Shown: piece after piece, positions 1 to 64,000 of the stretch
Numbering within the stretch: the first letter of the stretch is position 1
How the letters are laid out: every line of letters starts with the position of its first letter
DNA from: a candidate division FCPU426 bacterium
GTDB lineage: Bacteria; Oederibacteriota; Muellerivitia; Muellerivitales; Muellerivitaceae
Assembly: GCA_963847625.1 (NCBI GenBank)
Contig: CAWKAR010000025.1
Coordinates: 83,651-147,650 of the forward strand
Reading direction: 5' to 3'
Length of the DNA stretch: 64,000 bases
The notes under the pieces: generated by a model
What the model saw: the letters and a program-made list of their open reading frames with translations, nothing else
What the model was told of the DNA's origin: nothing
Databases searched by the model: none
Position numbers and translations under genes: made by a program

Positions 1-900
1 TTAAAGTTTCTTGAATAAAAACCAGTGGTTTTTCCGGCTCCAATAAGTGGTATAAGCTTTTCCCTTAATCAATCTCTCATCCAATGTTCCAAAATATCGC
101 GAATCCAAGCTATTATCACGGTTGTCCCTAAGCATGTAGTAATTTCCTGGACCAACTGTAACCGGGCCAAAATTGTCCCTCTGGGTGTTAAGAGAATCGC
201 CCCTTGGAATAATGAGTGGATCGACATGTTTCACATAAGGCTCGGTTTGTTTTTGCCCATTAATATAAAGGAACTTATTTTTCATTTCCAAAACATCCCC
301 TGGTGTGCCTAAGCAACGCTTCATATAAATCTTACTTTGATCCGGGGGATAAAGAAAAATCACAATATCTCCTTTTTTCGGTTTGTGAATCTGAAAAAAC
401 CTTGGGGTTTTATTGAAAAATGAGTGCCCATAGAAAAATTGGTTAGAAATAAGAAAATCCCCTGGCATCAAAGTATCTTCCATGGAACCAGAAGGCATAC
501 TATATGGGCAAATAAAAAAACTCATGCCTATTCGGATAGGGAAAATGCTTAAAAAGGTTATGCCTATAAAACTAAGAAAAATGAAACAAGTATCTTTGAA
601 ACTTTGATTCAATCTTTTTTTTACAACGAACCATCCAACCGCAATGGGCAAAATAATACCAACGAACTGAAACCAAAATTCGTTTTTCCATCCAAGCCCA
701 ACGAGTAAAGAAGCTACCAATACTGCCGGTAACAATACGGCTAACTGTGACAGCATGATAAATAATCCGGTTTTATAATATTCCATAAAAGAGAAACCAA
801 GTTTTTTGCTAAAAGTCCGAAAGATGTATGCAAAAAGGGCAGGTGGAATTGTATAAACAAGCAAAAGTATGATTAAAAAATATCCAATTAATAAACCCAT
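1..900 (-). CDS. lepB: Signal peptidase I (S26 family) with extended N-terminal multi-TM region
   Basis: Catalytic motifs SMPSGSMEDTL (Ser box) and GDNRDNSLDSRYFG; complete ORF ending in a TAA stop at window positions 1-3. Confidence 0.85.
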   Translation of the reverse strand: MGLLIGYFLIILLLVYTIPPALFAYIFRTFSKKLGFSFMEYYKTGLFIMLSQLAVLLPAVLVASLLVGLGWKNEFWFQFVGIILPIAVGWFVVKKRLNQSFKDTCFIFLSFIGITFLSIFPIRIGMSFFICPYSMPSGSMEDTLMPGDFLISNQFFYGHSFFNKTPRFFQIHKPKKGDIVIFLYPPDQSKIYMKRCLGTPGDVLEMKNKFLYINGQKQTEPYVKHVDPLIIPRGDSLNTQRDNFGPVTVGPGNYYMLRDNRDNSLDSRYFGTLDERLIKGKAYTTYWSRKNHWFLFKKL

Positions 901-939
901 TATTTAAATCCTCAAATTGGGTAGGTAAATCTTCTAGTT

Positions 940-1659
940 TTAACGCAAAGCAAACTCGGGCATTTGATCCCAAGTCCGGCCCTCTAATAACCGCCCATTC
1001 TTCTTTTTCCAAACACCGCCCCATTGCTTAAAGAAAAAAGGGACTTTGTCTTTTTTGCACTGCTTGCGAATATCAATGACCCATTCTTTTTCCATGGGCC
1101 GCGCCCCCGGGCCCGATTCACCCCCTACGATGGCCCAGTGAATGCCTTTCAGCTTCAAATTGGGGATAGGGCCCAATAAAGGTTCCAATGATAGGAATTT
1201 GATTTTGGCTTTTGATTTTCTTAATGAATCAATGCGGTAGGTAAATTTATCGGATTCCACGCTAACACCCATCCAAATATTGGGCGTCCATTTCAGGTTC
1301 GGACTTAGTTTTTCCAGTCGGTCGGCCCTCTTCGTTAATACCTGGAATTGATGCCAATGGGCTTGATTCATCACCTCGAAAATCTGCTTAACGAATTTCA
1401 ACGGGATATCTTGGTGAAAAAGGTCGGACATTGAATTGACGAAGATGGTTCTCGGTTCTTTCCATGCGAGCGGTAATTTCAAGCGTTCGGGCCAGATTTT
1501 AAGGTCAAAACCCTGCTCATAGGGATGGTTCGGGGTTCCCCGCCATCTTTCCGCGAACCGTTCCGCGTAGCAATTCGCGCATCCGGCGCTCACCTTGTGG
1601 CACCCGGTTACCGGATTCCAGGTTGAATCGGTCCATTCGATTGTGGAGTTCTCAGCCAT
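940..1659 (-). CDS. Gp37/Gp68 family protein (DUF5131, PF07505-like)
   Basis: N-terminus IEWTDSTWNPVTGCHKVSAGCANCYAERF is the hallmark start of the phage Gp37/Gp68 family; 239 aa. Confidence 0.8.
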   Translation of the reverse strand: MAENSTIEWTDSTWNPVTGCHKVSAGCANCYAERFAERWRGTPNHPYEQGFDLKIWPERLKLPLAWKEPRTIFVNSMSDLFHQDIPLKFVKQIFEVMNQAHWHQFQVLTKRADRLEKLSPNLKWTPNIWMGVSVESDKFTYRIDSLRKSKAKIKFLSLEPLLGPIPNLKLKGIHWAIVGGESGPGARPMEKEWVIDIRKQCKKDKVPFFFKQWGGVWKKKNGRLLEGRTWDQMPEFALR

Positions 1660-1771
1660 TAACCTTTTCCTTTATCTCTGTACTTATTAAATATTTCCTC
1701 AACAATTTTAGCCCCAACTGGTTTATGTGAGGCAAAAAACAAATAATAAACTGTTGCTCCTTTAGAATTCC

Positions 1772-2512
1772 TCATTGGTAATGGTTCAGGGCATAAGAGA
1801 AACCTCCAACTTCTTTTAATCTTTTCCTGAACGCCTCAACAATAGCATCATTAGCATCAGGCACTTTTTTCATCCAACCAAACAAGGTGCTTTGAGTTTC
1901 ATATACTGCTTTTTTCCAAGAATCATTGCCCCAAAAAGCATCCATTCTTGCGGCTTGTGAAGGTTCTACCATTTCTGGATTTTTCCAAAGAACATTTTGA
2001 TTCATATCCATTACTGGGAAATTAAGAAAGATCTCGATACTCTTCATTTGTCCAGCTTTATGAATCACATCCCATTTTAAATGAAGACCATAGGGGTCAA
2101 GTAGGCATAAGCCACGACGATAATCTTCGAAACGGATTTTAGGGAAAATTTCATTTAATAAAATTTCATTACAATTACCTTCAAATACTGAAACGTTAGT
2201 ATTTTCTCGGGTTAATAGTTTCAGCAATTTGAATTTATCTTTATTTATGTCGATAAGATAAAGCTTTTTAAAAGGGGGTTCTATATTCAAGGCATTTAAA
2301 GGACTACCAGGTATAAACTTTCCGCTTTCTCTTGAGAGATGGACCCCTGCACCCGCAAAAGCATCTAGATAGGCATGTTCTAGGTTTTTTTGGGAAGTTA
2401 ATATCTTCGAATATGCCGCAGCGTAATCTTTAACAATATCGAGTTTGATTTCGGACCAATAATTAATCGTGTCAAAATTAAGCATCCCGAGTTCCATAAG
2501 TAAGTGCAACAC
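1772..2512 (-). CDS. TcmP-like 'three-Cys-motif partner' protein, the usual partner of DUF5131; native start probably Met at 2485
   Basis: About 250 aa with DAFAGAG and LLDPYG motifs, immediately upstream of and co-oriented with the DUF5131 gene. The first 9 codons of the called ORF lie inside the IS30 copy. Confidence 0.55.
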   Translation of the reverse strand: MLHLLMELGMLNFDTINYWSEIKLDIVKDYAAAYSKILTSQKNLEHAYLDAFAGAGVHLSRESGKFIPGSPLNALNIEPPFKKLYLIDINKDKFKLLKLLTRENTNVSVFEGNCNEILLNEIFPKIRFEDYRRGLCLLDPYGLHLKWDVIHKAGQMKSIEIFLNFPVMDMNQNVLWKNPEMVEPSQAARMDAFWGNDSWKKAVYETQSTLFGWMKKVPDANDAIVEAFRKRLKEVGGFSYALNHYQ

Positions 2513-3540
2513 TTAGTGTCTGAAGAAGGCCGCATGAATAGGATATGCGGCTATGAAAAAGAAATACAAGCATTTAAGCGTTGAAGAAAGAGATCATTTA
2601 TCCGTCTTGAAAGGAAAGGGTCTTAGCCTTCGAGCAATTTCACGCGCCTTGAAGAGGTCTCCTTCCACCCTCTCCAGGGAACTCAAGCGCAATGCTCCCC
2701 CTATCCGTTCTGGTTATTATCTTTCTCATCGAGCCCATCAACGGTATGTTGACCGCAACCAACAACGAGCACGCCGTTTACGCCTGAAAACAAAACGAAT
2801 TCGTGCCTACGTCCGTCGTCAATTGAAACGAGGCTGGTCTCCAGAACTCATTTCAGGTCGATTAGGTCACCTACGGCCTAAGCAAACCATTGGTCCTGAA
2901 GCTATCTATCAGTGGGTTTATGCTGAAGCCACTGAGCTGATTCCTTGCCTAGTTCGACACCACCGGCGACGATTCTCATTTGGCCATAGCCGTAAGCACG
3001 CCAAAAACCATATCCCAGGCCGTGTTTCCATCGATAAGCGCTCCGAGATCGCCAATCAACGCAAGCAATTCGGCCATTGGGAAACCGACACCATGGTCTC
3101 TCGTCAGAGTAAAGTGGCTATGCGGGCTCTCGTCGAGCGTCAAAGCCGTTTTTCCAAGTTGGGAAAGCTCAAACGAAAGACCGCTCGCCAAATGAGTCAT
3201 AGCCTCAACCGCGCTTTATGCCGCTTCCCTCAAGACGCCCGCCTGAGTCTGACCTATGACAACGGAACCGAAAACACCAACCACTTGGAAACCAACCACG
3301 TGCTTGGTACAAAATCCTTTTTCTGCGCCCCTTTCCACAGTTGGGAAAAAGGTACGGTGGAAAATACTATCGGTCTTGTCCGCCGCCATTTGCCTAAAAA
3401 GACTGATCTTGCTAAAGTGTCCTTCAAAGAATTCAGGACCATAGAAAGATGGCTCAATAACAGGCCCAGGAAATGTTTGGGCTTTAAAACTCCGGCGGAA
3501 GTCTTCCGGCGAAGTGTTGCACTTACTCCGTGAATTCGGC
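2486..3540 (+). mobile_element. IS30-family insertion sequence, copy A (1055 bp)
   Basis: DNA-identical to 47459-48513 in inverted orientation; imperfect terminal inverted repeats containing agtaagtgcaacactt; single transposase ORF. Confidence 0.85.
2553..3533 (+). CDS. IS30 family transposase (HTH + DDE)
   Basis: 326 aa; N-terminal HTH (LSLRAISRALKRSPSTLSRELKRN); DDE core with HWETDTMV; identical to the protein at 47466-48446. Confidence 0.9.
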   Translation: MKKKYKHLSVEERDHLSVLKGKGLSLRAISRALKRSPSTLSRELKRNAPPIRSGYYLSHRAHQRYVDRNQQRARRLRLKTKRIRAYVRRQLKRGWSPELISGRLGHLRPKQTIGPEAIYQWVYAEATELIPCLVRHHRRRFSFGHSRKHAKNHIPGRVSIDKRSEIANQRKQFGHWETDTMVSRQSKVAMRALVERQSRFSKLGKLKRKTARQMSHSLNRALCRFPQDARLSLTYDNGTENTNHLETNHVLGTKSFFCAPFHSWEKGTVENTIGLVRRHLPKKTDLAKVSFKEFRTIERWLNNRPRKCLGFKTPAEVFRRSVALTP

Positions 3541-3566
3541 TATAAGAAAAAAGCTTAGAAACATTT

Positions 3567-3953
3567 TCAATTTTTTACCTCTTCTGGATTCTGTTTCGGG
3601 TTTTCCAATGATTTTTTAGATGGGCTTGCATCAGAATTAATAATAGAAATAGGAGGTAATTTTCCCTTACTTTGAGCCGCTACTGCCAAAATATTCAACA
3701 ATCTTTTATTATCACTATTTTGTAATTTATTTTCTCCCTTTGTTCGATCATCTTCACATTTTTCCACAATAGCTATTGAGGTATTTATGAAGATTGCAAC
3801 GGCAAAAAATACCCACCCAATTAGAGCAACACTTCCAAAAATATTTTTCCAAATAGTTTTTAACCTGTACTTTTGTCTGTTTTCAATTTTACCTGCCACA
3901 AAACTAAGAAATGGGGAAAGGAAAGATTTTATTATTACAATAAAATATCCCAT
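3567..3953 (-). CDS. Hypothetical membrane protein
   Basis: 128-aa ORF with two hydrophobic segments; no recognisable family. Confidence 0.3.
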   Translation of the reverse strand: MGYFIVIIKSFLSPFLSFVAGKIENRQKYRLKTIWKNIFGSVALIGWVFFAVAIFINTSIAIVEKCEDDRTKGENKLQNSDNKRLLNILAVAAQSKGKLPPISIINSDASPSKKSLENPKQNPEEVKN

Positions 3954-4293
3954 GTGAAAAACTCCAATGTGAATTTAAACCTTTCTCTGGTTTCTGTAAC
4001 TATAAGCTTTATTTTGAACATAAATTACTAAATTTGATACTGGCCCACACTGGTTAAAAGATAGAACTTTCTAAGTTTTATTTTAGACACCGCAAAATTA
4101 ACCAATTATATTTTCCATTTTAATTTCCTTGGCAACAATATCAACATGATCACCTTCTATAAACTCTTTTTCTGAACAACATTTTTTAAACTTTCATGTG
4201 TGGGCATTCTTCCGAATCAATATTTTTACCGCAAATGTTACATTCCACACGATCTATTATTGACCTTCCCCCAATGTTTGATCCAAATTTAAG

Positions 4294-5124
4294 TTAGTTA
4301 AGGCCCAACTTTTCGGCCTTTGCTTCCATTGGGGTTTTTCCCCCCAAACTGCTGTGCGGTCTCTGCCAGTTATACACCTGCCTCCACCAATCCACGACTA
4401 CCTGGGCCTCCGCTTTTGAAAGAAAAATTTCTTGGTTCAGGCACTCATCCCTAAACTTTCCGTTGAAACTTTCGATGAATCCATTCTGCCATGGACTCCC
4501 TGGTTCGATATATAGCACCTCTACGCCCTTCTCCTCAAGCCAGTTCCTCAGTTCTTTCGCCACGAACTCTGGCCCGTTGTCCACCCGCAGGCACTTTGGT
4601 GTCCCGTACTCCGTCATCAACTCGTCCAGCGTCTCCAGCACGTCCCGGCTTCTCATTCGCTTCTCCGCCCGGATCTCCAAGCATTCCCTAAATCCTTCAT
4701 CCAACACCGTCAAAAACTTCACCTTTCCCCCGAACCATGTCAGGTCATGCACGAAGTCCATCGTCCACACCTCGTTGGAACCCAAAGCCGGGTGGGGCCT
4801 TCTCCATTCCGTCGGAACCCTCTTCTTCCTGGGTCTCCTGCGCGGTAATTGAAGCCCTGCTACCTGGTAGAGCCTCTCCACCCGCTTGTGATTCACATCA
4901 AGGCCTCTGCGTTCCAACATCCACAACATCCGAGGGCTTCCGAAACGTCGGTTTCTTTGCGCTAACTTAACCATTTCCTGCAGGATCACCTGGTTCAACG
5001 GATCTTCTGGCTGGGCCTCATATCGAAAACTCGATCGATTTACCCCAAGAACATCACAGGCTCGTCTTTCCGGTACTTCCTGAGCCTTCAGGGCTTCCAC
5101 CATGCCTTTTTGCTCCTCGATCAA
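4294..5124 (-). CDS. IS3 family transposase OrfB (rve DDE integrase), expressed by -1 frameshift from OrfA
   Basis: 276 aa with integrase core YIEPGSPWQNGFIESFNGKFRDECL. Confidence 0.85.
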   Translation of the reverse strand: MIEEQKGMVEALKAQEVPERRACDVLGVNRSSFRYEAQPEDPLNQVILQEMVKLAQRNRRFGSPRMLWMLERRGLDVNHKRVERLYQVAGLQLPRRRPRKKRVPTEWRRPHPALGSNEVWTMDFVHDLTWFGGKVKFLTVLDEGFRECLEIRAEKRMRSRDVLETLDELMTEYGTPKCLRVDNGPEFVAKELRNWLEEKGVEVLYIEPGSPWQNGFIESFNGKFRDECLNQEIFLSKAEAQVVVDWWRQVYNWQRPHSSLGGKTPMEAKAEKLGLN

Positions 5125-5390
5125 TACCCCTTTTTTTTTATGTGCTCTTGGAGAACCTGAATAGCCAGGGCCTGATCACCCGCTAACTGCTTGAGTTTCC
5201 GGTTTTCTTCTTCCAGCTGTTTGATGCGGTGGACTTCGGAAACTCCAAGGCTTCCGTACATGCGTTTCCAGCGGTAGTAAGTCTGCTCGGAAATGCCATG
5301 CTTTCGGAGAACTTCCTCAACGGCGGGAGCTTTCTCCGCCTCGCGGAGAATAGCCACTATCTGCTCAGATAAAAACCGTTTCTTTGCCAT
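5121..5390 (-). CDS. IS3 family transposase OrfA (HTH/leucine zipper)
   Basis: 89 aa, MAKKRFLSEQIVAILREAE... typical IS3 OrfA; ends in the A9G slippery run (plus strand T9 at 5131-5139). Confidence 0.85.
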   Translation of the reverse strand: MAKKRFLSEQIVAILREAEKAPAVEEVLRKHGISEQTYYRWKRMYGSLGVSEVHRIKQLEEENRKLKQLAGDQALAIQVLQEHIKKKGY

Positions 5391-5437
5391 CTTTCCCCTC
5401 CCGATCTATAATCCAAAACTAACATATTTTTGGATCA

Positions 5438-6494
5438 GTTTTCGGGGGAAAGGTCAACCTTAAACTCCCAAGGCCATAGAACGCGCAAAGGAAGAAAATG
5501 GGAAACCAACGCCATCCATTATATTTTGAGAAATGAAACTTATACTGGGGTTTTGATCTTTAATAGGGCTCATAAAAATTCAGTAAAACCCATAGAACGT
5601 CCTGAAAGCGAAACAATCCGCATTGAAAATGCCCACCCCGCCATTATTGACAGAAAAACTTTTCTTTCTGCCCAGTTTTTCATAAAGCTAAGAAGTCCTA
5701 AGGTTGTTCACCCGCGAACTATCCATAGCGACTATATTCTAAGCAGTTTCCTTTTATGTGGAGAATGCGGTTCTCATATGGTTGGAACTACCGCCAAGGG
5801 TTCTAAATTTTTTTATTATTCCTGCCGGAATCACTTAAGAAGGGGTTCTCATGGATGTGGGCAAAAATCTATCAACAAGGCCAAACTTGAAGAAATGGTT
5901 TTCACGCAACTTAGAAACCGCATTTTGACTGAAGAAAATATCTCAGAGTTAGTCAAACTGATTAATAAAGACCTTTCAGCTTATAAACGCGATTATTCAA
6001 ATCTTTTGAAAGAAAATGATTCCCGAATTTTAAAAGCCAGGGAAAGCCTTCAAAAACTTTACTACGCCCTTGAAACTGGAAAGCTTGACCTTGATGACCT
6101 TGCCCCAAGAATCAAAGAATTGCGTTCTCAAATTTCCCAATTAGAGCAGGAAAAAACCAAGATCGAATCAGAGGCAAATGAGCCAACCTTGGAAATAAAC
6201 GCCTCGGAAATCGGCCCTTACGTTGAAGATTTGCGGGGACTATTGGAGAAAGGCACCATTACAAAGCGGAAAGGTTTCTTAAAGTCTTTTATAAAGCAAA
6301 TTGAATATAGCCACCAAAAAGGCGGCTCTATTGAATACACCATTCCTCTTGTGAAAAAACCTAATAACGAATTATCAAATATTGAAGTTCTGCCTATTAA
6401 CCAAAATGGCGGGGTTGACGGGGCTAGAACACGCTTTCTCGCACCTGACAAACAAAATTTTCAGATGAACCAACTTCTTATTCCTGGGTTCTGA
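5438..6494 (+). pseudogene. Large serine recombinase remnant lacking the N-terminal resolvase catalytic domain
   Basis: Recombinase domain (ILRNETYTGVLIFNR), zinc ribbon (CGECGSHM...YYSCRNH...HGCG) and coiled-coil, but no catalytic Ser domain. The reconstructed pre-insertion frame begins MFSGERST at the IS3 insertion site. Confidence 0.65.
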
Positions 6495-6503
6495 CTTGGT
6501 TTT

Positions 6504-6563
6504 TCTCTTCCGCACGCCAACGTTTGGAAACTTCCGCCTCGATGCCGGCATGGTCATTAACCA
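6504..6563. repeat. 60-bp direct repeat copy 1, a duplicate of an internal part of the ubiX coding end
   Basis: About 92% identical to 19463-19522; encodes VNDHAGIEAEVSKRWRAEEK versus ubiX VYDHVGIEAEVSKRWRAEEK; similarity stops abruptly on both sides. Confidence 0.75.
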
Positions 6564-6612
6564 GGAAATGCCATTACACAGACCTCATAGGTGATCGGTA
6601 CGTGGTGAATCA

Positions 6613-8001
6613 TTAGATGTTCCCAAGATCGATATCCACCCACGAGGGCGTCGGGGTGACCGTCGGCTGGGGCGAAGAAGCCTTTTGGGTTTCGGGGGAT
6701 CCCCTCAAAAAGACCGCGAAATAACCCGCTTCCCCATTCGAGAAAGCCTCGGCGGGATAATTGGTCTGGATTCCGCTGTTCACCGCCTTGGAAATCCACG
6801 CAAGCGACGACCGGATGGCGTCGAGCCGGTAAAAGTTGGGGATCAAGTCGAAGGACCGCTTCACATAATCCTTGTAGGACTTAAATTGGTAAGGCCCGGC
6901 GGGATCCGCGAAGGAGGCCGCAATGGGGGCATGGATATCCAGTAGCATCATATTCTTGATCCCCATTTCCCGGCTGAGGGCCGCCAGAACGGAGGGGGGC
7001 GTATACAGGGTCCAAATCACCCCAAAGCGGTGGTGTTTGTCGGTGAATAGGTAGGACCGGGCCACGTCGTCATAAAAGGAACAAAAAGCATTGGGATACT
7101 CGTCCGGGCCCGGCTTGCCGTTTTCCACCACCATGAAGCGGTTTTGAACGAAGGTTTTTATTTTTTTCTTATCCGGCAATTTTCGGTAGGTGCCCAGGGC
7201 CATGTGTCCGTCCTGGTACAAGGTGAAGGTGGCCATCTCGGGCTGGGGCGGAAGGAAGGTCCGGGAATCAAAACGGAACCCGGCATAACGCATTTGTTTT
7301 TCCGGCACGCCCCAATTGACCACGTTGTCGACGCGGTCGAAGATGCCGTTGAGGATGCCCAGGAGCCCGGTGGAGTCCTGGATCAAGGCGTAATCGGTTT
7401 TCCCCCCATTCCTTTCCTCCCGGGTCGCCATAGGAAGCCATTCCCCCATGTGGGTCCGGTCCCCGCCCTTGAACTGGATTTTCCCGGGGTAATAAAGGCA
7501 CCGGGCCTGCGCCTGGTCGAAGGAAAGGTAAAAAACCATGGCCCTCTCCCGCATCAGGCCCCCATTGTCCAAAAGAAGCTTTTTTCCCCTGGGACCCAAG
7601 CCCTTAAAGCCCTTGACCCTCGCGAGAAACCGCTTGAAATACTTTTTGCCCCCCGCGTGATACTTGACCCGAAACCCGGCGTAAACGGCGGTCGCGGCGG
7701 GGCTGTTGGCCTTGAAATCCACGGCGCATGGGGCCGCGAGCGGGAACCCTCTCTTGTTCGCCCGGGCCTGCCGTGCCCAATCCACGTGAAGGATGAAGGG
7801 CCGCTCCCTCCTGGTCAAACGCCTGGGATGGGGAATGCGGATTTTGGAAAGTCCCTCGTAAAGCCACTCCCCGGCTTTCTTGTAAAAATAGCCCCGGAAT
7901 TCCGAAACTTCTTTCGCGCTTGCTTTCCCGGCAAGGAATTGGATGAGGCAAAACACCAGTGTCAAAAGGGCAAAGATGAAAATGATTTTATTTTTTTTCA
8001 T
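6613..8001 (-). CDS. Secreted hypothetical protein, last gene of the A2M-LDT-PBP1C operon
   Basis: Signal peptide MKKNKIIFIFALLTLVFCLIQFLAGKASA (alternative upstream start at 8025); about 62% GC; overlaps the pbpC stop by 14 bp; no family recognised. Confidence 0.5.
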   Translation of the reverse strand: MKKNKIIFIFALLTLVFCLIQFLAGKASAKEVSEFRGYFYKKAGEWLYEGLSKIRIPHPRRLTRRERPFILHVDWARQARANKRGFPLAAPCAVDFKANSPAATAVYAGFRVKYHAGGKKYFKRFLARVKGFKGLGPRGKKLLLDNGGLMRERAMVFYLSFDQAQARCLYYPGKIQFKGGDRTHMGEWLPMATREERNGGKTDYALIQDSTGLLGILNGIFDRVDNVVNWGVPEKQMRYAGFRFDSRTFLPPQPEMATFTLYQDGHMALGTYRKLPDKKKIKTFVQNRFMVVENGKPGPDEYPNAFCSFYDDVARSYLFTDKHHRFGVIWTLYTPPSVLAALSREMGIKNMMLLDIHAPIAASFADPAGPYQFKSYKDYVKRSFDLIPNFYRLDAIRSSLAWISKAVNSGIQTNYPAEAFSNGEAGYFAVFLRGSPETQKASSPQPTVTPTPSWVDIDLGNI

Positions 8002-10357
8002 TCTCGATTTTCTTGTCGTAAACAAGGATATTCACTTTGTCCGCGCGGCCCTGGGAATCCAGCACCGATACTTCCCATTTCCCCTGTTCCGGGCTCCAGA
8101 AGAAAAGCTTATCCGGCTTTCCTTGCGCGATGAGCCGGCCATTCACGAACCAGTAAACCTGGTCCACGTCGGGGCCGGCCTGGACCGATAACGTCATCCG
8201 CTGGCTTTCCAGGGGTATCCCCTGCTGGATCTCGTATTTCCCCTCGGATTTGGGCGATTGGATATGGGGCGTGAAGCGGGAGAAGAAATAAGCGCAATCC
8301 GGATTATGCCGGGGGATGGCCTCGAATTTTTTCCCGTGGCTCCTGAGATACCGCGTCACGTCCGGTGGCCAGATCTCGAAAATTTTGGAGTAGTATTCCT
8401 CTGGCTTGCCCGTCATGCAATAACGGCAAACTTCCTTTCCGTCTTTTTTCCTGATCCAAACCCTTCGGTGGACCTGGCAGGGATGGTTGTCGCTGACGGC
8501 CGGGATGAACATATCCTCGATCACGTCCTTGCAATCGTCTCCGGCCGGCTGGCCCGAGAGGGCGCATATTTTGCGGAATTGGACTCCCGGCGGCCTCTGG
8601 AACCAGGAGTCATTGGAGCGGGTCAAGGCGTTGAAGAGATTGATGACCACCGGGGCCGCGGCGTCGTGGCCGATCAAGGCGGGAGACCCCTGGTTATCCG
8701 TGTTGCCGAGCCAGACCCCGATGGTGTAATCCGGGTTATAGCCGACGCACCAGGCGTCCCGGTGGCCGAAGGAGGTGCCGGTTTTAAAGGCCACCTTTCC
8801 GCGGGTGGGTGAAAATTCCCAGGAAGCGGGAATATCCGTTCTTTCCACCTTGGCCAGCATTTCGGAAATCATGTAGCTGGATTCCCGGGAAAGCACTTCC
8901 TTTCCCTTCTCCGGGCCTTGGGTTTCATCCTCAAAAAATCTCAGGCTTCTCATCTTCCCGCCGTTGGCCAGGGCCGCGTAAATCCGGACCATTTCCTCCA
9001 CCGTCATGGGATAGGCCCCTAAAACCACCGACAGACCCGGTTCCAACTGGCCCCTTTCCCGCCCGATACAGCCGGCTTCCTTGATCCAAAATTCCAGGCC
9101 GTCGTTTCCTATGGATTCCAGGCTTGATTCCAACCCCACCGCGGGAATGTTCAAGGAGCGGGCCAAGGCGTCTTCCGCCGGAATGAGCCCCCCGTACTTC
9201 CCCTCGTAATTGGCCGGTTTAAAGCCGCCGTAATCGCGCGGGATATCGAAAAGCGTGGTCTTGGGTGTGATCAACCCGTGGTCCATCGCCAAGCCATACA
9301 GGAAAGGTTTCAAGGCCGATCCCGGGGAGCGGGGAATGTTGGCGCCGTTTACCTGCCCACCCCTGGGGTCGTGGAAATCCGGGCTTCCCACGTAAGCCAC
9401 CACTTTCATCGTGTGGTTGTCCACCATGATGACCGCGCCGTTATGGACCCCCTGGTTTCTGATGGGCGCTATGGCGCCTTCCAGCATTTTCAAGGCCAAT
9501 CCCTGTAAATTGGGTTGGAGGGCCAGCTGGACCACTCCCGGGGCATGGCTGGATAGATGGGCCGCTCGAGCCACCAAATGGGGAGCCGGATTGGGATTCA
9601 AGTACCGGCCTTTGGGCAGGATGGAATGGAAAGCTTCCTCCGCCTCGATTTGGGGTGGCTTCACGATGGGAAGGATTTGCCCAAGGACCTTGTCCCTTCC
9701 CTCCCTCGCCTTTTCGGGGAACCGGTCGGGACGCCGCGCCGCGGGCGACCGGGGAAGGCTGATCAAAAGCGCGGTTTCACCCCAGGAAAGGAGCTTGGCC
9801 GGCTTGCCGAAATAAAGAAGCGACGCCGCACCCACCCCCTCGATGTTGCCCCCCATGGGAACGCTGTTCAGGTAGAACTCGAGGATCTGTTTCTTGGAAT
9901 AGCGGGCCTCCAACTGCATGGCCCGGAAAGTCTCGATTCCCTTGGCCCAGAAGGTCCGGGGCCTGCGGTCCATCAGCTTGGCCACCTGCATGGTAATGGT
10001 GGAAGCCCCCGAGAGGATTTTATGGCGGGTCAAATTCAGGACGAGGGCCCGGACCAATGCCGCCGGATTCACCCCGTAATGCCAGTAAAACCACCGGTCC
10101 TCGTAGGCCATAAAACCCCGGATGACCTGGGGTGAAATTTCATCCAGTTTCAAGGGAAGGCGGTACTTGCCACTTTTGGAAAGGGTGAGCCGCAATAGGC
10201 TTCCGTCGGAGGCCAGGTAGGCCGTGGAATAGTCGCCGTGAAGTTTCTTAACCGGAAGGGGCACAAGACGGAGAAGGACGTAAAACCCGGCCAGGCACAA
10301 CAAAAAACGGAGGATGAACCGTTTGTGATTGCTAAAGGGCCATTTCATAGTTTGCAT
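7988..10357 (-). CDS. pbpC: Penicillin-binding protein 1C (transglycosylase/transpeptidase with PBP1C C-terminal domain)
   Basis: 789 aa; N-terminal TM anchor; GT51 motifs (RFYWHYGVNP, GASTITMQ); transpeptidase SxxK/KTG (AFKTGTS); C-terminal BiPBP_C-like domain. Confidence 0.85.
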   Translation of the reverse strand: MQTMKWPFSNHKRFILRFLLCLAGFYVLLRLVPLPVKKLHGDYSTAYLASDGSLLRLTLSKSGKYRLPLKLDEISPQVIRGFMAYEDRWFYWHYGVNPAALVRALVLNLTRHKILSGASTITMQVAKLMDRRPRTFWAKGIETFRAMQLEARYSKKQILEFYLNSVPMGGNIEGVGAASLLYFGKPAKLLSWGETALLISLPRSPAARRPDRFPEKAREGRDKVLGQILPIVKPPQIEAEEAFHSILPKGRYLNPNPAPHLVARAAHLSSHAPGVVQLALQPNLQGLALKMLEGAIAPIRNQGVHNGAVIMVDNHTMKVVAYVGSPDFHDPRGGQVNGANIPRSPGSALKPFLYGLAMDHGLITPKTTLFDIPRDYGGFKPANYEGKYGGLIPAEDALARSLNIPAVGLESSLESIGNDGLEFWIKEAGCIGRERGQLEPGLSVVLGAYPMTVEEMVRIYAALANGGKMRSLRFFEDETQGPEKGKEVLSRESSYMISEMLAKVERTDIPASWEFSPTRGKVAFKTGTSFGHRDAWCVGYNPDYTIGVWLGNTDNQGSPALIGHDAAAPVVINLFNALTRSNDSWFQRPPGVQFRKICALSGQPAGDDCKDVIEDMFIPAVSDNHPCQVHRRVWIRKKDGKEVCRYCMTGKPEEYYSKIFEIWPPDVTRYLRSHGKKFEAIPRHNPDCAYFFSRFTPHIQSPKSEGKYEIQQGIPLESQRMTLSVQAGPDVDQVYWFVNGRLIAQGKPDKLFFWSPEQGKWEVSVLDSQGRADKVNILVYDKKIENEKK

Positions 10358-10603
10358 TACAGCGTTTTTTTATGGGACAGGCTATCCTTTTTTCCCAATA
10401 GTTGTTAAATGAGCAATCCGCATATTACAGGGACAAGGAAATAACGTGCTTTGCCGCATTGACCTAACAGTTGAGATTCGCAAAGCTTTAAACAATATTT
10501 AGTGGACAAAGTAAAGTGCTCGAAATAAATCGTCTTTAAGCTTTGATGATTCTTCTAATACGCCTACCCGTCTCGGACAAGTCCAAAATTCAATTCCCTC
10601 AAT

Positions 10604-11166
10604 TTAGTTCTCTTTTATCACAACAATAGTCCCTATCTTGCAATAAGTTTTAATTTCATCTATTTCTTCGTTTGTGACGGCAATACATCCCTTTGTCCAA
10701 TCAATAAAATGATGCAAGAAACCTAACCATCCGAGACCCTTCTTGAGTCCATGAATGCCTACAATGCCGCCTAATTTTGTATCACTCGGTGGAATTTTAT
10801 GACTCTGTTGGGCTTTTATAATATTTCCAAATTCATTTTGATGAATAACTCCATCGTGAAAACCTTTCAGGGCATCCGCTTCATTGGGATAACTGAGATA
10901 AATAAAAAAATGAAAATCGCTGGTATTGTTCATCGCAACAACTCTATACACCCCAACAGGCGTTTTATTGTCACCGGCAACTTGTTTGGCACCAGCGCCT
11001 CCTTTGCCAATCGAACACTTGTATTGTTTAAAAATTTGGCCGCCTTTTTTACTTTAAGGGCATGTTCCGATTTAATGATTTCTAAAGAAAAATCCTTGGC
11101 GTAAATCAATCCATCAACTGAGTGTAAGAAAATTGAAAAGAAGAAAATAAATTTAAGATATTTCAT
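10604..11166 (-). CDS. L,D-transpeptidase (YkuD domain) with a frameshift in a T6/A6 run (plus strand 11045-11050)
   Basis: N-terminal signal peptide MKYLKFIFFFSIFLHS; after a 1-nt shift the frame reads KGGQIFKQYKCSIGKGGAGAKQVAGDNKTPVGVYRV...HG...WTKGCIAV (catalytic HG/SHGC-type). AT-rich (about 37% GC) inside a 62% GC block. Confidence 0.7.
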
Positions 11167-11203
11167 GGATGGTATTTTCAAGTTGGTATTTTTAGGGGCG
11201 CTT

Positions 11204-14200
11204 TTAATATTTCGCGGGAGCAATATTAAGCGTTTGGCCCTCGTTGGATCGCCCGAAGATTTCAGGGTCGTACATGGCTTCGGCCTCCAAACCAGGCACC
11301 TGGAACGATCCGGGCGTGACCGCCCGGACGCTGTAGGAGAAGGTCTGGTCCCCGTCCACGTCCTTCGAGAAGAGAAGAACCCGGTCATCCCTGAAATCCT
11401 GGAAGACCGGCGAGAAGCTGCATTCCGGCTCGAACGAAAGGTTGCCCCGCGAGGAAAGGCGCGGATTGTCCACCTCGAACCCGGCCGGCAGGAGATCCAC
11501 CACCACCAGGTTGTCCAGCGGCTTGGTGCACTTCACGCGCAAGGTCACCACCACCAATTGGCCCTGGGAAATCGACCCCAGGTTGATGGTATTCCCGTTC
11601 TCATCCCTGTACTCGCGGCTGACGGTCAGGCCATTCGCGACCGATTCCTTTTCCGATTTCAGCTTGGTGCCCTCGGCCATGAGATGGTAATAAAGGTCGC
11701 GGTCGCCGGTATTCTTCAGGTCAACGTCCTTGCCCGAAATCTTCTCGTCCTTCACCACCGCCGTCTCCCCGCTCAATTCGGCGGGGGCTTCCCCCTTCAC
11801 GGACCATTGGGCGCTCAAGGGATAGTTCTGGGTGGTGGCCCGGACCGCCTTCCCAACAGCCATGAAACAGAGGGCGTCCTCCTGGGTCGTGCCGTACCAG
11901 CCGTGCCCGAATTCCTTCAGCTTCTTGCCGAACTCGATGATGAGCTTGGGGATCTCCGGGTTCTTGGGGTCCGCCTCGGTCATGGCCAAAAGGTAAAGGG
12001 CCATTTCCCGGTTGGGGGAGAACCAATCCCCGTTCATCAACCGGGCCAGGCTGGTGGGAAGGTAATGCGCGGGAAGAAGGGATAGGGCGGTCGTGCGATC
12101 GCCCAGCGCGGAATAGGCCCGGGACAGGTAACAGCGCTCGCTCAACCGGCGCGCCTTCGGGTCCTGCATCTGGTCCTTCATGGCGGCCATCGACTCGGGA
12201 TCGGGCCGGTCGGCCAGGACTTTCAGGTAAAGCACGTAGGCGCTGTCCCCGATCTCGACGTTTTGCTTTCGGCGGTCCAGCCTCCCACCCCCTTGCCGGT
12301 GACCTTGATGGCCCCAAGCCGGTTCATGATCCTATCCAGGACATTCTCGTTGACCTGGTAGCCCTGCTTTTTCGCCGTGAGCAGGAATTCGGAGACGTAA
12401 TTGGACAAGTATTCCCCGCCGCCCTCCTCCTGGCCTGGCCAGAGCGCGAAGTCCCCGTCGGACAACTGCATCTTGCCCAGGTCGTCAATGGCGTCCTGCA
12501 CGTACATTTCCACCGCGTTGGCCCTTCCGCTGAAACGCCCCGTCAAAAGGCCCATATCCTTGAAGAAAAGAAGAGGGAAAGCCTGTGAGGTCCTCTGCTC
12601 GGCACAGCCATAGGGGTAATGGATGAGGTAATCCATGCTCCCCAGGAACGTCAACAAGGGGCTGGAAGAAACCGTCATGCGGACCTTTTGTCCTTGCCGG
12701 ATGAAGCCGCCGGGAACCGACAGGACCTGGGTCCCGCCCGCCCCCAACTGGCCGAAGCTGATTTGCGTCGTCAAGGGATTGCCGGGCCTCACCGCCAGCT
12801 CGGTTTCCACGTCGAAATCGTTTCCATCCTCATCCGTGGCGGTCACCTTGAAATGCGCCACGCCAGCGTCCATTTGGGCCTTGGCGTGGAACAGGATCTG
12901 TTTTTGCCCCTCCTCGCCCAGGCTGATATCCTGTTTTTTCTCGCCGTCGACCGCGACGGGACCGCTGGCGGAGAGGCTGACCTTGATGCTCTGGGGTTTC
13001 TTCGTGTTGTTATAGACCAGGACCGGCATGTCAATGTGGTCCCCGGGCGCGAGAAACCGGGGAAAGGACGGCTCCACCACCACCGGATCCGCCACCTTCA
13101 CGTGGAAGGCGGAAGCCCCGAATTTATTCGCCTGCACTCCCAGGGCCATGACCCTTACTTCCCCGTGGAACTTGTCCGTCGGGAAGTGGTAGCTGACCTT
13201 CCCCTCCTTGTCCGCCGTCAGGATGCCGGAGAAGAGGGCGAAGGATTTCACCCGTTTGGCTTCGATGGGGTTCAAATGGCGGAATTGGAAGGATTCACCC
13301 TCGTCCCCGCCCACCGCGTCCTTGCGGTCCAGGTCGGGAAGGATGTCCTCGAACAAGCTCAAGGTGGAGGTCGTGAGGCCCCGCTTGCGGTAGAAATACT
13401 TGAAGGGGTCGGGCGTGGTGAAAGCGATGATCTGGAGGATTCCCTCGTCCACCGCGGCCAGGACCACGCTGGCCCCCGGCGTGCCGGTGGACAGGTTCAC
13501 GTCGATGCCGTCCTTGGACTTTACGGACTCGGGCGCTTCCCACTTGAAGTCGATCTCATGGCTGGTGGTGTCCATCGCCAGGGTCGCGATCCCGAAGGAA
13601 GCCATCGGCATGGTCCTTAATTCCTCATTGGGCTTGCGCACCAGGAGCCCCACCACGTAGGCGTTGGGCATGTAGGCGGTCTCGACCGGGGGAAGGCTCA
13701 GCACGTTGAGCCCCGCCGCAACCGGCACCGTCGAGGTGTAAAAAACCCTCTCCCGTTCGATGGAAAGGATCAGCCTTCCGGCGAAGGGCGCGCGCACTTC
13801 CAGCTTGGGGATCTCGCCGGACTGGTATTGGGTCTTGTCGAGGTTGAGGGACAGCTTGTCCGGCTCGCCCAGGTCGGCGGATTCCTGCTGGTTCTCCTCT
13901 TTTTCCTCGGGTCCGGACACCGCCACCATGACGGAACTGCGCATGGACTCCTCGTTGCCCAGGTAGATGGTGTATTCCCCCGGCTTATCCGGCGTGAAGG
14001 TGTAGGAACCCTTTCCGTCCACGTTGACTTCTTTGCCGTCCACCACCTGCTCGTAATAGGCCGACTCGTAGCCGCGTCCGGACCATCCGCTCCGCCTGAA
14101 AATGGAATACCAGACTTTGCGCTTGACGAGAAGGATGGCTTTTTCCACCTTGGTCGGGTCGCCGTCCGGGGTGATGGCCACGTACTTGATGTGGACTTCC

Positions 14201-17200
14201 TTATTGGGGGCCGATTCCTTACCTTCCTCGCACTTGAGGCCCAGGTAATAGGGATAGCGGTGGACCCGGATGGCGGCGTTGGCGCCGACGGGCCTCCCCC
14301 CGGTGTCCAACACCTCGGCATAGACCTCAGCCTGGAGCATGGAAGGAGGAAGCATGGAGATGGGCACGGGTAATTGCACGTCAAAATTGCCCGCCGCGTC
14401 CGTCGACCCGTCCGGGACCTTCAAACTTTCGCCCGTGAACTGCCGGGTGGGGTCGGAAAAATGGTAGCTTTTCCATTTCTTGTCCGTGAATTCAATCGGG
14501 CTCAATTGGACGGCGGTTCGCACCTTCAGGCTCACGCCCGGCGCCCCGAAGAGCTGGCGCACCGCGACCCGGAAGGAGAGTTGCTCCCCGGGATTGGCGG
14601 TTTTCTTGGCGGGACGCACCTCGACCTTGATCTTGTTGGGGATGAATTCCTCCACCTTAATGGAGGTGGACGCCAGGTGGACCCCGTTCTCCAGTCCCAG
14701 CTCGACGTTCAGCATGCCGGTGGTGATGTCCTCCTTAATGGGAAAATTGAAGGTCGCCATGCCGTAGTCATGGAGTTTGGCGGTGAGTTTGGCCACCTGG
14801 TTCCCGTTTTCATCCTTGATGACGAGGTTCACGGGAAGGTCCTCGGGGATATCCAGGTCCGCCCGCCTCACGACCGCCGTGAAATTGGCCTTGTCCCCGG
14901 GGCGGTAAAGGCCCCGGTCCGAGGTCAGGAACGCGTCCCATCCGGTGGATTGGAAAGGATCCCCGCTCACGTCGAAGCGCGATTGGTTCAAGGCCGGCTG
15001 GTCCAGGCGGAGGTAGGACCAATCGTCCCCCAATTGGGCCACGACGACATAGGCGTTGAAATGGTAGGGGTTGTTCTTCCAGTCCTTGAACCAGACCCGT
15101 CCCTCGGGATCCGTTTCCTTTTCCTGGATGACCTGGTTAGTGTCGGAAATCAGCTGTAATTTCACCCCAACCGCCGGGGTCAGCCTGGAGATGGAAAGCA
15201 CCTGCACCAAAAGGTCGTCGCCCGAGTACTTCAGCATCATGCCCAGGTCGGTGCAAAGGAAGGAACGGGAGTCCCGTCCGCCGCCGTTGGCTCCGTTCAG
15301 GGAAACCACGAATAGCCCCTTATAAGGCTGGCTGTGCCATTGGCTGAAATCCAGGTCCGTTTCCGTTTCCTGGTTGATCTGCCCTTCGTTCACCTTCACG
15401 TTTCCGCCCCAGACATGGGCGCCCAACCCCGCGGTCGAGCCAGAATCGGACTGGTAGTTATTCTCGCTGGGTTCGTCCCCTTCACCCTCATCCTCGTCCT
15501 CTTCCTGTTGCCGCTGGAAATAAGCGCGGCGCTGGGGCCGGCGGTAAGAGTGCCGGTAGTAGTAGTTGGGGTAACTGCGCCAGTTCTTCAGGAAATCGAC
15601 GATGTTGTTGCGGAACACTTTTTCGACGCCGACGGAATAATTGTCCAGGTTCATGGTTTTAACCGAGACAATCTTTTTTCCCTCCAGAGGGATCAACCGC
15701 CCGTTATCGCCGAAACGCACGTAGGGCTCGATATCTTCCAGACGGATATCCTGGTCGCTGGCATGCTCCAGGATTTCCCCGGAAATGGCGCGCAGGCCCT
15801 CCTTCACGTGGATTTTGTAGTTGATGTTGGGTTGGAAATCCGCTTTCAAGACGGCGTAGCAATATTCCGTATCCACCTTGAAGGGAATCGCCGGTTCGAT
15901 GGACACGTTGTTGCGCACTTGGGAGGAAGAAGCCGGAAGCGTGAACAGGATGGAGATCAGCGTGTTTCCCGGAACATGGTGGAGCTTGATCCCCTCCACC
16001 AGCATCTTGGGCTTGGCGGGAAGGGTGATGGTGCTTTGGTACTTGTCGGCCAGGGGCTTCCCGCAATCCACGCAGGACAAGCCCGCCGCCACGGTTACCG
16101 TCAGGGTCTGGGGTTCGGTTTCACGCACCAGCCCCCCCGCCTTGAAGAAAAACCGCGTGGGAAGGGTTCCCTGTTCCAGCTCGTAGTTCAGGGAGCTTCC
16201 CGCCCGGGATACGGAAAGGCTCTGTTTGAGCAGGTTCATGTCCACCGGATAGTTGAACTCGATCTCGCCCACCAGCTCTTTTTCCGTTCCCTTGATGAGG
16301 TCGTAGGTATAGAAAAGCCGGCTGGAAACCACCTTCATGGCTTCGGTCGAAAAAGTGGTATTGGAGCTTTTTTCCAGGAAAAATTGTTTCGAGGAAAGCT
16401 TACCCGAGACGTTCAAGTGCACCTGGTAAGTGGTGGCGGGTTTCAGGGGAGCCGCGGGGGTGAAAACCAGGGTCGTGGAATCCTCCAGGCGGCTGGTTCC
16501 GGGCAGGGGGGGTGTAATCTCGAACGCGGAGTCCAAGGCGCTGATGACTTGGACGTCCCCGGAGAATTTGGCCCGGATGACCGTATTGGCCGAGGTCACC
16601 ATTCCCCGGGGGGTAAAACTGATGATATGGGTGGTGAAAGTATTATAGATCAAAAGATAAATCAGCCAGGCCGCGGCCAGGCACGCCAATATTAGGGCGG
16701 CCTTCCGGGCCAGGGGTTTCTTGGATAACTTCAATACGCTTTCCCCGCCTTTGGCTCCTTTTTGCTTGAGGAATCGGGCCGCCTTCTGGAAAAAAGGGCT
16801 TTGCCGCAGAATTTTCCATTTGGAACGCCAATCCAGGTCCGGCAATCCGTCCTTCTTGGCGATTTTTTCCGAAATTCCATAAGACTCGTAAAGACGGGTC
16901 AGATAGATAATCAATACTTGCAGGGACCAAGCCGGGTTTCTTTTGAGGAGGGCGAAAGGGATGGGGAGAAGGGCGTAGAGCCAGATCCAAGCCCGGAGGT
17001 TGCGGTGCTTCGTTTCCCGCATCCTTTCCCAAAACACCAGGAACAGCCCGGAAAGGATGAGGTGCAGCGCCAGCATCCAATTGTTTCTCTCGAAAAAATA
17101 GGGGGAATAAAAAGGGTTCATGAGGAACGTCAACCCGCCTACGGTGTAAAAAGCGAGAGCGCGGATGAAGGTTTGGGGTAATTTCAGGATTTGGGATCGG

Positions 17201-18186
17201 ACCTGGGCGGTTAAAACCGTCAGGACGAGGATAACCATCGGGATGATCAGGGAACCGGTCTGGTTTTGAATGTAAATAAATCCCAAGAGCGAACCCAGGC
17301 TCAGGAAAACTTCCTTCGCGTGGGGTTTCAGCCAGGGATTCCAGCCCCAGAGCAAACCCAAAACCAGGATTTGGAAGGGCCAGCCGAAATTACCATGGAA
17401 GAAGTAATAATATGGAAGCATCGGGACAACGGCGAAAAGCGATAGATAAAGCCGCCCCCGGGTGGCATTCGCTTCCTTCAACTTTTCCCACAAAAGAAAA
17501 ACCAGGGCCGAGAGCAGGAAATGGTGGATCAGGACGACCGGACCCCACCCTTTAATGACCTGTTGAACCCCGCGGACCGTTTCAAAGATGGGAAGTTCCG
17601 GCCAGTAGCGGTAGATCCAGTCCGTGAAATAAAACAGGACAAAGGCTTTTAGGATTTCGGGGTCCCGGCGGAATAAGAACCGGCGCAGCAGGGGGGAGAC
17701 GCCCCAGAAAATGATGGAAATCCAGTAAACGGGGGGAAGCCCCATGAGGCAAACCGCGAAGGCGGCCGCCGTGAATACCGGCGGAAGAATATTGGAGTGG
17801 AATTTTTCGAGCGCCCGGATTTTTTTCAAATCATCCCGGACCATCTCCCATCCCAAAAGAATCGTGGAATACACCACCAGGGCCAGCGCCGTGATCCAGA
17901 CAATCTTCAGGTGGGAGCTGCTCGTCGGGACCTTATCGAAAAATTTCGGGGTCAGAAAGGAAAAGATCATCATGAGGGAAAAACCCTCAACCGCCCGGAA
18001 AGGATACTTCAGGTAAATCTTGCGCAGGAGGCCGACCGCCATGAACAACGGCAGGAACAGCCACAAATTTTTATTTTGGATCAGGAGGACGGCATTGGGG
18101 TGGTTCATCCAATTGGGAATGATTGCGACAAGGGCGATTAGAACGGTGATTCCAAACCAGGCGTTTAATATTTTCCTGGGAATCAT
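11204..18186 (-). CDS. Alpha-2-macroglobulin family protein (YfhM-like) fused to an N-terminal polytopic membrane domain of about 500 aa; frame broken once near 12289-12293
   Basis: Thioester motif GCAEQ near residue 1850; C-terminal thioester-domain remainder and receptor-binding-like domain continue in ORF 11204-12235 (QNVEIGDSAYVLYLKVLADRP after a 1-nt shift in the C5/G5 run); about 12-14 predicted TM helices in the first 500 aa. Confidence 0.8.
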
Positions 18187-18230
18187 AAAGCACCTCGCGG
18201 AACGGACAAACCGGCTTATATAATAAAGAG

Positions 18231-19367
18231 ATGAAACAAAAATTGATTTTCTGCAACCTTGTCATTCTTCTTGTCCTGGCCTCTCGGGTAGGTCACGGCC
18301 AGGAAAAAAACGCGTTCCTTTCGGTTCGTATCCTTGAAAGACTAAAACTGCAGGAATTGGAGGTTCAGTCCCCCGCGAATCATGGCGTTTGGAACCGAAT
18401 CAAATTAGCACCGGGCCAAATGTCCGTCAACGACAAAGCACAAAAAGAGGCCTCCTGGGGCTCTCCGGATTCAACCGTTAAAATAAGGGCTTTAAATTTA
18501 AGGCGAATTTATCCTGGGATGATCGTCATCACAACGCAGGCCGGGGAAAAGGGTCCGGAACTGCTCATTTTAAACCAGGTCTTCCTGGGGGATTACACGG
18601 CTTGTGTCACGGCCTTTGAATCCGGTTATGACCCTTCCCAGCCGGAATACTTGAAGGCGCTGGCGGCCATCATCCGCGCTTACGCCTCCTCACACCGCAA
18701 ACGTCACGACTCCTATGATCTCTGCGACCTCTCCCATTGCCAAGTTTACCAAGGGCTCCCAAGCCATTTCAGTTTTTGGAAGCAAATGGCGGACGCAGGC
18801 ACGTCATTCAGGTTTCCTTCATCAATAGATCCGAAATCCATTTATTTCCACCGCTGTTGCGGAGGTGTTTTGGAGTCAGCGGACCAACTCTGGGGGGGAG
18901 CGCCTTCCGCCAGCCGGACGGGTCCAGATGAGTGGGATGGCAAAACCCTCTGCCAGGACGATCCTCTATTCCAGTGGACTTCCTCGACGGAGGTAAAAAA
19001 CGTCGAGTCCGTCCTGAGAACCATGGCCCGTCTCCCTTCAGCGGCTGTCTTGAGAACATTCAGGGTCGATAAAAAAACAACTCATGGGCGGAACAAGGTA
19101 TTGTCGGCGCGATTCCAAATGCCGGAAGGGGGAACCAGGGAAATCCGCGAAAATGCCATCCATTTCGAATCCGAATTCGGGAAACACTATGGCTGGCGCG
19201 TCTTTCCTAGTGATTTGTTCGGGATCAAACGGGAAGATGATATTTTCAAATTTACCGGTCGGGGTCTTGGCCACGGTGTAGGGCTTTGCCAGTCCGGCGC
19301 CTTGAAACTGGCCCAATTGGGGTGGACCTGGGAAAAAATTCTTAACTTCTATTTTCCTTCAAGGTGA
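18231..19367 (+). CDS. SpoIID/LytB domain protein
   Basis: Signal peptide; conserved SHRKRHDSYDLCDLSHCQVYQG motif of the SpoIID/LytB family. Confidence 0.7.
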   Translation: MKQKLIFCNLVILLVLASRVGHGQEKNAFLSVRILERLKLQELEVQSPANHGVWNRIKLAPGQMSVNDKAQKEASWGSPDSTVKIRALNLRRIYPGMIVITTQAGEKGPELLILNQVFLGDYTACVTAFESGYDPSQPEYLKALAAIIRAYASSHRKRHDSYDLCDLSHCQVYQGLPSHFSFWKQMADAGTSFRFPSSIDPKSIYFHRCCGGVLESADQLWGGAPSASRTGPDEWDGKTLCQDDPLFQWTSSTEVKNVESVLRTMARLPSAAVLRTFRVDKKTTHGRNKVLSARFQMPEGGTREIRENAIHFESEFGKHYGWRVFPSDLFGIKREDDIFKFTGRGLGHGVGLCQSGALKLAQLGWTWEKILNFYFPSR

Positions 19368-19430
19368 CAACCATTCATGGCCGTCTTGAGGATCATAAAT
19401 TTCCAGTTATGCACTTGGCCAAGCATATAT

Positions 19431-20010
19431 TCAGTCATTATTAGCCATTCTAATTTTTTTCTTCTCTTCCGCACGCCAGCGTTTGGAAACTTCCGCCTCG
19501 ATGCCGACATGGTCGTAAACCCGGGCGATGACCGTATCCACAAGATCCTCAATGGTCTTGGGATTGCCGTAAAAGCTGGGAGTCGCCGGGATGACATGGG
19601 CGCCAGCCAGGGTGAGAAGTTCCATATTCTTGATTTGAATCAGGGATAGGGGTGTCTCCCGGGGAACCAATATCAGCTTACGGCGTTCTTTCAAGAACAC
19701 CTCCCCAGAGCGGGTGATCAGGTTATCGGTAATGCCATGGGCCAGCTTCCCCAGGGTGGCGGTGGAGCAAGGAATGACCACCATGGCCTCAAATTTGTTG
19801 GAACCGCTGGCCGAGGGGGCTGTCAGGTCGTTTTCGCCCCATTCCCTCACGTGGGGGGGAGGTTCAGCCCACCCTCATGGGACGCCACGATGCGGGCGGC
19901 GGAGGATACCACCGCGTGCACTTCCCAATCGTCATAGGGAAGGTGTTGGAAAAACCTTCTGGCATAGAGGGTCCCTGATGCGCCCGTCACCGCTACTAGG
20001 ATCTTCTTCA
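19431..20010 (-). CDS. ubiX: Flavin prenyltransferase UbiX, frame broken in the G7 run at 19853-19859
   Basis: N-terminal part MKKILVAVTGASGTLYARRFF (ATG at 20010) and C-terminal part ...MVVIPCSTATLGKLAHGITDNLITRSGEVFLKERRKLILVPRETPL lie in two frames joined at the homopolymer. Confidence 0.75.
19463..19522. repeat. 60-bp direct repeat copy 2 (inside the ubiX coding end)
   Basis: Matches 6504-6563 with 4-5 mismatches. Confidence 0.75.
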
Positions 20011-20259
20011 TGAACAAACCAGTCCCAATTTAGTTTTGTTTGGCCGTCATTGTGCCAATCATCCAAAAAAATTATGGTAAGTATCCCTTTACAACAAGTA
20101 ATAGCAAAAAGACATGGAACCGCCGATCAAACCCGATGGACGCCGATAAGTTTGAGAAAGCCTTAAACTATAGCCGTTATCGGCACGTGCGGAGCACGTC
20201 GGTCGTTATCTGCGGTAAATAAATTTCTTTACGTGTCGTGAAGGTATAGTCACCTTTTT

Positions 20260-20991
20260 TTATTTTCGGATTCCCATAATACTGACCGCGACTCCCATGG
20301 TCTTGCTATCGCTCACGACATCCTTGAACCCGCATTTTTCAACGAGTTTCCGGAATTCATCCGCCGTAGTGAAATTCTTGGCGGATTTCTGTAGATAATC
20401 GTAGGCAGTCTTGTCCTTGGAAACAACCCCTCCGCGAATGGGCAGAATCTTTCCGACATAAAATGCATAGGCCAATTTGGTCCAAAATCCGGTGGGCTTG
20501 AAAAACTCCAGAATCACGGCCCTTCCCCCGGTTTTCAACACCCTGGCGATTTCCTTCAATCCCGCCTCCGCGGAATCCAGGTTACGCACCCCGAAACCGC
20601 AAACCACGGCGTCAAATGCCATGTCCTGGAATGGCAGTTTTAACGCGTCCGCCTCCAAAAGGTTGAAACCTTCTTTTGAGCCAATCTTCCCCTTGGCTAA
20701 TTGAAGCATGGGTTTGGCAAAGTCCGCCAAGATGACTTGGGCCTTCGGAACTTGTTCCTTAACCGCGAGGGCGAAATCCCCCGTTCCCGCGCAAAGGTCC
20801 AAAACCTTGTTCGGAACGAATCCCCCTTTTAAAAGCTGTTTCACCGATTCCTTCCGCCACTGGATGTCCTTGTTGAAAGACAATTGGTGGTTTGCCTGGT
20901 CATAAGTGCCCGCGATGCGGGAAAACATATCCTGGATAGTCGCGCTCATTTTAAAACCTTTCAAATCTGGAATTTCAATTTGTAAACCCAT
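20260..20991 (-). CDS. ubiE: Demethylmenaquinone/ubiquinone C-methyltransferase (UbiE/MenG class I SAM MTase)
   Basis: VLDLCAGTGD SAM motif, GFGVRNL; 243 aa. Confidence 0.75.
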   Translation of the reverse strand: MGLQIEIPDLKGFKMSATIQDMFSRIAGTYDQANHQLSFNKDIQWRKESVKQLLKGGFVPNKVLDLCAGTGDFALAVKEQVPKAQVILADFAKPMLQLAKGKIGSKEGFNLLEADALKLPFQDMAFDAVVCGFGVRNLDSAEAGLKEIARVLKTGGRAVILEFFKPTGFWTKLAYAFYVGKILPIRGGVVSKDKTAYDYLQKSAKNFTTADEFRKLVEKCGFKDVVSDSKTMGVAVSIMGIRK

Positions 20992-21023
20992 CCCCCCTGG
21001 GATGGTTCCCTCACTAAAACCCG

Positions 21024-22475
21024 CTATTTAATAAGACCCATCTTTTTAAGTATCGGCCTGACACGTTCTTCCACTTGAGGATCCATCTTTAACTCATCAG
21101 GCCATTCCCGGTGGAACCCCTCCTCTTTCCACTTCCGCGTGGCGTCAATCCCGATCTTTCCTCCCCAACCCCATTGGGGAGAGGTATGGTCCAGTACGTC
21201 CAAAGGCCCTTCCGTGATCAGCACATCCCTCTTGGCGTCCATGCAATTCCCCACCCTCCATAAAACCTGGCTGTAATTGTGGACATCCGTATCCTCATCC
21301 ACTACCACCACCGCTTTATTGAGCATCATCTGCCCCAAACCCCAGAGGGCGAACATGACTTTCCGGGCATGCTGGGGATATTGCTTCTTGATGGAGACAA
21401 TCGCCAGATTGTGGAATAGACCTTCAAAAGGCAGGTCCATATCCACCACTTCCGGCAATAACTTTTGGAGGATGGGCAAAAATAGCCTTTCGGTGGCCTT
21501 TCCAAAAAAAGCGTCTTCCATTGGAGGTTTTCCAACAATGGTAGCGGGATAAATGGGATTTTTTCGGCGGGTGATGCAAGTGACGTGAAAGACGGGATAG
21601 TCATCGGCCAAGCTGTAATAGCCCGTATGATCCCCGAAAGGCCCTTCCGCCTGTCTTTCCCCCGGTTCAACATAACCTTCCAAAACAAAATCAGCGTCCG
21701 CGTTCACCATCAAATCGACGGTTTTGCACTGAACCAATTCGATTGGTTTTTTCCGGAGAAACCCGGCAAACAAAAGCTCGTCCACCCCATCCGGCAAGGG
21801 CGCGGTGGCGGCGTAGGTCAAAGCGGGGTCCCCTCCCAAGGCAACAACGGCTTCCAAACGTTTGCCCAATTTTTCCGCAGTTCGGTAATGGGCGGCTCCA
21901 TGATGGTGAACCTGCCAATGCATTCCGGTTGTTTTCCCGTCATAAACCTGCATTCGATACATGCCGATATTGCGGATACCCGATTCCGGGTCCTGGGTAA
22001 AAACCAATGGCAGGGTGATAAACCGGCCGCCGTCCTGGGGCCAGCACTTCAAAACCGGCAGGGTGTTAAGATCCGGATTTTTCTCCACCACCTCCTGGCA
22101 GGCACCACCGGAGACTTCTTTTGGCGGATAGTTGCCAATTTCCACCAATTTGGGAAGAAGTTTGACCTTATCGGCGAAACCCTTCGGAGGCTTCATTTCC
22201 ATCAAGTCCTTGATGGCCCGGGCGTGCTCCTCTAGGTCCTCCACCCCCAGGCTCAGGCTCATGCGGCGGTAGGACCCAAAGGCGTTGATCAATACCGGGA
22301 AAGGGCTTCCCTTGGCTTTTTCAAATAATAGGGCCTTTCCCCCTTGGGGGGACTTGGACATTTTGTCGGCGATGGTGGTGATTTCCAGGATTGGGTCCAC
22401 TTCTTCCTTCACCCGGACCAACTCACCCTTTTTCTCAAGGATCGCGATGAAGTCACTTAAGGAGGAATAAGGCAT
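21024..22475 (-). CDS. ubiD: UbiD-family (prenylated-FMN dependent) decarboxylase
   Basis: 483 aa, UbiD-like over full length; clustered with ubiX and ubiE. Confidence 0.8.
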   Translation of the reverse strand: MPYSSLSDFIAILEKKGELVRVKEEVDPILEITTIADKMSKSPQGGKALLFEKAKGSPFPVLINAFGSYRRMSLSLGVEDLEEHARAIKDLMEMKPPKGFADKVKLLPKLVEIGNYPPKEVSGGACQEVVEKNPDLNTLPVLKCWPQDGGRFITLPLVFTQDPESGIRNIGMYRMQVYDGKTTGMHWQVHHHGAAHYRTAEKLGKRLEAVVALGGDPALTYAATAPLPDGVDELLFAGFLRKKPIELVQCKTVDLMVNADADFVLEGYVEPGERQAEGPFGDHTGYYSLADDYPVFHVTCITRRKNPIYPATIVGKPPMEDAFFGKATERLFLPILQKLLPEVVDMDLPFEGLFHNLAIVSIKKQYPQHARKVMFALWGLGQMMLNKAVVVVDEDTDVHNYSQVLWRVGNCMDAKRDVLITEGPLDVLDHTSPQWGWGGKIGIDATRKWKEEGFHREWPDELKMDPQVEERVRPILKKMGLIK

Positions 22476-22833
22476 GTTGAACCCTTCATGATAGTAAGAG
22501 TTTTATTTGCGTAAGTCTTTTCGGTTCGATGTTTGAGCCTGTGCTTAATCCAATTTTTGGTTTTTACCGTTTTAAAAGCCCAATAGAGCTGGGGGAATCA
22601 GCAGGTTAAAAACGAATGACTCAACAATCTCGTTTGAATTTGAACTCAAGGGGTGGCATTTTACGCCAGTTCGGGCAGGGCCTCAATATCCACTTTTCCA
22701 TACTTATACCCAAGTACCTGCCCAGTATGGATTTCGTCAATATCCAGGTGGTTAAAGAACGGTGAAATGAGAAATCCAGGTAATGGCGGGCTTGGCTTGG
22801 CGCACCAAGAAAACATTTTTTTATACTGGAATC

Positions 22834-24078
22834 TTATCGCACGAGCAGGACTCTTTTTATTTTAGTGCCGAAGGGTTCCACGAGGTCAATGAGGTAAACC
22901 CCGCTGGCACAGGGGTCGCCATACTTGTTGGTCCCATCCCATTGGTACGACTGGCTGATGGGAGCTTCGAGTTCTTCGGAAGCGAGCGTTTTAATGTGTT
23001 CGCCGGCCGAATTATAAATCCGCAAGTCGTAACTCCCTGGATACTGGGTATATTCCACGAAAATGGAAACCGGATCCGAGGGATTGAAGGTGTTTTTGGA
23101 CACGTAAAAGACGTCGGCGACGACAGGCGTAAGGGTGATGGTGGGAGTGGCGGTGGGCGTGGGAGTAATCGTAGGGGTGTTCGTGATCGTAAAGGTATTG
23201 GTGATCGTGGGGGTATTGGTAAGGGTGGGGGTGGGCGTGGGGGTGGGCGTCGGGGAGACCGTCGGAGTCATGGTCGGGGTTAAGGTAAAGGTCAACGTAT
23301 TGGTGGGCGTGGGGGTGACCGTCGGGGTGTCCGTCGGAGGAAAGGTCGGGGTGACGGTCGGCGTATTGGTGGGGGTCCCTAACGCGGAACAAGAGTTTAC
23401 GGTATAATTTTTGTATTCATTTTGGTTTGGCGAATTTAAATAGCCGCTCCTGATTCCAACGGCCCCGGTCGTAAAGGTGGAGTCCGTAACGTTAAATATC
23501 AGCTGGTTGCCGTTGCCGTTATTGAAGTTCAAGTAGCACATAAAATTAGTCCCGCAGCAAACGACTGTCATATGGACCCAGGTTCCGACGGTATAGGTTG
23601 GTGTTGACGCGGTGCTTATATAAGACCAACCGCTTGACGAGTGTTTCTCAAACTGCCACTGCCCATAGTTGATTTGAAACGAATAGAAATCCGCCCCGGT
23701 TTGGCCCTTGAAAATGATGCCGAAAATCCCGCCAACTTGCGCGGACATGACATCGCACTGGATGGTGTAGTCGGTCAACGCGGGGTTGAAATTCGCGGGG
23801 GTCACCAAGAATTGTTCGGCACAGTAGGTGGGATTGGCCGTATTGAGCAAAATCCCGCCCGAGGCGCTGAAGTAATTCGTGTAATTCGGGTCCGGAGTCC
23901 CCGGGTCGCCGTAATAAAAATTGTAATTGGAGAGGCTGGCATTCGAGGAATAGTTATCCTGGAAAAGAACCCCCCCGAGGCTTGGGCAACAACCCTGGCC
24001 ATAAGCCAAACCGGAGGATCCCGCGAAAATAAGGGCGAATAAAACAGGAAAAGAGAGATGTTTACAGATAGTTTTCAT
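22834..24078 (-). CDS. Secreted protein: lectin/jelly-roll-like domain, Pro/Thr-repeat linker, conserved C-terminal sorting-like domain
   Basis: Signal peptide MKTICKHLSFPVLFALIFAGSSGLAYG; TPTxTPT linker of about 60 aa; C-terminal domain of about 90 aa (SGVYLIDLV...KRVLLVR) shared with 24397-27966 and 34426-35181. Confidence 0.6.
   Translation of the reverse strand: MKTICKHLSFPVLFALIFAGSSGLAYGQGCCPSLGGVLFQDNYSSNASLSNYNFYYGDPGTPDPNYTNYFSASGGILLNTANPTYCAEQFLVTPANFNPALTDYTIQCDVMSAQVGGIFGIIFKGQTGADFYSFQINYGQWQFEKHSSSGWSYISTASTPTYTVGTWVHMTVVCCGTNFMCYLNFNNGNGNQLIFNVTDSTFTTGAVGIRSGYLNSPNQNEYKNYTVNSCSALGTPTNTPTVTPTFPPTDTPTVTPTPTNTLTFTLTPTMTPTVSPTPTPTPTPTLTNTPTITNTFTITNTPTITPTPTATPTITLTPVVADVFYVSKNTFNPSDPVSIFVEYTQYPGSYDLRIYNSAGEHIKTLASEELEAPISQSYQWDGTNKYGDPCASGVYLIDLVEPFGTKIKRVLLVR
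23130..23345. repeat. Low-complexity coding repeat (ACN-CCN) encoding the Pro/Thr linker
   Basis: Visible periodic ggtgggcgtggg/gtcggggtgac tracts on the plus strand. Confidence 0.7.
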
Positions 24079-24396
24079 TGTTTTTCTTTATCAACCTCAT
24101 CCATATATATTAATTTAGCCAGATTACCGCCAGACCATTATCAATAATTATATCGCCCTTTCACTGGACACTGGGCTGGATTTTGCGAAACCAGCGTGAG
24201 CCATCAGTCAACCACTAATTGTTATCAGCTGATTTATTTTTGCGGGAATGGCTTGAGAAAGGGGATTCCGGCCGGCGAGGAGGATATGGATGGGGTATAG
24301 GCTACCCAGCCTGGTCCGGACACCAGTTTTTAATTCCCTTCCCCGGAAACCATCACAACCAAATTCCCCTCGTATCTTGAAATCTGCTTTCAGTCA

Positions 24397-27300
24397 TCAT
24401 TTTAAAACCAATAGCTTGAAGATTTTTCGCTCAAAGTTAATGTCAACCACGACGTAATAAAGTCCGTTGGCCAGCGGCATCCCCCAGAAGTCCTTCAGTT
24501 CGACAGGCAATTGATAAATCCCGGGTGGCAACTGGGAAAATGAATTTTCATTCACTTTGCGGAAAACCGTGGTAAAAATTTTCAGGCTCACTTGGTTGAC
24601 CAGATCATTTAACGCGAATTGCAGGGTCACAGGTTCCGGACCCCTGGCGGGGTCGGGATAGAGAATGGTTTTCACTATTGGGGTGGCCGTGACCGTGGGT
24701 GAGTAGGTGGAGGTCGATGTCGGCGTAAAACTCGCGGTGAATGTCGCGGAAGGCGTCATCGAATTTGTCGGCGAAGAAGTAATGGTATAGGTGCTTGTCG
24801 GAGTGCTGGAATAAGTGGCCGTTGGGGTTTCGGTGACAGTGGGGGTCGGGGTCGGGGTATCCGTGGGTAAGGGTGTTGTGGTTGAGATCGGGGCGTCTAT
24901 TATTTGGGTTTTAGTGGAAGTGGGTGTTCCGGTCGAAGTGAAAGTGGGAGTGGAGGTCGCGGTTGGCATGCCGATAGTGGTGTTGGTGGGTGTGGGGGTA
25001 ACGGTGGGGCTGAGGGTGGATGTGGGTGTCGGTGTGGGAGTGTTAGTGATGACATCGATGCATGTGTATACGTGATAGTTTCGGATATGCGCCATGTTGG
25101 GGTCCAATAAAAACTCGGTCCGGAACCCCACACCGCCTGAAGTGTACGGCGGCGAAGCCGTCGTGTCGGTCAAGCTGTAAACCAATTGATCGCCGTTTCC
25201 ATCGTACAGGTTCACATAGCAATAAAAGGTCGAGCCGGCAACCACCACCTTCAGGTGGACCCAATTGCCCGGCGTGTAAACCGGCGCGGCAAGCCCCGTG
25301 CCGAAGCCGGCGGGCGGCAGGTAGGTAAAGGCGCTTCCCCCCGCCCCGGTATCCTTCTGGATCTGCCAATGCGGGTTTGCCCCGTTCTCCGAGTTTCCAT
25401 TCCATTGAAAGATATAGCCTGTCACGTTGGCCTGTTCCAGGAATTCCAAGCCAAAAAGGCCGTAATTGTCCGTCCGATGGTCCAGTTTGAAATCCGCTTC
25501 CACCGTGTAATTGCTGTAAGCCCAGCTAAACTGCGCGGCATTCAATTGGACGTAGGAATGAAGCGTAGCGCCGGCGGAAGAGGATTGCTGCAATTCGCCG
25601 CCATTGACCGCGTAATTCAGGGAGGCCGCGGTCATGGAGACGGCGCTGCCCAAAGTGTAAAAAGTGTAATTCGAAAGGCTGGCGCTGCTGGGGAAAGTGT
25701 CAAGGAACTCCACTAGTTGCTGGTTTGAGCCGCAAACAATCGCGGGTGTATTCGTGGGGGTCAGGTAAATTCCAGTCGGCGTTATGGTTGGGGTGCAGGT
25801 GCTGGTGGGGGTGGAAGTCGGCGTGGGGGGAACGCAGGAAATACTCAATGAGACATTGTCGAAAGTGGCGCTGGCCAGGGAATGAACGCCGGCGCTGGAC
25901 ACGGCGAATCCCACCGGGGGGTTGGCGCCGATGGTGGTGAGGGTGACCGCTCCCACCTGGGTCCAGGTCGACCCGTTGACGGATTCATAACCCGTATAGA
26001 TGTTTCCCGAGCGCTGGAGTTGGAACCAAACCGGGGCCGGCGGATTGGGCCCGCCGAACGACGTCGTGTTGCCGCCCTGGGTGGAGCGGTAGGCGAAAAC
26101 CGCCTGGGCCCCGTTATAAGCCATGCCCAGGTAAACGTAAGGGGAGTCATCCGCGGAATTGTCCCGGAACATGAGTCCGGCCTGGTTGTTCGAACTACCG
26201 TTTTGGATACCGGTCAAACGCGCCGTCAAGGTGCTGTACCCGCAGGAAGGCTGGCTCACGAACTGGAAGGAATCCTGCTCGATACCGCTTAAATTCATGC
26301 CGATGCCGAACCCCGCCCCGTTTACCGTGAAGGTTCCGCCGGAATAACTGCTGCTTCCCAAAAGACGCATGTACTTCAATTCCAAGGGTGTGGCCGTAGT
26401 TTGCATGAGCCAGCCGATGTCCTGGTCCACCCATGGGGAAGGCAGGGTGGAATTTACGTAGATGCTGATGGGGCAGGAAAACTGGGCCGTTCCCAGCTTG
26501 TTGATGGCGTGGGCGGTAATGAAATGGCTGCCCGACGGGACTAGGGGCCAGTTGATGTCATAGGGGGAGGAGGTGGAGGTTCCAAGGAATTGGCTGTCCA
26601 CGAAAAAATCCACTTGGGCTATGCCGGCCGTGGAAGCCGCCGAGGCAGTCAACGCGAGGGTGAGGGGGCCGGTCATGACCGATCCATCCGGGGGGCTGGT
26701 CAGGCTCACCGTGGGCACGTCCAGTCCCGAAGCCGGCGGAACGGAAGCGGCCATAGGAGGCGCGGTTTGGTTGATGGTGCGGGCGTTGTCCTCGGTGTTG
26801 GCCACTCCCGTGGCCACGCCCAGGTAAGTCTCAAGGGGGGTGGAGAAATAGGGGGTATAAACCCCGGGCGCATAGGCCATGATGGTTCGGTATTGGACGC
26901 CTTGGGAGGTATAGCGGTTGCCCGCAGAGTAGGAATAAACACCCGGTCCGCCGTTTGCGAAATCGTGGCCGCACCCAAGGTTGTGTCCCATTTCGTGGAT
27001 CATCGCCTCGGCGAAAATCACGTGTTCCATGCTGTAATGGCCCGGCAAAAAACCAAGGCCCATGACCGGGTCCGATCCCGCCACCAGCATGTTCACCATG
27101 ACCGCCCCATAAGAACTTTGTATGGCCTGGATAGCGGAAATGGTTCCGTTCCCCATGTTGGGCAGGTCGGTGAACATGCTTCCCTGTTCGGTGTAATTGA
27201 CCTGGCCGGAGTAAACCAACTGCATCTGCGCGTTGATGCCGCTGTTGAAGTAGACCATGTTGTTGTAGAAAACGACCGTATCGATGAGGGATTCCATGGC

Positions 27301-27966
27301 TTGAGCGCTGCCCATGACACCCAACGCCGCGGGGGTGTAAACCACGGCCAGGTTCAACACGGTCGGGTTCAGGGCGTAATGACAGCCGGCTGGATAGTTG
27401 AGGGGTATAAGCCAGGGCATGCCTTCCTGGGGGAAGCCGGCCGCTAACCGGGAGTCTGAAAGCCCCGGATGGGAACCGTCCAGGCCGCACTGGAGGCCTT
27501 TTTCCTCGTCCACCTCCATGATCCGGTGAAGTCCGTTTCCCGCGGGGAGGATTTTAAAAGTCCCCTTCCCCGGGATGAAAAAGATGCCGGTCATGATTCC
27601 ATCGGCGTGGGTGACCACGCCCATGCTACCCGTCACCTCCTTGAATTGGCCGGTATAAACCGTCCTGCCATGGGGCCTTTTCTCGGCGTGCCCCAAGACA
27701 AGGGTGTAATCGGCATCGTCAAAAAGATTCATGTGAAGTTGTGGCTGGGCGCCCGGATGGAAACGCTCCGGATGGATTGATTCCAGGAATTCCTTGTGGA
27801 ATTTCACGAACCGGTCGCGTTTAACGAAGGATTCCGCCCGGTAGGTGGCGGGCCGGGGGGCTTCTTCAAAGACTTTCGGGCCATCGGCGGCTTGTGCGAG
27901 GAACCTGGATAGGAAAAAACTTCCGGCCAACACCGCGACGGATAGGATTCGTTGGATATATTTCAT
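24397..27966 (-). CDS. Secreted multidomain zinc metalloprotease (metzincin, reprolysin-like) with Ig-like and lectin-like domains, Pro/Thr linkers and the shared C-terminal domain
   Basis: Signal peptide MKYIQRILSVAVLAGSFFLS (start at 27966; the ORF is open to 28080); zinc site MIHEMGHNLGCGHD (HExxHxxGxxH); central domain paralogous to the N-domain of 22834-24078 (GNWVHLKVV...GSTFYCYVNLYDGNGDQL). Confidence 0.65.
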   Translation of the reverse strand: MKYIQRILSVAVLAGSFFLSRFLAQAADGPKVFEEAPRPATYRAESFVKRDRFVKFHKEFLESIHPERFHPGAQPQLHMNLFDDADYTLVLGHAEKRPHGRTVYTGQFKEVTGSMGVVTHADGIMTGIFFIPGKGTFKILPAGNGLHRIMEVDEEKGLQCGLDGSHPGLSDSRLAAGFPQEGMPWLIPLNYPAGCHYALNPTVLNLAVVYTPAALGVMGSAQAMESLIDTVVFYNNMVYFNSGINAQMQLVYSGQVNYTEQGSMFTDLPNMGNGTISAIQAIQSSYGAVMVNMLVAGSDPVMGLGFLPGHYSMEHVIFAEAMIHEMGHNLGCGHDFANGGPGVYSYSAGNRYTSQGVQYRTIMAYAPGVYTPYFSTPLETYLGVATGVANTEDNARTINQTAPPMAASVPPASGLDVPTVSLTSPPDGSVMTGPLTLALTASAASTAGIAQVDFFVDSQFLGTSTSSPYDINWPLVPSGSHFITAHAINKLGTAQFSCPISIYVNSTLPSPWVDQDIGWLMQTTATPLELKYMRLLGSSSYSGGTFTVNGAGFGIGMNLSGIEQDSFQFVSQPSCGYSTLTARLTGIQNGSSNNQAGLMFRDNSADDSPYVYLGMAYNGAQAVFAYRSTQGGNTTSFGGPNPPAPVWFQLQRSGNIYTGYESVNGSTWTQVGAVTLTTIGANPPVGFAVSSAGVHSLASATFDNVSLSISCVPPTPTSTPTSTCTPTITPTGIYLTPTNTPAIVCGSNQQLVEFLDTFPSSASLSNYTFYTLGSAVSMTAASLNYAVNGGELQQSSSAGATLHSYVQLNAAQFSWAYSNYTVEADFKLDHRTDNYGLFGLEFLEQANVTGYIFQWNGNSENGANPHWQIQKDTGAGGSAFTYLPPAGFGTGLAAPVYTPGNWVHLKVVVAGSTFYCYVNLYDGNGDQLVYSLTDTTASPPYTSGGVGFRTEFLLDPNMAHIRNYHVYTCIDVITNTPTPTPTSTLSPTVTPTPTNTTIGMPTATSTPTFTSTGTPTSTKTQIIDAPISTTTPLPTDTPTPTPTVTETPTATYSSTPTSTYTITSSPTNSMTPSATFTASFTPTSTSTYSPTVTATPIVKTILYPDPARGPEPVTLQFALNDLVNQVSLKIFTTVFRKVNENSFSQLPPGIYQLPVELKDFWGMPLANGLYYVVVDINFERKIFKLLVLK
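24690..25060. repeat. Pro/Thr/Ser-linker-encoding low-complexity repeats
   Basis: Periodic ggtg/gggt tracts; antisense ORFs here are artefacts. Confidence 0.65.
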
Positions 27967-28175
27967 CGACTCACCAATCGATCGGATGAAAAATTGAAAC
28001 CTCTGAAAAACTAAAATAAAGCGGCAAACAGAGGTTTCGACCCCAAAGATTTCCGCAGGAAATTGTGGGGTTACCTTCAATGGTTGCTGAAAAAGTTGGC
28101 GATAAGCCGACTTTTTCAGAGGTTACAAATTAATAATTTCCGAGCCGCTTTTCAAAATGACTCATAATATAGTGT

Positions 28176-29558
28176 CTAGCTGATAAACGTCAGATCATCG
28201 CTAACCGTTAAAAACGTCACATCATTGATGACTGCCTCTTTAGAAGGAGTAAAAATTATACTCATGAACATCTCTTGAAAGGGAGGTATTCATGAAGGAG
28301 GAAGCGCAAAAAGAACGCATTTTAGCTGTGGAAAAGTACCAAAAGGGTGAAAGTCCCACCGCCATCTGTAGAGCCTTGGGGCATTCCAAATTTTGGCTCT
28401 ACAAATGGCTGAAGCGTTATAAGACCAAAAAAAAAGGCTTGGTACGTCGAGGGATCGAAAGCCCGGCAACGCTATCCGGATCGCACGAAGGAGGAAATTG
28501 AAAAGGCCGTTCAGATGGTTCGTCTCCAACTCTACAACCAGGGGGTGTTTTGCGGAACGCAAGCCATACTGGGTGAGTTGGCGGACCTGGGGATTCAATC
28601 GCTTCCATCGCCCAGTACTGTGGACCGAATCCTGAGGCGCAATCAACTGACCCATCGAAGGACGGGGCGGTATTTTGCCAAAGGAACGCCCTATCCAAAG
28701 CTTTCAGGACATGCTGTGAATGAGGTGCAGCAAGCGGACTGGGTGGGAGCGAATTACCTTTTGGGAGGACCTCGGTTTTACAGTTTGAACGCAGTGGACC
28801 TGGCCACGGGACGTTGTGGAATCCAACCGTCGTTGGGAAGGGATGGGCAGAGCGTTTTTAACGCATTCTGGGCCATTTGGAGGCGTTTGGGAATCCCCCA
28901 GAACCTCCAGGTGGATAACGCCGAGGAGTTTTATGGAAGTCCGAAGTATCCGAGGGGAATGGGGCCTTTAATCCGGCTTTGCCTGCATCAGGGCATTGAA
29001 TTGTGGTTCATTCCACCGGCAGAGCCCTGGCGCAACGGAGTGGTGGAAAAGTTCAACGACCACTACGAACAAAAATTCCTGGGGAAAGTGAACCTGAGAC
29101 CGGGAAAGGCTCTGTGGACGAAATCTCTCGGGTTCGAGAACAAACACAACAGCCGGTACCGCTACAGCAAGCTCAAGGGCAGGACGCCTTTACAGGCCCT
29201 GGAAGGATTGGGGGAGAAGCCGAGATTTCCTTACGAAACCCAACCACCCCAACATCCGTTGTCCAAACCGACGAGTGGGAAATACCACTTGGTTCGGCTG
29301 ATACGGAGCAACCACCGGTTGAACATGTTCGGAGAGATGTTCGAAGTGCCTAAAAGTCTAACCCATGAGTATGTAGTGGGGACAGTAGATGTTCGAAGGC
29401 AGAAACTAGAACTGTTCCATGATGGCTTGAAGGCGGAGGAGTACGATTACAAACTGCGGTAGAAAGAGGTTGTCCCAGGAGGGCTAAGAGCCCTCCTGGG
29501 GAGTTATCGATGATGTGACGTATCATTAAGTCATCGATGATCTGACGTTTATCATCTA
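28176..29558 (+). mobile_element. IS481-like insertion sequence (about 1.38 kb) with 24-bp terminal inverted repeats
   Basis: Left tagctgataaacgtcagatcatcg (28180-) versus reverse complement of the right end tagatgataaacgtcagatcatcg (-29558); subterminal acgtcacatcat repeats; HTH + rve transposase. Confidence 0.75.
28292..29462 (+). CDS. DDE (rve) transposase, two frames joined at the A9 run 28426-28434
   Basis: HTH part MKEEAQKERILAVEKYQKGESPTAICRALG; after the A9 run the other frame reads AWYVEGSKARQRYPDRTKEEIEKAVQMVRL into an rve integrase core. Confidence 0.75.
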
Positions 29559-29913
29559 GCCATTAGGCTATATTCCACCAGCAGGTCGCTAAATATTAGC
29601 TTTTAACCGGATTTTCCCAAATGACCTTGCCCCACTAGTCGCCAGCTAATTTGTCGCCTCATTATAATGCCGCTCCCCTTCTTTTTCACTCCAGGTTATG
29701 CCAAACGATTCCTTATTCTCGAAGGAAATTTCCATCTGGATAATCCGGATTAAGGAAACCAGCAAATCCCATGAAACTAAAAAAGAGGATGAGGGCGCCG
29801 GCCCAGCCGGCCAGATTTTTGCCGCAAGTTTCCGGCTAAAGGCTCCTCCCATAGGACTTCCAAGGTCATCAGTACACCGAAAGCCCCTAAATAATAAAGG
29901 GCCAAATCTGTTC

Positions 29914-30702
29914 TCACTCTTCTTTCTTCCTTCCCCATTTTTTTACTTTCGGAAAAACCTTCGGATAAAAAACTTTCACCAGGAATAATCCATTGGATGG
30001 CAAAGTAGGTCCCGCCTTTTTCCGGTCCTTGGAATGGAGGATAGGTTTCATGTCCCCGGGCTTGAATTTGCCAAGGCCCACGTAAAGGAGGGTGCCGCTG
30101 AGGATTCTAACCATCTGGTGAAGGAAGGATTCGCCGAGGTATTCAATAAAAATATTGTTTCCTCTTTTTTTAACCGTGACCCTGATCAGGTTTCTTTTGG
30201 GGTTGGCCCTCTTCCCCAAGGTACCCCTAAAAGCCGTAAAATCATGCCTCCCCTGCAATTCCTTGCCCGCTTTCGCCATGGCCGGCACATCCAAACCATG
30301 ACGAACATGATGGTAGGTGTGCCGGTCAAAAACGGTGTAATCCCTCGTATTTCGGATGACATAACGGTAAAGTCTGGCCTTCGCGTGATAGGTGGCGTGA
30401 AAGGTTGCCGGTACTTCCTTGGCGGATACGATCCGGATGTCGTGTGGTAATAGTTGATTTAATACCTTGTGAATCCGATGGGTCGGCAAGGAAGAAAAGG
30501 TGTGAAAATTGGCGGTTTGGCCTAGGGAGTGGACTCCCGAGTCGGTTCTTCCCGCCACAAGAAGGTCCACTGGATGCCCGCAAATCTTCCGCAAGCGGTC
30601 CTCTAGTGTGCACTGGATGGTGGGGGCTTGGGCTTGCTTCTGCCATCCGGAATAGGCGGTCCCGTCATACTCCACCGTCAATCGGATGTTCCTCATCCTC
30701 AC
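29914..30702 (-). CDS. truA: tRNA pseudouridine(38-40) synthase TruA
   Basis: N-terminus LTVEYDGTAYSGWQKQ and catalytic Asp region RTDSGVH. Confidence 0.8.
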   Translation of the reverse strand: MRMRNIRLTVEYDGTAYSGWQKQAQAPTIQCTLEDRLRKICGHPVDLLVAGRTDSGVHSLGQTANFHTFSSLPTHRIHKVLNQLLPHDIRIVSAKEVPATFHATYHAKARLYRYVIRNTRDYTVFDRHTYHHVRHGLDVPAMAKAGKELQGRHDFTAFRGTLGKRANPKRNLIRVTVKKRGNNIFIEYLGESFLHQMVRILSGTLLYVGLGKFKPGDMKPILHSKDRKKAGPTLPSNGLFLVKVFYPKVFPKVKKWGRKKEE

Positions 30703-32942
30703 GGTTTTCGGCCAGGCTCCCCAAAGGTTGCGGTTTGGCTTAGCAACTGCAGGCCATCCTGGGCTTCCTTTTGCTGGGGGTTCATGGCCAAGGATGCGCG
30801 GTAGGCTTGTTCAGAGTCGTTATAATCCCCAATCATGCGGTAACAATCGCCCATGCGCGCGAAAGCATAGGGGTTTCTGGGGTCTTTTTTAATGGAGTCC
30901 TGGTAGCTATTGATCGCAGCCTGCCAATTATTTATGTTGTAATAAGTTTCACCCAGCATCAAGTATATTCGCGACAAGGTCTGGGGCTGTCGGTAATTTA
31001 ACGCGTTGTTGAAACACCAAAGGGCTAAGTCAGGCATTTTGTTCATCAAGGAGAAATAACCCGTAAAGTCGTAACCGATGCCATAGGAATCCTTCATGAC
31101 ATCGGTGTATTCGTCCCAGTAACCCCTATCCGGGGCGGTCATGTTTCTCAAACGGTAGGTGGACCACGTCTTGTTCAATCGATCCGTGGAAAAAGCGTAA
31201 TTCAAATCCTTTGTTTTCACAATCCGCCATAGAAAACCCTCCGGCACGGAGGGATTCTTTTCCCGCATCCAGGGCGCGGTGTAGATATTCGTGAAATAAA
31301 AGGATCTATCTTCGGCATGTTGATCGATGATGTCCTGGACCACCGTTTCGGGACGAATGTCATCATGTTGGTAAATATCTCGCCTCAAGGCCACCTTTAG
31401 GAAAGGCCACCGTTGGAACAGAGGATCCCTGTACCAATCATAGGGAATCAACTGCATGGTAAAAGAAGCCACTTCCGTGCGTTTATGCTCTACGAATTGC
31501 AGATACCAGAGGGGAAGAATGTCAATGTCGCCATTACAAAGGATAACACCGGACCGATTGACGGATTTGAGCATATTCACACCCTCGTCATAGGAGCTGA
31601 TGTAACGGCTTTGGTCGTTGAGGGGATAATTAAGCTCCAAAGGCACCAAGGCAAAACCAAGGCATAAGGCGGATAAAAAAAGAGGCGTGAGCCGGTAGGG
31701 CCATTCCCGGGTGACCCACTCAAAGATCGCCGCAAATCCCGCCGAAGCTAGGATGGACTCCATTAGGAAAACCGTGGTGAAAAAGTTATCCAGCGTCCAT
31801 TGATAACCTTCCAACGGCTTACAGTACTTCCAAACAGCCAACAAAATGCAAAGACCCATAGCCAGGAAGCTAGCCATGCTTGTCCGTTGGCGTTTAAACA
31901 GCCATATGACTCCCATAATTAACAATATTGCGACCAGGTAGGTGAAAATGGCTCCAAACTGGTCCTGGGCATGAAAAAAAAACCGCTTGACGTTACGGAT
32001 AAATGAATCCAAAGGGTGGGTCACGTCCCCGATGTTTTCATAACCTTTTCGAAGAAACGTTCCCCAAAGCCGGTCAAAATTATTTGGGTTCCACCAATTA
32101 ACTATCGGATTTTGGATGGCGCGGAGTGGGAGATATATATAAACAGACACAGGCAAAAAGGTGAAGCAAACGGCGCGAATTAAGTTAACGGTGCCCAGGG
32201 CAGATAAAATACTGACGGCATTTTCCGTAAAGTCGAACAACCGTAGCCGCAGGATGGAAGTAATGATTTTTGAAATGGGCACTCGGCGCTGTGCGGCAAG
32301 AAAAAGGATAAGATAACCTGGAAAAAGCACAAGCTGGTCATGATAATGGTTTGCCAAGCTCAGTCCGAAGACAAAGGACATGATAAGAAAGGATTTAATG
32401 AACCAACCGTTTTGCCTCATTTTGAACAATAAGAAAATCACGCTAACTGAGAGAAAGGTACTGAGAGTATAAATACCCCCTTTCGCTCCGCAGGCCTGAA
32501 ACCATTGTTGATAAGAGAAAGCGAAGATAAAAGCGCCAAACAAAGAGGGGATTTCCCAAATCCAGGGGCCCGGTTTATTCCCGTTTATAACCCCATCACC
32601 TTGTTCCACGGGACAGAAAATTTCCTTAAACATCATTTTCAGTATCCCGTAGGTCACAACTACTGATAACGTTCCCGTAATCACGGAAGCGAATGTCACC
32701 CGAAGCATCGGCTTTCCCAAGGGGAGAAGACAGTTGACCCTTCCCCAGAGAGCGTGTAAGGGATACCCGGGAGAATGGCTGATGGTCAACAGGTCGCAAA
32801 CCATGATGGTTTCACCCGAATCGTTGATATTGAATGTTCCGCAATGGGTGCGTAAGTAAAAAAAGAAAATTGTAAAAAATAAACCCAAAGGAATGTACAT
32901 CGTCACGCCCTTCCAAGAATCCTTTAAAACTGCATATCGCAA
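30699..32942 (-). CDS. DUF2723/TMEM260-like GT-C fold membrane glycosyltransferase with C-terminal TPR repeats
   Basis: N-terminal DSGETI...SHSPGYPLHALWG motif; many TM helices; C-terminal TPR-like repeats (AINSYQDSIKKDPRNPYAFARMGDCY...). Confidence 0.6.
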   Translation of the reverse strand: MRYAVLKDSWKGVTMYIPLGLFFTIFFFYLRTHCGTFNINDSGETIMVCDLLTISHSPGYPLHALWGRVNCLLPLGKPMLRVTFASVITGTLSVVVTYGILKMMFKEIFCPVEQGDGVINGNKPGPWIWEIPSLFGAFIFAFSYQQWFQACGAKGGIYTLSTFLSVSVIFLLFKMRQNGWFIKSFLIMSFVFGLSLANHYHDQLVLFPGYLILFLAAQRRVPISKIITSILRLRLFDFTENAVSILSALGTVNLIRAVCFTFLPVSVYIYLPLRAIQNPIVNWWNPNNFDRLWGTFLRKGYENIGDVTHPLDSFIRNVKRFFFHAQDQFGAIFTYLVAILLIMGVIWLFKRQRTSMASFLAMGLCILLAVWKYCKPLEGYQWTLDNFFTTVFLMESILASAGFAAIFEWVTREWPYRLTPLFLSALCLGFALVPLELNYPLNDQSRYISSYDEGVNMLKSVNRSGVILCNGDIDILPLWYLQFVEHKRTEVASFTMQLIPYDWYRDPLFQRWPFLKVALRRDIYQHDDIRPETVVQDIIDQHAEDRSFYFTNIYTAPWMREKNPSVPEGFLWRIVKTKDLNYAFSTDRLNKTWSTYRLRNMTAPDRGYWDEYTDVMKDSYGIGYDFTGYFSLMNKMPDLALWCFNNALNYRQPQTLSRIYLMLGETYYNINNWQAAINSYQDSIKKDPRNPYAFARMGDCYRMIGDYNDSEQAYRASLAMNPQQKEAQDGLQLLSQTATFGEPGRKP

Positions 32943-33036
32943 GCGTTTTTTTATCTAAATATTTTTCTTTGGTTCAAACATCTTTAATGTTATCAACTTT
33001 TATTAAATTCATAATATTATTCGGGGGAAGATTTTA

Positions 33037-34116
33037 TTAAATAAATCCTTTTTGGGTTAAATACTCCGCCACCAATAGGCCACCTTTGGCCGCGCCCATT
33101 TTAGTGTTATGTGAAACCAGCACGTATTTAAACCCATTCGACAAGGCGTTGTCGGCCCGAACTCTCCCGACTGTTGTCAACATTCCACCTTCCCGGTCCC
33201 GGTCAAGCCTCGGCTGGGGCCGGAATGGGTCCTCGGTCACGTCAATCAGGCGTTGAGGGCATGAAGGGAACTTAAGCGCAATAAAAGCTTTGCCAAAATC
33301 ACGCATAACCGATTTCACCTCATCTAAAGCAGCCTTTTTTTTAAGAGAAACATAAACAGCTTCGGTATGGGCTTCCAACACGGGAACCCGAGTGCAGGTC
33401 GCAGAAACCGGGAAAGACGCAGGAGAAATTTTACCACCCTTAAACGTTCCTAGGATTTTCTGGGTTTCTTTTTCAACTTTTTCTTCCTCTTTGGGAATAT
33501 AAGGAACGACATTATCAAGGATATCCAAACTAATGACCCCTGGTGACCTTCCCGCCCCAGAGCAGGCTTGCATGGATGTCATGAGCACCTGAAGGACTTC
33601 AAACGCGTCATGAAGAGGCTTTAACGTCATAGCCAATCCTGTTGTGGTACAGTTGGGCACGGGCGTGATAAAGCCCTTCCAGTTGCGGTTCTTTTTTTGT
33701 ATGGGGATAAGCTTGTCATGGTCTAAATTAACGCCCGGGATAAAGATCGGAACATCGTTCTCATAGCGGAAAGCCGAAGCCGTTGAAACGACCGGTGTGG
33801 TTTTTGCGTAACGGGGTTCAAGTTCCTTGGCCGCATCCGATTCCACAGCAGCGAAAATTAAATCCACTTTGGAAGCGTCGATTTTCGAGGCATCTTCAAC
33901 TTTAATTCCTGCAAATTCCGGATCGAGGGGTTCCTGGCAGTACCAACGAAAAGCTCCTGACACGTCGGTAATCGCTTCCTTAAATAGCTTTCCGGCTGAA
34001 CGTTCTGAAGCGGCCAAAGCCGCCACTTGGAAGAAGGGGTGCCCGGAAAGAGAAGCTAAAAATTGTTGGCCCGCCACGCCGGTTGCGCCGACGACGGCGA
34101 CTTTTTTCTTTTTCAT
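33037..34116 (-). CDS. asd: Aspartate-semialdehyde dehydrogenase
   Basis: Rossmann VAVVGATGVAGQ; active-site PNCTTTGL; 359 aa. Confidence 0.8.
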   Translation of the reverse strand: MKKKKVAVVGATGVAGQQFLASLSGHPFFQVAALAASERSAGKLFKEAITDVSGAFRWYCQEPLDPEFAGIKVEDASKIDASKVDLIFAAVESDAAKELEPRYAKTTPVVSTASAFRYENDVPIFIPGVNLDHDKLIPIQKKNRNWKGFITPVPNCTTTGLAMTLKPLHDAFEVLQVLMTSMQACSGAGRSPGVISLDILDNVVPYIPKEEEKVEKETQKILGTFKGGKISPASFPVSATCTRVPVLEAHTEAVYVSLKKKAALDEVKSVMRDFGKAFIALKFPSCPQRLIDVTEDPFRPQPRLDRDREGGMLTTVGRVRADNALSNGFKYVLVSHNTKMGAAKGGLLVAEYLTQKGFI

Positions 34117-34425
34117 CTAAAAACCTCGTTGAAATATGTGATATCCGGAACTGGGGAAGGAAAGAATATCATATTTGCATGTAGTTTCAATGCCCGAAGG
34201 CCTGTTTGTCAGAGAACGTCCTTCTCCCCTTTTCGCAAATGATTTAATAATTCAAAAAGGGGCAAAACCGGACAACTGATCAAGGAATAACTTGGTTTTC
34301 AGACCATGTCTTTTTGACGGATTTCCCCGAAACGATGGGTCGCTTCTAAAAAGAATTACACTAGACCGGTCATAGGGTTACTTTCAAAAATTGCGCAAAA
34401 ACCTGATTTTCTCCACATACGACTA

Positions 34426-35181
34426 TTATGGTATTTTGGTCTTACTGCTTGCTTCATATCGCTTTTTGCCGACATTCAAATCAATAAAGCAAAGGTAAAC
34501 GCCTGGAGGCAAAAACCGCCCCTCCTCATCCTTCCCATCCCATGAAAATTCATGGGGACCGGCGGTCAAGTATTCCAGTTTTTCTTTCTTATTAAACTCA
34601 TAAATCCGAATGATCCTAAAACCAGAGGTGTAAATTTTCAGGAATACCTTCTCCACGGGGGTGTTTGCCGCCCAGGAAAATTTCACCAATCCATCACTAT
34701 CAGGTTTGGGTGAAATTAAGAATTTAAATATACCGGGTGTGGATGTTGCCGTTGGAGTCGCCGTGGAAGTTCTTGTGGCTGTAACGGTGACAGTGTGCGT
34801 AACGGTTGGAGTTGGGGTTGGCGTTACGGATGGGGAGAGGGTACCCGTGGGAGTATAAGTGAAAGTGATGGTAGGCGTAGGGGTCGATGAAGGAGTCGGC
34901 GTTATGGACGGGGAGAGTGTGCCTGTGGGAGTCGGCGAAATAGTGACCGTAGGCGTGAAAGAAGGTGAAGGGGTTGGCGTGAATGTGGGGGATAAAATCT
35001 CAATGGGCGTGGGGGTTAAAACCTGGCCATGGGAAATACCCAAAGTGGCTATAAGAAGACTGAGTGTTAAAATTCCATGTTTCAAATTGGCATTGATAGC
35101 TTCCGGAAAACCGCACATTTTATTGATTTTTTTAAATAATCCTCGGAAGATCGGGAAATAGGTCAACCAACACCTCATCAA
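34426..35181 (-). CDS. Secreted Pro/Thr-repeat protein with the shared C-terminal domain
   Basis: TPTPSPSFTPTVT repeats; C-terminus FSWDGKDEEGRFLPPGVYLCFIDL similar to the C-termini of 22834-24078 and 24397-27966. Confidence 0.55.
   Translation of the reverse strand: MMRCWLTYFPIFRGLFKKINKMCGFPEAINANLKHGILTLSLLIATLGISHGQVLTPTPIEILSPTFTPTPSPSFTPTVTISPTPTGTLSPSITPTPSSTPTPTITFTYTPTGTLSPSVTPTPTPTVTHTVTVTATRTSTATPTATSTPGIFKFLISPKPDSDGLVKFSWAANTPVEKVFLKIYTSGFRIIRIYEFNKKEKLEYLTAGPHEFSWDGKDEEGRFLPPGVYLCFIDLNVGKKRYEASSKTKIP
34745..34995. repeat. Pro/Thr-linker-encoding low-complexity repeat
   Basis: Periodic gt/gg-rich tracts. Confidence 0.6.
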
Positions 35182-35185
35182 CCCA

Positions 35186-36262
35186 TTATTTTATTTCTTT
35201 TATGATCAAGTTGCCCATTTCAGCGCAAGAGGATATTTTTTCTCCTTTTTTCGCCAAATCGGCCGTGCGAAATCCCTGATTCAGGACTTTTTCGACCGCA
35301 TTTTCAACTGCGGTTGATTCTTTCAAAAGATGAAAACTATATTTTAGCATCATCGCGATAGACAAAATCATGGCCAACGGGTTGGCCTTCCCCGTTCCGG
35401 CGATATTAGGAGCCGATCCATGGGAAGGTTCGTAGAGCCCCACTTTCCCGCCCAGGGAAGCTGAGGGAAGCATGCCTAGTGAACCGGTGAGCATGGAGGC
35501 TTCGTCTGATAGGATATCCCCGAACAAATTGGTGGTGACTAAAACATCAAACTGCTTGGGATTGAGTATCAACTGCATGGCCGCGTTATCCACCAATTGG
35601 TGCTCAAAAAAGATGTCAGGGTATTTTTTCGAGGTCTCTTCGGCCGCATCGTGCCAAAGTCGTGAAGACTCTAAAACATTAAACTTGTCCACACTAGTGA
35701 CTTTCCTGCGCCGTAATTTTGCTAATTCAAAGGCCAGACTGGCGATTCTTTCCACTTCGCGGGTATGATATATTTCAGTATTGACCCCGTACCTTTCCTG
35801 ACCTTCCCCAAAGATGCCCCGGGGTTCCCCAAAGTAAATGCCGGAGATAAGTTCCCGGACAATCAACATATCTACTCCGTCGATGATTTCCGGCTTCAGT
35901 GTGGAGGCTTCCTTTAATGCGGCAAAGAGTTTCACTGGACGCAGGTTGGCGTAAAGATCAAGACCCTTGCGAAGGCCCAGTATCCCTGCCTCGGGCCGTT
36001 TCTTATTTTCCAACTTATCCCACTTGGGTCCGCCCATGGGGGCCTTGATCACCGCTTGGCCCGCTTGACAAGCCTTGAGGGTATGATCCGGAAGAGGCGT
36101 ATCAAATTTGTCGATGGCCGCCCCGCCGGCGTCCTGGTTTTCAAATTCGAATTTATGCCCAAAAACTTCACCCACCCGACCCAGCACTTTCATGGATTCC
36201 AGGCAGATTTCAGGACCGATCCCGTCTCCGGCTAGAACGACTATATGAAAGTTCAATGCCAA
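35186..36262 (-). CDS. leuB: 3-isopropylmalate dehydrogenase
   Basis: IVVLAGDGIGPE N-terminus; full-length LeuB-like. Confidence 0.85.
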   Translation of the reverse strand: MALNFHIVVLAGDGIGPEICLESMKVLGRVGEVFGHKFEFENQDAGGAAIDKFDTPLPDHTLKACQAGQAVIKAPMGGPKWDKLENKKRPEAGILGLRKGLDLYANLRPVKLFAALKEASTLKPEIIDGVDMLIVRELISGIYFGEPRGIFGEGQERYGVNTEIYHTREVERIASLAFELAKLRRRKVTSVDKFNVLESSRLWHDAAEETSKKYPDIFFEHQLVDNAAMQLILNPKQFDVLVTTNLFGDILSDEASMLTGSLGMLPSASLGGKVGLYEPSHGSAPNIAGTGKANPLAMILSIAMMLKYSFHLLKESTAVENAVEKVLNQGFRTADLAKKGEKISSCAEMGNLIIKEIK

Positions 36263-36294
36263 ATCCTTTTTTTCGGGCGAAGGCCGTCTGAGGG

Positions 36295-37872
36295 TTAAAT
36301 GCCTTTCATGGCCGCAAATGCGGCTTTTGCGCTTTTCTTTTTATGTTTTAAGAAAAGTTTGTTGACGCCGCTTAGGTAAGCCTTGGCCGAAGCTTCTATG
36401 ACGTCGGTGGAAACACCCCGGCCGTGGACTTCATCGCCGTCAACAGAAATACTTACCGTTACTTCCCCCTGGGCATCCCTCCCCTGGGTCAGGGCTTTCA
36501 AGGCATAATTCTGGAGCTTTCCCTTAAAACCAGTGGCCCGATCAATGGCGTTGAAAACCGCGTCCACCGGGCCGTCACCTGTGGCCGCCTCCTGCACTTC
36601 CTTGTCACCCTTTTTGATCTTCAAGGTGGCCGTGGGCAGGGTAGAAGTTCCAGCGGACGTGTGCAAATAGGTCAACTGATAAAGCTCGGCGGAGGAGTAA
36701 ATCTTCTCCTCGATCAAAGCCTCGATGTCTTCGTCATAGATATCTTTTTTCTTATCGGCTAATTCCTTGAACTTGGAAAAAAGAGTCTCCACGATTTCTT
36801 CCGCGAGGTTGTAGCCCAAGCCTTCCAACCGGCTTTTAAAAGCATGACGGCCCGAATGTTTACCCAAAACCAGACGACTGGAAGGTATACCAATGGATTG
36901 GGGCGTCATGATCTCATAGGTTTGGCCATATTTGAGAATGCCGTCCTGATGGATGCCGCTTTCATGGGCGAATGCGTTGCTTCCTACGACGGCCTTGTTG
37001 GGCTGGATTAAAAATCCAGTTAAGGTCGAAACCAGCCGGCTGGTCTTGTAAATTTCCTGGGTATTAATATTCGTATAGAAGGGGTACTTGTCCGAACGGG
37101 TTTTGAGGATCATGACGATCTCTTCCAGGCTCGCGTTACCCGCCCGCTCGCCGATGCCGTTGATCGTGCACTCAACCTGCCTCACTCCGTTTTGGATGCC
37201 CGCGATGGAATTGGCGACCGCAAGCCCCAGGTCGTTATGGCAGTGGACCGAAATGATGGCTTTTTCAATGTTGGGAACCTTGTTGCGTAAATAGGCTATG
37301 GTTTTGCCGAACTCTTCAGGAATGGAGTAACCCACTGTATCCGGGATATTGACCGTCCGGGCACCATGCTTAATGGCCATTTCGATCATCTTGCACAGAT
37401 AATCCAAATCCGAACGGGAAGCGTCCATAGCGGAAAATTCCACATCTTCCACGTATCGGCGGGCCAATTTGACCGAGTCAATGGCCGTTTGAAGGATCTC
37501 CTCCCGGGACTTGCGGAAGAGATACTTGAGGTGGATGTCGGAAGAGGAAATGAAAGTGTGGATGCGGGGCCGTTTGGCGGATTTGACTGCCTTGGCGCTG
37601 GCTTCAATGTCTTTCTTGATGGCGCGCGCCAAGCCGGCTACGACCGTTTTCTTGAGAGTCTTGGCGATTTTTTCAACCGCCTCGAAATCTCCGGGGGAAG
37701 CAGCGGGAAAACCCGCCTCAATGATGTCGATACCCAGCTTTTCCAGCTGGATCGCGATCTTGATTTTTTCCTCGGTGTTGAGGCTGGCCCCGGGGGCCTG
37801 TTCCCCATCCCTAAGGGTGGTGTCAAAAATAAAAATTCTTTCTTGTTTTGGCGAACCGCGTTTAGGTTTCAT
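36295..37872 (-). CDS. leuA: 2-isopropylmalate synthase (or closely related citramalate synthase)
   Basis: [13 protein letters not shown]; [12 protein letters not shown] metal site; 525 aa short form. Confidence 0.75.
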
Positions 37873-37886
37873 TTATTTCTCCTAAT

Positions 37887-38786
37887 TTATATCCGGTCGA
37901 TGTTGGACAAATTTTGAGTGTGAATAGATTTTGTTTTCTTTATTTTTTCAACGCTCTTTTTTGTAAGTGCTTGGACAATCCCCCACAAGAGATAAATCGT
38001 CAAAAATACGAATGCGGTCGGTTCAAATGCGTAAAAAAGCAAGAAAATGAGCATCACCATCATCATCAGGGTCAACGGTTTTATGGTTTCCCTCCTCAGT
38101 TTTTTCAAGCCGGGATATCGGATTGTTGAAACCATAACAAGCGCCACTACGACTGTCAGTATTGGGATAAAACGGAGTTCAATACTGCTTAGATTTTCCT
38201 CGTACAAGTTCATGACCTTATTCAAGAAAATACCTTTCCCATACCAGCCGCCCCAACGGGACAGGAGGACATAACTAGTAAGCAATCCCGCAGCCGCGGG
38301 ACTCGGCAAGCCCATGAAATGAGTCTTTTCCTCAACTTGCGACTGGACGTTGAAACGGGCCAACCTGATGGCGGCGCAAACCACGTACAAGACCATAATA
38401 AAAATTCCCCAGGGTATGTACCTAAGGACGGATAAATATATCAAAAGAGCCGGGGCCACTCCAAAACTGATCAAGTCGGATAAGCTGTCGAATTCCACCC
38501 CGAATTTCGAGGTGGTTCCCGTGACGCGAGCTACGAAACCATCCATAAAGTCGACAAAGGCGGCGGCGATGATGAGTCGGGCGGGCCAGACAAAGGGTAT
38601 GATCTTTGTTTCTGCCGCCAAGGACAAGTTTAAGGAATCATCGATGGCAAAGCGGATGGCCAGGATCCCTAATACCATATTGATGGCCGTAAAAAAATTC
38701 GGAAGCAAGTAAATGGACTTCCGCAGCCGCGAGTTGGCCGCCCGGCCCGACTCATATTCGCTTGATTTTATTCTCAGTGCGCTCAT
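37887..38786 (-). CDS. pssA: CDP-diacylglycerol--serine O-phosphatidyltransferase (CDP-alcohol phosphatidyltransferase family)
   Basis: DGFVARVTGTTSKFGVEFDSLSD matches D-G-x2-A-R-x8-G-x3-D-x3-D; multiple TM helices. Confidence 0.7.
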   Translation of the reverse strand: MSALRIKSSEYESGRAANSRLRKSIYLLPNFFTAINMVLGILAIRFAIDDSLNLSLAAETKIIPFVWPARLIIAAAFVDFMDGFVARVTGTTSKFGVEFDSLSDLISFGVAPALLIYLSVLRYIPWGIFIMVLYVVCAAIRLARFNVQSQVEEKTHFMGLPSPAAAGLLTSYVLLSRWGGWYGKGIFLNKVMNLYEENLSSIELRFIPILTVVVALVMVSTIRYPGLKKLRRETIKPLTLMMMVMLIFLLFYAFEPTAFVFLTIYLLWGIVQALTKKSVEKIKKTKSIHTQNLSNIDRI

Positions 38787-39451
38787 TTCAATTCCCCTAA
38801 CACCGTTAAACCGGCTTGTACCTTGTCTCCCAATTTAACAACGGGCTTAAAATCCATGGGAAGAAACAGATCCACCCGGGAACCAAGCAGGATTCTCCCG
38901 AAACGTTCCCCCCGTTTTAACCGCTTGCCATTCTCGGCATCGGTCTTTACTCTCCGGCAAAGGAAACCTGCGATCTGTTTGAGGACAGCTCTCCTTTTTT
39001 TTCTTCCCGGGAGTTCCAATACCAAGTGAGCCTGTTCATTTTTTAAATCGGCCTTATCTTCATAAGCCGCCAGAAATTGACCCGGGTGGTAAACTTTTTT
39101 CACCACCCGGCTATCGAAAGGAGCCCGTTGGACGTGGTTGTTCAATGGGTTCATGAAAATGGCGATGTGGAATGCCCGCTTTTTGAGGTAAAGCCTTTCA
39201 AATTCTTCCCCAAAAACCACAATTTTTCCATCTGCCGGGCTTACAACCTCGTTCGGATCCAACAAGCTGTCAGGTATCCGTTCAAAATCCCTGAAAAAAT
39301 TCAACATCAGGGCTATCGCCAACAAAATCACAACGCCTGTTAAGATTAGCCAAAACATCTGGTAATGCTTACCCACACCCACCAAGGCCATGCCAGCCAA
39401 AAAGGTCGGCACAACCATGCTCCAAGTTTCTTTAACAAATGGCAGCTTCAT
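38783..39451 (-). CDS. psd: Phosphatidylserine decarboxylase-related protein (short form)
   Basis: C-terminal GERFGRILLGSRVDLFLP resembles the Psd proenzyme cleavage region; ATGA overlap with pssA. Confidence 0.6.
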   Translation of the reverse strand: MKLPFVKETWSMVVPTFLAGMALVGVGKHYQMFWLILTGVVILLAIALMLNFFRDFERIPDSLLDPNEVVSPADGKIVVFGEEFERLYLKKRAFHIAIFMNPLNNHVQRAPFDSRVVKKVYHPGQFLAAYEDKADLKNEQAHLVLELPGRKKRRAVLKQIAGFLCRRVKTDAENGKRLKRGERFGRILLGSRVDLFLPMDFKPVVKLGDKVQAGLTVLGELK

Positions 39452-40449
39452 TATTTCTCGGCTGGTTTGCTCCAGTTGAACATGCTCCTTACCTGGGCCC
39501 CAACTTTCTCTATCAAATGCTGGGAATCGTTCTTTAACAGAGCGTTATAAACAGGCCGATTGGCCAGGTTTTCCAGTATGAACTCCCGTGCGAATGAACC
39601 GGACTGGATTTCCGCCAGGATTCGCTGCATTTCATGACGTGTACTATCGTTAATGATACGACGTCCCCGGGTAACATCACCGTATTTCGCCGTGGTTGAA
39701 ATGGCATCCCTCATGCCACTAATGCCTTTTTCGTATATCAGGTCCACTATAAGTTTCACCTCATGGAGACATTCAAAGTAGGCTGATTCGGGCTGATAAC
39801 CAGCCGCCACGAGAGTCTCAAAACCGGATCGAATCAATTCTGTTAAACCCCCGCACAAAACCACTTGTTCCCCGAACAAATCGGTTTCAGTTTCTTCCTT
39901 GAAAGTTGTCTCCAAAATCCCTGCTCGGGTGGCGCCGATAGCCTTTCCATAGGCCAAAGCCAACTTCAGGGCGTTCCCTGTGGCATTTTGAAATACAGCC
40001 ACCAAGGCCGGAACTCCCTTACCATCTAAATAGGTCCGGCGAACCAAATGGCCGGGACTTTTTGGCGCAATCATGAATACGTCCACGTCAGAAGGCGGTA
40101 CGATCTGGCCGAAATGGATGTTGAATCCATGAGAAAACATGAGGGCTTTTCCCGCTTTCATCGAAGGAAGAATATCGTTTCGGTAAAGGGCTCCCTGGAG
40201 GTCGTCTTGAATAAGAATTTGGATGATATCGGCTTTGGCCGCCGCTTCCTTGGCATTATAGACTGCTATTCCATCAGCTTTGGCCTGTTGTATAGTCTTT
40301 TCGAACTTTTCGGCGACAATAACCGAAATGCCGGAATCCTTCAGATTCAAAGCTTGATTTCGCCCTTGGTTACCGTAACCAATAATCGCGATTGTTTTAC
40401 CCTTAAGAACGTTTAAATCGGCATCCTGTTCGTAATAAATTTTTGCCAT
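39451..40449 (-). CDS. ilvC: Ketol-acid reductoisomerase
   Basis: [29 protein letters not shown] (start at 40449; ORF open to 40509). Confidence 0.85.
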
Positions 40450-40548
40450 TTTCACTTCCTCCCTTTTTTGCTGACTAACCACCAATCGCACACCGTAACA
40501 AAATTTCAAAGATTTATTTTTCAGGCTACTTAAGATTGAAAACCAATT

Positions 40549-41091
40549 TTAAAGATTGGACTGTCCGGCTTTTCCGGCCTGCACTTTTACTGTTTTTTCT
40601 TCTTCCTCGTGAACTTTCTTTCCCCGGGAAATGGCAACCTCACCGGTACGAACCATTTCAATAATTCCATAATTTTTCAAAAGTTCGATCATCCCATTGA
40701 TCTTACTTTCCTTGCCCGTGACCTCGATGATGAAGCTCTTGAGGGCCACGTCCACGATTTTAGCGTCGAAGCATTGGACGATTTCCATGACCTGGCTTCG
40801 CGAGTGGGGCTCTGCCTTGACCTTGATGAGGGTCAAGTCCCGTGCGATGAAATCGTCGCCAGTCAAGTCCACCACTTTAATAACGTCGACAAGCTTGTTC
40901 AACTGCTTTTCCACCTGATCAATGATCTGGTCGTCGCCCTTCGCGACGATGGTCATTCGGGAGATGGCAGGGTTGTCGGTGATGCCCACCACCAGGCTGT
41001 CGATGTTGTAACCCCGAGCCGAGAAAAGATTTGAAACCCGGGAAAGCACCCCCGCATGATTATTCACTAAAACCGAAATAGTATGCCTCAT
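40549..41091 (-). CDS. ilvN: Acetolactate synthase small (regulatory, ACT) subunit
   Basis: MRHTISVLVNNHAGVLSRVSNLFSARGYNIDSL. Confidence 0.85.
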   Translation of the reverse strand: MRHTISVLVNNHAGVLSRVSNLFSARGYNIDSLVVGITDNPAISRMTIVAKGDDQIIDQVEKQLNKLVDVIKVVDLTGDDFIARDLTLIKVKAEPHSRSQVMEIVQCFDAKIVDVALKSFIIEVTGKESKINGMIELLKNYGIIEMVRTGEVAISRGKKVHEEEEKTVKVQAGKAGQSNL

Positions 41092-42866
41092 TTGCGGCCT
41101 CCTTTGCCTTTGGCTTTATCGGCGCCTTTGACGCGCGTCTTGGTTTCGGCCGTCAAGCGCTGTTGTTCGTCCTGTTTCGAAAACATCATATCCTTGACCG
41201 CCCCGCCGGCCGGAACCATGGGATAAACGTGCTCTTCCGCGTCCACGTGCACATCCACGATGCAGGGCCCCTTGGTCTTGAACGCTTCCTCTAGCATCGA
41301 AGTCGTATCCTGGGGAGTCTCCGCGCGGTAGCCCTTGATGCCGTAGGATTCGGCCAGCTTGACGAAATCCGGCTGGGCCGGTATGGGCGTGCTCGCGTAG
41401 CGTTTGCCAAAAAAGAGGTCCTGCCACTGCTTCACGAAGCCCAGAAACTTGTTGTTGAAAATAACCACTTTGACGTTGAGATTGTACTGTTTGACGATCG
41501 CGAGTTCCTGCAGGTTCATCTGGAAGCTGCCATCGCCCGCCAAGTCCACGACGGTTGCGTCCGGGAAGGCAAAAGAAGCCCCGATGGCCGCGGGAAAACC
41601 AAAACCCATGGTGCCCAGCCCCCCCGAGGTGATCAAACGCCGCGGCTTGGTGAATTTGTAATGTTGGGCTGACCACATCTGGTGCTGGCCCACTTCGGTG
41701 GCAACAATGGCATCGCCCTTGGTGAGGCGGTAAATCTCATCCACGACGAACTGGGGTAGGATCGGGCCGTTCGGGTCCTGTTTGAACAACGCCAGCGGAT
41801 GTTTCTTGTGCCAGGCATCCAATTCGTCGTACCACTCGTCGTAATCCTTGGTGCCAGCCATTTTGGTCAGGGCTGCGAGGATAGCGTTCATGTCGCCCAG
41901 GATATGGATGTCCACTTTCACGTTCTTGCCGATGGAGGTGGGGTCCACGTCGATGTGGATCTTCTTGGAGTGCGGAGAGAATTCTGAAATTTTTCCCGTC
42001 ACCCGGTCATCAAATCGGCTACCGATGGCGATCAAGAGGTCGCAATGGGTCAAGGCCATATTGGCGCGGTAGGACCCGTGCATGCCCAACATATCGATAA
42101 ACTGGCGGTTGTTGGCCGGGAAGGCCCCCAAGCCCATCAAGGTCAAGGTCACGGGAATGTTGGTCTTCCGGGCGAACTGGTAGAGCGCGTCTGAGGCGTT
42201 CGCGTTGATGACGCCGCCACCCGCGTAGATGAGGGGTTTTTTGGCCTGCTGGATGAGCTCGGCCATCTTCCCGATCTGGCTAAAGTCGGGCTTGGGCACC
42301 AGTTTGGAAAGCGGAATAGACGTGTTCTTGGGGTACGGCACCTCGGCCGAAGCTGCCGAGATGTCCTTGGGAATATCCACTAGGACCGGCCCGGGGCGGC
42401 CCGTTCGCGCGATAAAAAAGGCGTCCCGTAGGATTTGGGGTAGTTCCATGATGTTTTTCACTAGAAAGTTATGCTTGGTGCAGGAACGCGTGATTCCCAC
42501 GATGTCGGCTTCCTGGAAGGCATCGGTTCCAATCAGAGTGGTCGGCACCTGGCCGGTAATAGCCACCAAAGGCACAGAATCCATGCAAGCATCTGCTAAA
42601 CCTGTCACCAGGTTGGTGGCTCCGGGACCGGACGTGGCAATACAAACCCCCACCTTGCCCGTGGCCTTGGCATAACCTTCCGCCATGTGGATGGCCCCTT
42701 GTTCATGTCGGGTACCCACCAATTTGATTCGATCCGCGCAGTGATAAAGCGCGTCAAAAATCGGAAGAACCGCGCCCCCGGTTATTCCAAACATGATTTC
42801 CACGCCCTCGTCCATAAGCATGTCAGCAACCATTTGGGCTCCGGTTTTGAGTTTGATGTTAGACAT
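41088..42866 (-). CDS. ilvB: Acetolactate synthase large subunit
   Basis: ThDP/FAD enzyme; GITGGAVLPIFDAL N-terminus; 592 aa; ATGA overlap with ilvN. Confidence 0.85.
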   Translation of the reverse strand: MSNIKLKTGAQMVADMLMDEGVEIMFGITGGAVLPIFDALYHCADRIKLVGTRHEQGAIHMAEGYAKATGKVGVCIATSGPGATNLVTGLADACMDSVPLVAITGQVPTTLIGTDAFQEADIVGITRSCTKHNFLVKNIMELPQILRDAFFIARTGRPGPVLVDIPKDISAASAEVPYPKNTSIPLSKLVPKPDFSQIGKMAELIQQAKKPLIYAGGGVINANASDALYQFARKTNIPVTLTLMGLGAFPANNRQFIDMLGMHGSYRANMALTHCDLLIAIGSRFDDRVTGKISEFSPHSKKIHIDVDPTSIGKNVKVDIHILGDMNAILAALTKMAGTKDYDEWYDELDAWHKKHPLALFKQDPNGPILPQFVVDEIYRLTKGDAIVATEVGQHQMWSAQHYKFTKPRRLITSGGLGTMGFGFPAAIGASFAFPDATVVDLAGDGSFQMNLQELAIVKQYNLNVKVVIFNNKFLGFVKQWQDLFFGKRYASTPIPAQPDFVKLAESYGIKGYRAETPQDTTSMLEEAFKTKGPCIVDVHVDAEEHVYPMVPAGGAVKDMMFSKQDEQQRLTAETKTRVKGADKAKGKGGRK

Positions 42867-43048
42867 GGTTTTCTCCCTAGAAGATCCCGCCCTTTGGGGT
42901 GAAAGACCCAGATTTTACAATAATTCCAAGCGTTTGTTCAGAAATACCGGCCATATTCGCAGTTAATTCCGCGGTTTAAGCCGCTTCTTGAATAAACCCT
43001 TTAATTTTCAGGTCGGGTATTCTGCTTTGGCGGGGTGACTTTGGCCTT

Positions 43049-43095
43049 AAAACAAAAAAGCCGCGGTGGCCCCATTTGGCGGGACCCCGCGGCCT
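43049..43095 (-). terminator. Rho-independent terminator of the ilv attenuator
   Basis: Coding-strand GGCCGCGGGGTCCCGCCAAATGGGGCCACCGCGGC followed by TTTTTTGTTTT, located between the leader peptide and ilvB. Confidence 0.7.
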
Positions 43096-43106
43096 AGTAG
43101 CCGTCT

Positions 43107-43184
43107 TTAGGAGCGCACCGCCTCCGGACGCAATACAAGTACCAGTACCAAAAGAACTAAGTTAATTGCGTTTTCGAAGGCCAT
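43107..43184 (-). CDS. ilv leader peptide MAFENAINLVLLVLVLVLRPEAVRS (25 aa)
   Basis: SD GGAG 7 nt upstream; 6 Leu + 5 Val + 1 Ile in a 25-aa ORF; stop 11 nt before the terminator stem. Confidence 0.7.
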   Translation of the reverse strand: MAFENAINLVLLVLVLVLRPEAVRS

Positions 43185-43219
43185 TTTTTCTCCTTAAAAC
43201 AATCAGCTAAACTTATGGA

Positions 43220-43248
43220 AATATATCTTACCTATTTTTTCAAGTCAA
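43220..43248 (-). promoter_or_regulatory. Sigma70-like promoter TTGACT-N17-TATATT for the ilv-leu operon
   Basis: Reverse complement of 43243-43248 = TTGACT and of 43220-43225 = TATATT; about 35 nt upstream of the leader ATG. Confidence 0.55.
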
Positions 43249-43270
43249 GGGGATTGAGGAAAAAATAATT

Positions 43271-43867
43271 TCATGGACTAAAACACTTCCATAAAAGCCA
43301 TAGAAAAACAAAAAAGATACCCCAAACAATAAATGAATTTTTGAAATCATCCCACCAAATGAGCCCCTTGTTTTCAGCAAAATACTTTCTAAAACGCCCA
43401 AAATAATAGATTGCGGGGGGCCCAAAAACCACGAATATTATTGAAGCTATGATTATGGTTTTTTGCGTTTCCGGACTTTTTATAATCCGTAAAACAAGGA
43501 AAAACGAGATCAAAGCCATAGCCGATTGAATTATCCAAAAAACCACGTATTTAAAAAGATGGGGTGGAATTTGGAAAATATAAATTTGCCATGATTTACT
43601 CATCGCGTTCATGGCATGGTGCTCTTTTGGTAGACGGGTACCACACCGGTAACAAAACTTGATCAATTTGCCTTTATGAAACCAGCTGTGATGATGAAGC
43701 GCTGTTGTATGTGGACAGGTTTTCACGATCCAAGACATGGAAATGGCAAACCAAACACAAAGAGAGATCTGGATCACAAGACCAGCATTCAAGAACTGAT
43801 AATCATAGTTGGAGGTAATCAGGCTTAATGCGAGGTTCAGGAACAAAAACCAATACCAAGGCTCCAA
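43271..43867 (-). CDS. Hypothetical membrane protein with zinc-ribbon-like CPH...CYRCG segment
   Basis: 198 aa, 4-5 TM segments. Confidence 0.35.
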   Translation of the reverse strand: MEPWYWFLFLNLALSLITSNYDYQFLNAGLVIQISLCVWFAISMSWIVKTCPHTTALHHHSWFHKGKLIKFCYRCGTRLPKEHHAMNAMSKSWQIYIFQIPPHLFKYVVFWIIQSAMALISFFLVLRIIKSPETQKTIIIASIIFVVFGPPAIYYFGRFRKYFAENKGLIWWDDFKNSFIVWGIFFVFLWLLWKCFSP

Positions 43868-44052
43868 TATTCCGATTAATCGTAAATCCTCCGTGGATTC
43901 CAGAAAATATCTTCAACCTTTTCCCAACGCCGTAAGTAATACCGGAACAATCAAAAAGGAGGCCAAAACCATGAATTAAATTCCTTCCCAAAATTTAAAA
44001 TATTATCCGGATCAATCCCCGGCTGAAAAGATAACGGCGGTTTTATTCTATT

Positions 44053-44766
44053 TCAAACCATTAGTTTTTGGCGTATCCATAACGCAGCAAGAATCGAAAA
44101 CCAAAGTATAAATACCACTCTTCCAATCGCTGAAAACCGTCCCATTTCTTTTCCCTCGGTTTTTTTTAAATAAAAACAAATGAGATAGTTGAAAAAACAA
44201 AGCGCCATCGCGCCGAAGGCTAATAAAAGCTTGTAATAAAAATAATATAAGGAACCAATCGCTAAAAGGGTTGAAAGGCCAAAATAAAAACCCATCCAAC
44301 CCCAAAGCCAGGAAATTACAAGTTTATTTATCAATGCTGAATATTTATCAGAAAAAGATTCGCCAGGTAAATATGAACCCATAATAAAAAAAAATAAATA
44401 TAAAAAAATGAAACCCAAAAACATCGGCAAATAAATTATTGAGAAATGGTTATGATCTGTTAAGAAAAAAGTTGCTTCTAACCATAAAAAAAGGAAAGTC
44501 ATTGCCCAAAGATTCGAAATAATCCCTGAATGCAATTTGGGTAGCCAAGTCATCATAATTGATCCTAATAAAGCGCAAATAATGATTGTAAAGAAAATAA
44601 AACCCTGAATCAATTTACCTTGATAAATATTTACCAACCCTTTAAGCAATTGAAACCCATGACTATCCTGACAAATAGGCGCAGTTAGCAAATAAAGTAA
44701 ATATAGAAACAACGTCATGATAATGAAAAGAATAATTTGGAAACTAAATTTGATTTTTTCAATCAC
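44053..44766 (-). CDS. Hypothetical polytopic membrane protein
   Basis: 237 aa, about 7 hydrophobic helices; no motif. Confidence 0.35.
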   Translation of the reverse strand: MIEKIKFSFQIILFIIMTLFLYLLYLLTAPICQDSHGFQLLKGLVNIYQGKLIQGFIFFTIIICALLGSIMMTWLPKLHSGIISNLWAMTFLFLWLEATFFLTDHNHFSIIYLPMFLGFIFLYLFFFIMGSYLPGESFSDKYSALINKLVISWLWGWMGFYFGLSTLLAIGSLYYFYYKLLLAFGAMALCFFNYLICFYLKKTEGKEMGRFSAIGRVVFILWFSILAALWIRQKLMV

Positions 44767-46005
44767 AAATGCCTACCTTAAGACAGAAATAATCTAAAAT
44801 GGTTTTCCGTCTTCTCCCCGGAGAATATAAAAAGGAAGAAATTCTTAAATGCATTGTGGCATAAGAGTTCTAGCTTGTGAAGGGTGTTCCACAGCAACTA
44901 TGCGCCTTCTTCTATACCACAACCATATCCCCACATTAGAACGTCATTTGATCGAGTAAATAAAATTGGTTGATAAATTCCCAAAAGAAAAATGAATCAG
45001 ATAAATATTGGCTCTTCTCCCACTTATATATAATTTATATTTGGGGAAGAGGAAGACTTTATAAAAATCATAGTCCGTCAACTTCTCGTAATTAGTTTTT
45101 AGAAATCCTAAATCTTTCCTTTTCTTCATTCCAAATAAGTTATTCATATTTTTTATAACTCATAAAAGATTTCGATATCCACCTAAGTAAAAATTTTTCC
45201 TAATAACCTCAAACCGTTCTCATCAAATTCATTAAACATTTCAGCCCGGGGAACATGACCAACCAAATTATCGAATAAATCATTTCTGGGCTTAATTTTT
45301 ACAACTACATTTTCAATCGATTTGAGAAGTTCCATTAGCGCATTAGCTTTAAACTAAGTTAAGTTAGGTTGCAAGAAGCTTTGAAGCTGAAGTTTTGTTA
45401 CGGTGGGTTAATCTAAATATAAAGTTTTGGCCACAGCTTTATTTCTTCGCCTTGATAAGTAGAACTTATTCTCACAATTTCCTCAGGAACGATACCTCCA
45501 TAAGAATCTCTAATAATGTACCGCAAAGATACACAAAAGCCTTTAAGGTATTCACTATATCTCAGCTTCTCCCTTGCATAATGTTGCCTAATCTTCTTTC
45601 CGCATAAAAAATATTTAGATCCCTAAATCAAAAAAATTATAAAAAGAGGGAGAGTTTTACCAGGAAAAGATATAAGTTATGCGAGGGACGGTTTAAAAAT
45701 TATGGCGAAAAAGATTGCAAAAAACTTGCTCGGCCAGGAGTAAAACTTTGAATAAGGTTTACAGTTTAAAGGATGAAAATAAACCTCGGCAAATACACAG
45801 GGCCTGCTAAACTTTATGAATTTCTTACAGCAATAGCATGCAATTGGATATAAAATCATAGCAAAATAAAATAAAAAAATTCTAAATCTAATATACATCA
45901 TAGTATCATAATATAACGTAATATATCATAACGTTGTTTAGGTTATAATTGTATTGTTCATAACAACTTTGTTTTTTTCTTTATAAACAATCAAGGAGAA
46001 ATGAA

Positions 46006-46488
46006 ATGAAACAGAAATGGTCCAAAGAAAAAATTGTTGAAACTATAAAGGAATTGCAAAAACAAAACATTGATATATCAGCAAGCAATATTTCCAAGAA
46101 CTATATCCCACTCTTTACCGCTGCTTGCTCCAGACGGTATTTCGCTAGTTGGGCCAATGCAATCAAAGCTGCAGGCATTGATTACAATTTAATATTGGAA
46201 GCAGGAAAAACGCGCCGTAGAAATAAATTAACGAAATGGTCAAAAGATCAAGTTCTTGAACTTGTTAAATCGGCTGATTCTAAAAATTTATTAACAACTT
46301 ACCGGGATCGTCTTGCTCTTTATTCTGCAGCTCGTCGGGAATTTGGCAGTTGGAAACAAGCGTTAGAAGCTGCAGGTTATCGTCTGACCAAGGGATCACA
46401 TAAGAATTCTAATCAAATCTTTAAAAAAGAAGAACAACCCGGTTCAATGACAAATCCCAATTTTTCGAAGGCTTCTCAAACGATTTAA
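46006..46488 (+). CDS. Hypothetical protein with two tandem copies of a module of about 65 aa
   Basis: WSKEKIVETIKEL...RRYFASWANAIKAAG and WSKDQVLELVKSA...RREFGSWKQALEAAG; strong SD AGGAG; sits in an AT-rich island. Confidence 0.45.
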   Translation: MKQKWSKEKIVETIKELQKQNIDISASNISKNYIPLFTAACSRRYFASWANAIKAAGIDYNLILEAGKTRRRNKLTKWSKDQVLELVKSADSKNLLTTYRDRLALYSAARREFGSWKQALEAAGYRLTKGSHKNSNQIFKKEEQPGSMTNPNFSKASQTI

Positions 46489-46627
46489 TAAAGGTTTTTT
46501 AAAATATTTTTTAAGACAACCTGGTCTTAATATCCTTTTGTGACCTTTTTCATATTTTTAGTGTTATTAATTTTTTTACCTTTTGATGGCCAGCTTTTTT
46601 GTTCCCATTATTTTATTATCCTCAATA

Positions 46628-47030
46628 CTAGTAAAGACCGCTGGCAAGTTTTCTTCCAAAACTACTTATACCAGACCATTTTTTTAACTTATTAATTCCT
46701 TCGTTTGGTCTTCGTTTAAATTCGTTTTCCATACCATGGTCCCCGCTCACATCAAATATTCTTATGAAAATCGAAGTCGTTTCAAGGCAAAAAGTAACAT
46801 TTACATCCCCGTCCATGGATGGGTTTGGATAACAGTAAGTTGTCCTTCCTTTAAAACAGCTTCACATGGATTATCCGCCACGATCAGATCGGCCCTTCTA
46901 TCGCCATTTAGGTCACCAAACTTTATATCAGCTGGGAAGAATCCATCCGGCAAGTCGATTGATTATGATAGGTCAAATAATGGGATATCAAGGATCACTT
47001 TTTTTGAAGTCATTGTTAATATTTGAATTT
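46628..47030 (-). pseudogene. FG-GAP-like repeat protein gene remnant (downstream part, decayed)
   Basis: Short open stretches DLPDGFFPADIKFGDLNGDRRADLIVADNP and FDVSGDHGMEN interrupted by stops. Confidence 0.4.
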
Positions 47031-47037
47031 CATTTGA

Positions 47038-47178
47038 GGGTACCTCTATAAATTGCTGTTCCCCTTCTCCCTAGAGGGGAGAAGGATGGGATGAGGGTAG
47101 AAATAGCGAGGTTTTTTACCCCTCACCCTACCCTCGCCCTCAAGGGGCGAGGGCTTAAATGGATTTTTAGAGGTTCCC
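47038..47178 (+). mobile_element. MITE of about 141 bp with IS5-like terminal inverted repeats, a palindromic core and a 4-bp TTGA target-site duplication
   Basis: Left gggtacctctataaatt and right aatttttagaggttccc match the inverted repeat ggaacctctaaaaatt of the IS5-like element at 48653-49962; core hairpins ccttctccc/gggagaagg and ccctcgcc/ggcgaggg; TTGA at 47034-47037 and 47179-47182. Confidence 0.7.
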
Positions 47179-47196
47179 TTGAGTCAAGATATGAAG

Positions 47197-47458
47197 TCAC
47201 AATCTCATTATAGCCATCCCATTTAAATCCCCTGAAGCTATTCGGGTTGGTCCTGCATGAACAGTAAAATCGGTTCTTTTCCCAAGTCTCTCCCCCTTAA
47301 CATTAAATATGGAAATACAATTCGAATCATAATTAGACACTATAACAATTGGTTTTCCATTTGTTTTAGTTAAGCTTGCGCAAATACCTACCGGCATGTT
47401 CAATGTTTGTTTTTCATCGATTTTTCTGAATTTTCCGTTTTCATTGCAGAATACGTAT
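47197..47458 (-). pseudogene. FG-GAP-like gene remnant (upstream part), truncated by IS30 copy B
   Basis: ...IASGDLNGMAIMRL; the only Met start lies inside the IS30 end. Confidence 0.35.
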
Positions 47459-48513
47459 GCCGAATTCACGGAGTAAGTGCAACACTTCGCCGGAAGACTT
47501 CCGCCGGAGTTTTAAAGCCCAAACATTTCCTGGGCCTGTTATTGAGCCATCTTTCTATGGTCCTGAATTCTTTGAAGGACACTTTAGCAAGATCAGTCTT
47601 TTTAGGCAAATGGCGGCGGACAAGACCGATAGTATTTTCCACCGTACCTTTTTCCCAACTGTGGAAAGGGGCGCAGAAAAAGGATTTTGTACCAAGCACG
47701 TGGTTGGTTTCCAAGTGGTTGGTGTTTTCGGTTCCGTTGTCATAGGTCAGACTCAGGCGGGCGTCTTGAGGGAAGCGGCATAAAGCGCGGTTGAGGCTAT
47801 GACTCATTTGGCGAGCGGTCTTTCGTTTGAGCTTTCCCAACTTGGAAAAACGGCTTTGACGCTCGACGAGAGCCCGCATAGCCACTTTACTCTGACGAGA
47901 GACCATGGTGTCGGTTTCCCAATGGCCGAATTGCTTGCGTTGATTGGCGATCTCGGAGCGCTTATCGATGGAAACACGGCCTGGGATATGGTTTTTGGCG
48001 TGCTTACGGCTATGGCCAAATGAGAATCGTCGCCGGTGGTGTCGAACTAGGCAAGGAATCAGCTCAGTGGCTTCAGCATAAACCCACTGATAGATAGCTT
48101 CAGGACCAATGGTTTGCTTAGGCCGTAGGTGACCTAATCGACCTGAAATGAGTTCTGGAGACCAGCCTCGTTTCAATTGACGACGGACGTAGGCACGAAT
48201 TCGTTTTGTTTTCAGGCGTAAACGGCGTGCTCGTTGTTGGTTGCGGTCAACATACCGTTGATGGGCTCGATGAGAAAGATAATAACCAGAACGGATAGGG
48301 GGAGCATTGCGCTTGAGTTCCCTGGAGAGGGTGGAAGGAGACCTCTTCAAGGCGCGTGAAATTGCTCGAAGGCTAAGACCCTTTCCTTTCAAGACGGATA
48401 AATGATCTCTTTCTTCAACGCTTAAATGCTTGTATTTCTTTTTCATAGCCGCATATCCTATTCATGCGGCCTTCTTCAGACACTAAGTGTTGCACTTACT
48501 TATGGAACTCGGG
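47459..48513 (-). mobile_element. IS30-family insertion sequence, copy B, identical to copy A and flanked by a 3-bp TAT duplication
   Basis: Same 1055 bp as 2486-3540 in inverted orientation; plus-strand flanks ...cgTAT and TATatt. Confidence 0.85.
47466..48446 (-). CDS. IS30 family transposase (identical to 2553-3533)
   Basis: 326-aa identical protein. Confidence 0.9.
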   Translation of the reverse strand: MKKKYKHLSVEERDHLSVLKGKGLSLRAISRALKRSPSTLSRELKRNAPPIRSGYYLSHRAHQRYVDRNQQRARRLRLKTKRIRAYVRRQLKRGWSPELISGRLGHLRPKQTIGPEAIYQWVYAEATELIPCLVRHHRRRFSFGHSRKHAKNHIPGRVSIDKRSEIANQRKQFGHWETDTMVSRQSKVAMRALVERQSRFSKLGKLKRKTARQMSHSLNRALCRFPQDARLSLTYDNGTENTNHLETNHVLGTKSFFCAPFHSWEKGTVENTIGLVRRHLPKKTDLAKVSFKEFRTIERWLNNRPRKCLGFKTPAEVFRRSVALTP

Positions 48514-48652
48514 TATATTAAATTCAAGTAATAACATGTAACAAGGATATTTTGACGTCCATCATTAGAAAGATCTAAGGCACCAACGCCTCGATGGCTC
48601 AAACTCGTTTTAATATTAGAAAGCCATTGCAATCCATTGGAACCCGGAGAAT

Positions 48653-49962
48653 AAATTCGTACTATTGAATTAAAGGAACCTCTAAAAATTCATTGTAAAG
48701 AGACAGCTAAATCGGTACAAGGAAGAATCAGCGCATGAAGTGCTGAAAAATTCCAGTAATGAGGCGCTACTGATGGGGCAAACCGGATTTTTTGATCTGG
48801 AGAATCGTCTGAAATCGCTGGATGAGATAGGCGATCCACTGATGACATTGAATCGGGTGATTCCTTGGGAGTAATTTCGGGGACTTCTGCGAAAAGCTTT
48901 ACGCGACAAAGAACGAAAAAGTGAGGCCGGACGACGGCCGTATGATGAAGTTTTGATGTTCAAGGTGCTGGTTCTGCAGGCGTTGTACAACCTGGCGGAT
49001 GAAAAGACCCAGTTTTACATTCAAGACCACTTGAGCTTCATGCGTTTTCTGGGACTAGGAATGGATGGGAAAGTGCCGGATGAGAAAACCATCTGGTGGT
49101 ATCGGGATACATTAGCCCAAGGTTGGTGGATTGACCGATTGTTCAAGAAGTTCAACGGTTGCTTGGATGAGGCCGGTTTAAAAGCCCAAGAAGGCTAAAT
49201 CATTGACGCGTCCATCGTAGAGGTGCCCCGGCAGCGGAACAGCAAGGGTGAAAACGACCAGATTAAGAAGGATGAAACGCCGGAGGGATGGAAAAAAGAG
49301 CCCAACAAATTGCGGCAAAAAGACGTGGACGCGAAATGGGTCAAAAAGAACGATGTGAACCATTATGGATACAAGAACCATATCAATGTGGATAAGAAAT
49401 ATAAGCTGATAAGGAAGTTTGAGGTCACGGCAGCCTCGGTGCATGACAGCGAAGTGTTTGAGGAGATTTTGGACGGAAATAATCGAAAGAAGATATGGGC
49501 GGACAGCGCATACCGGTCGGGTAAGAAGAGCAAGTCTCTAAAGCGTAAAGGATACGATATTCAGACCCATTACAAATCCAACAGAAACCATCCTTTAACG
49601 AAGTCCCAAGAGAAGATGAACAAAATCAGGTCAAAGACGAGAGTACGGGTGGAACATGTATTTGGGCACATGGAAGTGGCGATGGGAGGAAACTGGCTGA
49701 GAGTGGTAGGTAAGGTCAGGTCGAGGATGAAGATCGGCATGAGAAACTTAGCCTACAATATGCATCGATTTACGTACTTGATGGGACGAATGCATCCCGG
49801 GATAGAGAAGGCATAAATTTCAAGGACATTGGAAGCTGGAAAGAAGTACTGAAGGGAAAAAAAGTCCCAGAGAGAAAAAAATCTCTCTCGAAACCGAGAA
49901 TTAAAGGCTATTCAACCGCCTTGGACGGCCTAGAAAATCCCGAACTGCAATTTTTAGAGGTT
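48653..49962 (+). mobile_element. IS5-family insertion sequence (about 1.31 kb) with 16-bp perfect inverted repeats ggaacctctaaaaatt and probable TAAA target-site duplication
   Basis: Inverted repeats at 48653-48668 and 49947-49962; transposase frame spans the interior. Confidence 0.75.
48771..49816 (+). pseudogene. IS5-family transposase (DDE_Tnp_1) interrupted by two in-frame TAA codons
   Basis: A single frame reads MGQTGFFDLENRLKSLDEIGDPLMTLNRVIPWE*FRGLL...YDEVLMFKVLVLQALYNLADEK...GLKAQEG*IIDASIVEVPRQRN...; stops at 48872-48874 and 49196-49198. Confidence 0.7.
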
Positions 49963-49989
49963 CCCTAAATTTTAAGTTTCGGTTTACTA

Positions 49990-50511
49990 TTAAAACCGTA
50001 AAGCTAATGCGAATGTTGGTCGAGATTGATCAAAATAAGCTATGGGTTTTAAATTATGTTCATCATCATAATCCTTGGCTGCAGTAGGAGCATGAGCCAT
50101 ATCTACTATCCATAAAGCCGTAAAAGCGATAACCCCACCCCAAATTAAATTGGTTCCAACCTCTTTTGCGTTACTGGGATCGCCTAGATAACCACCTGAA
50201 AATGTCTTAGTATCAGATTTTATTAAAGCTCCTAATCCAACCGATAGGACTGAAATGACTTCACCAGTCAATAAAACATCGCCCGTCAAATGATCTTCGG
50301 CATAAAAATGGCCATAACCATGAATAAGAAGCCCTGGAAAAAAGGCTAACAAAAAAGCTTTATTGGGATCTTTATAAAAATAATTCTGGTGATTGGTTTC
50401 AAGGCTTCCTGATAAACCAGTATCTGAACTTTGGGCAAATGTTTTTGACGTCGAAAATAGAATAAGAACTGCGAAAAATAAGCTTAGATGACTTTTCTTA
50501 TTTATTTTCAT
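49990..50511 (-). CDS. Hypothetical secreted/membrane protein
   Basis: Signal peptide MKINKKSHLSLFFAVLILFSTSKTFA; Gly-rich hydrophobic stretches. Confidence 0.4.
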   Translation of the reverse strand: MKINKKSHLSLFFAVLILFSTSKTFAQSSDTGLSGSLETNHQNYFYKDPNKAFLLAFFPGLLIHGYGHFYAEDHLTGDVLLTGEVISVLSVGLGALIKSDTKTFSGGYLGDPSNAKEVGTNLIWGGVIAFTALWIVDMAHAPTAAKDYDDEHNLKPIAYFDQSRPTFALALRF

Positions 50512-50605
50512 AATATTAAGTCCATTTTACGAAATTGAAGGAAACAGGTCAAAAGAAAATTAAGGGTTATACGATTTTCTTTAACCAAGAAATCTTTTCC
50601 TTGTA

Positions 50606-51091
50606 CTAGACAGAAATAGCTGTTACTTCTTTCTGCTTTTTCTTTTCGTTTCCTTTAGAGGAAACTTCTGTTGAAGAGACTGTTTCTTTTTTACCTTTTT
50701 TGTCCGCCTTAGTTTCTTTTGTTATTTCAACAATAGGTCGATCAACCAATTCCAAAAAAACCATATCCGCACCATCCCCAGCCCTAAAACCCAACTTAAG
50801 GATCCTAGTATAGCCCCCTTTTCTTTCCGCATAACGGTAAACCAGGGTTTTATACAATTTATTAACAACATCTCTTTCACGTACAAACCCTAATACTCTT
50901 CGCTTTGAAGCCAAAGTTTCCTTCTTGGCAAAAGTTATCATTTTTTCAGCATAGCGTCGAACTTCTTTTGCCCTTATTTTGGTTGTTTTAATTCGTTCAT
51001 GTTTAAGAAGCGAAGTAACCATGTTCCTAATTAAGGCCCTACGGTGAGCTGGTTGTACACCTAAATGTCCATGATGAGCACTATGTCTCAT
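50606..51091 (-). CDS. rplQ: 50S ribosomal protein L17 with Lys-rich C-terminal extension
   Basis: MRHSAHHGHLGV...IKTTKIRAKEVRRYAEKMIT; about 45 extra C-terminal residues rich in K/E. Confidence 0.85.
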   Translation of the reverse strand: MRHSAHHGHLGVQPAHRRALIRNMVTSLLKHERIKTTKIRAKEVRRYAEKMITFAKKETLASKRRVLGFVRERDVVNKLYKTLVYRYAERKGGYTRILKLGFRAGDGADMVFLELVDRPIVEITKETKADKKGKKETVSSTEVSSKGNEKKKQKEVTAISV

Positions 51092-51115
51092 TTTTTCTCC
51101 TAGATTCGCTTCAGT

Positions 51116-52129
51116 TTAAACGTTTGATTCAACTCGGGGTAAAGAGACCGGCTTTCCTTTGGCTAAAATCGAATCGACATCCATTCCAAAAGAAAGGCCC
51201 ATTCCGCTTAATATTTCTTTAATTTCGTTAAGAGATTTTCTGCCAAAGTTTTTGTATTTCAGCATATCTGATTCGGTCTTACGCACCAAATCGCCGATTG
51301 TTTTAATACTCGCTGTCTTTAAACAATTGGCAGAACGGACTGACAATTCTAATTCCTCTACGCTTTCATTTAATAATTCACGTAAACGTTCTTCTTCTTC
51401 GCTTACAGAATCATCTTGTTGAATAGGTTCTTCTTCAAAATTAATGAATATCTGAAGGGAATCACGCAAGATTTTCGAAGCATGTGCAAGAGCATCTTCC
51501 GGATGAATCCTTCCATCTGTCCAAATTTCAATAATAAGTTTATCATAATCGGTAATCTGTCCAATGCGAGCCGATTCGACCGAATATTTAACTTGAACTA
51601 CTGGTGTAAAAATAGAATCTATAGGAATAACTCCTATCGATTGTCCCTCCCTTTTATTTCGTTCGGCTGGTGCGTAGCCGCGTCCTTCGGATACTTCGAT
51701 CTCAATATCCAAAGCGGCATCTTCTTCTGTTAAAGTCGCCAAATGTAATTGTGGATTTAATATCTCAATATCACCATCAGTCTGTATATCTGCCGCCACT
51801 ACATTTCTTTCTCCCTTAACAAATAATCGTAAAACTTTTGAACCTGAATTAAAAAGTTTTATTTTTAATTCTTTTAAATTTAAAATAATTTCCGTTGTAT
51901 CTTCAACCACTCCGGGGATAGAAGAAAACTCATGTGAAACACCCTGAAACTTTACAGATGTAACTGCGGCACCAGTAATCGAGGATAATAAAATTCTCCG
52001 AAGAGAATTTCCCACCGATTGCCCATATCCTCTTTCAAAAGGTTCCGCTATGAATTTGCCATAAGTCGGAGTAAGACTTTCTTTTTCATAATCTAAAAAT
52101 TTCGGAATTTGAACGTTTCCGATTTGCAT
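51116..52129 (-). CDS. rpoA: DNA-directed RNA polymerase alpha subunit
   Basis: 337 aa; NTD and CTD (LSVRSANCLKTASIKTIGDL). Confidence 0.9.
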   Translation of the reverse strand: MQIGNVQIPKFLDYEKESLTPTYGKFIAEPFERGYGQSVGNSLRRILLSSITGAAVTSVKFQGVSHEFSSIPGVVEDTTEIILNLKELKIKLFNSGSKVLRLFVKGERNVVAADIQTDGDIEILNPQLHLATLTEEDAALDIEIEVSEGRGYAPAERNKREGQSIGVIPIDSIFTPVVQVKYSVESARIGQITDYDKLIIEIWTDGRIHPEDALAHASKILRDSLQIFINFEEEPIQQDDSVSEEEERLRELLNESVEELELSVRSANCLKTASIKTIGDLVRKTESDMLKYKNFGRKSLNEIKEILSGMGLSFGMDVDSILAKGKPVSLPRVESNV

Positions 52130-52176
52130 AATGCCTCCCGCAAGAATAGTCCCATGGGACTTTTTTTAGTTACCAA

Positions 52177-52797
52177 TTACTTTGAGTATAATTCAACAAT
52201 GAGTTGTTCTTGAATTGGTAGCGCGATCTCCTCTTTAGTCGGAATTTTTTTAAAAATTCCAGAAAACGATCCAGCATCCACTTCTAGCCATTCAGGAACG
52301 TTCTTTTTTTGAAGTGTTTCCAATGAACGCTTAATAACTACATTCTCTTTATACTTATCTAAAATGGAAATCTTATCCCCAGCCTTTAAAAGGTAAGAAG
52401 GTATATCAACTTTTTTCCCATTCACCAAAACCATTCCATGACGAACTACCTGACGGGCTTGGTACCGAGATTCAGCAAACCCCAATCGATAGATGGTGTT
52501 ATCCAAACGTTGTTCTAATAATTGCAACAATGTTTCACCAGTAACTCCTTTCTTTCTAGAGGCCATTGAAAAATATCTTCTAAATTGCTTTTCATATAAA
52601 CCATATATTCTTTTAACCTTTTGTTTTTCACGTAATTGTAGCCCATATTCAGTATCTTTGCGCCGTTTTTGTCCGTGCTGGCCAGGGGCATATCCTCTTC
52701 TTTCGAAAGCACATTTTTCGGTATCACAACGATTTCCCTTCAAATAAAGCTTCATTCCTTCACGCCGACAAATTCGACATACGGATTGATCACTCAT
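52177..52797 (-). CDS. rpsD: 30S ribosomal protein S4
   Basis: N-terminal zinc-finger-like [23 protein letters not shown]; S4 domain. Confidence 0.9.
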
Positions 52798-52808
52798 TCA
52801 ATTCTCCT

Positions 52809-53252
52809 TTAAACCCGTCTACGTTTAGGCGGTCTGCATCCATTATGGGGTACCGGAGTAACATCCTTGATTAAGGAAATCTGTAATCCGCTTGTCTGAA
52901 TTGCACGAATGGCCGCTTCTCGACCCGAACCAGGACCTTTGACATATACTTCTACAGATTTCATTCCAGCATCAACAGCCTTTTTCCCAGCGGCTTCAGC
53001 AGCAACTTGAGCAGAAAATGGAGTTGATTTCCGGCTTCCCTTGAAATTCATTAATCCAGCAGAAGACCAAACAATAACATTTCCTTTTGCGTCAGTTACT
53101 GTCACCAGTGTATTATTAAAAGTGCATTGGATATGAACCACGCCGTTTCTTGGTGCTTTTTTACCTTTTTTTACCGTTGATGCAACAGATGTTTTTTCAT
53201 TTCCTTCTATTTTTATTTCTTTCTCTTCAACATTTTCAGGTTTTTCAGCCAC
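52809..53252 (-). CDS. rpsK: 30S ribosomal protein S11
   Basis: [12 protein letters not shown]...[11 protein letters not shown]. Confidence 0.9.
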
Positions 53253-53291
53253 TTATTTCTCCTCAATTAAAATTTAATGTAAAAAGTTAAT

Positions 53292-53672
53292 TTATTCTTC
53301 TTTTTTTCGCCCACTTCCAACTGTCTTTCTAGGTCCTTTACGTGTTCTAGAATTAGTTTTGGTTCGCTGACCCCGGACAGGAAGACCCTTTCTATGACGC
53401 AAACCACGGTATGTTCCGATATCAATTAATCTTTTGATATTCATGGATATTTCTCTTCTTAAATCGCCTTCCACTTTAATGTTATTCACATTAATAACAT
53501 TCTGAATTCGGGCAACCTCATCATCTTTAAGATTTTTCACTCTAATATCAGGATTAACATTGGCCTTAATCAAAATTTCCTTTGAAAGTGCCAAACCTAT
53601 GCCATAAACATACGTTAAAGCAACCTCCATGCGCTTTTCTTTTGGTAAATCCACACCCGAAATTCGTGCCAT
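53292..53672 (-). CDS. rpsM: 30S ribosomal protein S13
   Basis: [26 protein letters not shown]. Confidence 0.9.
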
Positions 53673-53688
53673 ATGTATTTACTCCTTT

Positions 53689-53802
53689 TTAACCTTGCCG
53701 TTGTTTATGTTTCGGATTAGTGCATATGACCCTAATAACACGTTTACGTCGAATAACTTTGCACTTGTCGCAAATGGGCTTAACAGATGATCGAACTTTC
53801 AT
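53689..53802 (-). CDS. rpmJ: 50S ribosomal protein L36 (zinc-binding)
   Basis: Not in the supplied ORF track (37 aa): [37 protein letters not shown]. Confidence 0.85.
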
Positions 53803-53832
53803 TCTCTAGCCTTCCTTTTTTCTCTACAAAAT

Positions 53833-54051
53833 TCATTTAAATCGATAAGTTATACGCCCTCGACTCAAATCATATGGTGATAACTCAACTGTAACTCGAT
53901 CACCCGGTAGTATTCGGATAAAATTCATTCGCATCTTCCCAGACACATGGGCTAAAACTACATGTTTATTTTCCAGTTCAACCCTAAAACTAGCATTAGG
54001 AAGAGCTTCAATAACTGTACCCTCTATTGAAATAGCTTCTTCTTTAGCCAT
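53833..54051 (-). CDS. infA: Translation initiation factor IF-1
   Basis: 72 aa, S1-like. Confidence 0.9.
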
Positions 54052-54075
54052 ACTTCTCCGTCCCCTTTAATGGGG

Positions 54076-54822
54076 TTATATCCGCGTCAAGTTCTCTGTA
54101 CCATTCACTCCCACCGAAATGGTATCTTCAAAATGGGCGGAAAATTTACCATCTTTAGTAACAACTGTCCAGCCGTCATCTAAAATCTGAACTTCTTCAG
54201 AACCCATATTTACCATGGGTTCTAGGGCAAGACACATACCAACCACGATAGGTGGCCCTTGGTGGGGCACACCATAATTAGGAACTTGGGGTTCTTCATG
54301 CATAGCCTGTCCAATGCCATGCCCCACATAATCTTTCACTATTGAAAAACCATTTTTTTCAACGAAATTCTGTATTGTAAAACCTATATCAGAAATTCTA
54401 TTTCCTTCTCGGCATTTTTCGATACCTTTATCTAAAGCAGAAAAAGTTATTCCGAGAAGCAATTTTACTTCTGGCGTAACTCTCCCGACTGCAAAAGTAC
54501 GAGCAGAATCTCCACAGTAACCTTTATAAAACGCGCCTATGTCAATTCCGACAATATCCCCTTCCACTAAAACTCGAGACCCTGGGACGCCATGAACAAC
54601 TTGTTCATTGATCGATGTACAAATAGTCGCAGGATAACCGTGATATCCCAAAAAAGCCGGAGTACAACTATTTTTTATGATGAAATCATAAGCATACTTA
54701 TTTAACTCAAAAGTTGTAATACCTGGTTTAATTAGTTCTTGAAGTTTTTGAAGTGCCTCCCCAACAACACGACCACTGATTCTCATAAACTTCAATTCAG
54801 ACTCTGACTTGATTGTAATCAC
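54076..54822 (-). CDS. map: Methionine aminopeptidase type I
   Basis: Metal ligands in GHGIG, VVGMCLALEPM. Confidence 0.9.
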   Translation of the reverse strand: MITIKSESELKFMRISGRVVGEALQKLQELIKPGITTFELNKYAYDFIIKNSCTPAFLGYHGYPATICTSINEQVVHGVPGSRVLVEGDIVGIDIGAFYKGYCGDSARTFAVGRVTPEVKLLLGITFSALDKGIEKCREGNRISDIGFTIQNFVEKNGFSIVKDYVGHGIGQAMHEEPQVPNYGVPHQGPPIVVGMCLALEPMVNMGSEEVQILDDGWTVVTKDGKFSAHFEDTISVGVNGTENLTRI

Positions 54823-55478
54823 TACTCCTTTATCTCTTTCTTCAACACAGCAAATATTTGAGTTAAAGAATTATTAAGATCTCCGTCACAAAGAACCTTT
54901 TTTAATAACTTTTTTTTTTCATAATAATTTATCAATGGATCTGTATCCTTTTTATAAACAGTTAAGCGATTTTTAATTGTTTCCGGTCGATCATCTGGTC
55001 GTTGAATTAATTCTTTCCCGCATTTATCACAAATCCCGTCCATTTTTGGTTTCATAGTTTCAATGTTAAAAGTTGAATTACAATTAGGGCAAACACGCCT
55101 ACCAGTTAACCGTCTTATAAGAATATTTTGATTTACTTCGATCTTTAAAACAACGTCTAATCGGATATTTTCCATAATTAAAATATCATCAAGAATTTTT
55201 GCTTGAGACACGTTTCTTGGAAAACCATCTAAGATGAAACCTTTGATAGCATCGGGTTGTTTAATCCGTTCTTTAATGATTCCGATTACAATCGAATCTG
55301 GTACTAATTCTCCTTTTTTCATAAATTCTTGGGCTTGAAAACCCCATGCCGTTTCACTCTTGACTGAGGTTCGCAATATATCACCGGTTGAAATTTGGGG
55401 AATCCTGTATTTTTTCATGATTTCTGCTGAATAGGTTCCTTTTCCTGCTCCAGGTTCTCCTAAAATTAAAATCCGCAT
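54822..55478 (-). CDS. adk: Adenylate kinase (zinc lid)
   Basis: GEPGAGKGT P-loop; CPNCN...CDKCG lid. Confidence 0.9.
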   Translation of the reverse strand: MRILILGEPGAGKGTYSAEIMKKYRIPQISTGDILRTSVKSETAWGFQAQEFMKKGELVPDSIVIGIIKERIKQPDAIKGFILDGFPRNVSQAKILDDILIMENIRLDVVLKIEVNQNILIRRLTGRRVCPNCNSTFNIETMKPKMDGICDKCGKELIQRPDDRPETIKNRLTVYKKDTDPLINYYEKKKLLKKVLCDGDLNNSLTQIFAVLKKEIKE

Positions 55479-56818
55479 TAAAAAGCGCTCCGCCCTTTTA
55501 ACCTGCCTTTCTTCATAAAGCCATCGTAATGTCTCATCAATAAATGTGATTCAATCTGTTTCATGGTGTCTAAAGCAACTCCAACAATGATTAATAGAGA
55601 CGTACCGCCAAAGTAAATGGGAATATTAAGATTCCTGGTTAAAACATCCGGAGCCACTGCAACCACACAAACCGCTAGTGCTCCCCAAATAGTAATTCGA
55701 GTTAAGGTTCTATCGATAAATTCAGCCGTTGGTTGTCCGGGCCGGATTCCCGGAATGAAGCCACCGTACTTTTTCATATTTTCGGAAAGATCTGTTGGAT
55801 TAAATGCAATAGCAGTATAAAAATAACAGAAGAAGACAATTAAACCAGAATACAAAACATAATAAAAAAAAGCCCCAGGAGATAAATTCCGAATAATTAA
55901 ATCCATAATATTATAGAGCCACCCATTCACTTCAGAAGTAACAGGTGGAAGGGATTGAATGTATTTAGCTGCTGAAGCAGGAAATACCAAAATAGAAGAT
56001 GCAAAAATAACGGCAATTACTCCGGAATAATCCACTTTTAATGGTAACTGAGTTGATTGGCCTTTGAACACCTGTCTTCCTACAACTCGAGTAGCATACT
56101 GGACTGGAATTTTACGTGCACCTTGCTGAAGAATCACAATGAAGGCAATTGTTGCAATCGAAAATAGTGCGAAAAAAAGAAATGAAAAGAGACTTACTTG
56201 TCCGATTTTAAAAAGTCTAAAAGTAGCGGCTAATTCTCCAGGAAGACCGGCTACGATGCCTGCGAATATGATTAAAGAAATCCCATTTCCTATCCCATAT
56301 TCGGTGATTTGCTCTCCCAACCACATTATAAATATGGTTCCTGTTGTTAAAGCTAAAACTGTCATAATCTGAAAACCAAAACCCCAATGATATACAAAGC
56401 TTTCACCCAAACTCCGTAACAAGTAAGTTGTACCTGTTCCCTGTACAATACAAAGGGCCACTGTACCAATTCGAGTATATTGAGTTATTTTACGGCGGCC
56501 GGTTTCACCTTCTTTAGAAAGCTTTTCAAGTGTTGGGATTACAGCCGTTAAAAGTTGAAGAATAATGGACATGCTAATATATGGCATTACACCAAGCGCA
56601 AAAATAGAAGATTGTTTTAATGCGCCGCCTGAAAAAAGGTTTAAAAAACCTAATATACCATTACCCTGACTTTTAAAAAAATTTGATAAAACGCTAACGT
56701 TAACACCAGGAATAGGTATATGAATTCCAATTCGGTAAACCAATAAAATACCAAAGGTAAACAAAACACGAGATTTTAACTCTGGAACTCTAAAAATATT
56801 GGTAAAAGCAGAAAACAC
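55478..56818 (-). CDS. secY: Preprotein translocase SecY
   Basis: 446 aa, 10 TM. Confidence 0.9.
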   Translation of the reverse strand: MFSAFTNIFRVPELKSRVLFTFGILLVYRIGIHIPIPGVNVSVLSNFFKSQGNGILGFLNLFSGGALKQSSIFALGVMPYISMSIILQLLTAVIPTLEKLSKEGETGRRKITQYTRIGTVALCIVQGTGTTYLLRSLGESFVYHWGFGFQIMTVLALTTGTIFIMWLGEQITEYGIGNGISLIIFAGIVAGLPGELAATFRLFKIGQVSLFSFLFFALFSIATIAFIVILQQGARKIPVQYATRVVGRQVFKGQSTQLPLKVDYSGVIAVIFASSILVFPASAAKYIQSLPPVTSEVNGWLYNIMDLIIRNLSPGAFFYYVLYSGLIVFFCYFYTAIAFNPTDLSENMKKYGGFIPGIRPGQPTAEFIDRTLTRITIWGALAVCVVAVAPDVLTRNLNIPIYFGGTSLLIIVGVALDTMKQIESHLLMRHYDGFMKKGRLKGRSAF

Positions 56819-57256
56819 TTACAATACCTCCACAGTTCCGCCAGCTGTCTTTATTTTTTCTATAGCCGATGCACTAAAAGCATGTGCCTTGACATTTATT
56901 TTATTTTTTATTTCCCCGTTGCCCAAAACTTTTACCTTCTTGGGATCATTAATAAGACCTCTTTGCTCCATTTCTACTGGAGTAACGGTAATGCCGTTTT
57001 CAAAAATGGATAACTGTTCCAAATTAACAATACAATATTGAGACATTCTTCGTGATTTGAATCCTCGAATTGGAAGTCGGCGATAGACCGGAGTTTGCCC
57101 ACCTTCAAATCCTGCACGAACTCCGCCACCCGTTCTTGAATTTTGTCCTTTATTACCCCTAGTAGCAGTCTTTCCATGTCCGGAACCAGGGCCTTTTCCT
57201 ACAATCTTGCATCTTTTTGTAGCCCCGTGGGTTGGTTTTAAATCATCTATTTTCAT
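56819..57256 (-). CDS. rplO: 50S ribosomal protein L15
   Basis: Likely start MKIDDLKPTHGATK (ORF open to 57286, which would overlap rpmD). Confidence 0.85.
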   Translation of the reverse strand: MKIDDLKPTHGATKRCKIVGKGPGSGHGKTATRGNKGQNSRTGGGVRAGFEGGQTPVYRRLPIRGFKSRRMSQYCIVNLEQLSIFENGITVTPVEMEQRGLINDPKKVKVLGNGEIKNKINVKAHAFSASAIEKIKTAGGTVEVL

Positions 57257-57269
57257 TTTTTCAACCTTC

Positions 57270-57446
57270 TCACTTTTTAATTTCAATCAAATAACCAATT
57301 TTACTTACCATCCCTCGAATTACCGGTGTATCCGGCTTAACAATGATTTGTCGTATTCTTTGGAGGCCTAATGCTTTTGCAATTCGGACGTGTTTTGGAA
57401 AACGGCCATTTAAGCTTTTTATCAATTGAATTTTAATCTCGTTCAT
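57270..57446 (-). CDS. rpmD: 50S ribosomal protein L30
   Basis: Not in the supplied ORF track (58 aa): [58 protein letters not shown]; ATGA overlap with rpsE. Confidence 0.8.
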
Positions 57447-57955
57447 GATTTTTCTATCCCGGTCATTCCTTCAATAGCCTTTCCTCTCAATGCAGCGACT
57501 GTATCCGGTGAATGCATATTGCTAAGGCCATTCAATGCCGCCTGAACTACATTAAAAACATTATCTGAACGGATTGATTTTGTTAACACATCATGTATAC
57601 CTGCTAATTCGCAAACAGCCCTTACACCGCCTCCAGCGATAATACCTGTTCCAGGGGCTGCAGGTTTCAAAAGAACACGGGAAGCTTTAAAAATCCCGAC
57701 AATTTCGTGATATAGGGTAAAACCCTTTAAAGGAACTTTAATTAGATTTTTCTTTGCATCCTCTACTGCTTTACGAATCGCATCTGGAACCTCACTGGCT
57801 TTCCCCATTCCAATGCCAACAAACCCATGCCCATCCCCGACTACGACTAAGACGGAAAAGCTAAACCTTCGTCCACCTTTAACCACTTTAGCAACGCGAT
57901 TAATGTGAATAACTTTTTCCTTTAGGTCGAGCTTTGATGCGTCTATTCTTGCCAT
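57443..57955 (-). CDS. rpsE: 30S ribosomal protein S5
   Basis: 170 aa. Confidence 0.9.
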
Positions 57956-57969
57956 AAATTTCCTTAACG

Positions 57970-58335
57970 TTAGAATTGAAGTCCTTTAGCACGGGCTGCA
58001 TCTGCCAATGCCTTTATGCGTCCATGGAAAAGATAACCGCCTCTGTCGAAAACTACTTGAGTGACAGATTTCTCCTTCGCCAGAATGGCTATTTGCTCCC
58101 CAACCATTTTCGCCGCTTCGACGTTCCCGCCCTTTTTTATTTTCCCGCGAAGATTTTTATCATAACTAGCTGAAGCGACCAGTGTAATACCCCTAGTATC
58201 ATCGATAATTTGAGCTGTAATATTTTTAGCGCCTCGATGCACTACCAAACGCGGCCGTTCAAGTGATCCAAACACTTTTTTTCGAATTCGTAGATGGCGG
58301 TGGATTCGAGAAGCTTTTTGTAGTTCCGATGGCAT
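57970..58335 (-). CDS. rplR: 50S ribosomal protein L18
   Basis: 121 aa. Confidence 0.9.
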
Positions 58336-58352
58336 CTGTGACCCCTATTCCC

Positions 58353-58925
58353 TTATTTCGCACCCTCTGTTTTTCCAGTGGCTCCTGTTTTTCCTACTTT
58401 CTTTCTAACATATTCGCCCAAATAGCGGACACCTGTTCCTTTATAAACTTCAGGAGGTTTTGCTTGCCGAATTTTCGCCGCTGTCTCACCCACTAAATAC
58501 TTGTCAATACCTTTAACCGTTAATAATGTTTGTTTTTCAATATCCACGGAAACACCTTTAGGCAACTCCAATAAGACCGGATGGCTAAATCCTAAAGACA
58601 TGTTTAATTTCCCTTTTTCCAATGCTGCTCGATAACCCACACCCTGAATTTCAAGCTTTTTTTCAAAACCGGCCGAAACTCCTAGAACCATGTTTTTAAT
58701 CAATGCATTAGTCAAACCTTGTCGAGCGTTCAATACCTTTAAATCGGCATTATTTTTATCATCAACTGAAACAAGTATATGTTTTTCATTAACATCAACT
58801 TTTATTCCCGGCACCAATTCAAGTGTTAAAATGCCTTTAGATCCTTCCACGATCACTTTCTTTCCCTCAATTTTGACTTTGACTCCGGAAGGTATTTCAA
58901 TTGTTTTTTTGGCGATTCGCGCCAT
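58353..58925 (-). CDS. rplF: 50S ribosomal protein L6
   Basis: Likely start MARIAKKTIEIP (ORF open to 58985). Confidence 0.85.
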   Translation of the reverse strand: MARIAKKTIEIPSGVKVKIEGKKVIVEGSKGILTLELVPGIKVDVNEKHILVSVDDKNNADLKVLNARQGLTNALIKNMVLGVSAGFEKKLEIQGVGYRAALEKGKLNMSLGFSHPVLLELPKGVSVDIEKQTLLTVKGIDKYLVGETAAKIRQAKPPEVYKGTGVRYLGEYVRKKVGKTGATGKTEGAK

Positions 58926-58950
58926 AAAATCTCCCTTTAAAATTGGATCT

Positions 58951-59352
58951 TTAATGAACCAAGCAAAGAACTTCGCCGCCGACACCCTGCTGACGGGCTT
59001 GTTGATCTGTTAAAATCCCTTTAGAAGTAGAAAGAATGGCGATTCCCATGCCGCCAATTACTTTGGGGACCCGCATTCTTTCAGTGTAATACCGCCTTCC
59101 TGAACGGCTAACGCGACTTATAGTAGAAATGACCCTTTCTCGATTATCGCCATATTTCATTATGATTCGAATCAATGAAGGCCTTCCCTTTTCCTCGACG
59201 ACTTTATAATTTTTTATAAAACCTTCCTCCGAAAGGATGCGGGAAATTTCAAGTTTTAATTTAGAAAACGGAATATCAACCTTTTCCTTATAGGTATGAT
59301 TGGCGTTACGTATTCTTGTCAACATATCAGCTATTGGATCAGTCATTGACAT
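58951..59352 (-). CDS. rpsH: 30S ribosomal protein S8
   Basis: 133 aa. Confidence 0.9.
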
Positions 59353-59368
59353 AATTAAGTCACTCCTC

Positions 59369-59554
59369 TTACCAACTAGCTTTCACTACCCCTGGTATTT
59401 TTCCTTCGCCCGCAAGGTTACGAAAACAAATTCTGCACATCCCAAAACGCCTTAAATAACCTCGAGGACGCCCGCATAGGTTACACCGATGATAAGCACG
59501 CACTTTAAATTTGGGTGTCAGTTTTTGTTTATTAATCAAACATTTTTTTGCCAT
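59369..59554 (-). CDS. rpsN: 30S ribosomal protein S14 type Z (zinc-binding, 61 aa)
   Basis: [20 protein letters not shown]. Confidence 0.9.
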
Positions 59555-59562
59555 GAAATCTC

Positions 59563-60114
59563 CTAGTTCCTAAAAGGCATACCGAGTAAACTTAATAATT
59601 CTTTTGCTTGTGTGTCGTCCCGGGTCGAAGTTGTAAAAGTTATATCCATTCCATGGATGGATTGAACGTTATCAAAATTAATTTCTTGAAAAATAATTTG
59701 CTCCTTCAAACCAAGGGTATAATTCCCTCTCCCATCAAAAGATCTTGTCGGGACACCACGAAAATCTCGGATTCTAGGTAACGCCACCATAAAAAGCCTT
59801 TCCATAAAATGATACATTCGTTCACCCCTCAATGTCACTTTAGCGCCCAATGGTTGATTAGCTCGAAGTTTGAAATTTGATATTGCCTTTTTAGAACGAG
59901 TAATGGCAGGTTTTTGTCCGCTAATGAGTTTTAACTCATCAACCGCAATATCAAGCAATTTGATGTTGTTTTCCGATGCGGCTTTCCCAATACAAATATT
60001 GATAACTATTTTTTCTACTTTTGGAACTTTCATAATATTTTTAATGTTGAACTTCTTCATTAATGCAGGGATTATTTCTTTATCATATTTTTCTTTAATG
60101 ATCGTTGTTTTCAT
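59563..60114 (-). CDS. rplE: 50S ribosomal protein L5
   Basis: 183 aa. Confidence 0.9.
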
Positions 60115-60115
60115 C

Positions 60116-60436
60116 TTATTTTTCCCTATCCAATATTTCGCCGCATTTTCTACAAATTCTTACTGTCGTGGCCTCATTTAATCTCTTGTGTCCAATTCGG
60201 GTTGGTTTTCCACACTTTGTGCAAATCACTTGTAAGTTAGAAATATGTACAGGCGATTCTTTTTCCATTATTCCGCCCTGAGGCATTTGTTGATTGGGTC
60301 GGGTATGTCGCTTAACCATATTAATTTTTTCAATTAGAGCTTTATTTTTTGTTGGAAATAATCGAATAATCCTGCCCTTTTTTCCTCTGTCTTTTCCGGT
60401 TAAAACCAATACTGTGTCATCCCGATGAACATGCAT
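60116..60436 (-). CDS. rplX: 50S ribosomal protein L24 carrying a Cys4 zinc-ribbon in the C-terminal half
   Basis: KOW N-terminus; [29 protein letters not shown] (C-x2-C-x18-C-x2-C). Confidence 0.85.
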
Positions 60437-60439
60437 GGT

Positions 60440-60808
60440 CTACAAAACCTCCGGAGCTAAAGATATTATTTTCATAAAATTTTTTTCTCTCAATTCTCTA
60501 GTAACCGGGCCGAATATACGAGTACCACGAGGATTCAATTGATCGTTAATAATGACAGCCGCATTTTCATCAAAACGGATATTTGACCCATCTGGGCGGG
60601 AATAAACACGTTTTTGCCGAACCACAACAGCTCTTACCACTTCACTTTTTTTTACCCCCGCCCCTGGAATTGCCTCTTTCACGGCAGCAACAATAATATC
60701 TCCAATGGAAGCATACCTTCTCTTAGTTCCACCAAGAACATGAATACACATTATTTTTGTAGCCCCACTGTTATCCGCCACAGTCAGCATTGTTTGAGGC
60801 ATAATCAT
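60440..60808 (-). CDS. rplN: 50S ribosomal protein L14
   Basis: Likely start [16 protein letters not shown] (122 aa). Confidence 0.85.
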
Positions 60809-61092
60809 ATTATTGCCTCCTGAACTTCCACTGCCTTTTTTAGTATTTTTACTAACCGCCAATGTTTTTCGGCGCTAATGGGCCGTGTTTCAGCTATGAG
60901 TATTATGTCACCTTTATTTGTTTCATTTTTCGGGTCATGAATTTTAAATTTACTTCGCTTTCGAACTAATTTTTTATAAAAAGAATGTTTAATTATACCC
61001 TCAATAAAAACTACCGCCGTCTTATCCATATTCCGGCTTAAAACTACTGCTTTTTTTAACCGAAGATCTTTACGCTCTATTTTCGTTTTCAT
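60805..61092 (-). CDS. rpsQ: 30S ribosomal protein S17
   Basis: 95 aa. Confidence 0.85.
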
Positions 61093-61109
61093 CTAAGGCT
61101 TAACTCCTT

Positions 61110-61310
61110 TCAATTCTTCAGTCCTTTTTCTTTAACTCGTAGGATGGTTTTTAAACGAGCTACTTGCCGCCTTGCTTCTCGAATCTTCATAGGATTTTCT
61201 AATTGTTTCGTGGATAGCTGTATCTTCAGGTTGAAAAGTTCCTCTTCCTTGGAAATCAACTGTTGTTTCAATTGTTCGATATTCAAATCACGTATTTCTT
61301 TTATTTTCAT
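61110..61310 (-). CDS. rpmC: 50S ribosomal protein L29
   Basis: 66 aa. Confidence 0.85.
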
Positions 61311-61732
61311 GAGAGTCCCCCAACATCAATCCTTTTAATATATCGTGTTTTTACTGGAAGTTTATGTGTAGCAAGCTCAAAAGCTTCACGAACAATAGGC
61401 TCTGGGCATCCACTTACTTCAAATAATATTCGTCCGGGTTTTACTACCGCGGACCAATGATCAGGCGCTCCTTTTCCTCCACCCATTCGTACTTCAGCAG
61501 GTTTTCGTGTTATGGGTTTATCAGGGAAAATGCGTACCCACAACTTTCCGACCCGTTTCATATGCCGGTTGATCGCAACTCGGGCAGCTTCAATTTGACG
61601 ATCTGTTATATAACTTGCACTTTCTGATTTTAATGCGTACTCTCCGAATGCGAATGAAAAACCGTTTTTTGTTTTCCCCCTCATCCGCCCCTTCATAGTT
61701 TTTCGATATTTAACACGTTTAGGCATCAACAT
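61307..61732 (-). CDS. rplP: 50S ribosomal protein L16
   Basis: 141 aa. Confidence 0.9.
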
Positions 61733-61736
61733 AATA

Positions 61737-62474
61737 TTATTCCTTAATTATTAATTTGGCTGGGTCGCGATTAGAAAGTTTCCGATCTTTCCCGACCGGT
61801 TTGGACTTGTTCATGGAAGCTTCTTCAGCAAATTTATCTTTGGTTCCAAAAATCTCACGTTTAAAAACCCAACACTTCACACCAATTGTTCCAAAAGTCG
61901 TATTTGCCACAGAAATTCCAAAGTCAATATCAGCTCGTAAGGTATGAAGAGGCACACGACCTTCCCGGTACCATTCTGTTCTGGCAATCTCCGCCCCTGC
62001 CAAGCGACCAGAACACATTATTTTTATACCTTTGGCACCTCCATCCAATGCACTTTGTATGCATTTTTTCATTGCTCTTCGAAATGCAACCCTTTTTTCA
62101 AGCTGCCCTGCCACGTTTTCTGCTATCAATTGGGCATTGGTTTCAGGATGTTTTTCCTCATTTATATTTATACGAACTTCCTTTTTGGTGAATCCCTGCA
62201 ACTCTTCTTTCAATTTATCAACTTCTGAGCCTTTCTTTCCAATAACAATACCGGGACGGGAAGCAAAAATATCCACTTCAACCATTTCACCCTTTCGCTT
62301 TAATAAAACTTTTGCGATTCCAGCGTGTTTCAGCCGCAATTTGACAAATTGGCGTATTTCGATGTCTTCAAGAAGGGTGGTTGTATAATTTTTCTTCTTA
62401 GCGATAAACCACAATGAGTCCCATTCTTTAATAATCCCAATCCTTAAACCAATCGGATTAATTTTCTGTCCCAA
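61737..62474 (-). CDS. rpsC: 30S ribosomal protein S3
   Basis: KH domain; 245 aa. Confidence 0.9.
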
Positions 62475-62497
62475 AGGAAGCTCCTTAATTATTTATA

Positions 62498-62848
62498 TCA
62501 GTTATTGCTTTCATCTGAGACTATGACTTGGATATGGCTTGTCCTTTTATGAATCAAACTAGCCCTACCCATGGCTCGTGGTATAAACCGTCGAACATTT
62601 TGCATCATGGGGCCGCCATCGACTTGAATTGATTTAATAAAAAGTTTATCCACATCAATTCTCGTTTTTTGGCCTGCATTAGAAACGGCGGCTTTAATAA
62701 TCTTTGCAACTTCACCCGCCGCCTTTTTTTTGGTGAATGCTAAAATGTTCAATGCCTCAACAACTGTTTTTTTCCGGATTAAATTAACAACTTGTCGAGC
62801 TTTCCGAGGAGTTAACCTCGTGAATCTGGAAATCGCTTTTGCTTGCAT
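62498..62848 (-). CDS. rplV: 50S ribosomal protein L22
   Basis: 116 aa. Confidence 0.9.
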   Translation of the reverse strand: MQAKAISRFTRLTPRKARQVVNLIRKKTVVEALNILAFTKKKAAGEVAKIIKAAVSNAGQKTRIDVDKLFIKSIQVDGGPMMQNVRRFIPRAMGRASLIHKRTSHIQVIVSDESNN

Positions 62849-62873
62849 TAAAAAACCTCACTTAAAATCATTT

Positions 62874-63161
62874 TCACTTTAATGCTATAGCCTTTTCAGA
62901 TTTAACTACCCCATGAGCCTTAAAGGTACGGGTTGGAGAAAATTCACCCAATTTATGCCCTACCATGTTTTCTGTAATAAAAACAGGAATGAATTTTTTT
63001 CCATTATGAATTGCAAAGGTATGTCCAACCATTTCCGGATGAATTGAAGACCTTCGATAATATGTTTTTATTACCTTTTTGTCTCCAACCCTATTCATTT
63101 TTTGGACAAGTTTTAAAAGCTTTTCTGTTACATAAGGCCCTTTTTTTAATGATCTTCCCAT
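62874..63161 (-). CDS. rpsS: 30S ribosomal protein S19
   Basis: 95 aa. Confidence 0.9.
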
Positions 63162-63183
63162 TTTTCCAACCCCTTAATAAATA

Positions 63184-64000
63184 TTACTTTCTATGTTTAA
63201 GAATGAATTTTTCAGTATGTTTGTTTTTACGGGTTTTATAACCTTTTGTTGGTTTACCCCAAGGTGTAGTTGGATGACGTCCTCCAGAAGACTTCCCCTC
63301 TCCACCACCCATTGGATGGCCATCACCGGGACGCATCACCACACCACGTGATTGGGGCCTTTCGCCCATCCATCTCATTCTTCCTGCTTTTCCAATGCTT
63401 ACGTTAATATGCTCAAGATTCCCCACCTGCCCAATCGATGCATTACACTCAATATGAATCTTACGAATTTCTCCCGAGGGTAATTTTATAGTTGCATAAC
63501 TACCTTCCCGCGCCATTAATTGTGCGACAGCACCAGCAGATCGTACCAACTGACCGCCTTTGCCAGGCTTGATTTCAATATTATGAATCATGGTACCTAA
63601 TGGAATATCTTTCAACTTCATCGAATATCCCGGTTTAATATCTGCTCCAGATCCGGAAAATATCTGGTCCCCTTCTTTCAAACCTTCGGGAGCAATAATA
63701 TATTTTTTCACACCATCGGCGTACTGGACCAAAGCAATTCTGGAGGTTCGATTAGGGTCATATTCCAAAGCCAATACTTTCCCTTGCATCCCAGACTTAA
63801 CACGTTCAAAATCGACCAAACGATATCTACGTTTATGTCCTGCGCCCCGGTGCCTGCTGGTGATACGGCCATATATATTTCGGCCACCAGTTTTATTTAG
63901 TGAAACAGTAAGTGTTTTTTCAGGCCTTTTTTTGGTTAAATTTTCGCCAATTACTGCCGTCATTGCCCGACGGCCTGGAGAAGTTGGTTTATAAAGTCGG
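63184..64000 (-). CDS. rplB: 50S ribosomal protein L2 (5' end beyond the window)
   Basis: The frame continues upstream of the called Met as ...[14 protein letters not shown], matching the conserved L2 N-terminal KPTSPGRR. Confidence 0.9.

Follow-up and report, generated by a model that had tools for sequence, protein, structure and literature searches.

Near the left end of the 64,000-nucleotide stretch of contig CAWKAR010000025.1 analysed here (the window), from a candidate division FCPU426 bacterium, two co-oriented genes coding for a TcmP-like protein and a DUF5131 (Gp37/Gp68) protein lie beside an insertion sequence, raising the question of whether they constitute a working two-gene module or the relic of one. 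Because one of the genes is frameshifted and an insertion sequence sits on its start codon, we interpret the locus as a product of ordinary genome decay, namely a decaying copy of the TcmP-DUF5131 cassette that is listed as the candidate system PDC-M41, and assign this reading a probability of about 0.65. The cassette in the window comprises the following features:

940..1659, minus strand: DUF5131 (Gp37/Gp68) gene, intact, 239 aa (PF07505, PDC-M41B, phrog_2045, alignment, model)
1659..2485, minus strand: full extent of the TcmP gene, a pseudogene (TIGR04474 match, homologue lengths, alignment, three-frame translations)
1789..1792, minus strand: frameshift site, a 1-nt deletion in or beside a C run (minus strand TAT GC- CCT GAA; DNA alignment with the related locus L005)

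A frameshifted TcmP gene upstream of an intact DUF5131 gene

Profile searches bore out the family assignments of an initial annotation made from the sequence alone. The product of 940-1659 (minus strand), which it had placed in the Gp37/Gp68 family, matches PF07505 with an E-value of 1.8e-99 and 332.6 bits against a gathering threshold of 28.9, its residues 4-234 spanning the whole profile (1-243 of 243), and additionally matches phrog_2045. The open reading frame 1772-2485 (minus strand), described there as TcmP-like, matches TcmP/TIGR04474 (three-Cys-motif partner protein) with 166.9 bits against a cutoff of 53. This match covers positions 1-226 of the 263 in the profile, and the frame that opens at ATG 2485 terminates at 1772 after 237 aa, as against 274-278 aa in the TcmP homologues; it stops short of the full length of about 275 aa and lacks an in-frame C-terminal PEPIPMRN...YYLFFA block.

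Alignment and three-frame translations place the absent C-terminus (PEPLPMRNSKGATVYYLFFAS...KYRDKGKG, then stop) in another frame, from about 1662 to 1790, where about 44 conserved codons run up to a TAA at 1659-1661 with no intervening stop, with the conserved residues kept and with no additional decay. DNA alignment with L005 pinpoints a single-base deletion, the window reading TATGC-CCTGAA where L005 reads TATGTGCCGGAG. Because the C-terminal TcmP codons are out of frame after this 1-nt deletion, the apparent 112-nt intergenic gap between the TcmP reading frame and DUF5131 reads as TcmP coding sequence, and in the intact gene the TAA overlaps the DUF5131 ATG as TAATG. The break in TcmP, as judged from these alignments, corrects the initial annotation, which had missed the disruption; the wider lesson for annotation is that a layout of a 237-aa TcmP plus a 112-nt gap denotes a frameshifted gene and not an operon with a spacer. 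In the structural model of TcmP (pLDDT 89.7) the lost part holds strands 237-240 and 246-254 and helix 257-270, and includes the invariant residues P236, P238, M239, N241, Y248, Y249, F251 and A253; the deletion is predicted to deprive the Rossmann-type fold of its final two beta-strands and its terminal helix. The DUF5131 reading frame, for its part, is intact with every invariant residue present.

The frameshift recurs in the independently assembled Logan contig L001, which is identical to the window over 2512 nt, frameshift site included, with the caveat that L001 may share source reads with the window assembly; a homopolymer miscalled in the consensus could also account for the deletion. 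We discounted programmed frameshifting, as the sequence at this position shows no X XXY YYZ slippery heptamer.

Insertion sequences and neighboring genes

The 5' end of TcmP and the DNA on both sides of the cassette contain the following features:

1..900, minus strand: signal peptidase I paralogue (lepB-like), 299 aa (PF10502, E 1.5e-39; TIGR02227, 129.5 bits against 47)
2487..3539, plus strand: IS30-family insertion sequence (transposase 2553-3533, inverted repeats 2487-2514 and 3512-3539)
3567..3953, minus strand: ORF128, hypothetical small protein whose N-terminal half is hydrophobic (ORF list)
4260..5457, minus strand: IS3-family element inside a recombinase gene (orfA 5121-5390, orfB 4294-5124; NF033516, 236.8 bits)
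5458..6494, plus strand: C-terminal ~345 codons of a large serine recombinase (PF07508, Recombinase; PF13408, zinc-ribbon; phrog_95 integrase)
47460..48512, minus strand: second, 100% identical IS30 copy (1053/1053 identical by blastn), the reference for element ends and target duplication

The plus-strand frame 2553-3533 codes for an IS30-family transposase (NF033563, 236.7 bits against 80), and the terminal inverted repeats, of 28 nt, are 82% complementary. Bases 2486 and 3540 may also belong to the element, and since the second copy is 100% identical its length is fixed at 1053-1055 bp. With its transposase family, 28-nt repeats, size of about 1.05 kb and multiple identical copies it conforms to the IS30 family, from which copy 1 departs in having no 2-4 bp target duplication, unlike copy 2: copy 1 lies between CAT and TAT whichever boundaries are assumed, whereas ATA(C) occurs on either side of copy 2, as ATA(C)|IS|ATAC. 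The missing duplication at copy 1 points to a rearrangement after insertion or to mutation of the duplication.

This element immediately precedes the TcmP ATG and is oriented opposite to the gene. That it abuts the native Met codon, as had been noted, is supported by inverted repeats that begin at 2487 and by the N-termini of the four closest homologues, which open with the same M-L/V-N/K-F-D-T-I-N-Y-W as the frame from ATG 2485; once the IS30 is taken out, a TAG precedes this ATG in frame. The gain of nine IS30-encoded codons likewise holds for the mechanically called frame, which runs on to GTG 2512 within the element. The accompanying suggestion of an IS30-borne promoter for TcmP is not supported, as no sigma-70-like outward site (no promoter-like hexamer pair) was found in 2487-2552 on the minus strand, and the transposase is transcribed away from TcmP. 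The promoter scan overall returned 7 sites against 6.8 expected from shuffled sequence; a weak or non-sigma-70 outward promoter in the element is possible. The insertion cuts TcmP off from its former upstream sequence.

The IS3-family element and the recombinase remnant upstream of the pair, both recognized at the outset, are real. The inverted repeats of the former lie at 4260-4299 and 5417-5457, and its flanks (TAT and ACC) form no target-site duplication. The latter matches the phrog_95 integrase profile over positions 285-572 of 651; the N-terminal catalytic domain is absent, and a three-frame translation of 3941-4320 revealed no resolvase-like frame across the IS3. ORF128, between the two insertion sequences, would end 27 nt ahead of the TcmP ATG in a sequence without the IS30. 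It has no Pfam, NCBIfam or PHROG match, one weak chance-level PADLOC match and no exact counterpart in the protein collection searched, and may not be a genuine gene. On the other side, the lepB-like gene adjoins the pair as originally described, immediately downstream of DUF5131. Its product carries an N-terminal extension of about 110 aa ahead of the S26 domain, its nearest full-length relative in a homologue search is just 50% identical, and its composition (GC 0.36, GC3 0.36) is low like that of the rest of the segment.

Origin and state of the locus

The pair had been regarded as the surviving cargo of a degraded integrated element. A mobile or degraded context is plausible in light of a 6.6-kb segment whose composition is sharply unlike both immediate flanks, the recombinase 3' end and two insertion sequences without target duplications; the word surviving is not apt for a pair in which TcmP is frameshifted. 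Based on composition and the recombinase remnant we infer that the segment is what is left of an integrated element after IS-mediated deletions. The rival view, that the segment is native chromosomal DNA in a genome of mosaic composition (or a mis-assembled one) and that the IS30, the IS3 and the recombinase fragment landed there by chance, strikes us as doubtful. In its favor, the ribosomal-protein, SecY and RpoA genes at 50-64 kb of the window have GC3 values of 0.24-0.34, as low as those of lepB, TcmP and ORF128; the segment ends have no att-like repeats, just an 11-nt inverted match; a tRNA scan found no tRNA gene; and a serine recombinase like that of the window occurs near TcmP-DUF5131 in none of the related loci compared, 80 genome loci included. 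Since the ribosomal-protein operon is equally low, G+C alone cannot prove the segment foreign, and the stand-alone argument of a low-G+C island in a high-G+C genome was withdrawn. Against a native origin stand the sharp G+C steps at about -100 and about 6550, with the recombinase gene ending about 60 nt from the right-hand step, the presence of menaquinone-pathway genes of similar, higher G+C on either side, and the reproduction of the left junction in contig L001. Metagenome scans for an empty site recovered none: the 470-aa right-flank protein had no relative and the UbiA left-flank protein one, at 37% identity. Searching for exact copies of the recombinase remnant and of IlvB, with a view to independent contigs over the other junctions, returned no record.

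It is rather improbable, in our estimation, that the pair is still working, with the IS30 supplying a promoter and nine N-terminal codons and the frameshift being tolerated or a sequencing or assembly error. The intact DUF5131 with all its invariant residues, the stop-free TcmP tail with its conserved residues, the location of the deletion at a short C run and the availability of the frame from GTG 2512 all fit this possibility, and an alpha-2-macroglobulin gene at 11204-18186, also apparently split, hints at indel errors in the assembly. It is countered by the identical frameshift site in a separately assembled contig, by the want of a promoter-like hexamer pair in the IS30 end, by transposase transcription directed away from TcmP, and by the lack of a visible slippery sequence that might restore the frame. 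We thus retain the decaying cassette as the preferred reading; the activity of the cassette in the window has most likely been lost.

Predicted biochemistry of the two proteins

The methyltransferase-like motifs pointed out in TcmP proved genuine. In Foldseek comparisons the TcmP model finds as its best match among known structures E. coli RlmJ, the 23S rRNA m6A2030 methyltransferase (PF04378; PDB 6qdx, 4blu), with E 4.5e-8 and TM 0.55-0.60, and hhalign relates the two at E 3.2e-5, with PGSP aligned to PGSP and LLDP-YG to IDPPYE. By these comparisons TcmP resembles RlmJ in its class I methyltransferase fold, in the PGSP motif and, with one residue missing, in the region of motif IV; it also has a SAM-binding-type motif I (DAFAGAG). 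The Pfam RlmJ model is matched by 16 of 63 TcmP members at E up to 1 (best 4.8e-6); the window protein has no Pfam match, so it stays below the PF04378 threshold. The differences are considerable: identity to RlmJ is just 13-16%, motif IV is DP-Y rather than the DPPY of RlmJ, and a radical-SAM-type partner, of which RlmJ has none, always accompanies TcmP. Given a motif IV that lacks one residue of DPPY, TcmP is not certain to transfer methyl groups. Searches of PDB chain sequences with the TcmP and DUF5131 proteins gave no match.

In DUF5131 an alignment of 50 homologues at 65-94% identity shows an invariant Cx6CxxC triad (C20, C27 and C30) and invariant columns at the GGESG motif (179-183). 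The structural model (pLDDT 81.3) alternates strands and helices, and its weak matches (Foldseek E 0.009 or worse) are to TIM barrels, spore photoproduct lyase, lipoyl synthase and NifB. DUF5131 is listed as a radical-SAM subgroup, Megacluster-5-2, with spore photoproduct lyase adjacent as 5-3 (RadicalSAM.org; PMC9477430). It has a three-Cys motif and a GGE motif in common with small radical-SAM enzymes, among them spore photoproduct lyase (PDB 4fhg), and its partial TIM-barrel model aligns with the lyase over most of its length (TMq 0.54); it differs from these enzymes in its Cys spacing, Cx6CxxC as against the canonical CX3CX2C. These features weakly suggest that DUF5131 belongs to the radical-SAM superfamily. 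The radical-SAM model TIGR04471 is hit with 81.7 bits and E 5.1e-23, below its cutoff of 355.

Conservation, partner exchange and relationship to candidate defence systems

The claim of a widely conserved two-gene module is amply supported: DUF5131 directly follows TcmP in 77 of 80 loci from genomes of many phyla, 3-20 nt past the TcmP match, and the TcmP subfamily is carried by at least 579 species-level genomes, also of many phyla. Between phyla, identity is very high, 65-70% for DUF5131 and about 60% for TcmP, and the stretch of DNA similarity between the window and L005 (1543 nt, 78.7%) spans the two genes and nothing else. Across the 80 loci the pair has no further conserved neighbor, and in particular no nucleotide-kinase or similar helper gene. 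Some DUF5131 relatives 79-95% identical to that of the window are paired with TcmP partners just 24-27% identical to the window subfamily, which still keep motif I, PGSP and DP(Y/F). Because DUF5131 is conserved while its TcmP partners diverge, we propose a division into catalytic and specificity subunits, as this pattern of conservation suggests.

The contexts of the cassette are varied, including chromosome, plasmid and prophage, its distribution is patchy, its partners are swapped or replaced, it is AT-rich compared with the host, and in 56 loci its G+C lies 5-10 points below that of the flanks. The phage ancestry attributed to the module applies to DUF5131, found in 180 phage records, but not to TcmP, with TcmP-like sequences in 5; in Gordonia phage BaxterFox the integrase lies on one side of the two genes and the repressor on the other. 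Whether the pair travels with integrases or defence islands was addressed by comparing neighborhoods, and such company proved sparse: within three genes of the pair, 23 loci held 2 integrases and 2 type III methyltransferases and no more of either, most neighbors being ordinary genes.

The idea of an anti-phage module already exists as a prediction in the form of PADLOC PDC-M41 (A = TcmP, B = DUF5131), a candidate defence system whose prediction drew on genes lying inside BREX, DISARM or type I restriction-modification loci (Payne et al., bioRxiv 10.1101/2024.01.29.577857). The window proteins match its two models at E 2.6e-57 and 2.7e-118, respectively, and their genes are adjacent, co-oriented and in the order typical of the subfamily. 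The window copy differs in being disrupted, TcmP bearing both the frameshift and the IS30 at its 5' end so that only one component is intact, and in lying outside any BREX, DISARM or type I restriction-modification locus. The cassette itself is thus already catalogued, and the window copy is a decaying example of it. A second candidate, PDC-M30, and likewise TIGR04471 (radical SAM mobile pair protein A), have the same or a related DUF5131-type enzyme (PDC-M30B, E 2e-115) with another partner, which in PDC-M30 is PDC-M30A, of about 370-415 aa and with a weak TcmP match (E 2.4e-7); the window DUF5131, far under the TIGR04471 cutoff, is not a member of that family. The searchable literature contains listings but no functional study of DUF5131, TcmP, PF07505, Gp37/Gp68 or PDC-M41, and no biochemical or phage-challenge result for the TcmP-DUF5131 family.

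Possible functions of the intact cassette

The intact cassette is most likely translationally coupled and nucleic-acid-modifying, and inactivated in the window. As a mechanism, held jointly at somewhat less than even odds, we posit that the RlmJ-like TcmP would confer target specificity and would bind SAM as well as a base flipped out of DNA or RNA, that this nucleotide would undergo radical chemistry carried out by DUF5131, with a [4Fe-4S] cluster on Cx6CxxC, and that the modification so made would play a part in phage-host conflict. The conflict setting is proposed in view of the derivation of PDC-M41 from defence loci, of pSymA, where TcmP comes immediately after Hna and a PDC-M30A-DUF5131 pair converges on TcmP, of the BaxterFox arrangement and of the low G+C of the cassette relative to its flanks. 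More specifically, the cassette could be an uncharacterised two-enzyme base hypermodification system, in which a fast-diverging RlmJ-like subunit selects and flips the base and a highly conserved, non-canonical radical-SAM subunit modifies it by radical chemistry, producing a new epigenetic mark in phage-host conflict; this proposal is tentative and we regard it as open to considerable doubt.

That the pair instead serves housekeeping modification of rRNA or tRNA, with no part in conflict or defence, its presence here being unrelated to mobile DNA, appears unlikely: the nearest solved fold is indeed that of an rRNA methyltransferase, conservation across phyla is very high and neighbors in the 23 loci are mostly ordinary, but these points have to be set against a patchy distribution, a cassette systematically AT-richer than its flanks, its occurrence on plasmids and in temperate phages, the swapping or replacement of partners, its dispensability in the window and the derivation of the PADLOC candidate from copies embedded in defence loci. 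We consider still less likely an abortive-infection or effector type of defence, in which DUF5131, in the manner of viperin-like radical-SAM enzymes, would produce a nucleotide that is toxic or terminates chains, with TcmP serving as sensor or regulator. The match of both genes to PDC-M41 and the position of the pair in the lysogeny module of a phage are compatible with such a role, as is its adjacency on pSymA to Hna, a validated defence gene; TcmP, however, retains the catalytic-type motifs of a base-flipping methyltransferase, the radical-SAM subgroup listed beside DUF5131 is the DNA-acting spore photoproduct lyase, and no nucleotide-kinase or similar helper is conserved nearby.

The window itself matters little in this regard, being a catalogued cassette caught in the course of inactivation by a frameshift and an insertion sequence, among several IS elements; were the base hypermodification proposal to hold, it would add just a natural loss-of-function allele. 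It is the TcmP-DUF5131 family that merits attention, on account of its wide spread and the near-invariant pairing with an extremely conserved radical-SAM-type enzyme.

Frameshift in the window copy of TcmP

The ORF listing and profile searches bear out the gene calls of the initial annotation at the left end of the window:

1-900, minus strand: signal peptidase I (lepB; profile search)
940-1659, minus strand: DUF5131 (PF07505), 239 aa (Pfam match end to end, E 1.8e-99)
1772-2485, minus strand: TcmP (TIGR04474)
2553-3533, plus strand: IS30-family transposase (profile search)
3567-3953, minus strand: small hypothetical ORF, ORF128
4294-5390, minus strand: IS3 orfA/orfB pair (profile search)
5430-6494 as called, plus strand: large serine recombinase with Recombinase and zinc-ribbon domains only (profile search)

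The TcmP-DUF5131 locus is real, yet it is a degraded copy of an already catalogued cassette. The TcmP reading frame comprises 237 aa here and is shorter than all 119 listed homologues (the window's own entry excluded), 117 of which span 269-300 aa, with most at 274-278 aa; its match to the TIGR04474 profile ends at position 226 of 263, and alignment with homologues reveals that the conserved C-terminus (PEPIPMRNSKGATVYYLFFAS...) is missing from the frame. Translation recovers this C-terminal block, stop-free, in another frame from ~1790 to 1662, and a comparison at the DNA level with the cassette of the related locus L005, the most similar one, places one missing base at ~1789-1792 (TATGC-CCTGAA in the window versus TATGTGCCGGAG). 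Once repaired, TcmP has 275 codons and its terminal TAA overlaps the DUF5131 ATG as TAATG, a layout found elsewhere too. The independently assembled Logan contig L001, which overlaps the left end of the window, is identical to it over all 2512 compared bases, deletion site included; because this contig was possibly built from the same reads as the window assembly, we put the probability that the single-base deletion is real at about 0.8. A full-length homologue was modelled with confidence (pLDDT 89.7), and in its structure the part lost through the frameshift corresponds to two beta-strands and the last helix, and many invariant residues fall within it; because of these losses the truncated product is predicted to be unlikely to fold. 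The frameshift had been overlooked in the initial annotation, which saw the pair as surviving cargo, a description at odds with the frameshifted TcmP. Its assignment of the ATG at 2485 as the native TcmP start is upheld by the same first residues in the closest homologues and by an in-frame TAG preceding this ATG once the IS is removed, and the nine extra codons are likewise recovered, as the mechanical ORF reaches a GTG at 2512 within the IS30 element.

Elsewhere in the window, the alpha-2-macroglobulin gene (11204-18186), beside PBP1C (7988-10357), apparently falls into two ORFs of 1987 aa and 343 aa, the shorter of which lies in a different frame and holds the C-terminal MG10 domain. A second frameshift may be present here, either a true pseudogene or an assembly indel.

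Insertion sequences and the surrounding segment

The IS30 element, delimited by 28-nt inverted repeats (2487-2514 and 3512-3539), adjoins the TcmP ATG on its 5' side with its transposase directed away from TcmP. The proposal that it supplies TcmP with a promoter is possible but without support here, because a sigma-70 consensus scan found no outward promoter-like site at its left end and the regional total of such sites equalled the shuffled expectation. This copy (2487-3539) has no target-site duplication, with CAT versus TAT under every boundary model; a second copy, 100% identical and on the minus strand at 47460-48512, has an ATA(C) duplication on both flanks. The IS3 element (inverted repeats 4260-4299 and 5417-5457) is flanked by TAT and ACC, with no target-site duplication. 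The called start of the recombinase falls within the IS3 inverted repeat, so that the true remnant starts at 5458; the ~200 codons absent from its N-terminal part were not found beyond IS3 on the other side. With target duplications absent at both elements and the N-terminal part of the recombinase gone, the probable events at these sites are deletions associated with the IS elements and not simple insertions. With its surroundings remodelled by IS elements, TcmP frameshifted and separated by IS30 from its upstream region, and the translational coupling to DUF5131 broken, the window cassette is in the course of being lost.

A short frame running from the IS3 left end (4196-4260, minus strand) encodes a zinc-ribbon-like CxxC...CxH peptide (IIDRVECNICGKNIDSEECPHMKV), possibly the end of a further gene severed by IS3. 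Near the second IS30 copy lie a DDE_Tnp_1 transposase fragment (49223-49816) and an HNH-repeat protein (46006-46488).

The cassette, lepB, both IS elements and the recombinase remnant occupy a low-G+C segment of ~6.6 kb that had been attributed to a degraded integrated element. On the left, G+C steps from ~0.6 to ~0.4 about 100 nt left of the window start, just past the lepB stop, as read in L001, which extends leftward into UbiA and futalosine-pathway genes; on the right it rises at ~6550, ~60 nt beyond the recombinase stop. These steps, like the recombinase remnant itself, fit a small integrated element with the recombinase at one edge. However, the argument from composition is weakened by the ribosomal-protein operon, since the genes for ribosomal proteins, SecY, RpoA and Map (50606-64000) have a GC3 of 0.24-0.34, like lepB, TcmP and ORF128, whereas core metabolic genes at ~6.6-43 kb (PBP1C, alpha-2-macroglobulin, UbiD, LeuA, IlvB) range over 0.47-0.82. 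Furthermore, att repeats, a tRNA gene and an empty site were all sought for the 6.6-kb segment and none was found. On balance, we lean towards the remnant of an integrated element. The GC3 switch on the contig lies near 43-44 kb, away from the IS30 copy at 47460-48512, and the contrast means either that the genome is truly mosaic or that the contig was mis-joined.

Relationships of TcmP and DUF5131

The best PDB matches of the TcmP model are E. coli RlmJ structures (E 4.5e-8, TM 0.55-0.60), and 16 of the 63 TcmP family members have some match to the Pfam RlmJ model. An hhalign comparison (E 3.2e-5) pairs IPGSPLNAL of TcmP with YPGSPLIAR of RlmJ, and RRGLCLLDP-YGLH with RRGLILIDPPYEMK. Based on these structural matches, Pfam contacts and motif pairings, TcmP is predicted to be an RlmJ-like class I methyltransferase-fold protein that would work in outline like E. 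coli RlmJ, the 23S rRNA m6A2030 methyltransferase. TcmP has motif I (DAFAGAG), PGSP and a motif IV that is one residue shorter, and it lies outside the RlmJ family. The motifs first noted for their resemblance to methyltransferases thus find their place, DAFAGAG as motif I and LLDP-YG in motif IV.

DUF5131 has invariant C20, C27 and C30 (Cx6CxxC) together with GGESG, and matches a radical-SAM family model with a score below cutoff; RadicalSAM.org places it in Megacluster-5-2, adjoining spore photoproduct lyase. Its model (pLDDT 81.3) displays a weak likeness to TIM barrels, spore photoproduct lyase, lipoyl synthase and NifB.

DUF5131 proteins 79-95% identical to that of the window pair with TcmP relatives 24-27% identical to the window subfamily. 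In four such loci (L088, L090, L091, L092; DUF5131 79-91%) the adjacent TcmP-family partners, at 24-27% identity, retain motif I, PGSP and DP(Y/F). Two loci, L002 (9285-10729) and L088 (7127-8741), are syntenic (RecO ... Rrf2-suf operon) with DUF5131 95% and 91% identical to that of the window; the L088 partner is a divergent TcmP-like protein of 287 aa, and the partner position in L002 holds a FitA-like/PIN toxin-antitoxin pair, with no TcmP remnant in that locus. The contrast between conserved DUF5131 and its divergent partners suggests partner shuffling or rapid divergence of one subunit, and the overall pattern would fit a pair in which the subunit for catalysis is conserved and the one for specificity changes fast. 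A large protein of 753-844 aa is encoded a few genes from the pair in L002 (6350-8884), L092 (3095-5356) and L088 (4550-6979), the loci whose DUF5131 proteins are closest to that of the window; it has no PADLOC match, and a ParB_N-type domain is present in two of the three loci.

Distribution and genomic contexts

The TcmP subfamily occurs in at least 579 genomes (scan of one genome per species) from Nitrospirota, Chloroflexota, Acidobacteriota, Verrucomicrobiota, Planctomycetota and other phyla. TcmP is followed directly by DUF5131, with a gap of 3-20 nt, in 77 of the 80 fetched loci (the others being one cut by a contig end, one with a 747-nt gap and one convergent), confirming a widely conserved two-gene module. 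No further gene recurs beside the pair in the neighborhoods of the fetched loci, and at the DNA level the window resembles L005 over exactly TcmP and DUF5131. Across 56 loci, mean G+C is below that of the flanks by 9.7 points for TcmP and 4.6 points for DUF5131. In L005, two near-identical genes for 150-aa secreted proteins (4006-4458 and 7205-7657) bracket a 3.2-kb block of TcmP, DUF5131 and a 364-aa gene, which looks as if it lies inside a duplication.

Phage ancestry had been proposed for the pair as a whole; among 50,697 phage records DUF5131 occurs in 180 and TcmP-like sequences in 5, and the proposal holds only for DUF5131. One phage with both is Gordonia phage BaxterFox, where the integrase is on one side of them and the immunity repressor on the other. 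On S. meliloti pSymA (4337-9998), Hna (PADLOC PDC-S28) is directly followed on the same strand by TcmP (PDC-M41A), and on the opposite strand a gene for PDC-M30A, a component of another PADLOC candidate, and then DUF5131 converge on TcmP. Here DUF5131 is near two different partner types, beside a validated defence gene, Hna, with which the pSymA TcmP is co-induced. The suggestion of an anti-phage module in the window is partly sustained: both proteins match the PADLOC PDC-M41 models, but PDC-M41 is a candidate only, inferred from genes that lie inside BREX, DISARM or type I restriction-modification loci, and the window TcmP is frameshifted.

We tentatively propose, as a reading with somewhat less than even odds, that the intact cassette would encode two enzymes that form a complex and act on a DNA or RNA nucleotide: TcmP would bind SAM and a flipped base and DUF5131 would perform radical chemistry, with a role in phage-host conflict. 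The rival readings are a housekeeping role in RNA modification and an effector-type role in defence. In 23 loci, most neighbors up to three genes away from the pair are ordinary genes; the neighbors include two proteins with matches to type III restriction-modification methyltransferases and two integrases of phage type. The interest lies in the uncharacterised TcmP-DUF5131 family, rather than in the window locus. As a minor observation, the DUF5131 frame of BaxterFox (4001-4738, plus strand) is unannotated, its place in the annotation being taken by three genes of the minus strand, 39, 40 and 41.

Follow-up and report, generated by a model that had tools for sequence, protein, structure and literature searches.

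Described systems at gene 3' ends

In staphylococci, SCC cassettes lie at rlmH (orfX), are associated with CcrAB serine recombinases and are bounded by repeats of the 3' end of that gene; their core repeats are short, and cassettes without a recombinase occur. Both cis-mobilizable elements (CIMEs) and the accretion of elements in tandem have been described (PMC5704250; bioRxiv 10.1101/2020.12.28.424599), as in the ICESt1/ICESt3-CIME arrays at fda of Streptococcus thermophilus, in which attL- and attR-like repeats take in the target gene 3' end (PMC5704250). Tyrosine integrases typically give repeats carrying a gene 3' end, and serine-recombinase elements have very short flanking repeats and usually disrupt the target gene (PMC5704250).

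The locus described here lies in a 64-kb stretch of DNA (the window, all of which was analysed) from a candidate division FCPU426 bacterium, where a 12.9-kb block is bounded by two copies of the 3' end of ubiX. The favoured reading, given a probability of roughly one half, is that a circular DNA with a ubiX-3'-like segment entered the end of ubiX by a single recombination, beside an older, decayed tRNA-targeting element.

The insertion downstream of ubiX

The target gene and the block are as follows.

19431-20012, minus strand: ubiX (flavin prenyltransferase), 54 + 139 aa, split by a -1 frameshift
6566-19447, no strand assigned: inserted block, 12.9 kb, mean GC 55.5%, without a recombinase
940-1659, minus strand: DUF5131 (phrog_2045) gene

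The frameshift in ubiX falls at a C7 run (19853-19859) and is the same in the long-read and short-read assemblies. A comparison of ubiX flanks, proposed in the first-pass annotation, finds the block absent downstream of ubiX in all six candidate division FCPU426 relatives with a readable ubiX flank (6/6), and the block is thus an insertion. The order ubiX-ubiA-mqn continues in five of these six, and also in L066. The closest relative (L002) has an 84-nt DUF5131 remnant 350 bp past ubiX, and the DUF5131 gene is the only left-flank sequence that the window has in common with it.

Homopolymer errors occur in the window and its source is a metagenome-assembled genome, so that chimeric joining at short common sequence could in principle account for the junctions near 6.5 kb and 19.4 kb. 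Such an artefact is hardly credible, as run ERR10755942 yields two independent short-read contigs that agree at 99.98% with window positions 5444-14653 and 14624-20162, and no exact stretch in common reaches 30 nt. Of these Logan contigs, L040 covers window 14653-5444 and L041 covers window 20162-14624; both junctions are reproduced in them, which removes the objection of a chimera.

Anatomy of the direct repeats

The two copies of the ubiX 3' end and their tails are located as follows.

6489-6565, minus strand: left repeat, a free-standing piece of the ubiX 3' end, core 6503-6547
6478-6502: left-repeat tail, KNQVRTQE*, ancestral type
19448-19524, minus strand: right repeat, the ubiX 3' coding end, core 19462-19506
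19431-19461: right-repeat tail, KKKIRMANND*, similar to no tail in any relative

The near-identical 60-bp direct repeats reported by the first-pass annotation are borne out, and extend across 77 nt at 87% identity (6489-6565 against 19448-19524), within which a 45-nt core is identical at 44 positions and carries a single mismatch. Translation agrees with its placement of the second copy inside the ubiX 3' coding end and of the first as a free-standing in-frame fragment, the left copy encoding DHAGIEAEVSKRWRAEEK in frame and the ubiX counterpart being DHVGIEAEVSKRWRAEEK. The core occurs twice in 64 kb, against a chance expectation of 0 matches; no third copy was found in the 64-kb window, and none in the viral contigs searched. 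No significant dyad symmetry, RNA structure or terminator was detected in the repeat, and Rfam gave no match over 1-30 kb.

Mismatches are distributed unevenly, with 1 in the 45-nt core versus 9 in the 32 flanking nucleotides (Fisher p = 0.0012), and the anatomy of the repeat, as read from this alignment, is att-like and not that of uniform decay. The left tail (QVR-T/S-xE) resembles the tails of L002 (KKQVRSGEESAF) and P0131 (EQVRSEE), in a comparison covering only ~27 nt, and the inner arm of the left copy reads LVNDHA where all relatives have an invariant ARVYDH. The ancestral-type left tail, the unique right tail and the LVNDHA arm together form the hybrid pattern expected after a Campbell-type insertion.

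Gene content of the block

The block carries four genes and one low-GC spacer.

6613-8025, minus strand: sec470, lineage-specific secreted protein with a signal peptide, no Pfam or PHROG match
7988-10357, minus strand: pbpC (PBP1C), with Transgly, Transpeptidase and BiPBP_C domains
10358-11203, no strand assigned: A2M-pbpC low-GC spacer, 846 bp, containing a YkuD C-terminal fragment (10604-10951)
11204-18186, minus strand: bacterial alpha-2-macroglobulin (A2M), 2327 aa after frameshift repair, thioester GCAEQ
18231-19367, plus strand: SpoIID-like gene, divergent from A2M, in a module conserved in L037 and L039

The secreted protein, pbpC and A2M had been recognised before; the SpoIID-like gene is a further member of the block missing from that account. 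The called start of sec470 at 8001 gives 462 aa, and its 24 homologs are all lineage-restricted; in L065 it is unlinked to pbpC. The A2M frameshift near 12283 (G3/G4) is a homopolymer error of the assembly. The A2M and pbpC genes constitute a type-I (thioester) A2M with its PBP1C partner, as they provide the MG domains, bait region, CxEQ thioester, MG10 and adjacent pbpC, and like the E. coli yfhM-pbpC type pair they comprise an A2M with bMG3, MG2, bMG5, bait-region, A2M and bMG10 domains and CxEQ, followed by pbpC. Unlike that pair, the A2M here is extended at its N-terminus by ~900 aa, to a total of 2327 aa, the lineage conserves the divergent SpoIID-like gene as a partner, and A2M and pbpC are parted by the 846-bp spacer with its YkuD fragment; elsewhere in the lineage this spacer is 85 bp (L037) or holds a 5-kb insert (L036).

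A recombinase domain was sought in all block ORFs with Pfam and PHROGs and was not found. The terminal ORF was considered as a hidden recombinase and rejected, sec470 being a signal-peptide protein. Neither in nor beside the block is there an integrase, excisionase or transfer gene, or a remnant of one, able to act on the ubiX core, and a tyrosine integrase is not present.

Composition and origin of the block genes

The first-pass annotation had interpreted the locus as a foreign, high-GC A2M/pbpC island, horizontally acquired and integrated into ubiX by the adjacent serine recombinase. The direct repeats, with the target gene's end inside them, and the status of the block as an insertion relative to the relatives are in keeping with this, and SCC-type serine recombinases can build arrays at gene 3' ends, including recombinase-less cassettes. 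That account put the block genes at about 62% GC, a value which is not reproduced: the mean is 55.5%, with sec470 at 55.8, pbpC at 57.6, A2M at 57-61 and SpoIID at 51.5, and a dip to 44% at 10-11 kb. The flanking ubiX has 54% and ubiD 52%, and ilvB has 56%. The low GC noted for the ribosomal cluster, about 37%, does hold (about 37-40%), and GC3 in the lineage follows gene class, with ~0.3 in ribosomal genes and 0.6-0.8 in envelope or biosynthetic genes. The tetranucleotide correlation of the block with the host core (0.52) is similar to core-versus-core values between relatives.

Orthologous SpoIID-A2M-pbpC modules lie in other contexts in L037, L038 and L039 at 58-60% GC, with neither the ubiX fragment nor a flanking repeat; relatives having these genes at equal GC but no repeat is the very observation named earlier as counting against an island. 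The module context differs in every relative examined. A2M/pbpC had also been regarded as horizontal-transfer cargo, which does not fit the graded identities of pbpC to its relatives (85-69%), as these run parallel to those of the housekeeping gene product UbiD (89-77%). On the evidence of gene-level GC and GC3, the orthologous modules and the tetranucleotide correlations, foreign composition is thus rejected: the block genes are lineage-native, with no foreign signal in GC or tetranucleotides. The foreign-island reading is largely refuted on composition and origin.

The serine recombinase remnant and its tRNA-Asp relic

Left of the block are the remains of another element.

5430-6494, plus strand: large serine recombinase (LSR) remnant, with only Recombinase and Zn-ribbon domains, outside the repeat-bounded block
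6407-6484, minus strand: decayed tRNA-Asp-like remnant, which overlaps the 3' end of the LSR and parts the LSR body from the ubiX fragment
4266-5450, minus strand: IS3-family element, orfA 5121-5390, orfB 4294-5124, with 34-nt inverted repeats (4266-4299 and 5417-5450)
2486-3544, plus strand: IS30-family element, with an inverted, 99.9% identical copy at 47456-48513

A truncated large serine recombinase does stand beside the left repeat, as noted before, and the distance of just 8 nt between its stop codon and the 45-nt core speaks for the foreign-island reading. Homology begins at 5460, and the remnant corresponds to residues 206-539 of P0158, a homolog of 539 aa, the catalytic resolvase domain being missing; the IS3-family element adjoins the gene and cuts it. 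A metagenome scan with the LSR yielded one close relative only, on a 1.4-kb contig.

The tRNA-Asp-like remnant aligns to the tRNA-Asp(GTC) at positions 9747-9824 of L068; neither ARAGORN nor Rfam recognises it, and no second copy was found in the 64-kb window. L068 holds the closest full-length LSR homolog, the 3' end of which overlaps this tRNA-Asp. Among 23 further LSR-homolog loci scanned, nine have a convergent tRNA (tRNA-Arg, -Asn or -Gln) at the LSR 3' end (named loci L044, L046, L048, L050, L053, L054, L056 and L064), and the C-terminal LSR peptides are translations of the tRNA reverse complement. In this family the LSR 3' end thus overlaps or abuts a tRNA gene, which is its attachment site, and the tRNA-Asp-like remnant is the att relic of the LSR element itself.

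The link once drawn between recombinase and block does not survive these observations: the LSR is incomplete, lies outside the repeats without its catalytic domain and has its own tRNA-Asp att relic, and the ubiX core is not the family att. The LSR as integrase for the ubiX core was accordingly rejected, given the tRNA-Asp overlap in L068 and the fact that distant homologs, too, have a tRNA at the 3' end. A single element comprising both the LSR element and the block was also rejected, since a single Campbell event would put the LSR beside an intact ubiX, which is not observed. The very short repeats that are normal for serine-recombinase elements (PMC5704250) likewise disfavour the foreign-island reading, which as a whole is improbable. 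Of the view that the duplicated ubiX 3' end marks the integration of an island, the insertion with att-like repeats stands; the foreign cargo and the LSR link do not. Lineage-normal genes and GC, together with a recombinase remnant that belongs to another element, point to ordinary genome rearrangement and not to a foreign island.

Plasticity of the neighbourhood

The "two IS copies" formerly placed at the left repeat are two different elements, IS3 and IS30, the true second copy of the IS30-family element being that at 47456-48513. A further lineage-specific insertion of 7.4 kb (22476-29913) and another IS are present in the neighbourhood.

Such a highly plastic neighbourhood is congenial to a local rearrangement without site-specific recombination, in which native genes would have been translocated intragenomically (by homologous and illegitimate recombination, template switching or IS), the ubiX 3' end duplicated and the core kept by gene conversion. 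That the genes are native, that their module context varies across all relatives and that the block has no recombinase all suit this course of events. The two core copies, moreover, resemble each other more than they resemble L002: at 5/45 positions they have synonymous states in common that are absent from L002, which could also reflect duplication in situ followed by gene conversion. Simple duplication, however, does not predict the sharp break between a core identical at 44/45 and arms 28% diverged (p = 0.0012), for which an ad hoc conversion tract is needed; the two tails differ as expected of heterologous partners, and neither block boundary has an IS. A local rearrangement of this kind is therefore possible, but it is the less probable course.

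A proposed Campbell-type insertion beside a decayed element

Under the favoured reading, a single recombination between a circle and ubiX, ubiX would already have been separated from its ubiA-mqn operon partners in an earlier step, and a decayed integrative element, consisting of DUF5131, the serine recombinase and the tRNA-Asp att relic, would have lain beside it beforehand, so that the array would have arisen by tandem accretion at one hot spot. The putative circular intermediate would have carried a ubiX-3'-like segment of ~100 nt, and one reciprocal Campbell-type crossover between circle and ubiX inside the 45-nt near-identical core would have produced two hybrid sites: on the left, the old ubiX tail and core joined to the incoming arm, and on the right, ubiX and core joined to a new tail from the insert. 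The enzyme could be a recombinase acting in trans, a recombinase since lost, or RecA acting on short homology.

On this reading the block, having no recombinase, would behave like a CIME-type, att-flanked, integrase-less cassette. As in the CIME arrays at fda, attL- and attR-like repeats including the target gene 3' end are retained in the absence of integration and transfer genes, the block stands in tandem with a decayed integrative element, and the newest insert adjoins the target gene. Unlike CIMEs, the block has a neighbour using a tRNA att and a serine recombinase, which thus cannot be a cis-mobilising partner; its cargo is lineage-native and housekeeping-like instead of foreign and accessory, and relics of an ICE or IME backbone are absent from it. 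Its lineage-native genes, and the lack of linkage between sec470 and pbpC in another genome, also make it look unlike a cassette circulating as a unit. Counting against the Campbell model, neither a circular nor an empty-site form was observed, no gene that could act on the ubiX core lies in or beside the block, and the modules in relatives have no comparable flanking repeats, although these were sought around them.

The block resembles islands and prophages inserted by tyrosine integrases at gene or tRNA 3' ends in that the core is identical between the ends (here 44/45), a new tail completes the reading frame and the original 3' end is displaced to the far side; the repeats hold the target 3' end, and the insert is absent from the site in relatives. 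It differs from them in having no internal tyrosine integrase beside an att site and no foreign composition or phylogeny, and its target is protein-coding, a gene of the menaquinone/ubiquinone decarboxylase system. SCC cassettes and the ubiX locus are alike in their repeats of a gene 3' end with a serine recombinase nearby; here, however, the LSR is truncated and of a tRNA-targeting family, nothing ties it to the ubiX core, and this core, at 45 nt, is far longer than those of SCC.

A bolder extension, which is improbable, takes the 45-nt core as the att site of an unrecognised FCPU426 trans-acting system that shuttles integrase-less envelope-defence cassettes (A2M-PBP1C-SpoIID) between chromosomal positions or strains. 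If true, such a system would explain both why the module context differs in each genome and why the incoming core is near-identical to the organism's own ubiX.

Implications

The locus documents a hot spot of integration and rearrangement at the ubiX 3' end, which broke the ubiX-ubiA-mqn operon, and it cautions that a GC contrast inside a single window can mislead, as GC varies by gene class in this uncultured phylum. What it adds is modest, namely this hot spot and an att-flanked, integrase-less candidate cassette at ubiX. A by-product may be more useful: a clade of serine recombinases whose 3' coding end overlaps the tRNA target, an overlap that might allow the att sites of such recombinases to be predicted by rule from sequence alone.

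Insertion downstream of ubiX

The block, a segment of about 12.9 kb between two repeats of the ubiX 3′-end type, contains sec470 (6613–8025, encoding a secreted signal-peptide protein), pbpC, A2M and a SpoIID-like gene. The window assembly is sound across its junctions, as two Logan short-read contigs of run ERR10755942, L040 (window 14653–5444; one mismatch, one indel) and L041 (window 20162–14624; one indel), jointly span and reproduce both of them, leaving no sign of the assembly chimera considered in the first-pass annotation. Compared with the short-read contigs, the window assembly has a G3/G4 homopolymer error near 12283, which causes the A2M frameshift and wrongly splits the gene; the repaired A2M has 2327 aa with the thioester motif GCAEQ. 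The SpoIID C-run (18893–18902) is C7 in one assembly versus C6 in the other, the short-read contig having the version that splits the gene. The −1 frameshift at the C7 run 19853–19859 (minus strand), which splits ubiX into 54 and 139 aa, is present in both the long-read window and L041, and could reflect recurrent slippage at this site, programmed frameshifting or true pseudogenisation. The 138-aa ORFs of two other relatives (ubiX-type proteins P0129 and P0132) begin at the same valine as the split ubiX part.

A UbiD search identified 11 candidate division FCPU426 loci (77–89% identity), in which the order asd-(TMEM260/TPR)-truA-ubiD-ubiE-ubiX is kept. None of the six loci extending beyond ubiX contains A2M, pbpC, SpoIID, sec470 or the recombinase past this gene. 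In L004, L008, L010, L012, L027 and L066, ubiA and futalosine-pathway (mqn) genes come after ubiX, the mqn stretch comprising two radical-SAM genes and a VitK2_biosynth gene, then queF; ubiA, mqn genes and queF are all absent from the 64-kb window. L002, the closest relative (UbiD 89%), has no ubiA after ubiX either, the operon being broken at this point in both, and carries, 350 bp past ubiX, an 84-nt DUF5131-gene remnant with 92% nucleotide identity to window gene 940–1659. The break and the DUF5131 DNA, common to both, were thus probably already in their common ancestor, and the 12.9-kb block either was inserted later, in the window's lineage alone, or was lost in L002. Downstream of L002 ubiX (16619–18523) lie two IS1595-family transposase genes and an NHL-repeat protein, so the ubiX 3′ flank appears unstable in L002 too.

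The repeat pair

The window contains a direct repeat of 77 nt at 87% identity, its copies 12,959 bp apart:

19448–19524, minus strand: right copy, the 3′ coding end of ubiX (ubiX stop at 19431–19433)
6489–6565: left copy, free-standing and in frame, encoding DHAGIEAEVSKRWRAEEK, then its own tail and stop

The direct repeats of the first-pass annotation are therefore real, as are the location of the second copy and the free-standing nature of the first. A 45-nt core (6503–6547 and 19462–19506) has a single mismatch between copies, occurs exactly twice in the window and was never matched in shuffled sequence. As mismatches are clustered (1 in the core versus 9 in 32 flanking positions; Fisher p = 0.0012), the repeat consists of a near-identical core with heterologous arms. 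The pair thus resembles attachment sites; a uniformly decaying duplication would look otherwise. The left tail (KNQVRTQE, stop) is similar to those of L002 (KKQVRSGEESAF, stop) and the ubiX-type protein P0131 (EQVRSEE, stop), while the right tail (KKKIRMANND, stop) is unique; the inner arm of the left copy has LVNDHA in place of the ARVYDH(A/V) of every relative. Synonymous states common to both cores and absent in L002 occur at 5/45 positions, suggesting that the incoming core was nearly identical to the window lineage's own ubiX. Such near-identical cores would fit several rounds of excision and integration inside the lineage, and are equally compatible with in-situ duplication followed by gene conversion.

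Composition and origin of the block genes

The block has a mean GC content of 55.5% (51.5–61% by gene, with a dip to 44% at 10–11 kb), so the 62% previously given was overstated. Its immediate syntenic neighbours ubiX, ubiE and ubiD have 49–54% and ilvB 56%; the outliers in the window are the low-GC parts, namely the ribosomal genes (37–40%, GC3 0.26–0.34), lepB (36%) and the recombinase remnant with its neighbours (31–40%). GC is strongly gene-class dependent within this one genome (50000–64000 versus 6600–43000): ribosomal-protein, secY and lepB genes have 36–40% (GC3 0.26–0.36), biosynthetic and envelope genes 47–61% (GC3 0.5–0.8). The relatives' loci have 51–56% overall.

A foreign origin, as proposed initially, is opposed by the evidence. 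The tetranucleotide z-score correlation of the block with the host core is 0.52, comparable to that between the window core and the L002 core (0.56); the value for the remnant on the recombinase side is 0.15. Identities of the pbpC homologs are graded (85, 80, 80, 79, 78, 77, 75, 75, 72 and 69%, then a drop to 56%), a gradient paralleling that of UbiD among FCPU426 relatives. The module of a divergently oriented SpoIID, A2M and pbpC also occurs in the contexts recovered for three of these homologs (L037/L038 and L039); in a fourth, L036, an insert parts A2M from pbpC. The relatives' modules have 58–60% GC with the same internal gradient, in flanks varying from locus to locus, and neither a ubiX fragment nor comparable flanking repeats were found there; the same genes at the same GC thus exist without the repeat, an outcome that the first-pass annotation had named as refuting its own reading. 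Only 24 sec470 homologs were found (best ≤60% identity), and the one in L065, from the same assembly as L039, is unlinked to pbpC, so the block is a composite of native genes. Taken as a whole, it is lineage-native rather than foreign.

Between A2M and pbpC, L037 has a spacer of 85 bp. The window has a low-GC insert of 846 bp there (10358–11203), with a YkuD (L,D-transpeptidase) C-terminal fragment, and L036 has one of 5 kb (731–5884) that carries a Y1 (IS200-like) transposase. Insertions appear to have occurred repeatedly at this point of the operon.

The serine recombinase remnant

Two features lie left of the block:

5430–6494: large serine recombinase (LSR) remnant, with only Recombinase and Zn_ribbon_recom domains (phrog_95 integrase)
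4266–4299 / 5417–5450: inverted repeats of an IS3-family element adjoining the remnant

The LSR remnant lies outside the repeat-bounded segment. Its homology to full-length relatives begins at 5460, equivalent to residue 206 of the 539-aa P0158, and the N-terminal part is nowhere in the window. The closest full-length homolog (65% identity, L068) ends within a complete opposite-strand tRNA-Asp(GTC) (L068 9747–9824), to which window 6407–6484 aligns (26/28 in the first 28 nt, the remainder decayed); this relic is recognised by neither ARAGORN nor Rfam. Many C-termini of the family (for example GGVDGARTRDLLRDRQAL, GGANGIRTRDLRLDRAAC and GSPGRTRTYNLVVNS) are the translated reverse complement of the tRNA T-arm and acceptor, and among 23 homolog loci from a metagenome scan there are 9 (named: L044, L046, L048, L050, L053, L054, L056 and L064) in which the LSR 3′ end meets a convergent tRNA for Arg, Asn or Gln. 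These overlaps indicate that the cognate att of the LSR is a tRNA gene, not the ubiX core; the att relic sits between the LSR and the ubiX fragment. The remnant, which the first-pass annotation had linked to the block, thus belongs to another element.

Proposed mechanism

A single reciprocal crossover within the core would be the only simple topology giving the observed order. Its chromosome partner would be (...LSR-tRNA relic)-[old tail-core-ubiX] and its circle partner {arm-block-new tail}, closed through a ubiX-3′-like segment of ~100 nt, resulting in (DUF5131...LSR-tRNA relic)-[old tail-core-foreign arm]-block-[new tail-core-ubiX]. The relative-like left tail, unique right tail and deviant left inner arm support this model. 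A single element comprising both LSR and block was rejected, as its topologies put the recombinase beside an intact ubiX, contrary to the observed order. A recombinase acting on the ubiX core is absent, sec470 of the block being a secreted protein; the enzyme may therefore have acted in trans or been lost, or RecA may have acted on short homology.

The arrangement resembles a CIME-type cassette within an array formed by tandem accretion (PMC5704250). Unlike a classical integrase-bearing island, the block has neither integrase nor foreign signature; a serine-recombinase-integrated element does not fit either, as the att is wrong and the enzyme is truncated and outside the element. According to a review of integrative elements (PMC5704250), serine-recombinase elements have very short flanking repeats and usually disrupt their targets, while repeats that include the end of a gene are typical of tyrosine integrases. 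The block is an ordinary case of native genes inserted at a hot spot of recombination, its mechanism being a proposal; the initial observation is partly confirmed and its interpretation partly supported.

Plasticity of the neighbourhood

The neighbourhood is highly plastic and IS-rich. A second lineage-specific insertion of 7.4 kb (22476–29913) separates truA from ubiD, which in relatives are only ~0.6–1 kb apart. It encodes a LamG/FlgD-Ig protein and an M12B-like metalloprotease of 1227 aa that has Big_7 and LamG domains, and it includes an IS of the rve type with 67-nt inverted repeats (28170–28236 / 29499–29565). The stretch 43000–47400 (30–36% GC; ORFs 43271–43867 and 44053–44766 without Pfam match) adjoins the second copy of IS30 and a fragment of an IS4-like transposase (49223–49816), and may be another mobile-element remnant. 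The two IS30-family copies (2486–3544 and 47456–48513; 99.9% identical, inverted, 44 kb apart) bracket the whole region and could readily recombine to give a large inversion.

In the LSR clade, window 6407–6494 included, a convergent tRNA gene (Asp, Arg, Asn or Gln) overlaps or adjoins the 3′ coding end of the recombinase gene, which places the att within this gene's 3′ end or directly at it. From this overlap, att sites of such serine integrases could be predicted by sequence alone.

Follow-up and report, generated by a model that had tools for sequence, protein, structure and literature searches.

The bacterial A2Ms characterised so far are associated with the inner membrane either as lipoproteins or through a partner (PMC3328433, PMC3735191). 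In the closest described proteins, YfhM (ECAM) of E. coli and SaA2M of Salmonella, the anchor is that of an N-terminal lipobox lipoprotein, and pbpC lies directly downstream. The positioning of A2M at the inner membrane and its cooperation with PBP1C are still a hypothesis drawn from gene adjacency (PMC3328433). The second mode of association is represented by MagD of P. aeruginosa, a YfaS-class A2M that is held at the inner membrane not by a lipid of its own but by a membrane protein; MagD has neither thioester nor lipobox, pbpC is not part of its six-gene mag operon, and the partner protein, MagB, has a single helix (PMC3735191).

The locus considered here comes from uncultured soil bacteria of candidate division FCPU426 and lies in a stretch of 64,000 nucleotides, hereafter the window. 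While the A2M-pbpC pairing itself is known, the fusion of A2M to a membrane domain is a new variant of the A2M-PBP1C system. A single gene on the minus strand (11204-18186) probably encodes an inner-membrane protein of about 2327 aa, composed of a polytopic domain, a linker, a further transmembrane helix and a YfhM-type A2M, and forms a module with a SpoIID-like gene and PBP1C. Six fusion loci were compared, namely the window, L001 and L002 (protein records P0001 and P0002, respectively), L004, L005, and L010. L004 and L005 are FCPU426 genomes with intact fusion ORFs, and L010 is a JGI metagenome contig, that is, from a sequencing project separate from the one long-read project that yielded the other four of the five relatives. 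It was found by a second scan of JGI metagenomes with the conserved start of A2M as query; a scan of these metagenomes with membrane-domain patterns gave no match. Frameshifts abound in contigs L001 and L002, whereas L004, L005, and L010 are clean. An independent 9.2-kb assembly of the window strain (L006) is 99.98% identical to the window, which carries homopolymer errors, so that ORF boundaries there are not to be trusted as given. The four coding regions that the earlier note had described as co-oriented at 6613-18186 do all lie on the minus strand. Mobile-element genes adjoin this four-gene region immediately downstream. The features are as follows.

6613-8001, minus strand: signal-peptide protein of 462 aa with an NAGPA/DUF2233-like predicted fold
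7988-10357, minus strand: PBP1C, 789 aa (TIGR02073; Pfam Transgly, Transpeptidase, BiPBP_C)
10393-11203, minus strand: AT-rich insertion of about 800 bp between A2M and pbpC, missing from related loci
10604-11165, minus strand: YkuD-type L,D-transpeptidase with a signal peptide, readable as a whole only with a -1 shift at A AAA AAG (11044-11050)
11204-18186, minus strand: full-length A2M fusion gene, coding for 2327 aa after repair of a G-run, with orthologous intact ORFs in L004 and L005
11204-16638, minus strand: predicted periplasmic A2M ectodomain (Big_5, bMG3, MG2, bMG5, bait region, A2M, thioester domain, bMG10)
12284-12286, minus strand: G-run one base short, which splits the A2M ORF
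12595-12609, minus strand: thioester motif GCAEQ (aa 1860-1864), also in L004 and L005
16639-16701, minus strand: 17th transmembrane helix predicted from hydropathy (AALILACLAAAWLIYLLIYNT, aa 496-516), containing the window-specific Cys of 'ALILAC'
16702-16881, minus strand: basic linker (aa 436-495) with 17 K+R, predicted cytoplasmic, in frame in all homologues
16882-18186, minus strand: polytopic membrane domain (aa 1-435) with 16 transmembrane helices predicted from hydropathy and charge bias
18231-19367, plus strand: SpoIID/LytB-domain protein, divergently transcribed, syntenic in L004, L005, L002, L001, and L010

Judged by its sequence, the A2M part is a complete A2M of the YfhM/ECAM class with a CxEQ thioester. 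Pfam recognises Big_5, bMG3, MG2, bMG5, A2M_BRD, and A2M, followed by bMG10, and the A2M part of L004 matches the Salmonella A2M (4U48) at 5.6e-93, aligned to chain residues 258-1634, as well as E. coli YfhM (4RTD) at 1.6e-90 (phmmer). The features of the class that are present comprise the MG series, bait domain, A2M, MG10, CxEQ, and adjacency to pbpC; the one that is absent is the N-terminal lipoprotein signal peptide with its lipobox Cys. Thus, the FCPU426 protein resembles YfhM and SaA2M in its MG domains, bait region, CxEQ thioester domain, and MG10, in having pbpC downstream, and in a predicted periplasmic location with a tether to the inner membrane. It differs from them in about 495 extra N-terminal residues (16 helices plus linker), in a transmembrane helix without a conserved Cys, and in an ectodomain that is about 200 aa longer before MG3 and includes an acidic low-complexity insert. 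The earlier contrast with the lipoprotein anchor of characterised A2Ms is borne out by the 16-helix N-terminus and the lack of a conserved Cys. In concept, MagD and MagB are an unfused version of this fusion, although their sequences are unrelated to the 16-helix domain.

The window PBP1C is a full member of its family, scoring 658.6 bits against a TIGR02073 equivalog cut-off of 494.2, with a BiPBP_C tail and intact glycosyltransferase and transpeptidase motifs (EDRWFYWHYG, SALK, SLN, KTG); nothing notable sets it apart. The order SpoIID-like gene, A2M, PBP1C holds in L002, L004, and L005. In L004 and L005, pbpC follows A2M at a spacing of 84-121 nt, and of the four genes first described only the A2M-PBP1C pair is conserved; only in the window and L002 are the two separated, by inserted genes that in L002 are unrelated. 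The conserved module thus consists of three genes: the A2M fusion, PBP1C directly after it, and the SpoIID-like gene, which is transcribed divergently.

The extent of the fusion gene had been obscured by a frame break. The ORF listed in the window (12223-18186, 1987 aa) is not the whole A2M, and the C-terminal part including bMG10 is found by Pfam in the next ORF (11204-12235), in a different frame. At 12284-12286, the window reads GGG and L006 reads GGGG, L004 likewise having one more base, and a single added G yields one continuous protein of 2327 aa. The break is most likely a homopolymer error of assembly or sequencing, and the real gene spans 11204-18186, since L006, assembled independently from the same strain, carries the additional G. 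The start is an ATG at 18186 preceded by GAGG, with an N-terminus conserved among homologues. The orthologous ORFs are intact in L004 (9545-16531, 2328 aa) and L005 (6712-13533, 2273 aa), and L010 runs for 552 codons without a stop, at 36% identity over aa 4-520.

Sequence comparison supports a true fusion of A2M to a multi-pass membrane domain of about 500 aa, as the earlier note had claimed. A single frame spans the junction in all six loci; the alternative that the N-terminal 500 aa form a separate gene with its own stop finds no such stop between the parts in any of them. The six sequences differ at 20-64% of residues, and the roughly 80 codons of linker and helix are nevertheless conserved as protein. 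All segments are under purifying selection: dN/dS ranges from 0.16 to 0.23 in the membrane domain, from 0.13 to 0.25 in the linker, and from 0.07 to 0.15 in A2M. The FCPU426-related lineage retains the fusion architecture even where identity falls to 36%.

The hydrophobic N-terminus of about 500 residues had been described as W/F/Y-rich with at least 12 helices; hydropathy indicates 16 segments plus the 17th at aa 496-516, and W+F+Y make up 17.2% of aa 1-435. Across four homologues, K+R number 27-30 in the predicted cytoplasmic loops versus 5-9 in the periplasmic ones, and the linker holds 12-17, so that the domain is predicted from hydropathy and charge bias (the positive-inside rule) to have both termini inside. 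It is made up of internal repeats, each unit closing with the motif WE[KR]x[KR]E (unit 126-242 versus 243-395: probability 92%, E 6e-7, hhalign), and the motifs NWMNHP, WGWNPWLKPH, and WE+x+E are conserved. The structure prediction that had been suggested alongside transmembrane topology failed: AlphaFold2 on aa 1-520, with an alignment of 5 sequences, gave a pLDDT of 41.8 and a pTM of 0.25.

Judging from these sequence searches, the membrane domain is an orphan family that was previously undescribed. Among 1.84 billion representative proteins, phmmer retrieved 5 relatives, and neither this search nor a word-indexed profile search found any outside the clade. One relative, P0005 (L003), is 27-31% identical and stops after 301 aa, its contig measuring 1.1 kb; it may be truncated, chimeric or a stand-alone form. 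The window domain matched nothing in Pfam or NCBIfam even at E<=10, and a profile search of PDB sequences came back empty; matches of single homologues to BacA and PAP2_C (E 0.07-0.9) were judged to be chance. No paralogue of the domain occurs in the window or the relatives' loci, and no stand-alone copy in contact with an A2M gene was found among the 1.84 billion representatives. With 5 relatives in that set, the domain is not a common A2M architecture, and no A2M with a polytopic N-terminal domain was reported in the limited set of literature searched.

Taken together, a plausible arrangement can be proposed in which the 16 helices would begin and end in the cytoplasm, following the positive-inside rule, and helix 17 would be the signal for export or anchoring by which the A2M part reaches the periplasm. 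By analogy with E. coli and Salmonella, this part may trap proteases while tethered to the membrane, with PBP1C as its partner in repairing the wall. The lipid anchor would be replaced by the polytopic domain, which may further offer PBP1C or other partners a platform or possess an independent activity. That it merely holds A2M in the inner membrane seems rather unlikely. Characterised A2Ms do need only a tether (a lipid in YfhM, MagB in the case of MagD), and a catalytic family signature was not detected in Pfam, NCBIfam, or PDB; however, helix 17 alone would suffice for this role, whereas the extra 435 aa are kept at a dN/dS of about 0.2, with motifs conserved at 36% identity and a repeated architecture. 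Because it is large, internally repeated, and constrained, the domain probably does more than tether.

A more specific version, which we hold only tentatively, is that the 16-helix domain constitutes a new membrane-protein family that has an activity in its own right and is coupled physically to A2M. If so, it might relay the large conformational change that A2M undergoes upon protease capture to the membrane or cytoplasm, or it might perform or enlist a lipid-linked step in repairing the wall, alongside PBP1C and the SpoIID-like enzyme. On this view, the fusion would serve as a 'Rosetta stone' pointing to a membrane component so far missing from the A2M-PBP1C system of defence and repair. In either case, the permanent coupling of A2M to a large, constrained membrane domain in this lineage indicates that the tether can be far more than a lipid, and it supplies a candidate membrane partner.

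A different division of the gene would follow if translation also began internally near LARKAALILAC, giving a membrane protein and a separately initiated A2M anchored by helix 17 or as a lipoprotein, with the long ORF reflecting mainly translational read-through or coupling. The ALILAC string noted earlier as lipobox-like is indeed at the junction, but it lies within helix 17, and its Cys (aa 502) is absent from all five homologues (L004, L005, L002, L001, and L010). In the window, a purine-rich, Shine-Dalgarno-like stretch (AAAGGAG...GGCGGGGAA) precedes GTA-TTG, the equivalent codon is GTG in L004, L002, and L001, so that four of the five close loci have a GTG or TTG shortly before helix 17, and L010 has a Met 27 residues upstream of the helix. 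Nevertheless, a start codon at the junction is not conserved, L005 having no ATG, GTG, or TTG at the site, and the ribosome-binding site that was to be looked for dissolves into the conserved codons for K-G-x-x-G-G-E, which explain the string and are accompanied by no such string in L010. Moreover, a stop codon separates the parts in none of the six loci, and purifying selection acts on the linker at the protein level while its synonymous positions vary normally. The internal lipoprotein start was rejected on these grounds of conservation, and two products in general are improbable.

It is similarly improbable that the window strain has a functional four-gene envelope operon, in which the transpeptidase and the 462-aa protein would be partners of A2M and PBP1C. 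All four genes are co-oriented, their products are all envelope-directed, and there is a 14-nt overlap between the end of pbpC and the 462-aa gene. Of the junctions described earlier as short or overlapping, the one between transpeptidase and pbpC is not short, its spacer measuring 246 nt. The earlier note also placed an L,D-transpeptidase between A2M and pbpC; a small gene is there, but it is frameshifted and sits in a compositionally foreign insertion (GC 0.38-0.44 versus about 0.6) that relatives lack, nucleotide homology stopping at 11204 in L004 and L005 and resuming at 10393 in L004 or 10285 in L005. Its HG...GC motif is visible, and the frame-corrected product matches YkuD positions 5-146 of 146 (E 9.5e-17), the domain being complete only after the -1 shift. 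The ORF is broken identically in the window and L006. Programmed -1 frameshifting was considered and rejected: although the heptamer is of the classical type, the folding of the 69 nt that follow it does not surpass that of shuffled sequences (z = +1.19), so that no stimulating structure is apparent and a simple indel is more likely. Neither the transpeptidase nor the 462-aa gene accompanies A2M-PBP1C in L002, L004, or L005, contrary to the extended operon first envisaged, and homologues of the 462-aa protein in L007, L008, and L009 have other, unrelated neighbours and neither A2M nor PBP1C. The mobile-element genes directly downstream likewise argue against the operon, and later, strain-specific addition of both genes is the best explanation. 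A scan for promoters and terminators returned counts not above shuffled expectation.

Finally, that a long-read homopolymer error joined a normal A2M gene to a membrane-protein gene lying upstream of it can be dismissed as extremely improbable, for although the window holds one such error inside A2M and L001 and L002 are full of frameshifts, the junction is in frame in all six divergent sequences, including the JGI contig, with linker and helix conserved as protein and no stop in any, and a stand-alone copy of the domain beside an A2M gene was not found among the representative proteins searched.

With regard to the gene downstream of pbpC, the signal-peptide protein proposed earlier is present, but its start is most likely the ATG at 8001, giving 462 rather than 470 aa. 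No Pfam family, including PF09992, matches its sequence. Foldseek pairs its predicted structure (pLDDT 79.5) with 3OHG and NAGPA catalytic domains at a probability of 1.0, a match that is weak by TM-score (0.33 query-normalised, 0.51 target-normalised). In fold it may resemble the NAGPA/DUF2233 phosphodiester glycosidases, from which it differs by about 150 extra residues, and it has no conserved link to A2M or PBP1C. A 100% identical protein of 462 aa is on record.

All four coding regions of the locus lie on the minus strand, beside a divergent gene, as follows (residues of the A2M, alpha-2-macroglobulin, protein are counted from the ATG at 18186):

18231-19367, divergent from A2M: SpoIID/LytB-domain gene, 44 nt from the A2M start.
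12223-18186, minus: 1987-aa ORF with Big_5, bMG3, MG2, bMG5, A2M_BRD and A2M domains from residue 521 on.
11204-12235, minus: separate ORF in another frame, the A2M C-terminal end including bMG10.
11165-10604, minus: small transpeptidase gene.
10357-7988, minus: PBP1C (TIGR02073, 658.6 bits against a cut-off of 494.2), with glycosyltransferase and transpeptidase motifs both intact.
6613-8001, minus: last gene, 462 aa, most likely starting at the ATG at 8001 and overlapping the pbpC stop by 14 nt.

The ORF at 11204-12235 is not the transpeptidase but carries the A2M C-terminus with bMG10. The break between the two A2M frames is probably an error. An independent assembly from run ERR10755942 (L006, a 9.2-kb contig 99.98% identical to window 14653-5444) departs from the window at just two places, a substituted base and an additional G in the run 12284-12286. 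Restoring this G leaves the gene open to 11204, and the resulting 2327-aa product has GCAEQ at its residue 1860; the orthologue in the related locus L004 likewise has one base more at this site. The true A2M gene should therefore be 11204-18186, and one or more homopolymer errors distort the ORF boundaries of the window. The start at 18186 is preceded by GAGG, and the N-terminus is conserved among homologues.

Judged from comparative sequence evidence, the fusion of A2M to a multi-pass membrane domain of about 500 aa, as described in the earlier note, is real and conserved. Residues 1-500 matched one protein in a word-indexed database and five among 1.84 billion representatives, of which one is a fragment of 29% identity and the other four are close relatives or fragments. 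The contigs of matching proteins and a GTDB genome scan provided the loci L001, L002, L004 and L005, and L010, a JGI contig, came from a second scan of metagenomes that used the conserved beginning of the A2M ectodomain as its seed. Both L004 and L005, from 'candidate division FCPU426' genome bins, contain intact ORFs (2328 and 2273 aa) spanning the membrane domain to the A2M C-terminus, while in L001 and L002 the fusion junction is in frame although the assemblies are full of frameshifts. In L010, a divergent SpoIID-like gene is followed by 552 stop-free codons, 536 of them from the ORF Met to the contig end, running from a membrane domain 36% identical to that of the window through the linker and the helix into THIVSFTPRG...NTVIRAKFS. 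In comparisons of the window, L004 and L005, the membrane domain shows a dN/dS of 0.16-0.23, the linker one of 0.13-0.25 and the A2M part one of 0.07-0.15. Because the junctions are in frame across loci, the ORFs of L004 and L005 are intact, dN/dS is low and the start is conserved, an artefact of assembly and a distinct gene upstream are both ruled out for practical purposes. The most distant membrane-domain relative (P0005, 27-31% identical, on the 1131-bp contig L003) stops at residue 301 with unrelated sequence beyond; the gene may be truncated, the contig end may be chimeric, or this may be a shorter form that stands alone.

Where 12 or more helices were first noticed, hydropathy averaged over four homologues places 16 hydrophobic segments between residues 5 and 433 and one more, the 17th, at 492-518. 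With the N-terminus set inside, the loops predicted to face the cytoplasm carry 27-30 K+R and the alternating periplasmic ones 5-9, in all four homologues, and the 60-residue linker adds a further 12-17. Given this bias and the basic linker, the positive-inside rule predicts that the linker is cytoplasmic and that helix 17 exports the A2M part. The domain contains an internal repeat, residues 126-242 aligning with 243-395 (E 6e-7 at an hhalign probability of 92%); every unit finishes in a helix and then the sequence WE[KR]x[KR]E, and motifs kept at 36% identity include NWMNHP, HxLL(S/T)xLxFxxWExLKE and WGW(N/D)PWLKPHA. Nothing known matched residues 1-520, and for the domain Pfam, NCBIfam and PDB sequences gave no match even at permissive thresholds. 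AlphaFold2 reached a pLDDT of only 41.8 for the N-terminal region from five sequences.

The earlier note also allowed for a lipoprotein A2M starting internally near ALILAC, and an isoform of this kind could be made alongside the fusion. The candidate start codon is GTG in L004, L002 and L001, and the window has GTA-TTG there; L005, however, has ATC-GTC with no nearby alternative, and the Shine-Dalgarno-like purine run near the junction is explained as codons for K-G-x-x-G-G-E and is missing from L010. ALILAC itself lies within helix 17, and the corresponding segments, VLVLGG (L004), ALGLLA (L005), TFGVIG (L002), TLGVIV (L001) and AAGLAA (L010), lack the lipobox Cys in all five homologues. Conservation does not support an internal start.

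The ectodomain belongs to the same thioester, pbpC-linked A2M class as YfhM of E. coli and SaA2M of Salmonella (PMC3328433). Characterised members of this class have an N-terminal lipoprotein anchor, whereas the protein described here has a 16-helix domain and no conserved lipobox Cys. The nearest functional analogy is MagD of P. aeruginosa, which partner proteins hold at the inner membrane (PMC3735191), although the membrane partner is separate in MagD and fused here. The literature searched contained no description of an A2M whose N-terminal domain is polytopic. The fusion is restricted to one uncultured clade. With its orphan 16-helix domain, the locus is a true variant of the A2M-PBP1C system, new and limited to this lineage, and its unexpected architecture offers a testable handle on A2M organisation at the membrane.

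The proposed four-gene envelope operon is not borne out, as L004 and L005 are homologous to the window at the nucleotide level only over the SpoIID-like gene with A2M (19368-11204) and over pbpC (10393-7987). The conserved unit is the SpoIID-like gene, the A2M fusion and PBP1C; the transpeptidase and 462-aa genes are local additions. A transpeptidase does lie between A2M and pbpC in the window, but as a frameshifted, AT-rich cassette of about 800 bp (10393-11203; GC 0.38-0.44 versus about 0.6 in the flanks) where L004 and L005 have a spacer of 84-121 nt. In L002, this spacer (10856-13668) is occupied by a gene for a Sel1-repeat protein and by two small genes, one of them DUF2283; with different genes inserted in the two loci, it is a hot spot for insertion. 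Only after a -1 shift does the transpeptidase match the YkuD domain in full (62.4 bits, versus 32.2 for the unshifted fragment), and the frameshift at 11044-11050 coincides with A AAA AAG, a classical -1 slippery heptamer. No stimulatory structure was predicted downstream of it, and L006 is the same as the window there; the likeliest reading is a frameshift by mutation, or a homopolymer error common to both assemblies. A GC-rich hairpin (GGCCGCGCCCCGGG...CCCGGGGCGCG) following the A2M stop in L005 (13535-13575) resembles a terminator or an attenuator lying between A2M and pbpC in that genome. After pbpC in L002, from 16216 onward, comes a protein of 1480 aa that has a Wzy_C (O-antigen-ligase-like) domain, so that another large membrane protein adjoins the module there.

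Of the downstream protein, noted at 470 aa, the signal peptide was upheld; the likeliest start gives 462 aa, and the linkage is unconserved, the gene being absent from L002, L004 and L005. It belongs to a family of 27 unnamed, unannotated proteins, its predicted model (pLDDT 79.5) resembles DUF2233 and NAGPA phosphodiester glycosidases, and its homologues have unrelated neighbourhoods. A homologue 53% identical occurs in the same sequencing run (L009 891-2243). Mobile-element and other genes in the wider window are:

4294-5124 and 5430-6494: IS3-family transposase gene and truncated serine recombinase gene (Recombinase and Zn_ribbon_recom, without the resolvase domain), directly downstream of the 462-aa gene.
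2475-3540 and 47459-48524: two inverted, 100% identical IS30-family copies of 1066 bp, encoding a 326-aa HTH_38+rve transposase.
24397-28080 and 30699-32942, nearby on the same strand: 1227-aa protein with weak metzincin (Mep72/CpaA-like) similarity, and 747-aa TMEM260-like GT-C and TPR protein.

The IS30 copies flank a 43.9-kb segment containing the A2M block; the arrangement may reflect a composite element, a substrate for inversion or a join made in assembly. Most of this segment has a GC of 0.45-0.62, against 0.32-0.41 in its last 3.5 kb or so (44-47.4 kb) and beyond the bracket, including the SecY/RpoA ribosomal cluster (50-64 kb).

Follow-up and report, generated by a model that had tools for sequence, protein, structure and literature searches.

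The ilvB gene, encoding the 592-aa large subunit of acetolactate synthase, lies on the minus strand at positions 41088..42866 (ATG at 42866) of the 64,000-nt stretch of DNA that was analyzed (hereafter, the window), and its product carries the Pfam TPP_enzyme N, M and C domains. ilvB is the first gene of the operon ilvB-ilvN-ilvC-psd-pssA-leuA-leuB, which extends to position 35186, and the gene order found in related loci matches that of the window. The nearest named relatives of the RpoA protein, from Candidatus Firestonebacteria and candidate division FCPU426, were 65-68% identical.

Upstream of ilvB, an original prediction made from the sequence had placed a TTGACT-N17-TATATT promoter, a 25-codon ORF with a GGAG Shine-Dalgarno sequence and, 11 nt past the ORF, a GC-rich hairpin followed by a U-run. 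All of these elements can be read on the minus strand. The promoter, P1 (43220..43248), consists of a -35 hexamer TTGACT (43248..43243), a 17-nt spacer and a -10 hexamer TATATT (43225..43220), and transcription would be expected to start at ~43213, giving a leader of ~350 nt from this putative start to ilvB. The Shine-Dalgarno sequence AAGGAG (43195..43190) is positioned 5 nt 5´ of the ATG of the leader ORF (43184..43107, 25 codons and TAA), which encodes MAFENAINLVLLVLVLVLRPEAVRS. As had been noted, 12 of the 25 residues are Leu, Val or Ile (six, five and one, respectively). Codons 9-18 (43160..43131; UUA GUU CUU UUG GUA CUG GUA CUU GUA UUG) form an unbroken run in which 10/10 specify Leu or Val, and this cluster fits an operon that codes for ilvBNC, leuA and leuB and hence for Val and Leu synthesis. 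The ORF is followed by an intrinsic terminator (43094..43049), composed of a 15-pair G+C-rich hairpin (43094..43059) and the sequence UUUUUUGUUUU (43059..43049). ilvB begins 185 nt downstream of the terminator region, and this spacer is untranslated. The suggestion that the leader ORF had probably escaped annotation also fits, as there is no called gene at this position in the loci for which gene calls were visible.

Neither the number of promoter-like sites in the window alone (10, with 11.7 expected) nor the number of terminator-like sites (six, with 8.3 expected) was significant. The window contains 749 ATG-ORFs with lengths of 12-45 codons. Of these, the leader ORF alone had at least eight Leu/Val per 10 consecutive codons, and ORFs reaching 9/10 or more were absent from all 20 shuffled windows. 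Folding of the whole leader gave a z score of -4.26. The terminator folded stably, as had been anticipated, with a predicted energy of -29.7 kcal/mol (z = -4.09), and 0/200 shuffles were as stable.

What we regard as decisive support beyond chance, judging from sequence comparison, is conservation of the leader in other loci. The leader unit was found directly 5´ of ilvB in 10 further metagenomic loci (L081, L082, L083, L211, L210, L213, L084/85, L212, L086-88 and L089), in which IlvB is 67-87% identical to that of the window. These close IlvB relatives were collected individually from contigs encoding related IlvB proteins; in a genome-contig search with IlvB, the best match among those listed was 55% identical. 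All 10 related loci have TTGAC[AT]-N17-TA[TG]A[AT]T at the matching position, and GGAG or GAGG precedes the leader start codon in every relative. Conservation of the small ORF, which the original prediction had proposed as a check, was thus seen upstream of ilvB in all 10 other loci. The ORF is 25-28 codons long in the relatives, and the lengths of 25, 26, 27 and 28 codons indicate that indels keep the frame; the Shine-Dalgarno sequence, the start codon and the position of the stop codon relative to the antiterminator are retained across these indels. Within the Leu/Val run, two changes separate the window from L081 and four separate it from L082, all of them synonymous. Nucleotide identity among the relatives extends beyond the leader stop codon. 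The gene 5´ of the leader varies among the loci and the linkage to ilvB is kept in 11/11, showing that ilvB is the gene to which the leader is linked. The element is absent from L214 (IlvB 58% identical) and from L001-L080, and is limited to the clade in which IlvB identity to the window protein is 67% or more. No second copy of the leader core was detected in the window or in L001-L080. A metagenome search with the pattern CTTCG-N{35,65}-CCGGAGGCGGYKMKCKCC returned, among the matches listed, chance matches in G+C-rich protein genes (PEA[AV].. motifs), and a short Leu/Val ORF accompanied none of those listed.

The choice of codons in the run is biased. At the regulatory positions, Val is specified by its rarest codon, GUA, as judged by usage in the window genes: of the 401 Val codons counted in 14 window genes, 10% are GUA, compared with 28/37 across the leader runs from nine distinct relatives, and GUA is used for 3/4 Val codons in the run of the window. 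Rare-codon bias at regulatory positions is predicted by theory for sensitive attenuators (PMC1183508), and the GUA preference is a clean natural case of this prediction.

Folding of the leader RNA predicted three mutually exclusive structures: a protector (anti-antiterminator) hairpin, an antiterminator and the terminator. Comparisons of these structures covered 10-11 sequences only. In the predicted protector hairpin (43209..43098, -37.8 kcal/mol), one strand comprises the 5´ UTR, the Shine-Dalgarno sequence and codons 1-7, and the opposing strand runs from codon 18 through codon 25 and the stop codon to 9 nt beyond. The core stem is formed by GCCUUCG (43181..43175) and CGGAGGC (43126..43120), AAGGAG pairs with CUCCU (43113..43109) at the 3´ end of the ORF, and the Leu/Val codons are apical. 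The z score of the protector was -3.68, with 1/200 shuffles equally stable, and the core helix was 90% paired in 10 sequences, with two pairs altered on both sides. The terminator was found in every relative (-22 to -37 kcal/mol), with three pairs altered on both sides.

In the predicted antiterminator (43122..43078, -21 to -23 kcal/mol), the 5´ strand is GGCGG-U-G-C-GCUCC-UAAA-G-A-CGGCU (43122..43099), which spans the leader stop codon, and its partner, GGCCG-C-GGGGU-C-CCGCC (43094..43078), consists of the terminator 5´ arm and the first two bases of the terminator loop. An alternative antiterminator pairing overlapping the Leu/Val codons had been envisaged; the pairing exists, but it lies 3´ of these codons, across the stop codon. 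With the boundaries of the terminator arm fixed, the antiterminator takes 14/14 arm nt, as do 0.3% of composition-matched shuffles (P = 0.003). Capture of the arm was nearly whole in 9/10 sequences (P = 0.001-0.011 versus shuffled partners), the exception being L089 with weak capture (10/14, P = 0.29). The architecture was predicted in 10/10 aligned sequences, where 84.5% of cells were paired versus 42-56% when the partner was slid. Covariation in the antiterminator was modest: within a single register, one pair was altered on both sides, and 27/500 shuffles reached the covariation score. The G+C-rich segment folded alone gave -21.1 kcal/mol and a z score of -1.11, with 27/200 shuffles as stable.

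Individual relatives show how these pairings are maintained. In L210, a C-G pair of the protector core is changed to U-A by two synonymous substitutions, and the antiterminator partner of the same base is also altered, a terminator-loop C being replaced by U. In L213, UUC to UCC (Phe to Ser) converts a U-G pair of the core stem to C-G. The L084-type leaders have changes in both antiterminator strands (GAUC with GAUC), and these leaders pair at 14-16/16 positions in their own register versus 11-12/17 in the register of the window.

We also modeled the leader with the ribosome in different positions. With the ribosome absent, 0-6 terminator-arm nt pair with the antiterminator strand in 9/10 sequences; with the ribosome stalled at most of the Leu/Val codons, 11-15 of 12-16 arm nt are paired in every sequence; and with the ribosome at the stop codon, 0 arm nt pair with the antiterminator strand. 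Given the steric assumption made for the ribosome, this three-state logic (terminate, antiterminate, terminate) was predicted in 9/10 sequences, L086, in which the predicted protector and antiterminator can coexist, being the exception. When pairing around the stalled ribosome was allowed, the outer protector stems persisted for stalls at codons 10-17, and the switch result thus depends on the steric assumption.

The stable terminator, the alternative pairing and the conservation of the ORF support the ribosome-mediated attenuation arrangement of the original prediction. We consider it highly probable that the leader is a leader-peptide transcription attenuator of ilvB-ilvN-ilvC-psd-pssA-leuA-leuB that senses charged Leu- and Val-tRNA. 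According to this model, transcription would start near 43213 and a ribosome would load on the emerging AAGGAG/AUG. When Leu and Val are ample, the ribosome would pass the ten Leu/Val codons to reach the UAA (43109..43107), where it would mask the 5´ strand of the antiterminator (43122..43099), such that the terminator (43094..43059 and U-run) would form and polymerase would stop at ~43050. A shortage of charged Leu- or Val-tRNA would stall the ribosome in codons 9-18, where it would hold the protector open. Such a stall would free 43122..43099 to pair with the nascent 5´ arm of the terminator, leading to readthrough into ilvB in place of termination. Without translation, the protector would sequester 43126..43098 and the terminator would form by default. 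The analysis shows the elements in the sequence, how they are conserved and which alternative folds are predicted; the transcription start, the coupling of ribosome and polymerase, the stalling itself and the regulatory outcome are the parts of the model that we infer.

The strong conservation of the stems at the nucleotide level could also be expected of a switch that operates independently of translation, in which the leader RNA binds a protein, tRNA or metabolite, as for a T-box, a riboswitch or the actinobacterial LEU element, and the ORF is incidental. Leader ORFs rich in Ile, Leu and Val that did not act as classical attenuators have a precedent in Streptomyces coelicolor (PMC1262725). 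We searched the whole window with Rfam covariance models at the gathering score and found no match, and a search of 42600..43500 at E values up to 10 gave only two chance-level matches, indicating that no T-box, riboswitch or known leader family is present; the curated Rfam leader and switch families (Leu, His, Thr and Trp leaders, T-box and other ilv/leu motifs) were likewise without a match. Preservation of the frame, the Shine-Dalgarno sequence, the start codon and the stop-to-antiterminator position across indels argues against an incidental ORF, as does the maintenance of the Leu/Val run through synonymous change together with the rare-codon bias, which would not be expected without translation. 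We consider this explanation very improbable.

A second alternative retains the leader peptide and assigns control mainly to Rho or to translational coupling, with translation of the leader gating access of Rho to the C-rich 185-nt spacer and the intrinsic terminator playing a minor role. The length of the untranslated spacer is compatible with such an arrangement, and in the 60 nt past the terminator C exceeds G in 11/11 loci (C 14-29 versus G 7-15), as expected of a Rho-loading site, although an excess of C over G is a weak indicator of a candidate site. A minor role is difficult to reconcile with the strength of the intrinsic terminator throughout the relatives, its U-run and its conservation with compensatory changes, or with an antiterminator that targets the 5´ arm of the terminator specifically. 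Control mainly by Rho or coupling thus seems unlikely to us.

A second conserved sequence, block 2 (42940..42895), is located 45-60 nt 5´ of the ilvB ATG and comprises ATTATTGTAAAATCTGGGTCTTTC with the invariant TGTAAAAT. In the window, block 2 reads TGAACA-N17-TAAAAT (the promoter-like part, 42940..42912). A block containing TAAAAT is present in 10/11 loci, at a distance from the terminator that varies from ~100 to 270 nt, and the -35-like hexamer is not conserved among the loci. In the window, block 2 occurs as one exact copy, and weaker matches were at chance level. Two assignments were considered and rejected. An upstream ORF (25 codons, 42954..42877) that ends on the ilvB Shine-Dalgarno sequence has a frameshift in L082 and an interruption in L081, and RNAalifold gave no conserved helix for a structured RNA (-1.3 kcal/mol, four weak pairs only). 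A sigma-54 promoter is not supported, as the spacing, judged by eye, is unsuitable. Compared by eye with the CodY consensus, block 2 agreed at 10/15 positions, for window-type sequences only, and a CodY box is likewise not supported. From its sequence, block 2 is a candidate second promoter or operator, and transcription of ilvB from it could bypass the attenuator.

If ilvB were transcribed from 42940..42912, then P1, the ORF and the terminator might constitute an independent small gene for a hydrophobic micropeptide (membrane or type-I-toxin-like) or an sRNA, with its adjacency to ilvB reflecting synteny. The ORF does have its own promoter, Shine-Dalgarno sequence and strong terminator, and both the occurrence of the TAAAAT block in nearly all loci and the variable spacing between terminator and block would be in keeping with two separate units. 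Several observations argue against this explanation. In the more distant relatives, Pro, Thr, Ala, Gly and Asp occur within the Leu/Val run (LPLVVLVTVL in L210, LLLVLGVVDV in L084). Tolerance of these residues fits codon counting and, to judge from the sequences, is inconsistent with a membrane helix, in which Pro, Asp, Gly and Thr would be intolerable. The run is otherwise almost purely Leu/Val, without mixed hydrophobic residues. The conserved FG and RPEA residues coincide with two RNA stem strands, and the changes found there preserve pairing over the residue, as for the Phe to Ser change of L213 and the synonymous compensatory changes of L210. Examined for residue-level conservation of a helix, as for a small hydrophobic membrane peptide or type I toxin, the ORF instead showed conservation that tracks the RNA stems. 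In addition, conservation continues past the stop codon, in the segment complementary to the terminator arm, the linkage to ilvB holds despite differing upstream neighbors, and block 2 lacks a conserved -35. We judge it unlikely that the leader is an independent small gene.

Somewhat less improbable, though still doubtful, is two-tiered control, in which the attenuator acts together with the block GA(T)TAYTGTAAAATC..GGGYCTTTC, possibly with the C-rich tract, or in which the P1-leader also serves as a stand-alone sRNA or micropeptide gene. If this were true, the block would represent a new regulatory element, either an operator or promoter for a regulator or a processing or Rho-loading signal, and the attenuator would be one input.

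The leader that we propose to be an attenuator can be compared with several known systems. The ilvBN leader (ivbL) and the ilvGMEDA leader (ilvL) of E. coli and Salmonella are classical attenuators, and the first of them responds to no amino acids other than Val and Leu. These leaders share with the window a promoter, a leader ORF with Val/Leu codons, 1:2, 2:3 and 3:4 pairings and an intrinsic terminator, and the Val/Leu-only response of ivbL matches the Leu/Val-only run. The sequences are unrelated, however, the regulatory codons are apical in the protector here and within the 5´ strand there, and the stop codon is within the 5´ strand of the antiterminator here.

Control of ilvB by leader-peptide attenuation has been established in Corynebacterium glutamicum (PMC11857589), and other Actinobacteria are predicted to have it as well (PMC1262725). 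The C. glutamicum ilvBNC attenuator encodes the leader peptide IlvL, MTIIRLVVVTARRLP, and forms three hairpins (anti-antiterminator, antiterminator and terminator; PMC11857589, PMC10272879). Like the leader in the window, it is upstream of an operon beginning ilvB-ilvN-ilvC, combines a short ORF rich in branched-chain codons with three competing hairpins, is long (292 nt versus ~350 nt here) and has GUA Val and CUU Leu as control codons, both of which are frequent here. The two differ in that there is no sequence similarity, the peptide is 15 codons versus 25 here, where ten straight Leu/Val codons occur without an Ile run, the C. glutamicum ORF is nearly leaderless whereas a Shine-Dalgarno sequence is found 5 nt before the ATG here, and psd, pssA, leuA and leuB are also part of the operon here. 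The C. glutamicum attenuator was tested by mutation, whereas the leader in the window is known from sequence and predicted folds. For an ilvB leader of similar appearance in S. coelicolor, mutation of the codons had effects that did not match classical attenuation (PMC1262725).

Non-homologous leader ORFs rich in Ile, Leu and Val are also present in L001, L034, L051, L055, L059 and L076 (Bryobacterales/Acidobacteriota and other loci). These and the actinobacterial leaders (PMC1262725) similarly have an Ile/Leu/Val-rich ORF and a strong hairpin with a U-run 100-300 nt 5´ of ilvB, but their peptide and RNA sequences are unlike those of the window leader, suggesting that the resemblance is one of analogy, possibly with independent origins. 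In the Staphylococcus aureus ilv-leu operon, a leucine-rich attenuator peptide acts together with the repressor CodY (PMC5794164). Control of an ilv-leu operon by attenuation through a leader peptide with branched-chain codons is common to both systems. CodY is the partner in S. aureus, and CodY-type control is not inferable here, with block 2 agreeing with the CodY box at only 10/15 positions when counted by eye. The leader described here is a probable member of the class of ilvB leader-peptide attenuators, which is itself textbook and widespread, and is unrelated in sequence to those already known.

The existence of ilvB leader-peptide attenuators being established, the findings change no concept. 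For the genomes of an uncultured lineage, they provide a predicted regulatory element that had escaped annotation and for which a coherent mechanism can be proposed. The 10-11 aligned sequences could be the starting point of a covariance model with which to annotate the leader in metagenomes. The predicted attenuator would mark the ilv-leu operon as Leu- and Val-responsive, and this lineage probably uses classical attenuation, a sigma-70-type promoter and the coupling of transcription and translation.

On the minus strand upstream of ilvB, we found each element of the leader that the original prediction had described. The promoter consists of a -35 TTGACT (43248..43243) and a -10 TATATT (43225..43220) separated by 17 nt, and is followed by an AAGGAG ribosome-binding site (43195..43190), which includes the predicted GGAG, with an ATG 5 nt further on. 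The leader ORF (43184..43107, 25 codons plus TAA) encodes MAFENAINLVLLVLVLVLRPEAVRS, in which Leu, Val and Ile together account for 12 of 25 residues, and its codons 9-18 (43131-43160), the putative regulatory codons, are all Leu or Val without interruption. A G+C-rich terminator hairpin begins 11 nt past the leader stop codon (43094..43059) and runs into the U-run, UUUUUUGUUUU. The ilvB ATG is at 42866, with ilvN, ilvC, psd, pssA, leuA and leuB (assigned with Pfam) downstream. Alone, neither a promoter scan of the window (10 sites versus 11.7 expected) nor a terminator scan (6 versus 8.3 expected) was significant. Of 749 short ATG-initiated ORFs in the window, however, the leader ORF alone had 8 or more Leu or Val in ten consecutive codons (its value is 10), and 20 shuffled windows contained no ORF with at least 9 of 10. 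The terminator was predicted to be stable, as the attenuator reading demands (-29.7 kcal/mol, z = -4.09), and folding of a hairpin that encloses the ORF (-37.8 kcal/mol, z = -3.68) and of the entire leader (z = -4.26) gave similar scores.

The ORF-enclosing hairpin, here called the protector (43209..43098, -), pairs the 5´ UTR, Shine-Dalgarno sequence and codons 1-7 with a segment that runs from codon 18 to 9 nt beyond the stop codon, and the Leu/Val codons occupy its predicted apical part. The competing antiterminator (43122..43078, -; -21 to -23 kcal/mol) pairs GGCGG-GCUCC-CGGCU with GGCCG-GGGGU-CCGCC, and its 3´ strand includes the terminator 5´ arm in its entirety. The protector core and antiterminator have 43122..43120 in common, while the antiterminator and terminator have 43094..43080 in common. 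An antiterminator overlapping the Leu/Val codons had been proposed; the alternative pairing was found, but without that overlap. We then folded transcripts cut before the 3´ arm of the terminator, allowing only RNA 3´ of the ribosome to fold in the stalled state. With the ribosome absent, 0-6 arm nucleotides were paired to the antiterminator strand in nine of ten sequences. With the ribosome stalled at most of the Leu/Val codons, 11-15 of the 12-16 arm nucleotides were captured in all sequences, and with the ribosome on the stop codon none were. In these models, the outcomes follow the classical three-state logic of an attenuator. Near-complete arm capture was seen for only 0.1-1.1% of composition-matched shuffles of the upstream strand for nine of ten sequences. 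Folded by itself, the window antiterminator segment was little more stable than shuffled versions of its G+C-rich sequence (z = -1.11). For one related locus (L086), the minimum-free-energy fold showed no mutual exclusion of protector and antiterminator, and for another (L089) terminator-arm capture was weak. When pairing around the stalled ribosome was permitted, the outer protector stems remained for stalls at codons 10-17, and the model thus depends on the usual steric assumption.

Ribosome-mediated attenuation, as originally predicted, is the best-supported account of the leader and quite probably the correct one, given the alternative folds and the retention of the leader unit in relatives. 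If charged Leu- and Val-tRNA are abundant, the ribosome would reach the UAA and mask 43122..43099 (-), allowing the terminator to form. When charged tRNA is scarce, the ribosome would stall at codons 9-18 and hold the protector open; the antiterminator would then form ahead of synthesis of the terminator 3´ arm, and polymerase would read into ilvB. Without translation, the protector would form, making termination the default. The Leu/Val-only codon run matches the products of an operon carrying ilvBNC, leuA and leuB.

Named genomes cover the window lineage thinly: the best IlvB match to species representatives, among the matches listed, was 55% identical, and the nearest named relatives by RpoA were Candidatus Firestonebacteria and candidate division FCPU426 (65-68% identity). 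A protein search also revealed an IlvB clade 65-99% identical to the window protein, and DNA neighborhoods were compared for twelve of its proteins. The small ORF, expected to be conserved in related genomes, was retained: the leader unit lies immediately upstream of ilvB at every examined locus with IlvB 67-87% identical (L081, L082, L083, L211, L210, L213, L084/85, L212, L086-88 and L089). These loci keep a TTGAC[AT]-N17-TATA-like promoter, the Shine-Dalgarno site, an ORF of 25-28 codons, the terminator and the U-run. The gene on the far side of the leader varies from locus to locus, indicating that the conserved linkage is that of leader to ilvB. A locus with 58% identical IlvB (L214) has a 120-nt intergenic region without the leader, the core motif was found in none of 80 more distant loci, and Rfam contains no sequence relative. 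By these searches, the element appears restricted to one uncultured clade, and is therefore new as a sequence, though of a known kind, the ilvB leader-peptide attenuator.

A common pattern, M-x-[FS]-G-(4-5 residues)-(Leu/Val-rich run of 10-12)-R-(N)-P-E-A-x-x-x, runs through the leader peptides, whose ORF sizes of 25, 26, 27 and 28 codons preserve the frame. Among the closest relatives, every change in the run was synonymous (two between the window and L081, four between the window and L082), and remoter relatives carry Pro, Thr, Ala, Gly and Asp within it (LPLVVLVTVL in L210, LLLVLGVVDV in L084). Together, these features suggest that the ORF is translated. Such tolerance is at odds with a membrane helix as the role of the run and fits the counting of regulatory codons. 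GUA makes up 28 of 37 Val codons in the runs of nine distinct leaders, yet is the rarest Val codon of the window genes (10% of 401 Val codons in 14 genes). A rare-codon bias of this type is predicted by attenuator-sensitivity theory (PMC1183508), while a structural cause of the GUA preference is possible.

The RNA is conserved as well, with conserved nucleotides extending beyond the leader stop codon. The peptide segments FG and RPEA correspond to two strands of one stem, CCUUCGG with CCGGAGG, and their codon changes preserve pairing: in L210, two synonymous substitutions convert C-G to U-A, and in L213, a UUC-to-UCC change (Phe to Ser) replaces a U-G pair with C-G. Peptide and RNA are thus both under constraint, as those of an attenuator would be. 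In the alignment, the protector core was 90% paired with two compensated pairs and the terminator 85% paired with three, somewhat better covariation support than for the antiterminator. For the latter, 84.5% of cells in the ten-sequence alignment were paired versus 42-56% with partners slid, with change on both sides in only one pair and a covariation score matched by 27 of 500 shuffles. In L084-type leaders the antiterminator register is slightly shifted (GAUC with GAUC); this register forms 14-16 of 16 pairs there versus 7-11 of 16 in window-type leaders, and the converse holds likewise. We read this shift as subgroup-specific co-variation, beyond what scoring by one consensus structure would capture. 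In L210, a base common to protector and antiterminator (G to A) was altered along with both partners.

Attenuation of ilvB by a leader peptide is textbook knowledge for enterobacteria; E. coli ilvBN is under bivalent Val/Leu control, which the Leu/Val-only run here resembles. The Corynebacterium glutamicum ilvB attenuator, with a 292 nt leader, the IlvL peptide MTIIRLVVVTARRLP and a three-hairpin model, was dissected by mutation (PMC11857589; PMC10272879). Similar attenuation was predicted in other Actinobacteria, though a Streptomyces coelicolor leader with mutated codons behaved non-classically (PMC1262725), and Staphylococcus aureus has a Leu-rich attenuator peptide (PMC5794164). We also noted short Ile/Leu/Val-rich ORFs, such as those encoding MKLLTQVVPALVVVVVAGTA and MPGLIVILVIVRGPA, 100-300 nt upstream of ilvB in an unclassified bacterium, Bryobacterales/Acidobacteriota and a rumen bacterium (L001, L034, L051, L055, L059 and L076). 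These are followed by a strong hairpin and U-run, are non-homologous to the window leader, and probably represent further unannotated attenuators.

A second conserved segment, block 2 (42895-42940, -; ATTATTGTAAAATCTGGGTCTTTC at 42924..42895), lies 45-60 nt before the ilvB ATG, separated from the terminator by about 100 to 270 nt among loci. Its TGTAAAAT and CTTTC hardly vary across 10 of 11 loci, and the motif occurs once in the window. Block 2 may be a second promoter or operator: in the window it contains TGAACA-N17-TAAAAT, resembling a -10 element, while across related loci the -35 was not conserved, and neither a conserved RNA helix nor a conserved ORF spanning it was found. If block 2 is a strong promoter, the attenuator would be just one of the inputs to ilvB expression. 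Separately, the 60 nt after the terminator (42990-43048, -, in the window, with the corresponding stretches of L081-L089 and L210-L213) hold 14-29 C versus 7-15 G, with C exceeding G in 11 of 11 loci and a conserved AAGGCC..CCCGCCAAAGCAGAAACCCCC in window-type loci; this stretch may be a Rho-loading site or other signal.

In the interval from the ilv operon to the rpsD-rpoA-rplQ cluster, a low-GC stretch (44000-49900; GC 0.32 at 44-46 kb versus 0.47-0.51 in the ilv operon) carries an HNH_repeat ORF (46006-46488), an IS30-like integrase (47466-48446), a DDE transposase (49223-49816) and ORFs without a Pfam match, and is probably mobile or foreign DNA. Composition is also strongly heterogeneous at 8000-18200, with GC of 0.58-0.62 around ORFs of 1987 (12223-18186, -) and 789 codons versus about 0.40 at the window ends. 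Within the ilv-leu operon, psd (phosphatidylserine decarboxylase) and a pssA-like CDP-alcohol phosphatidyltransferase gene lie between ilvC and leuA (37887-39451, -), and the order ilvC-psd-pssA is repeated in the related loci that reach far enough (L081, L084, L086 and L089). Phospholipid and branched-chain amino-acid genes would therefore be co-transcribed behind the attenuator.
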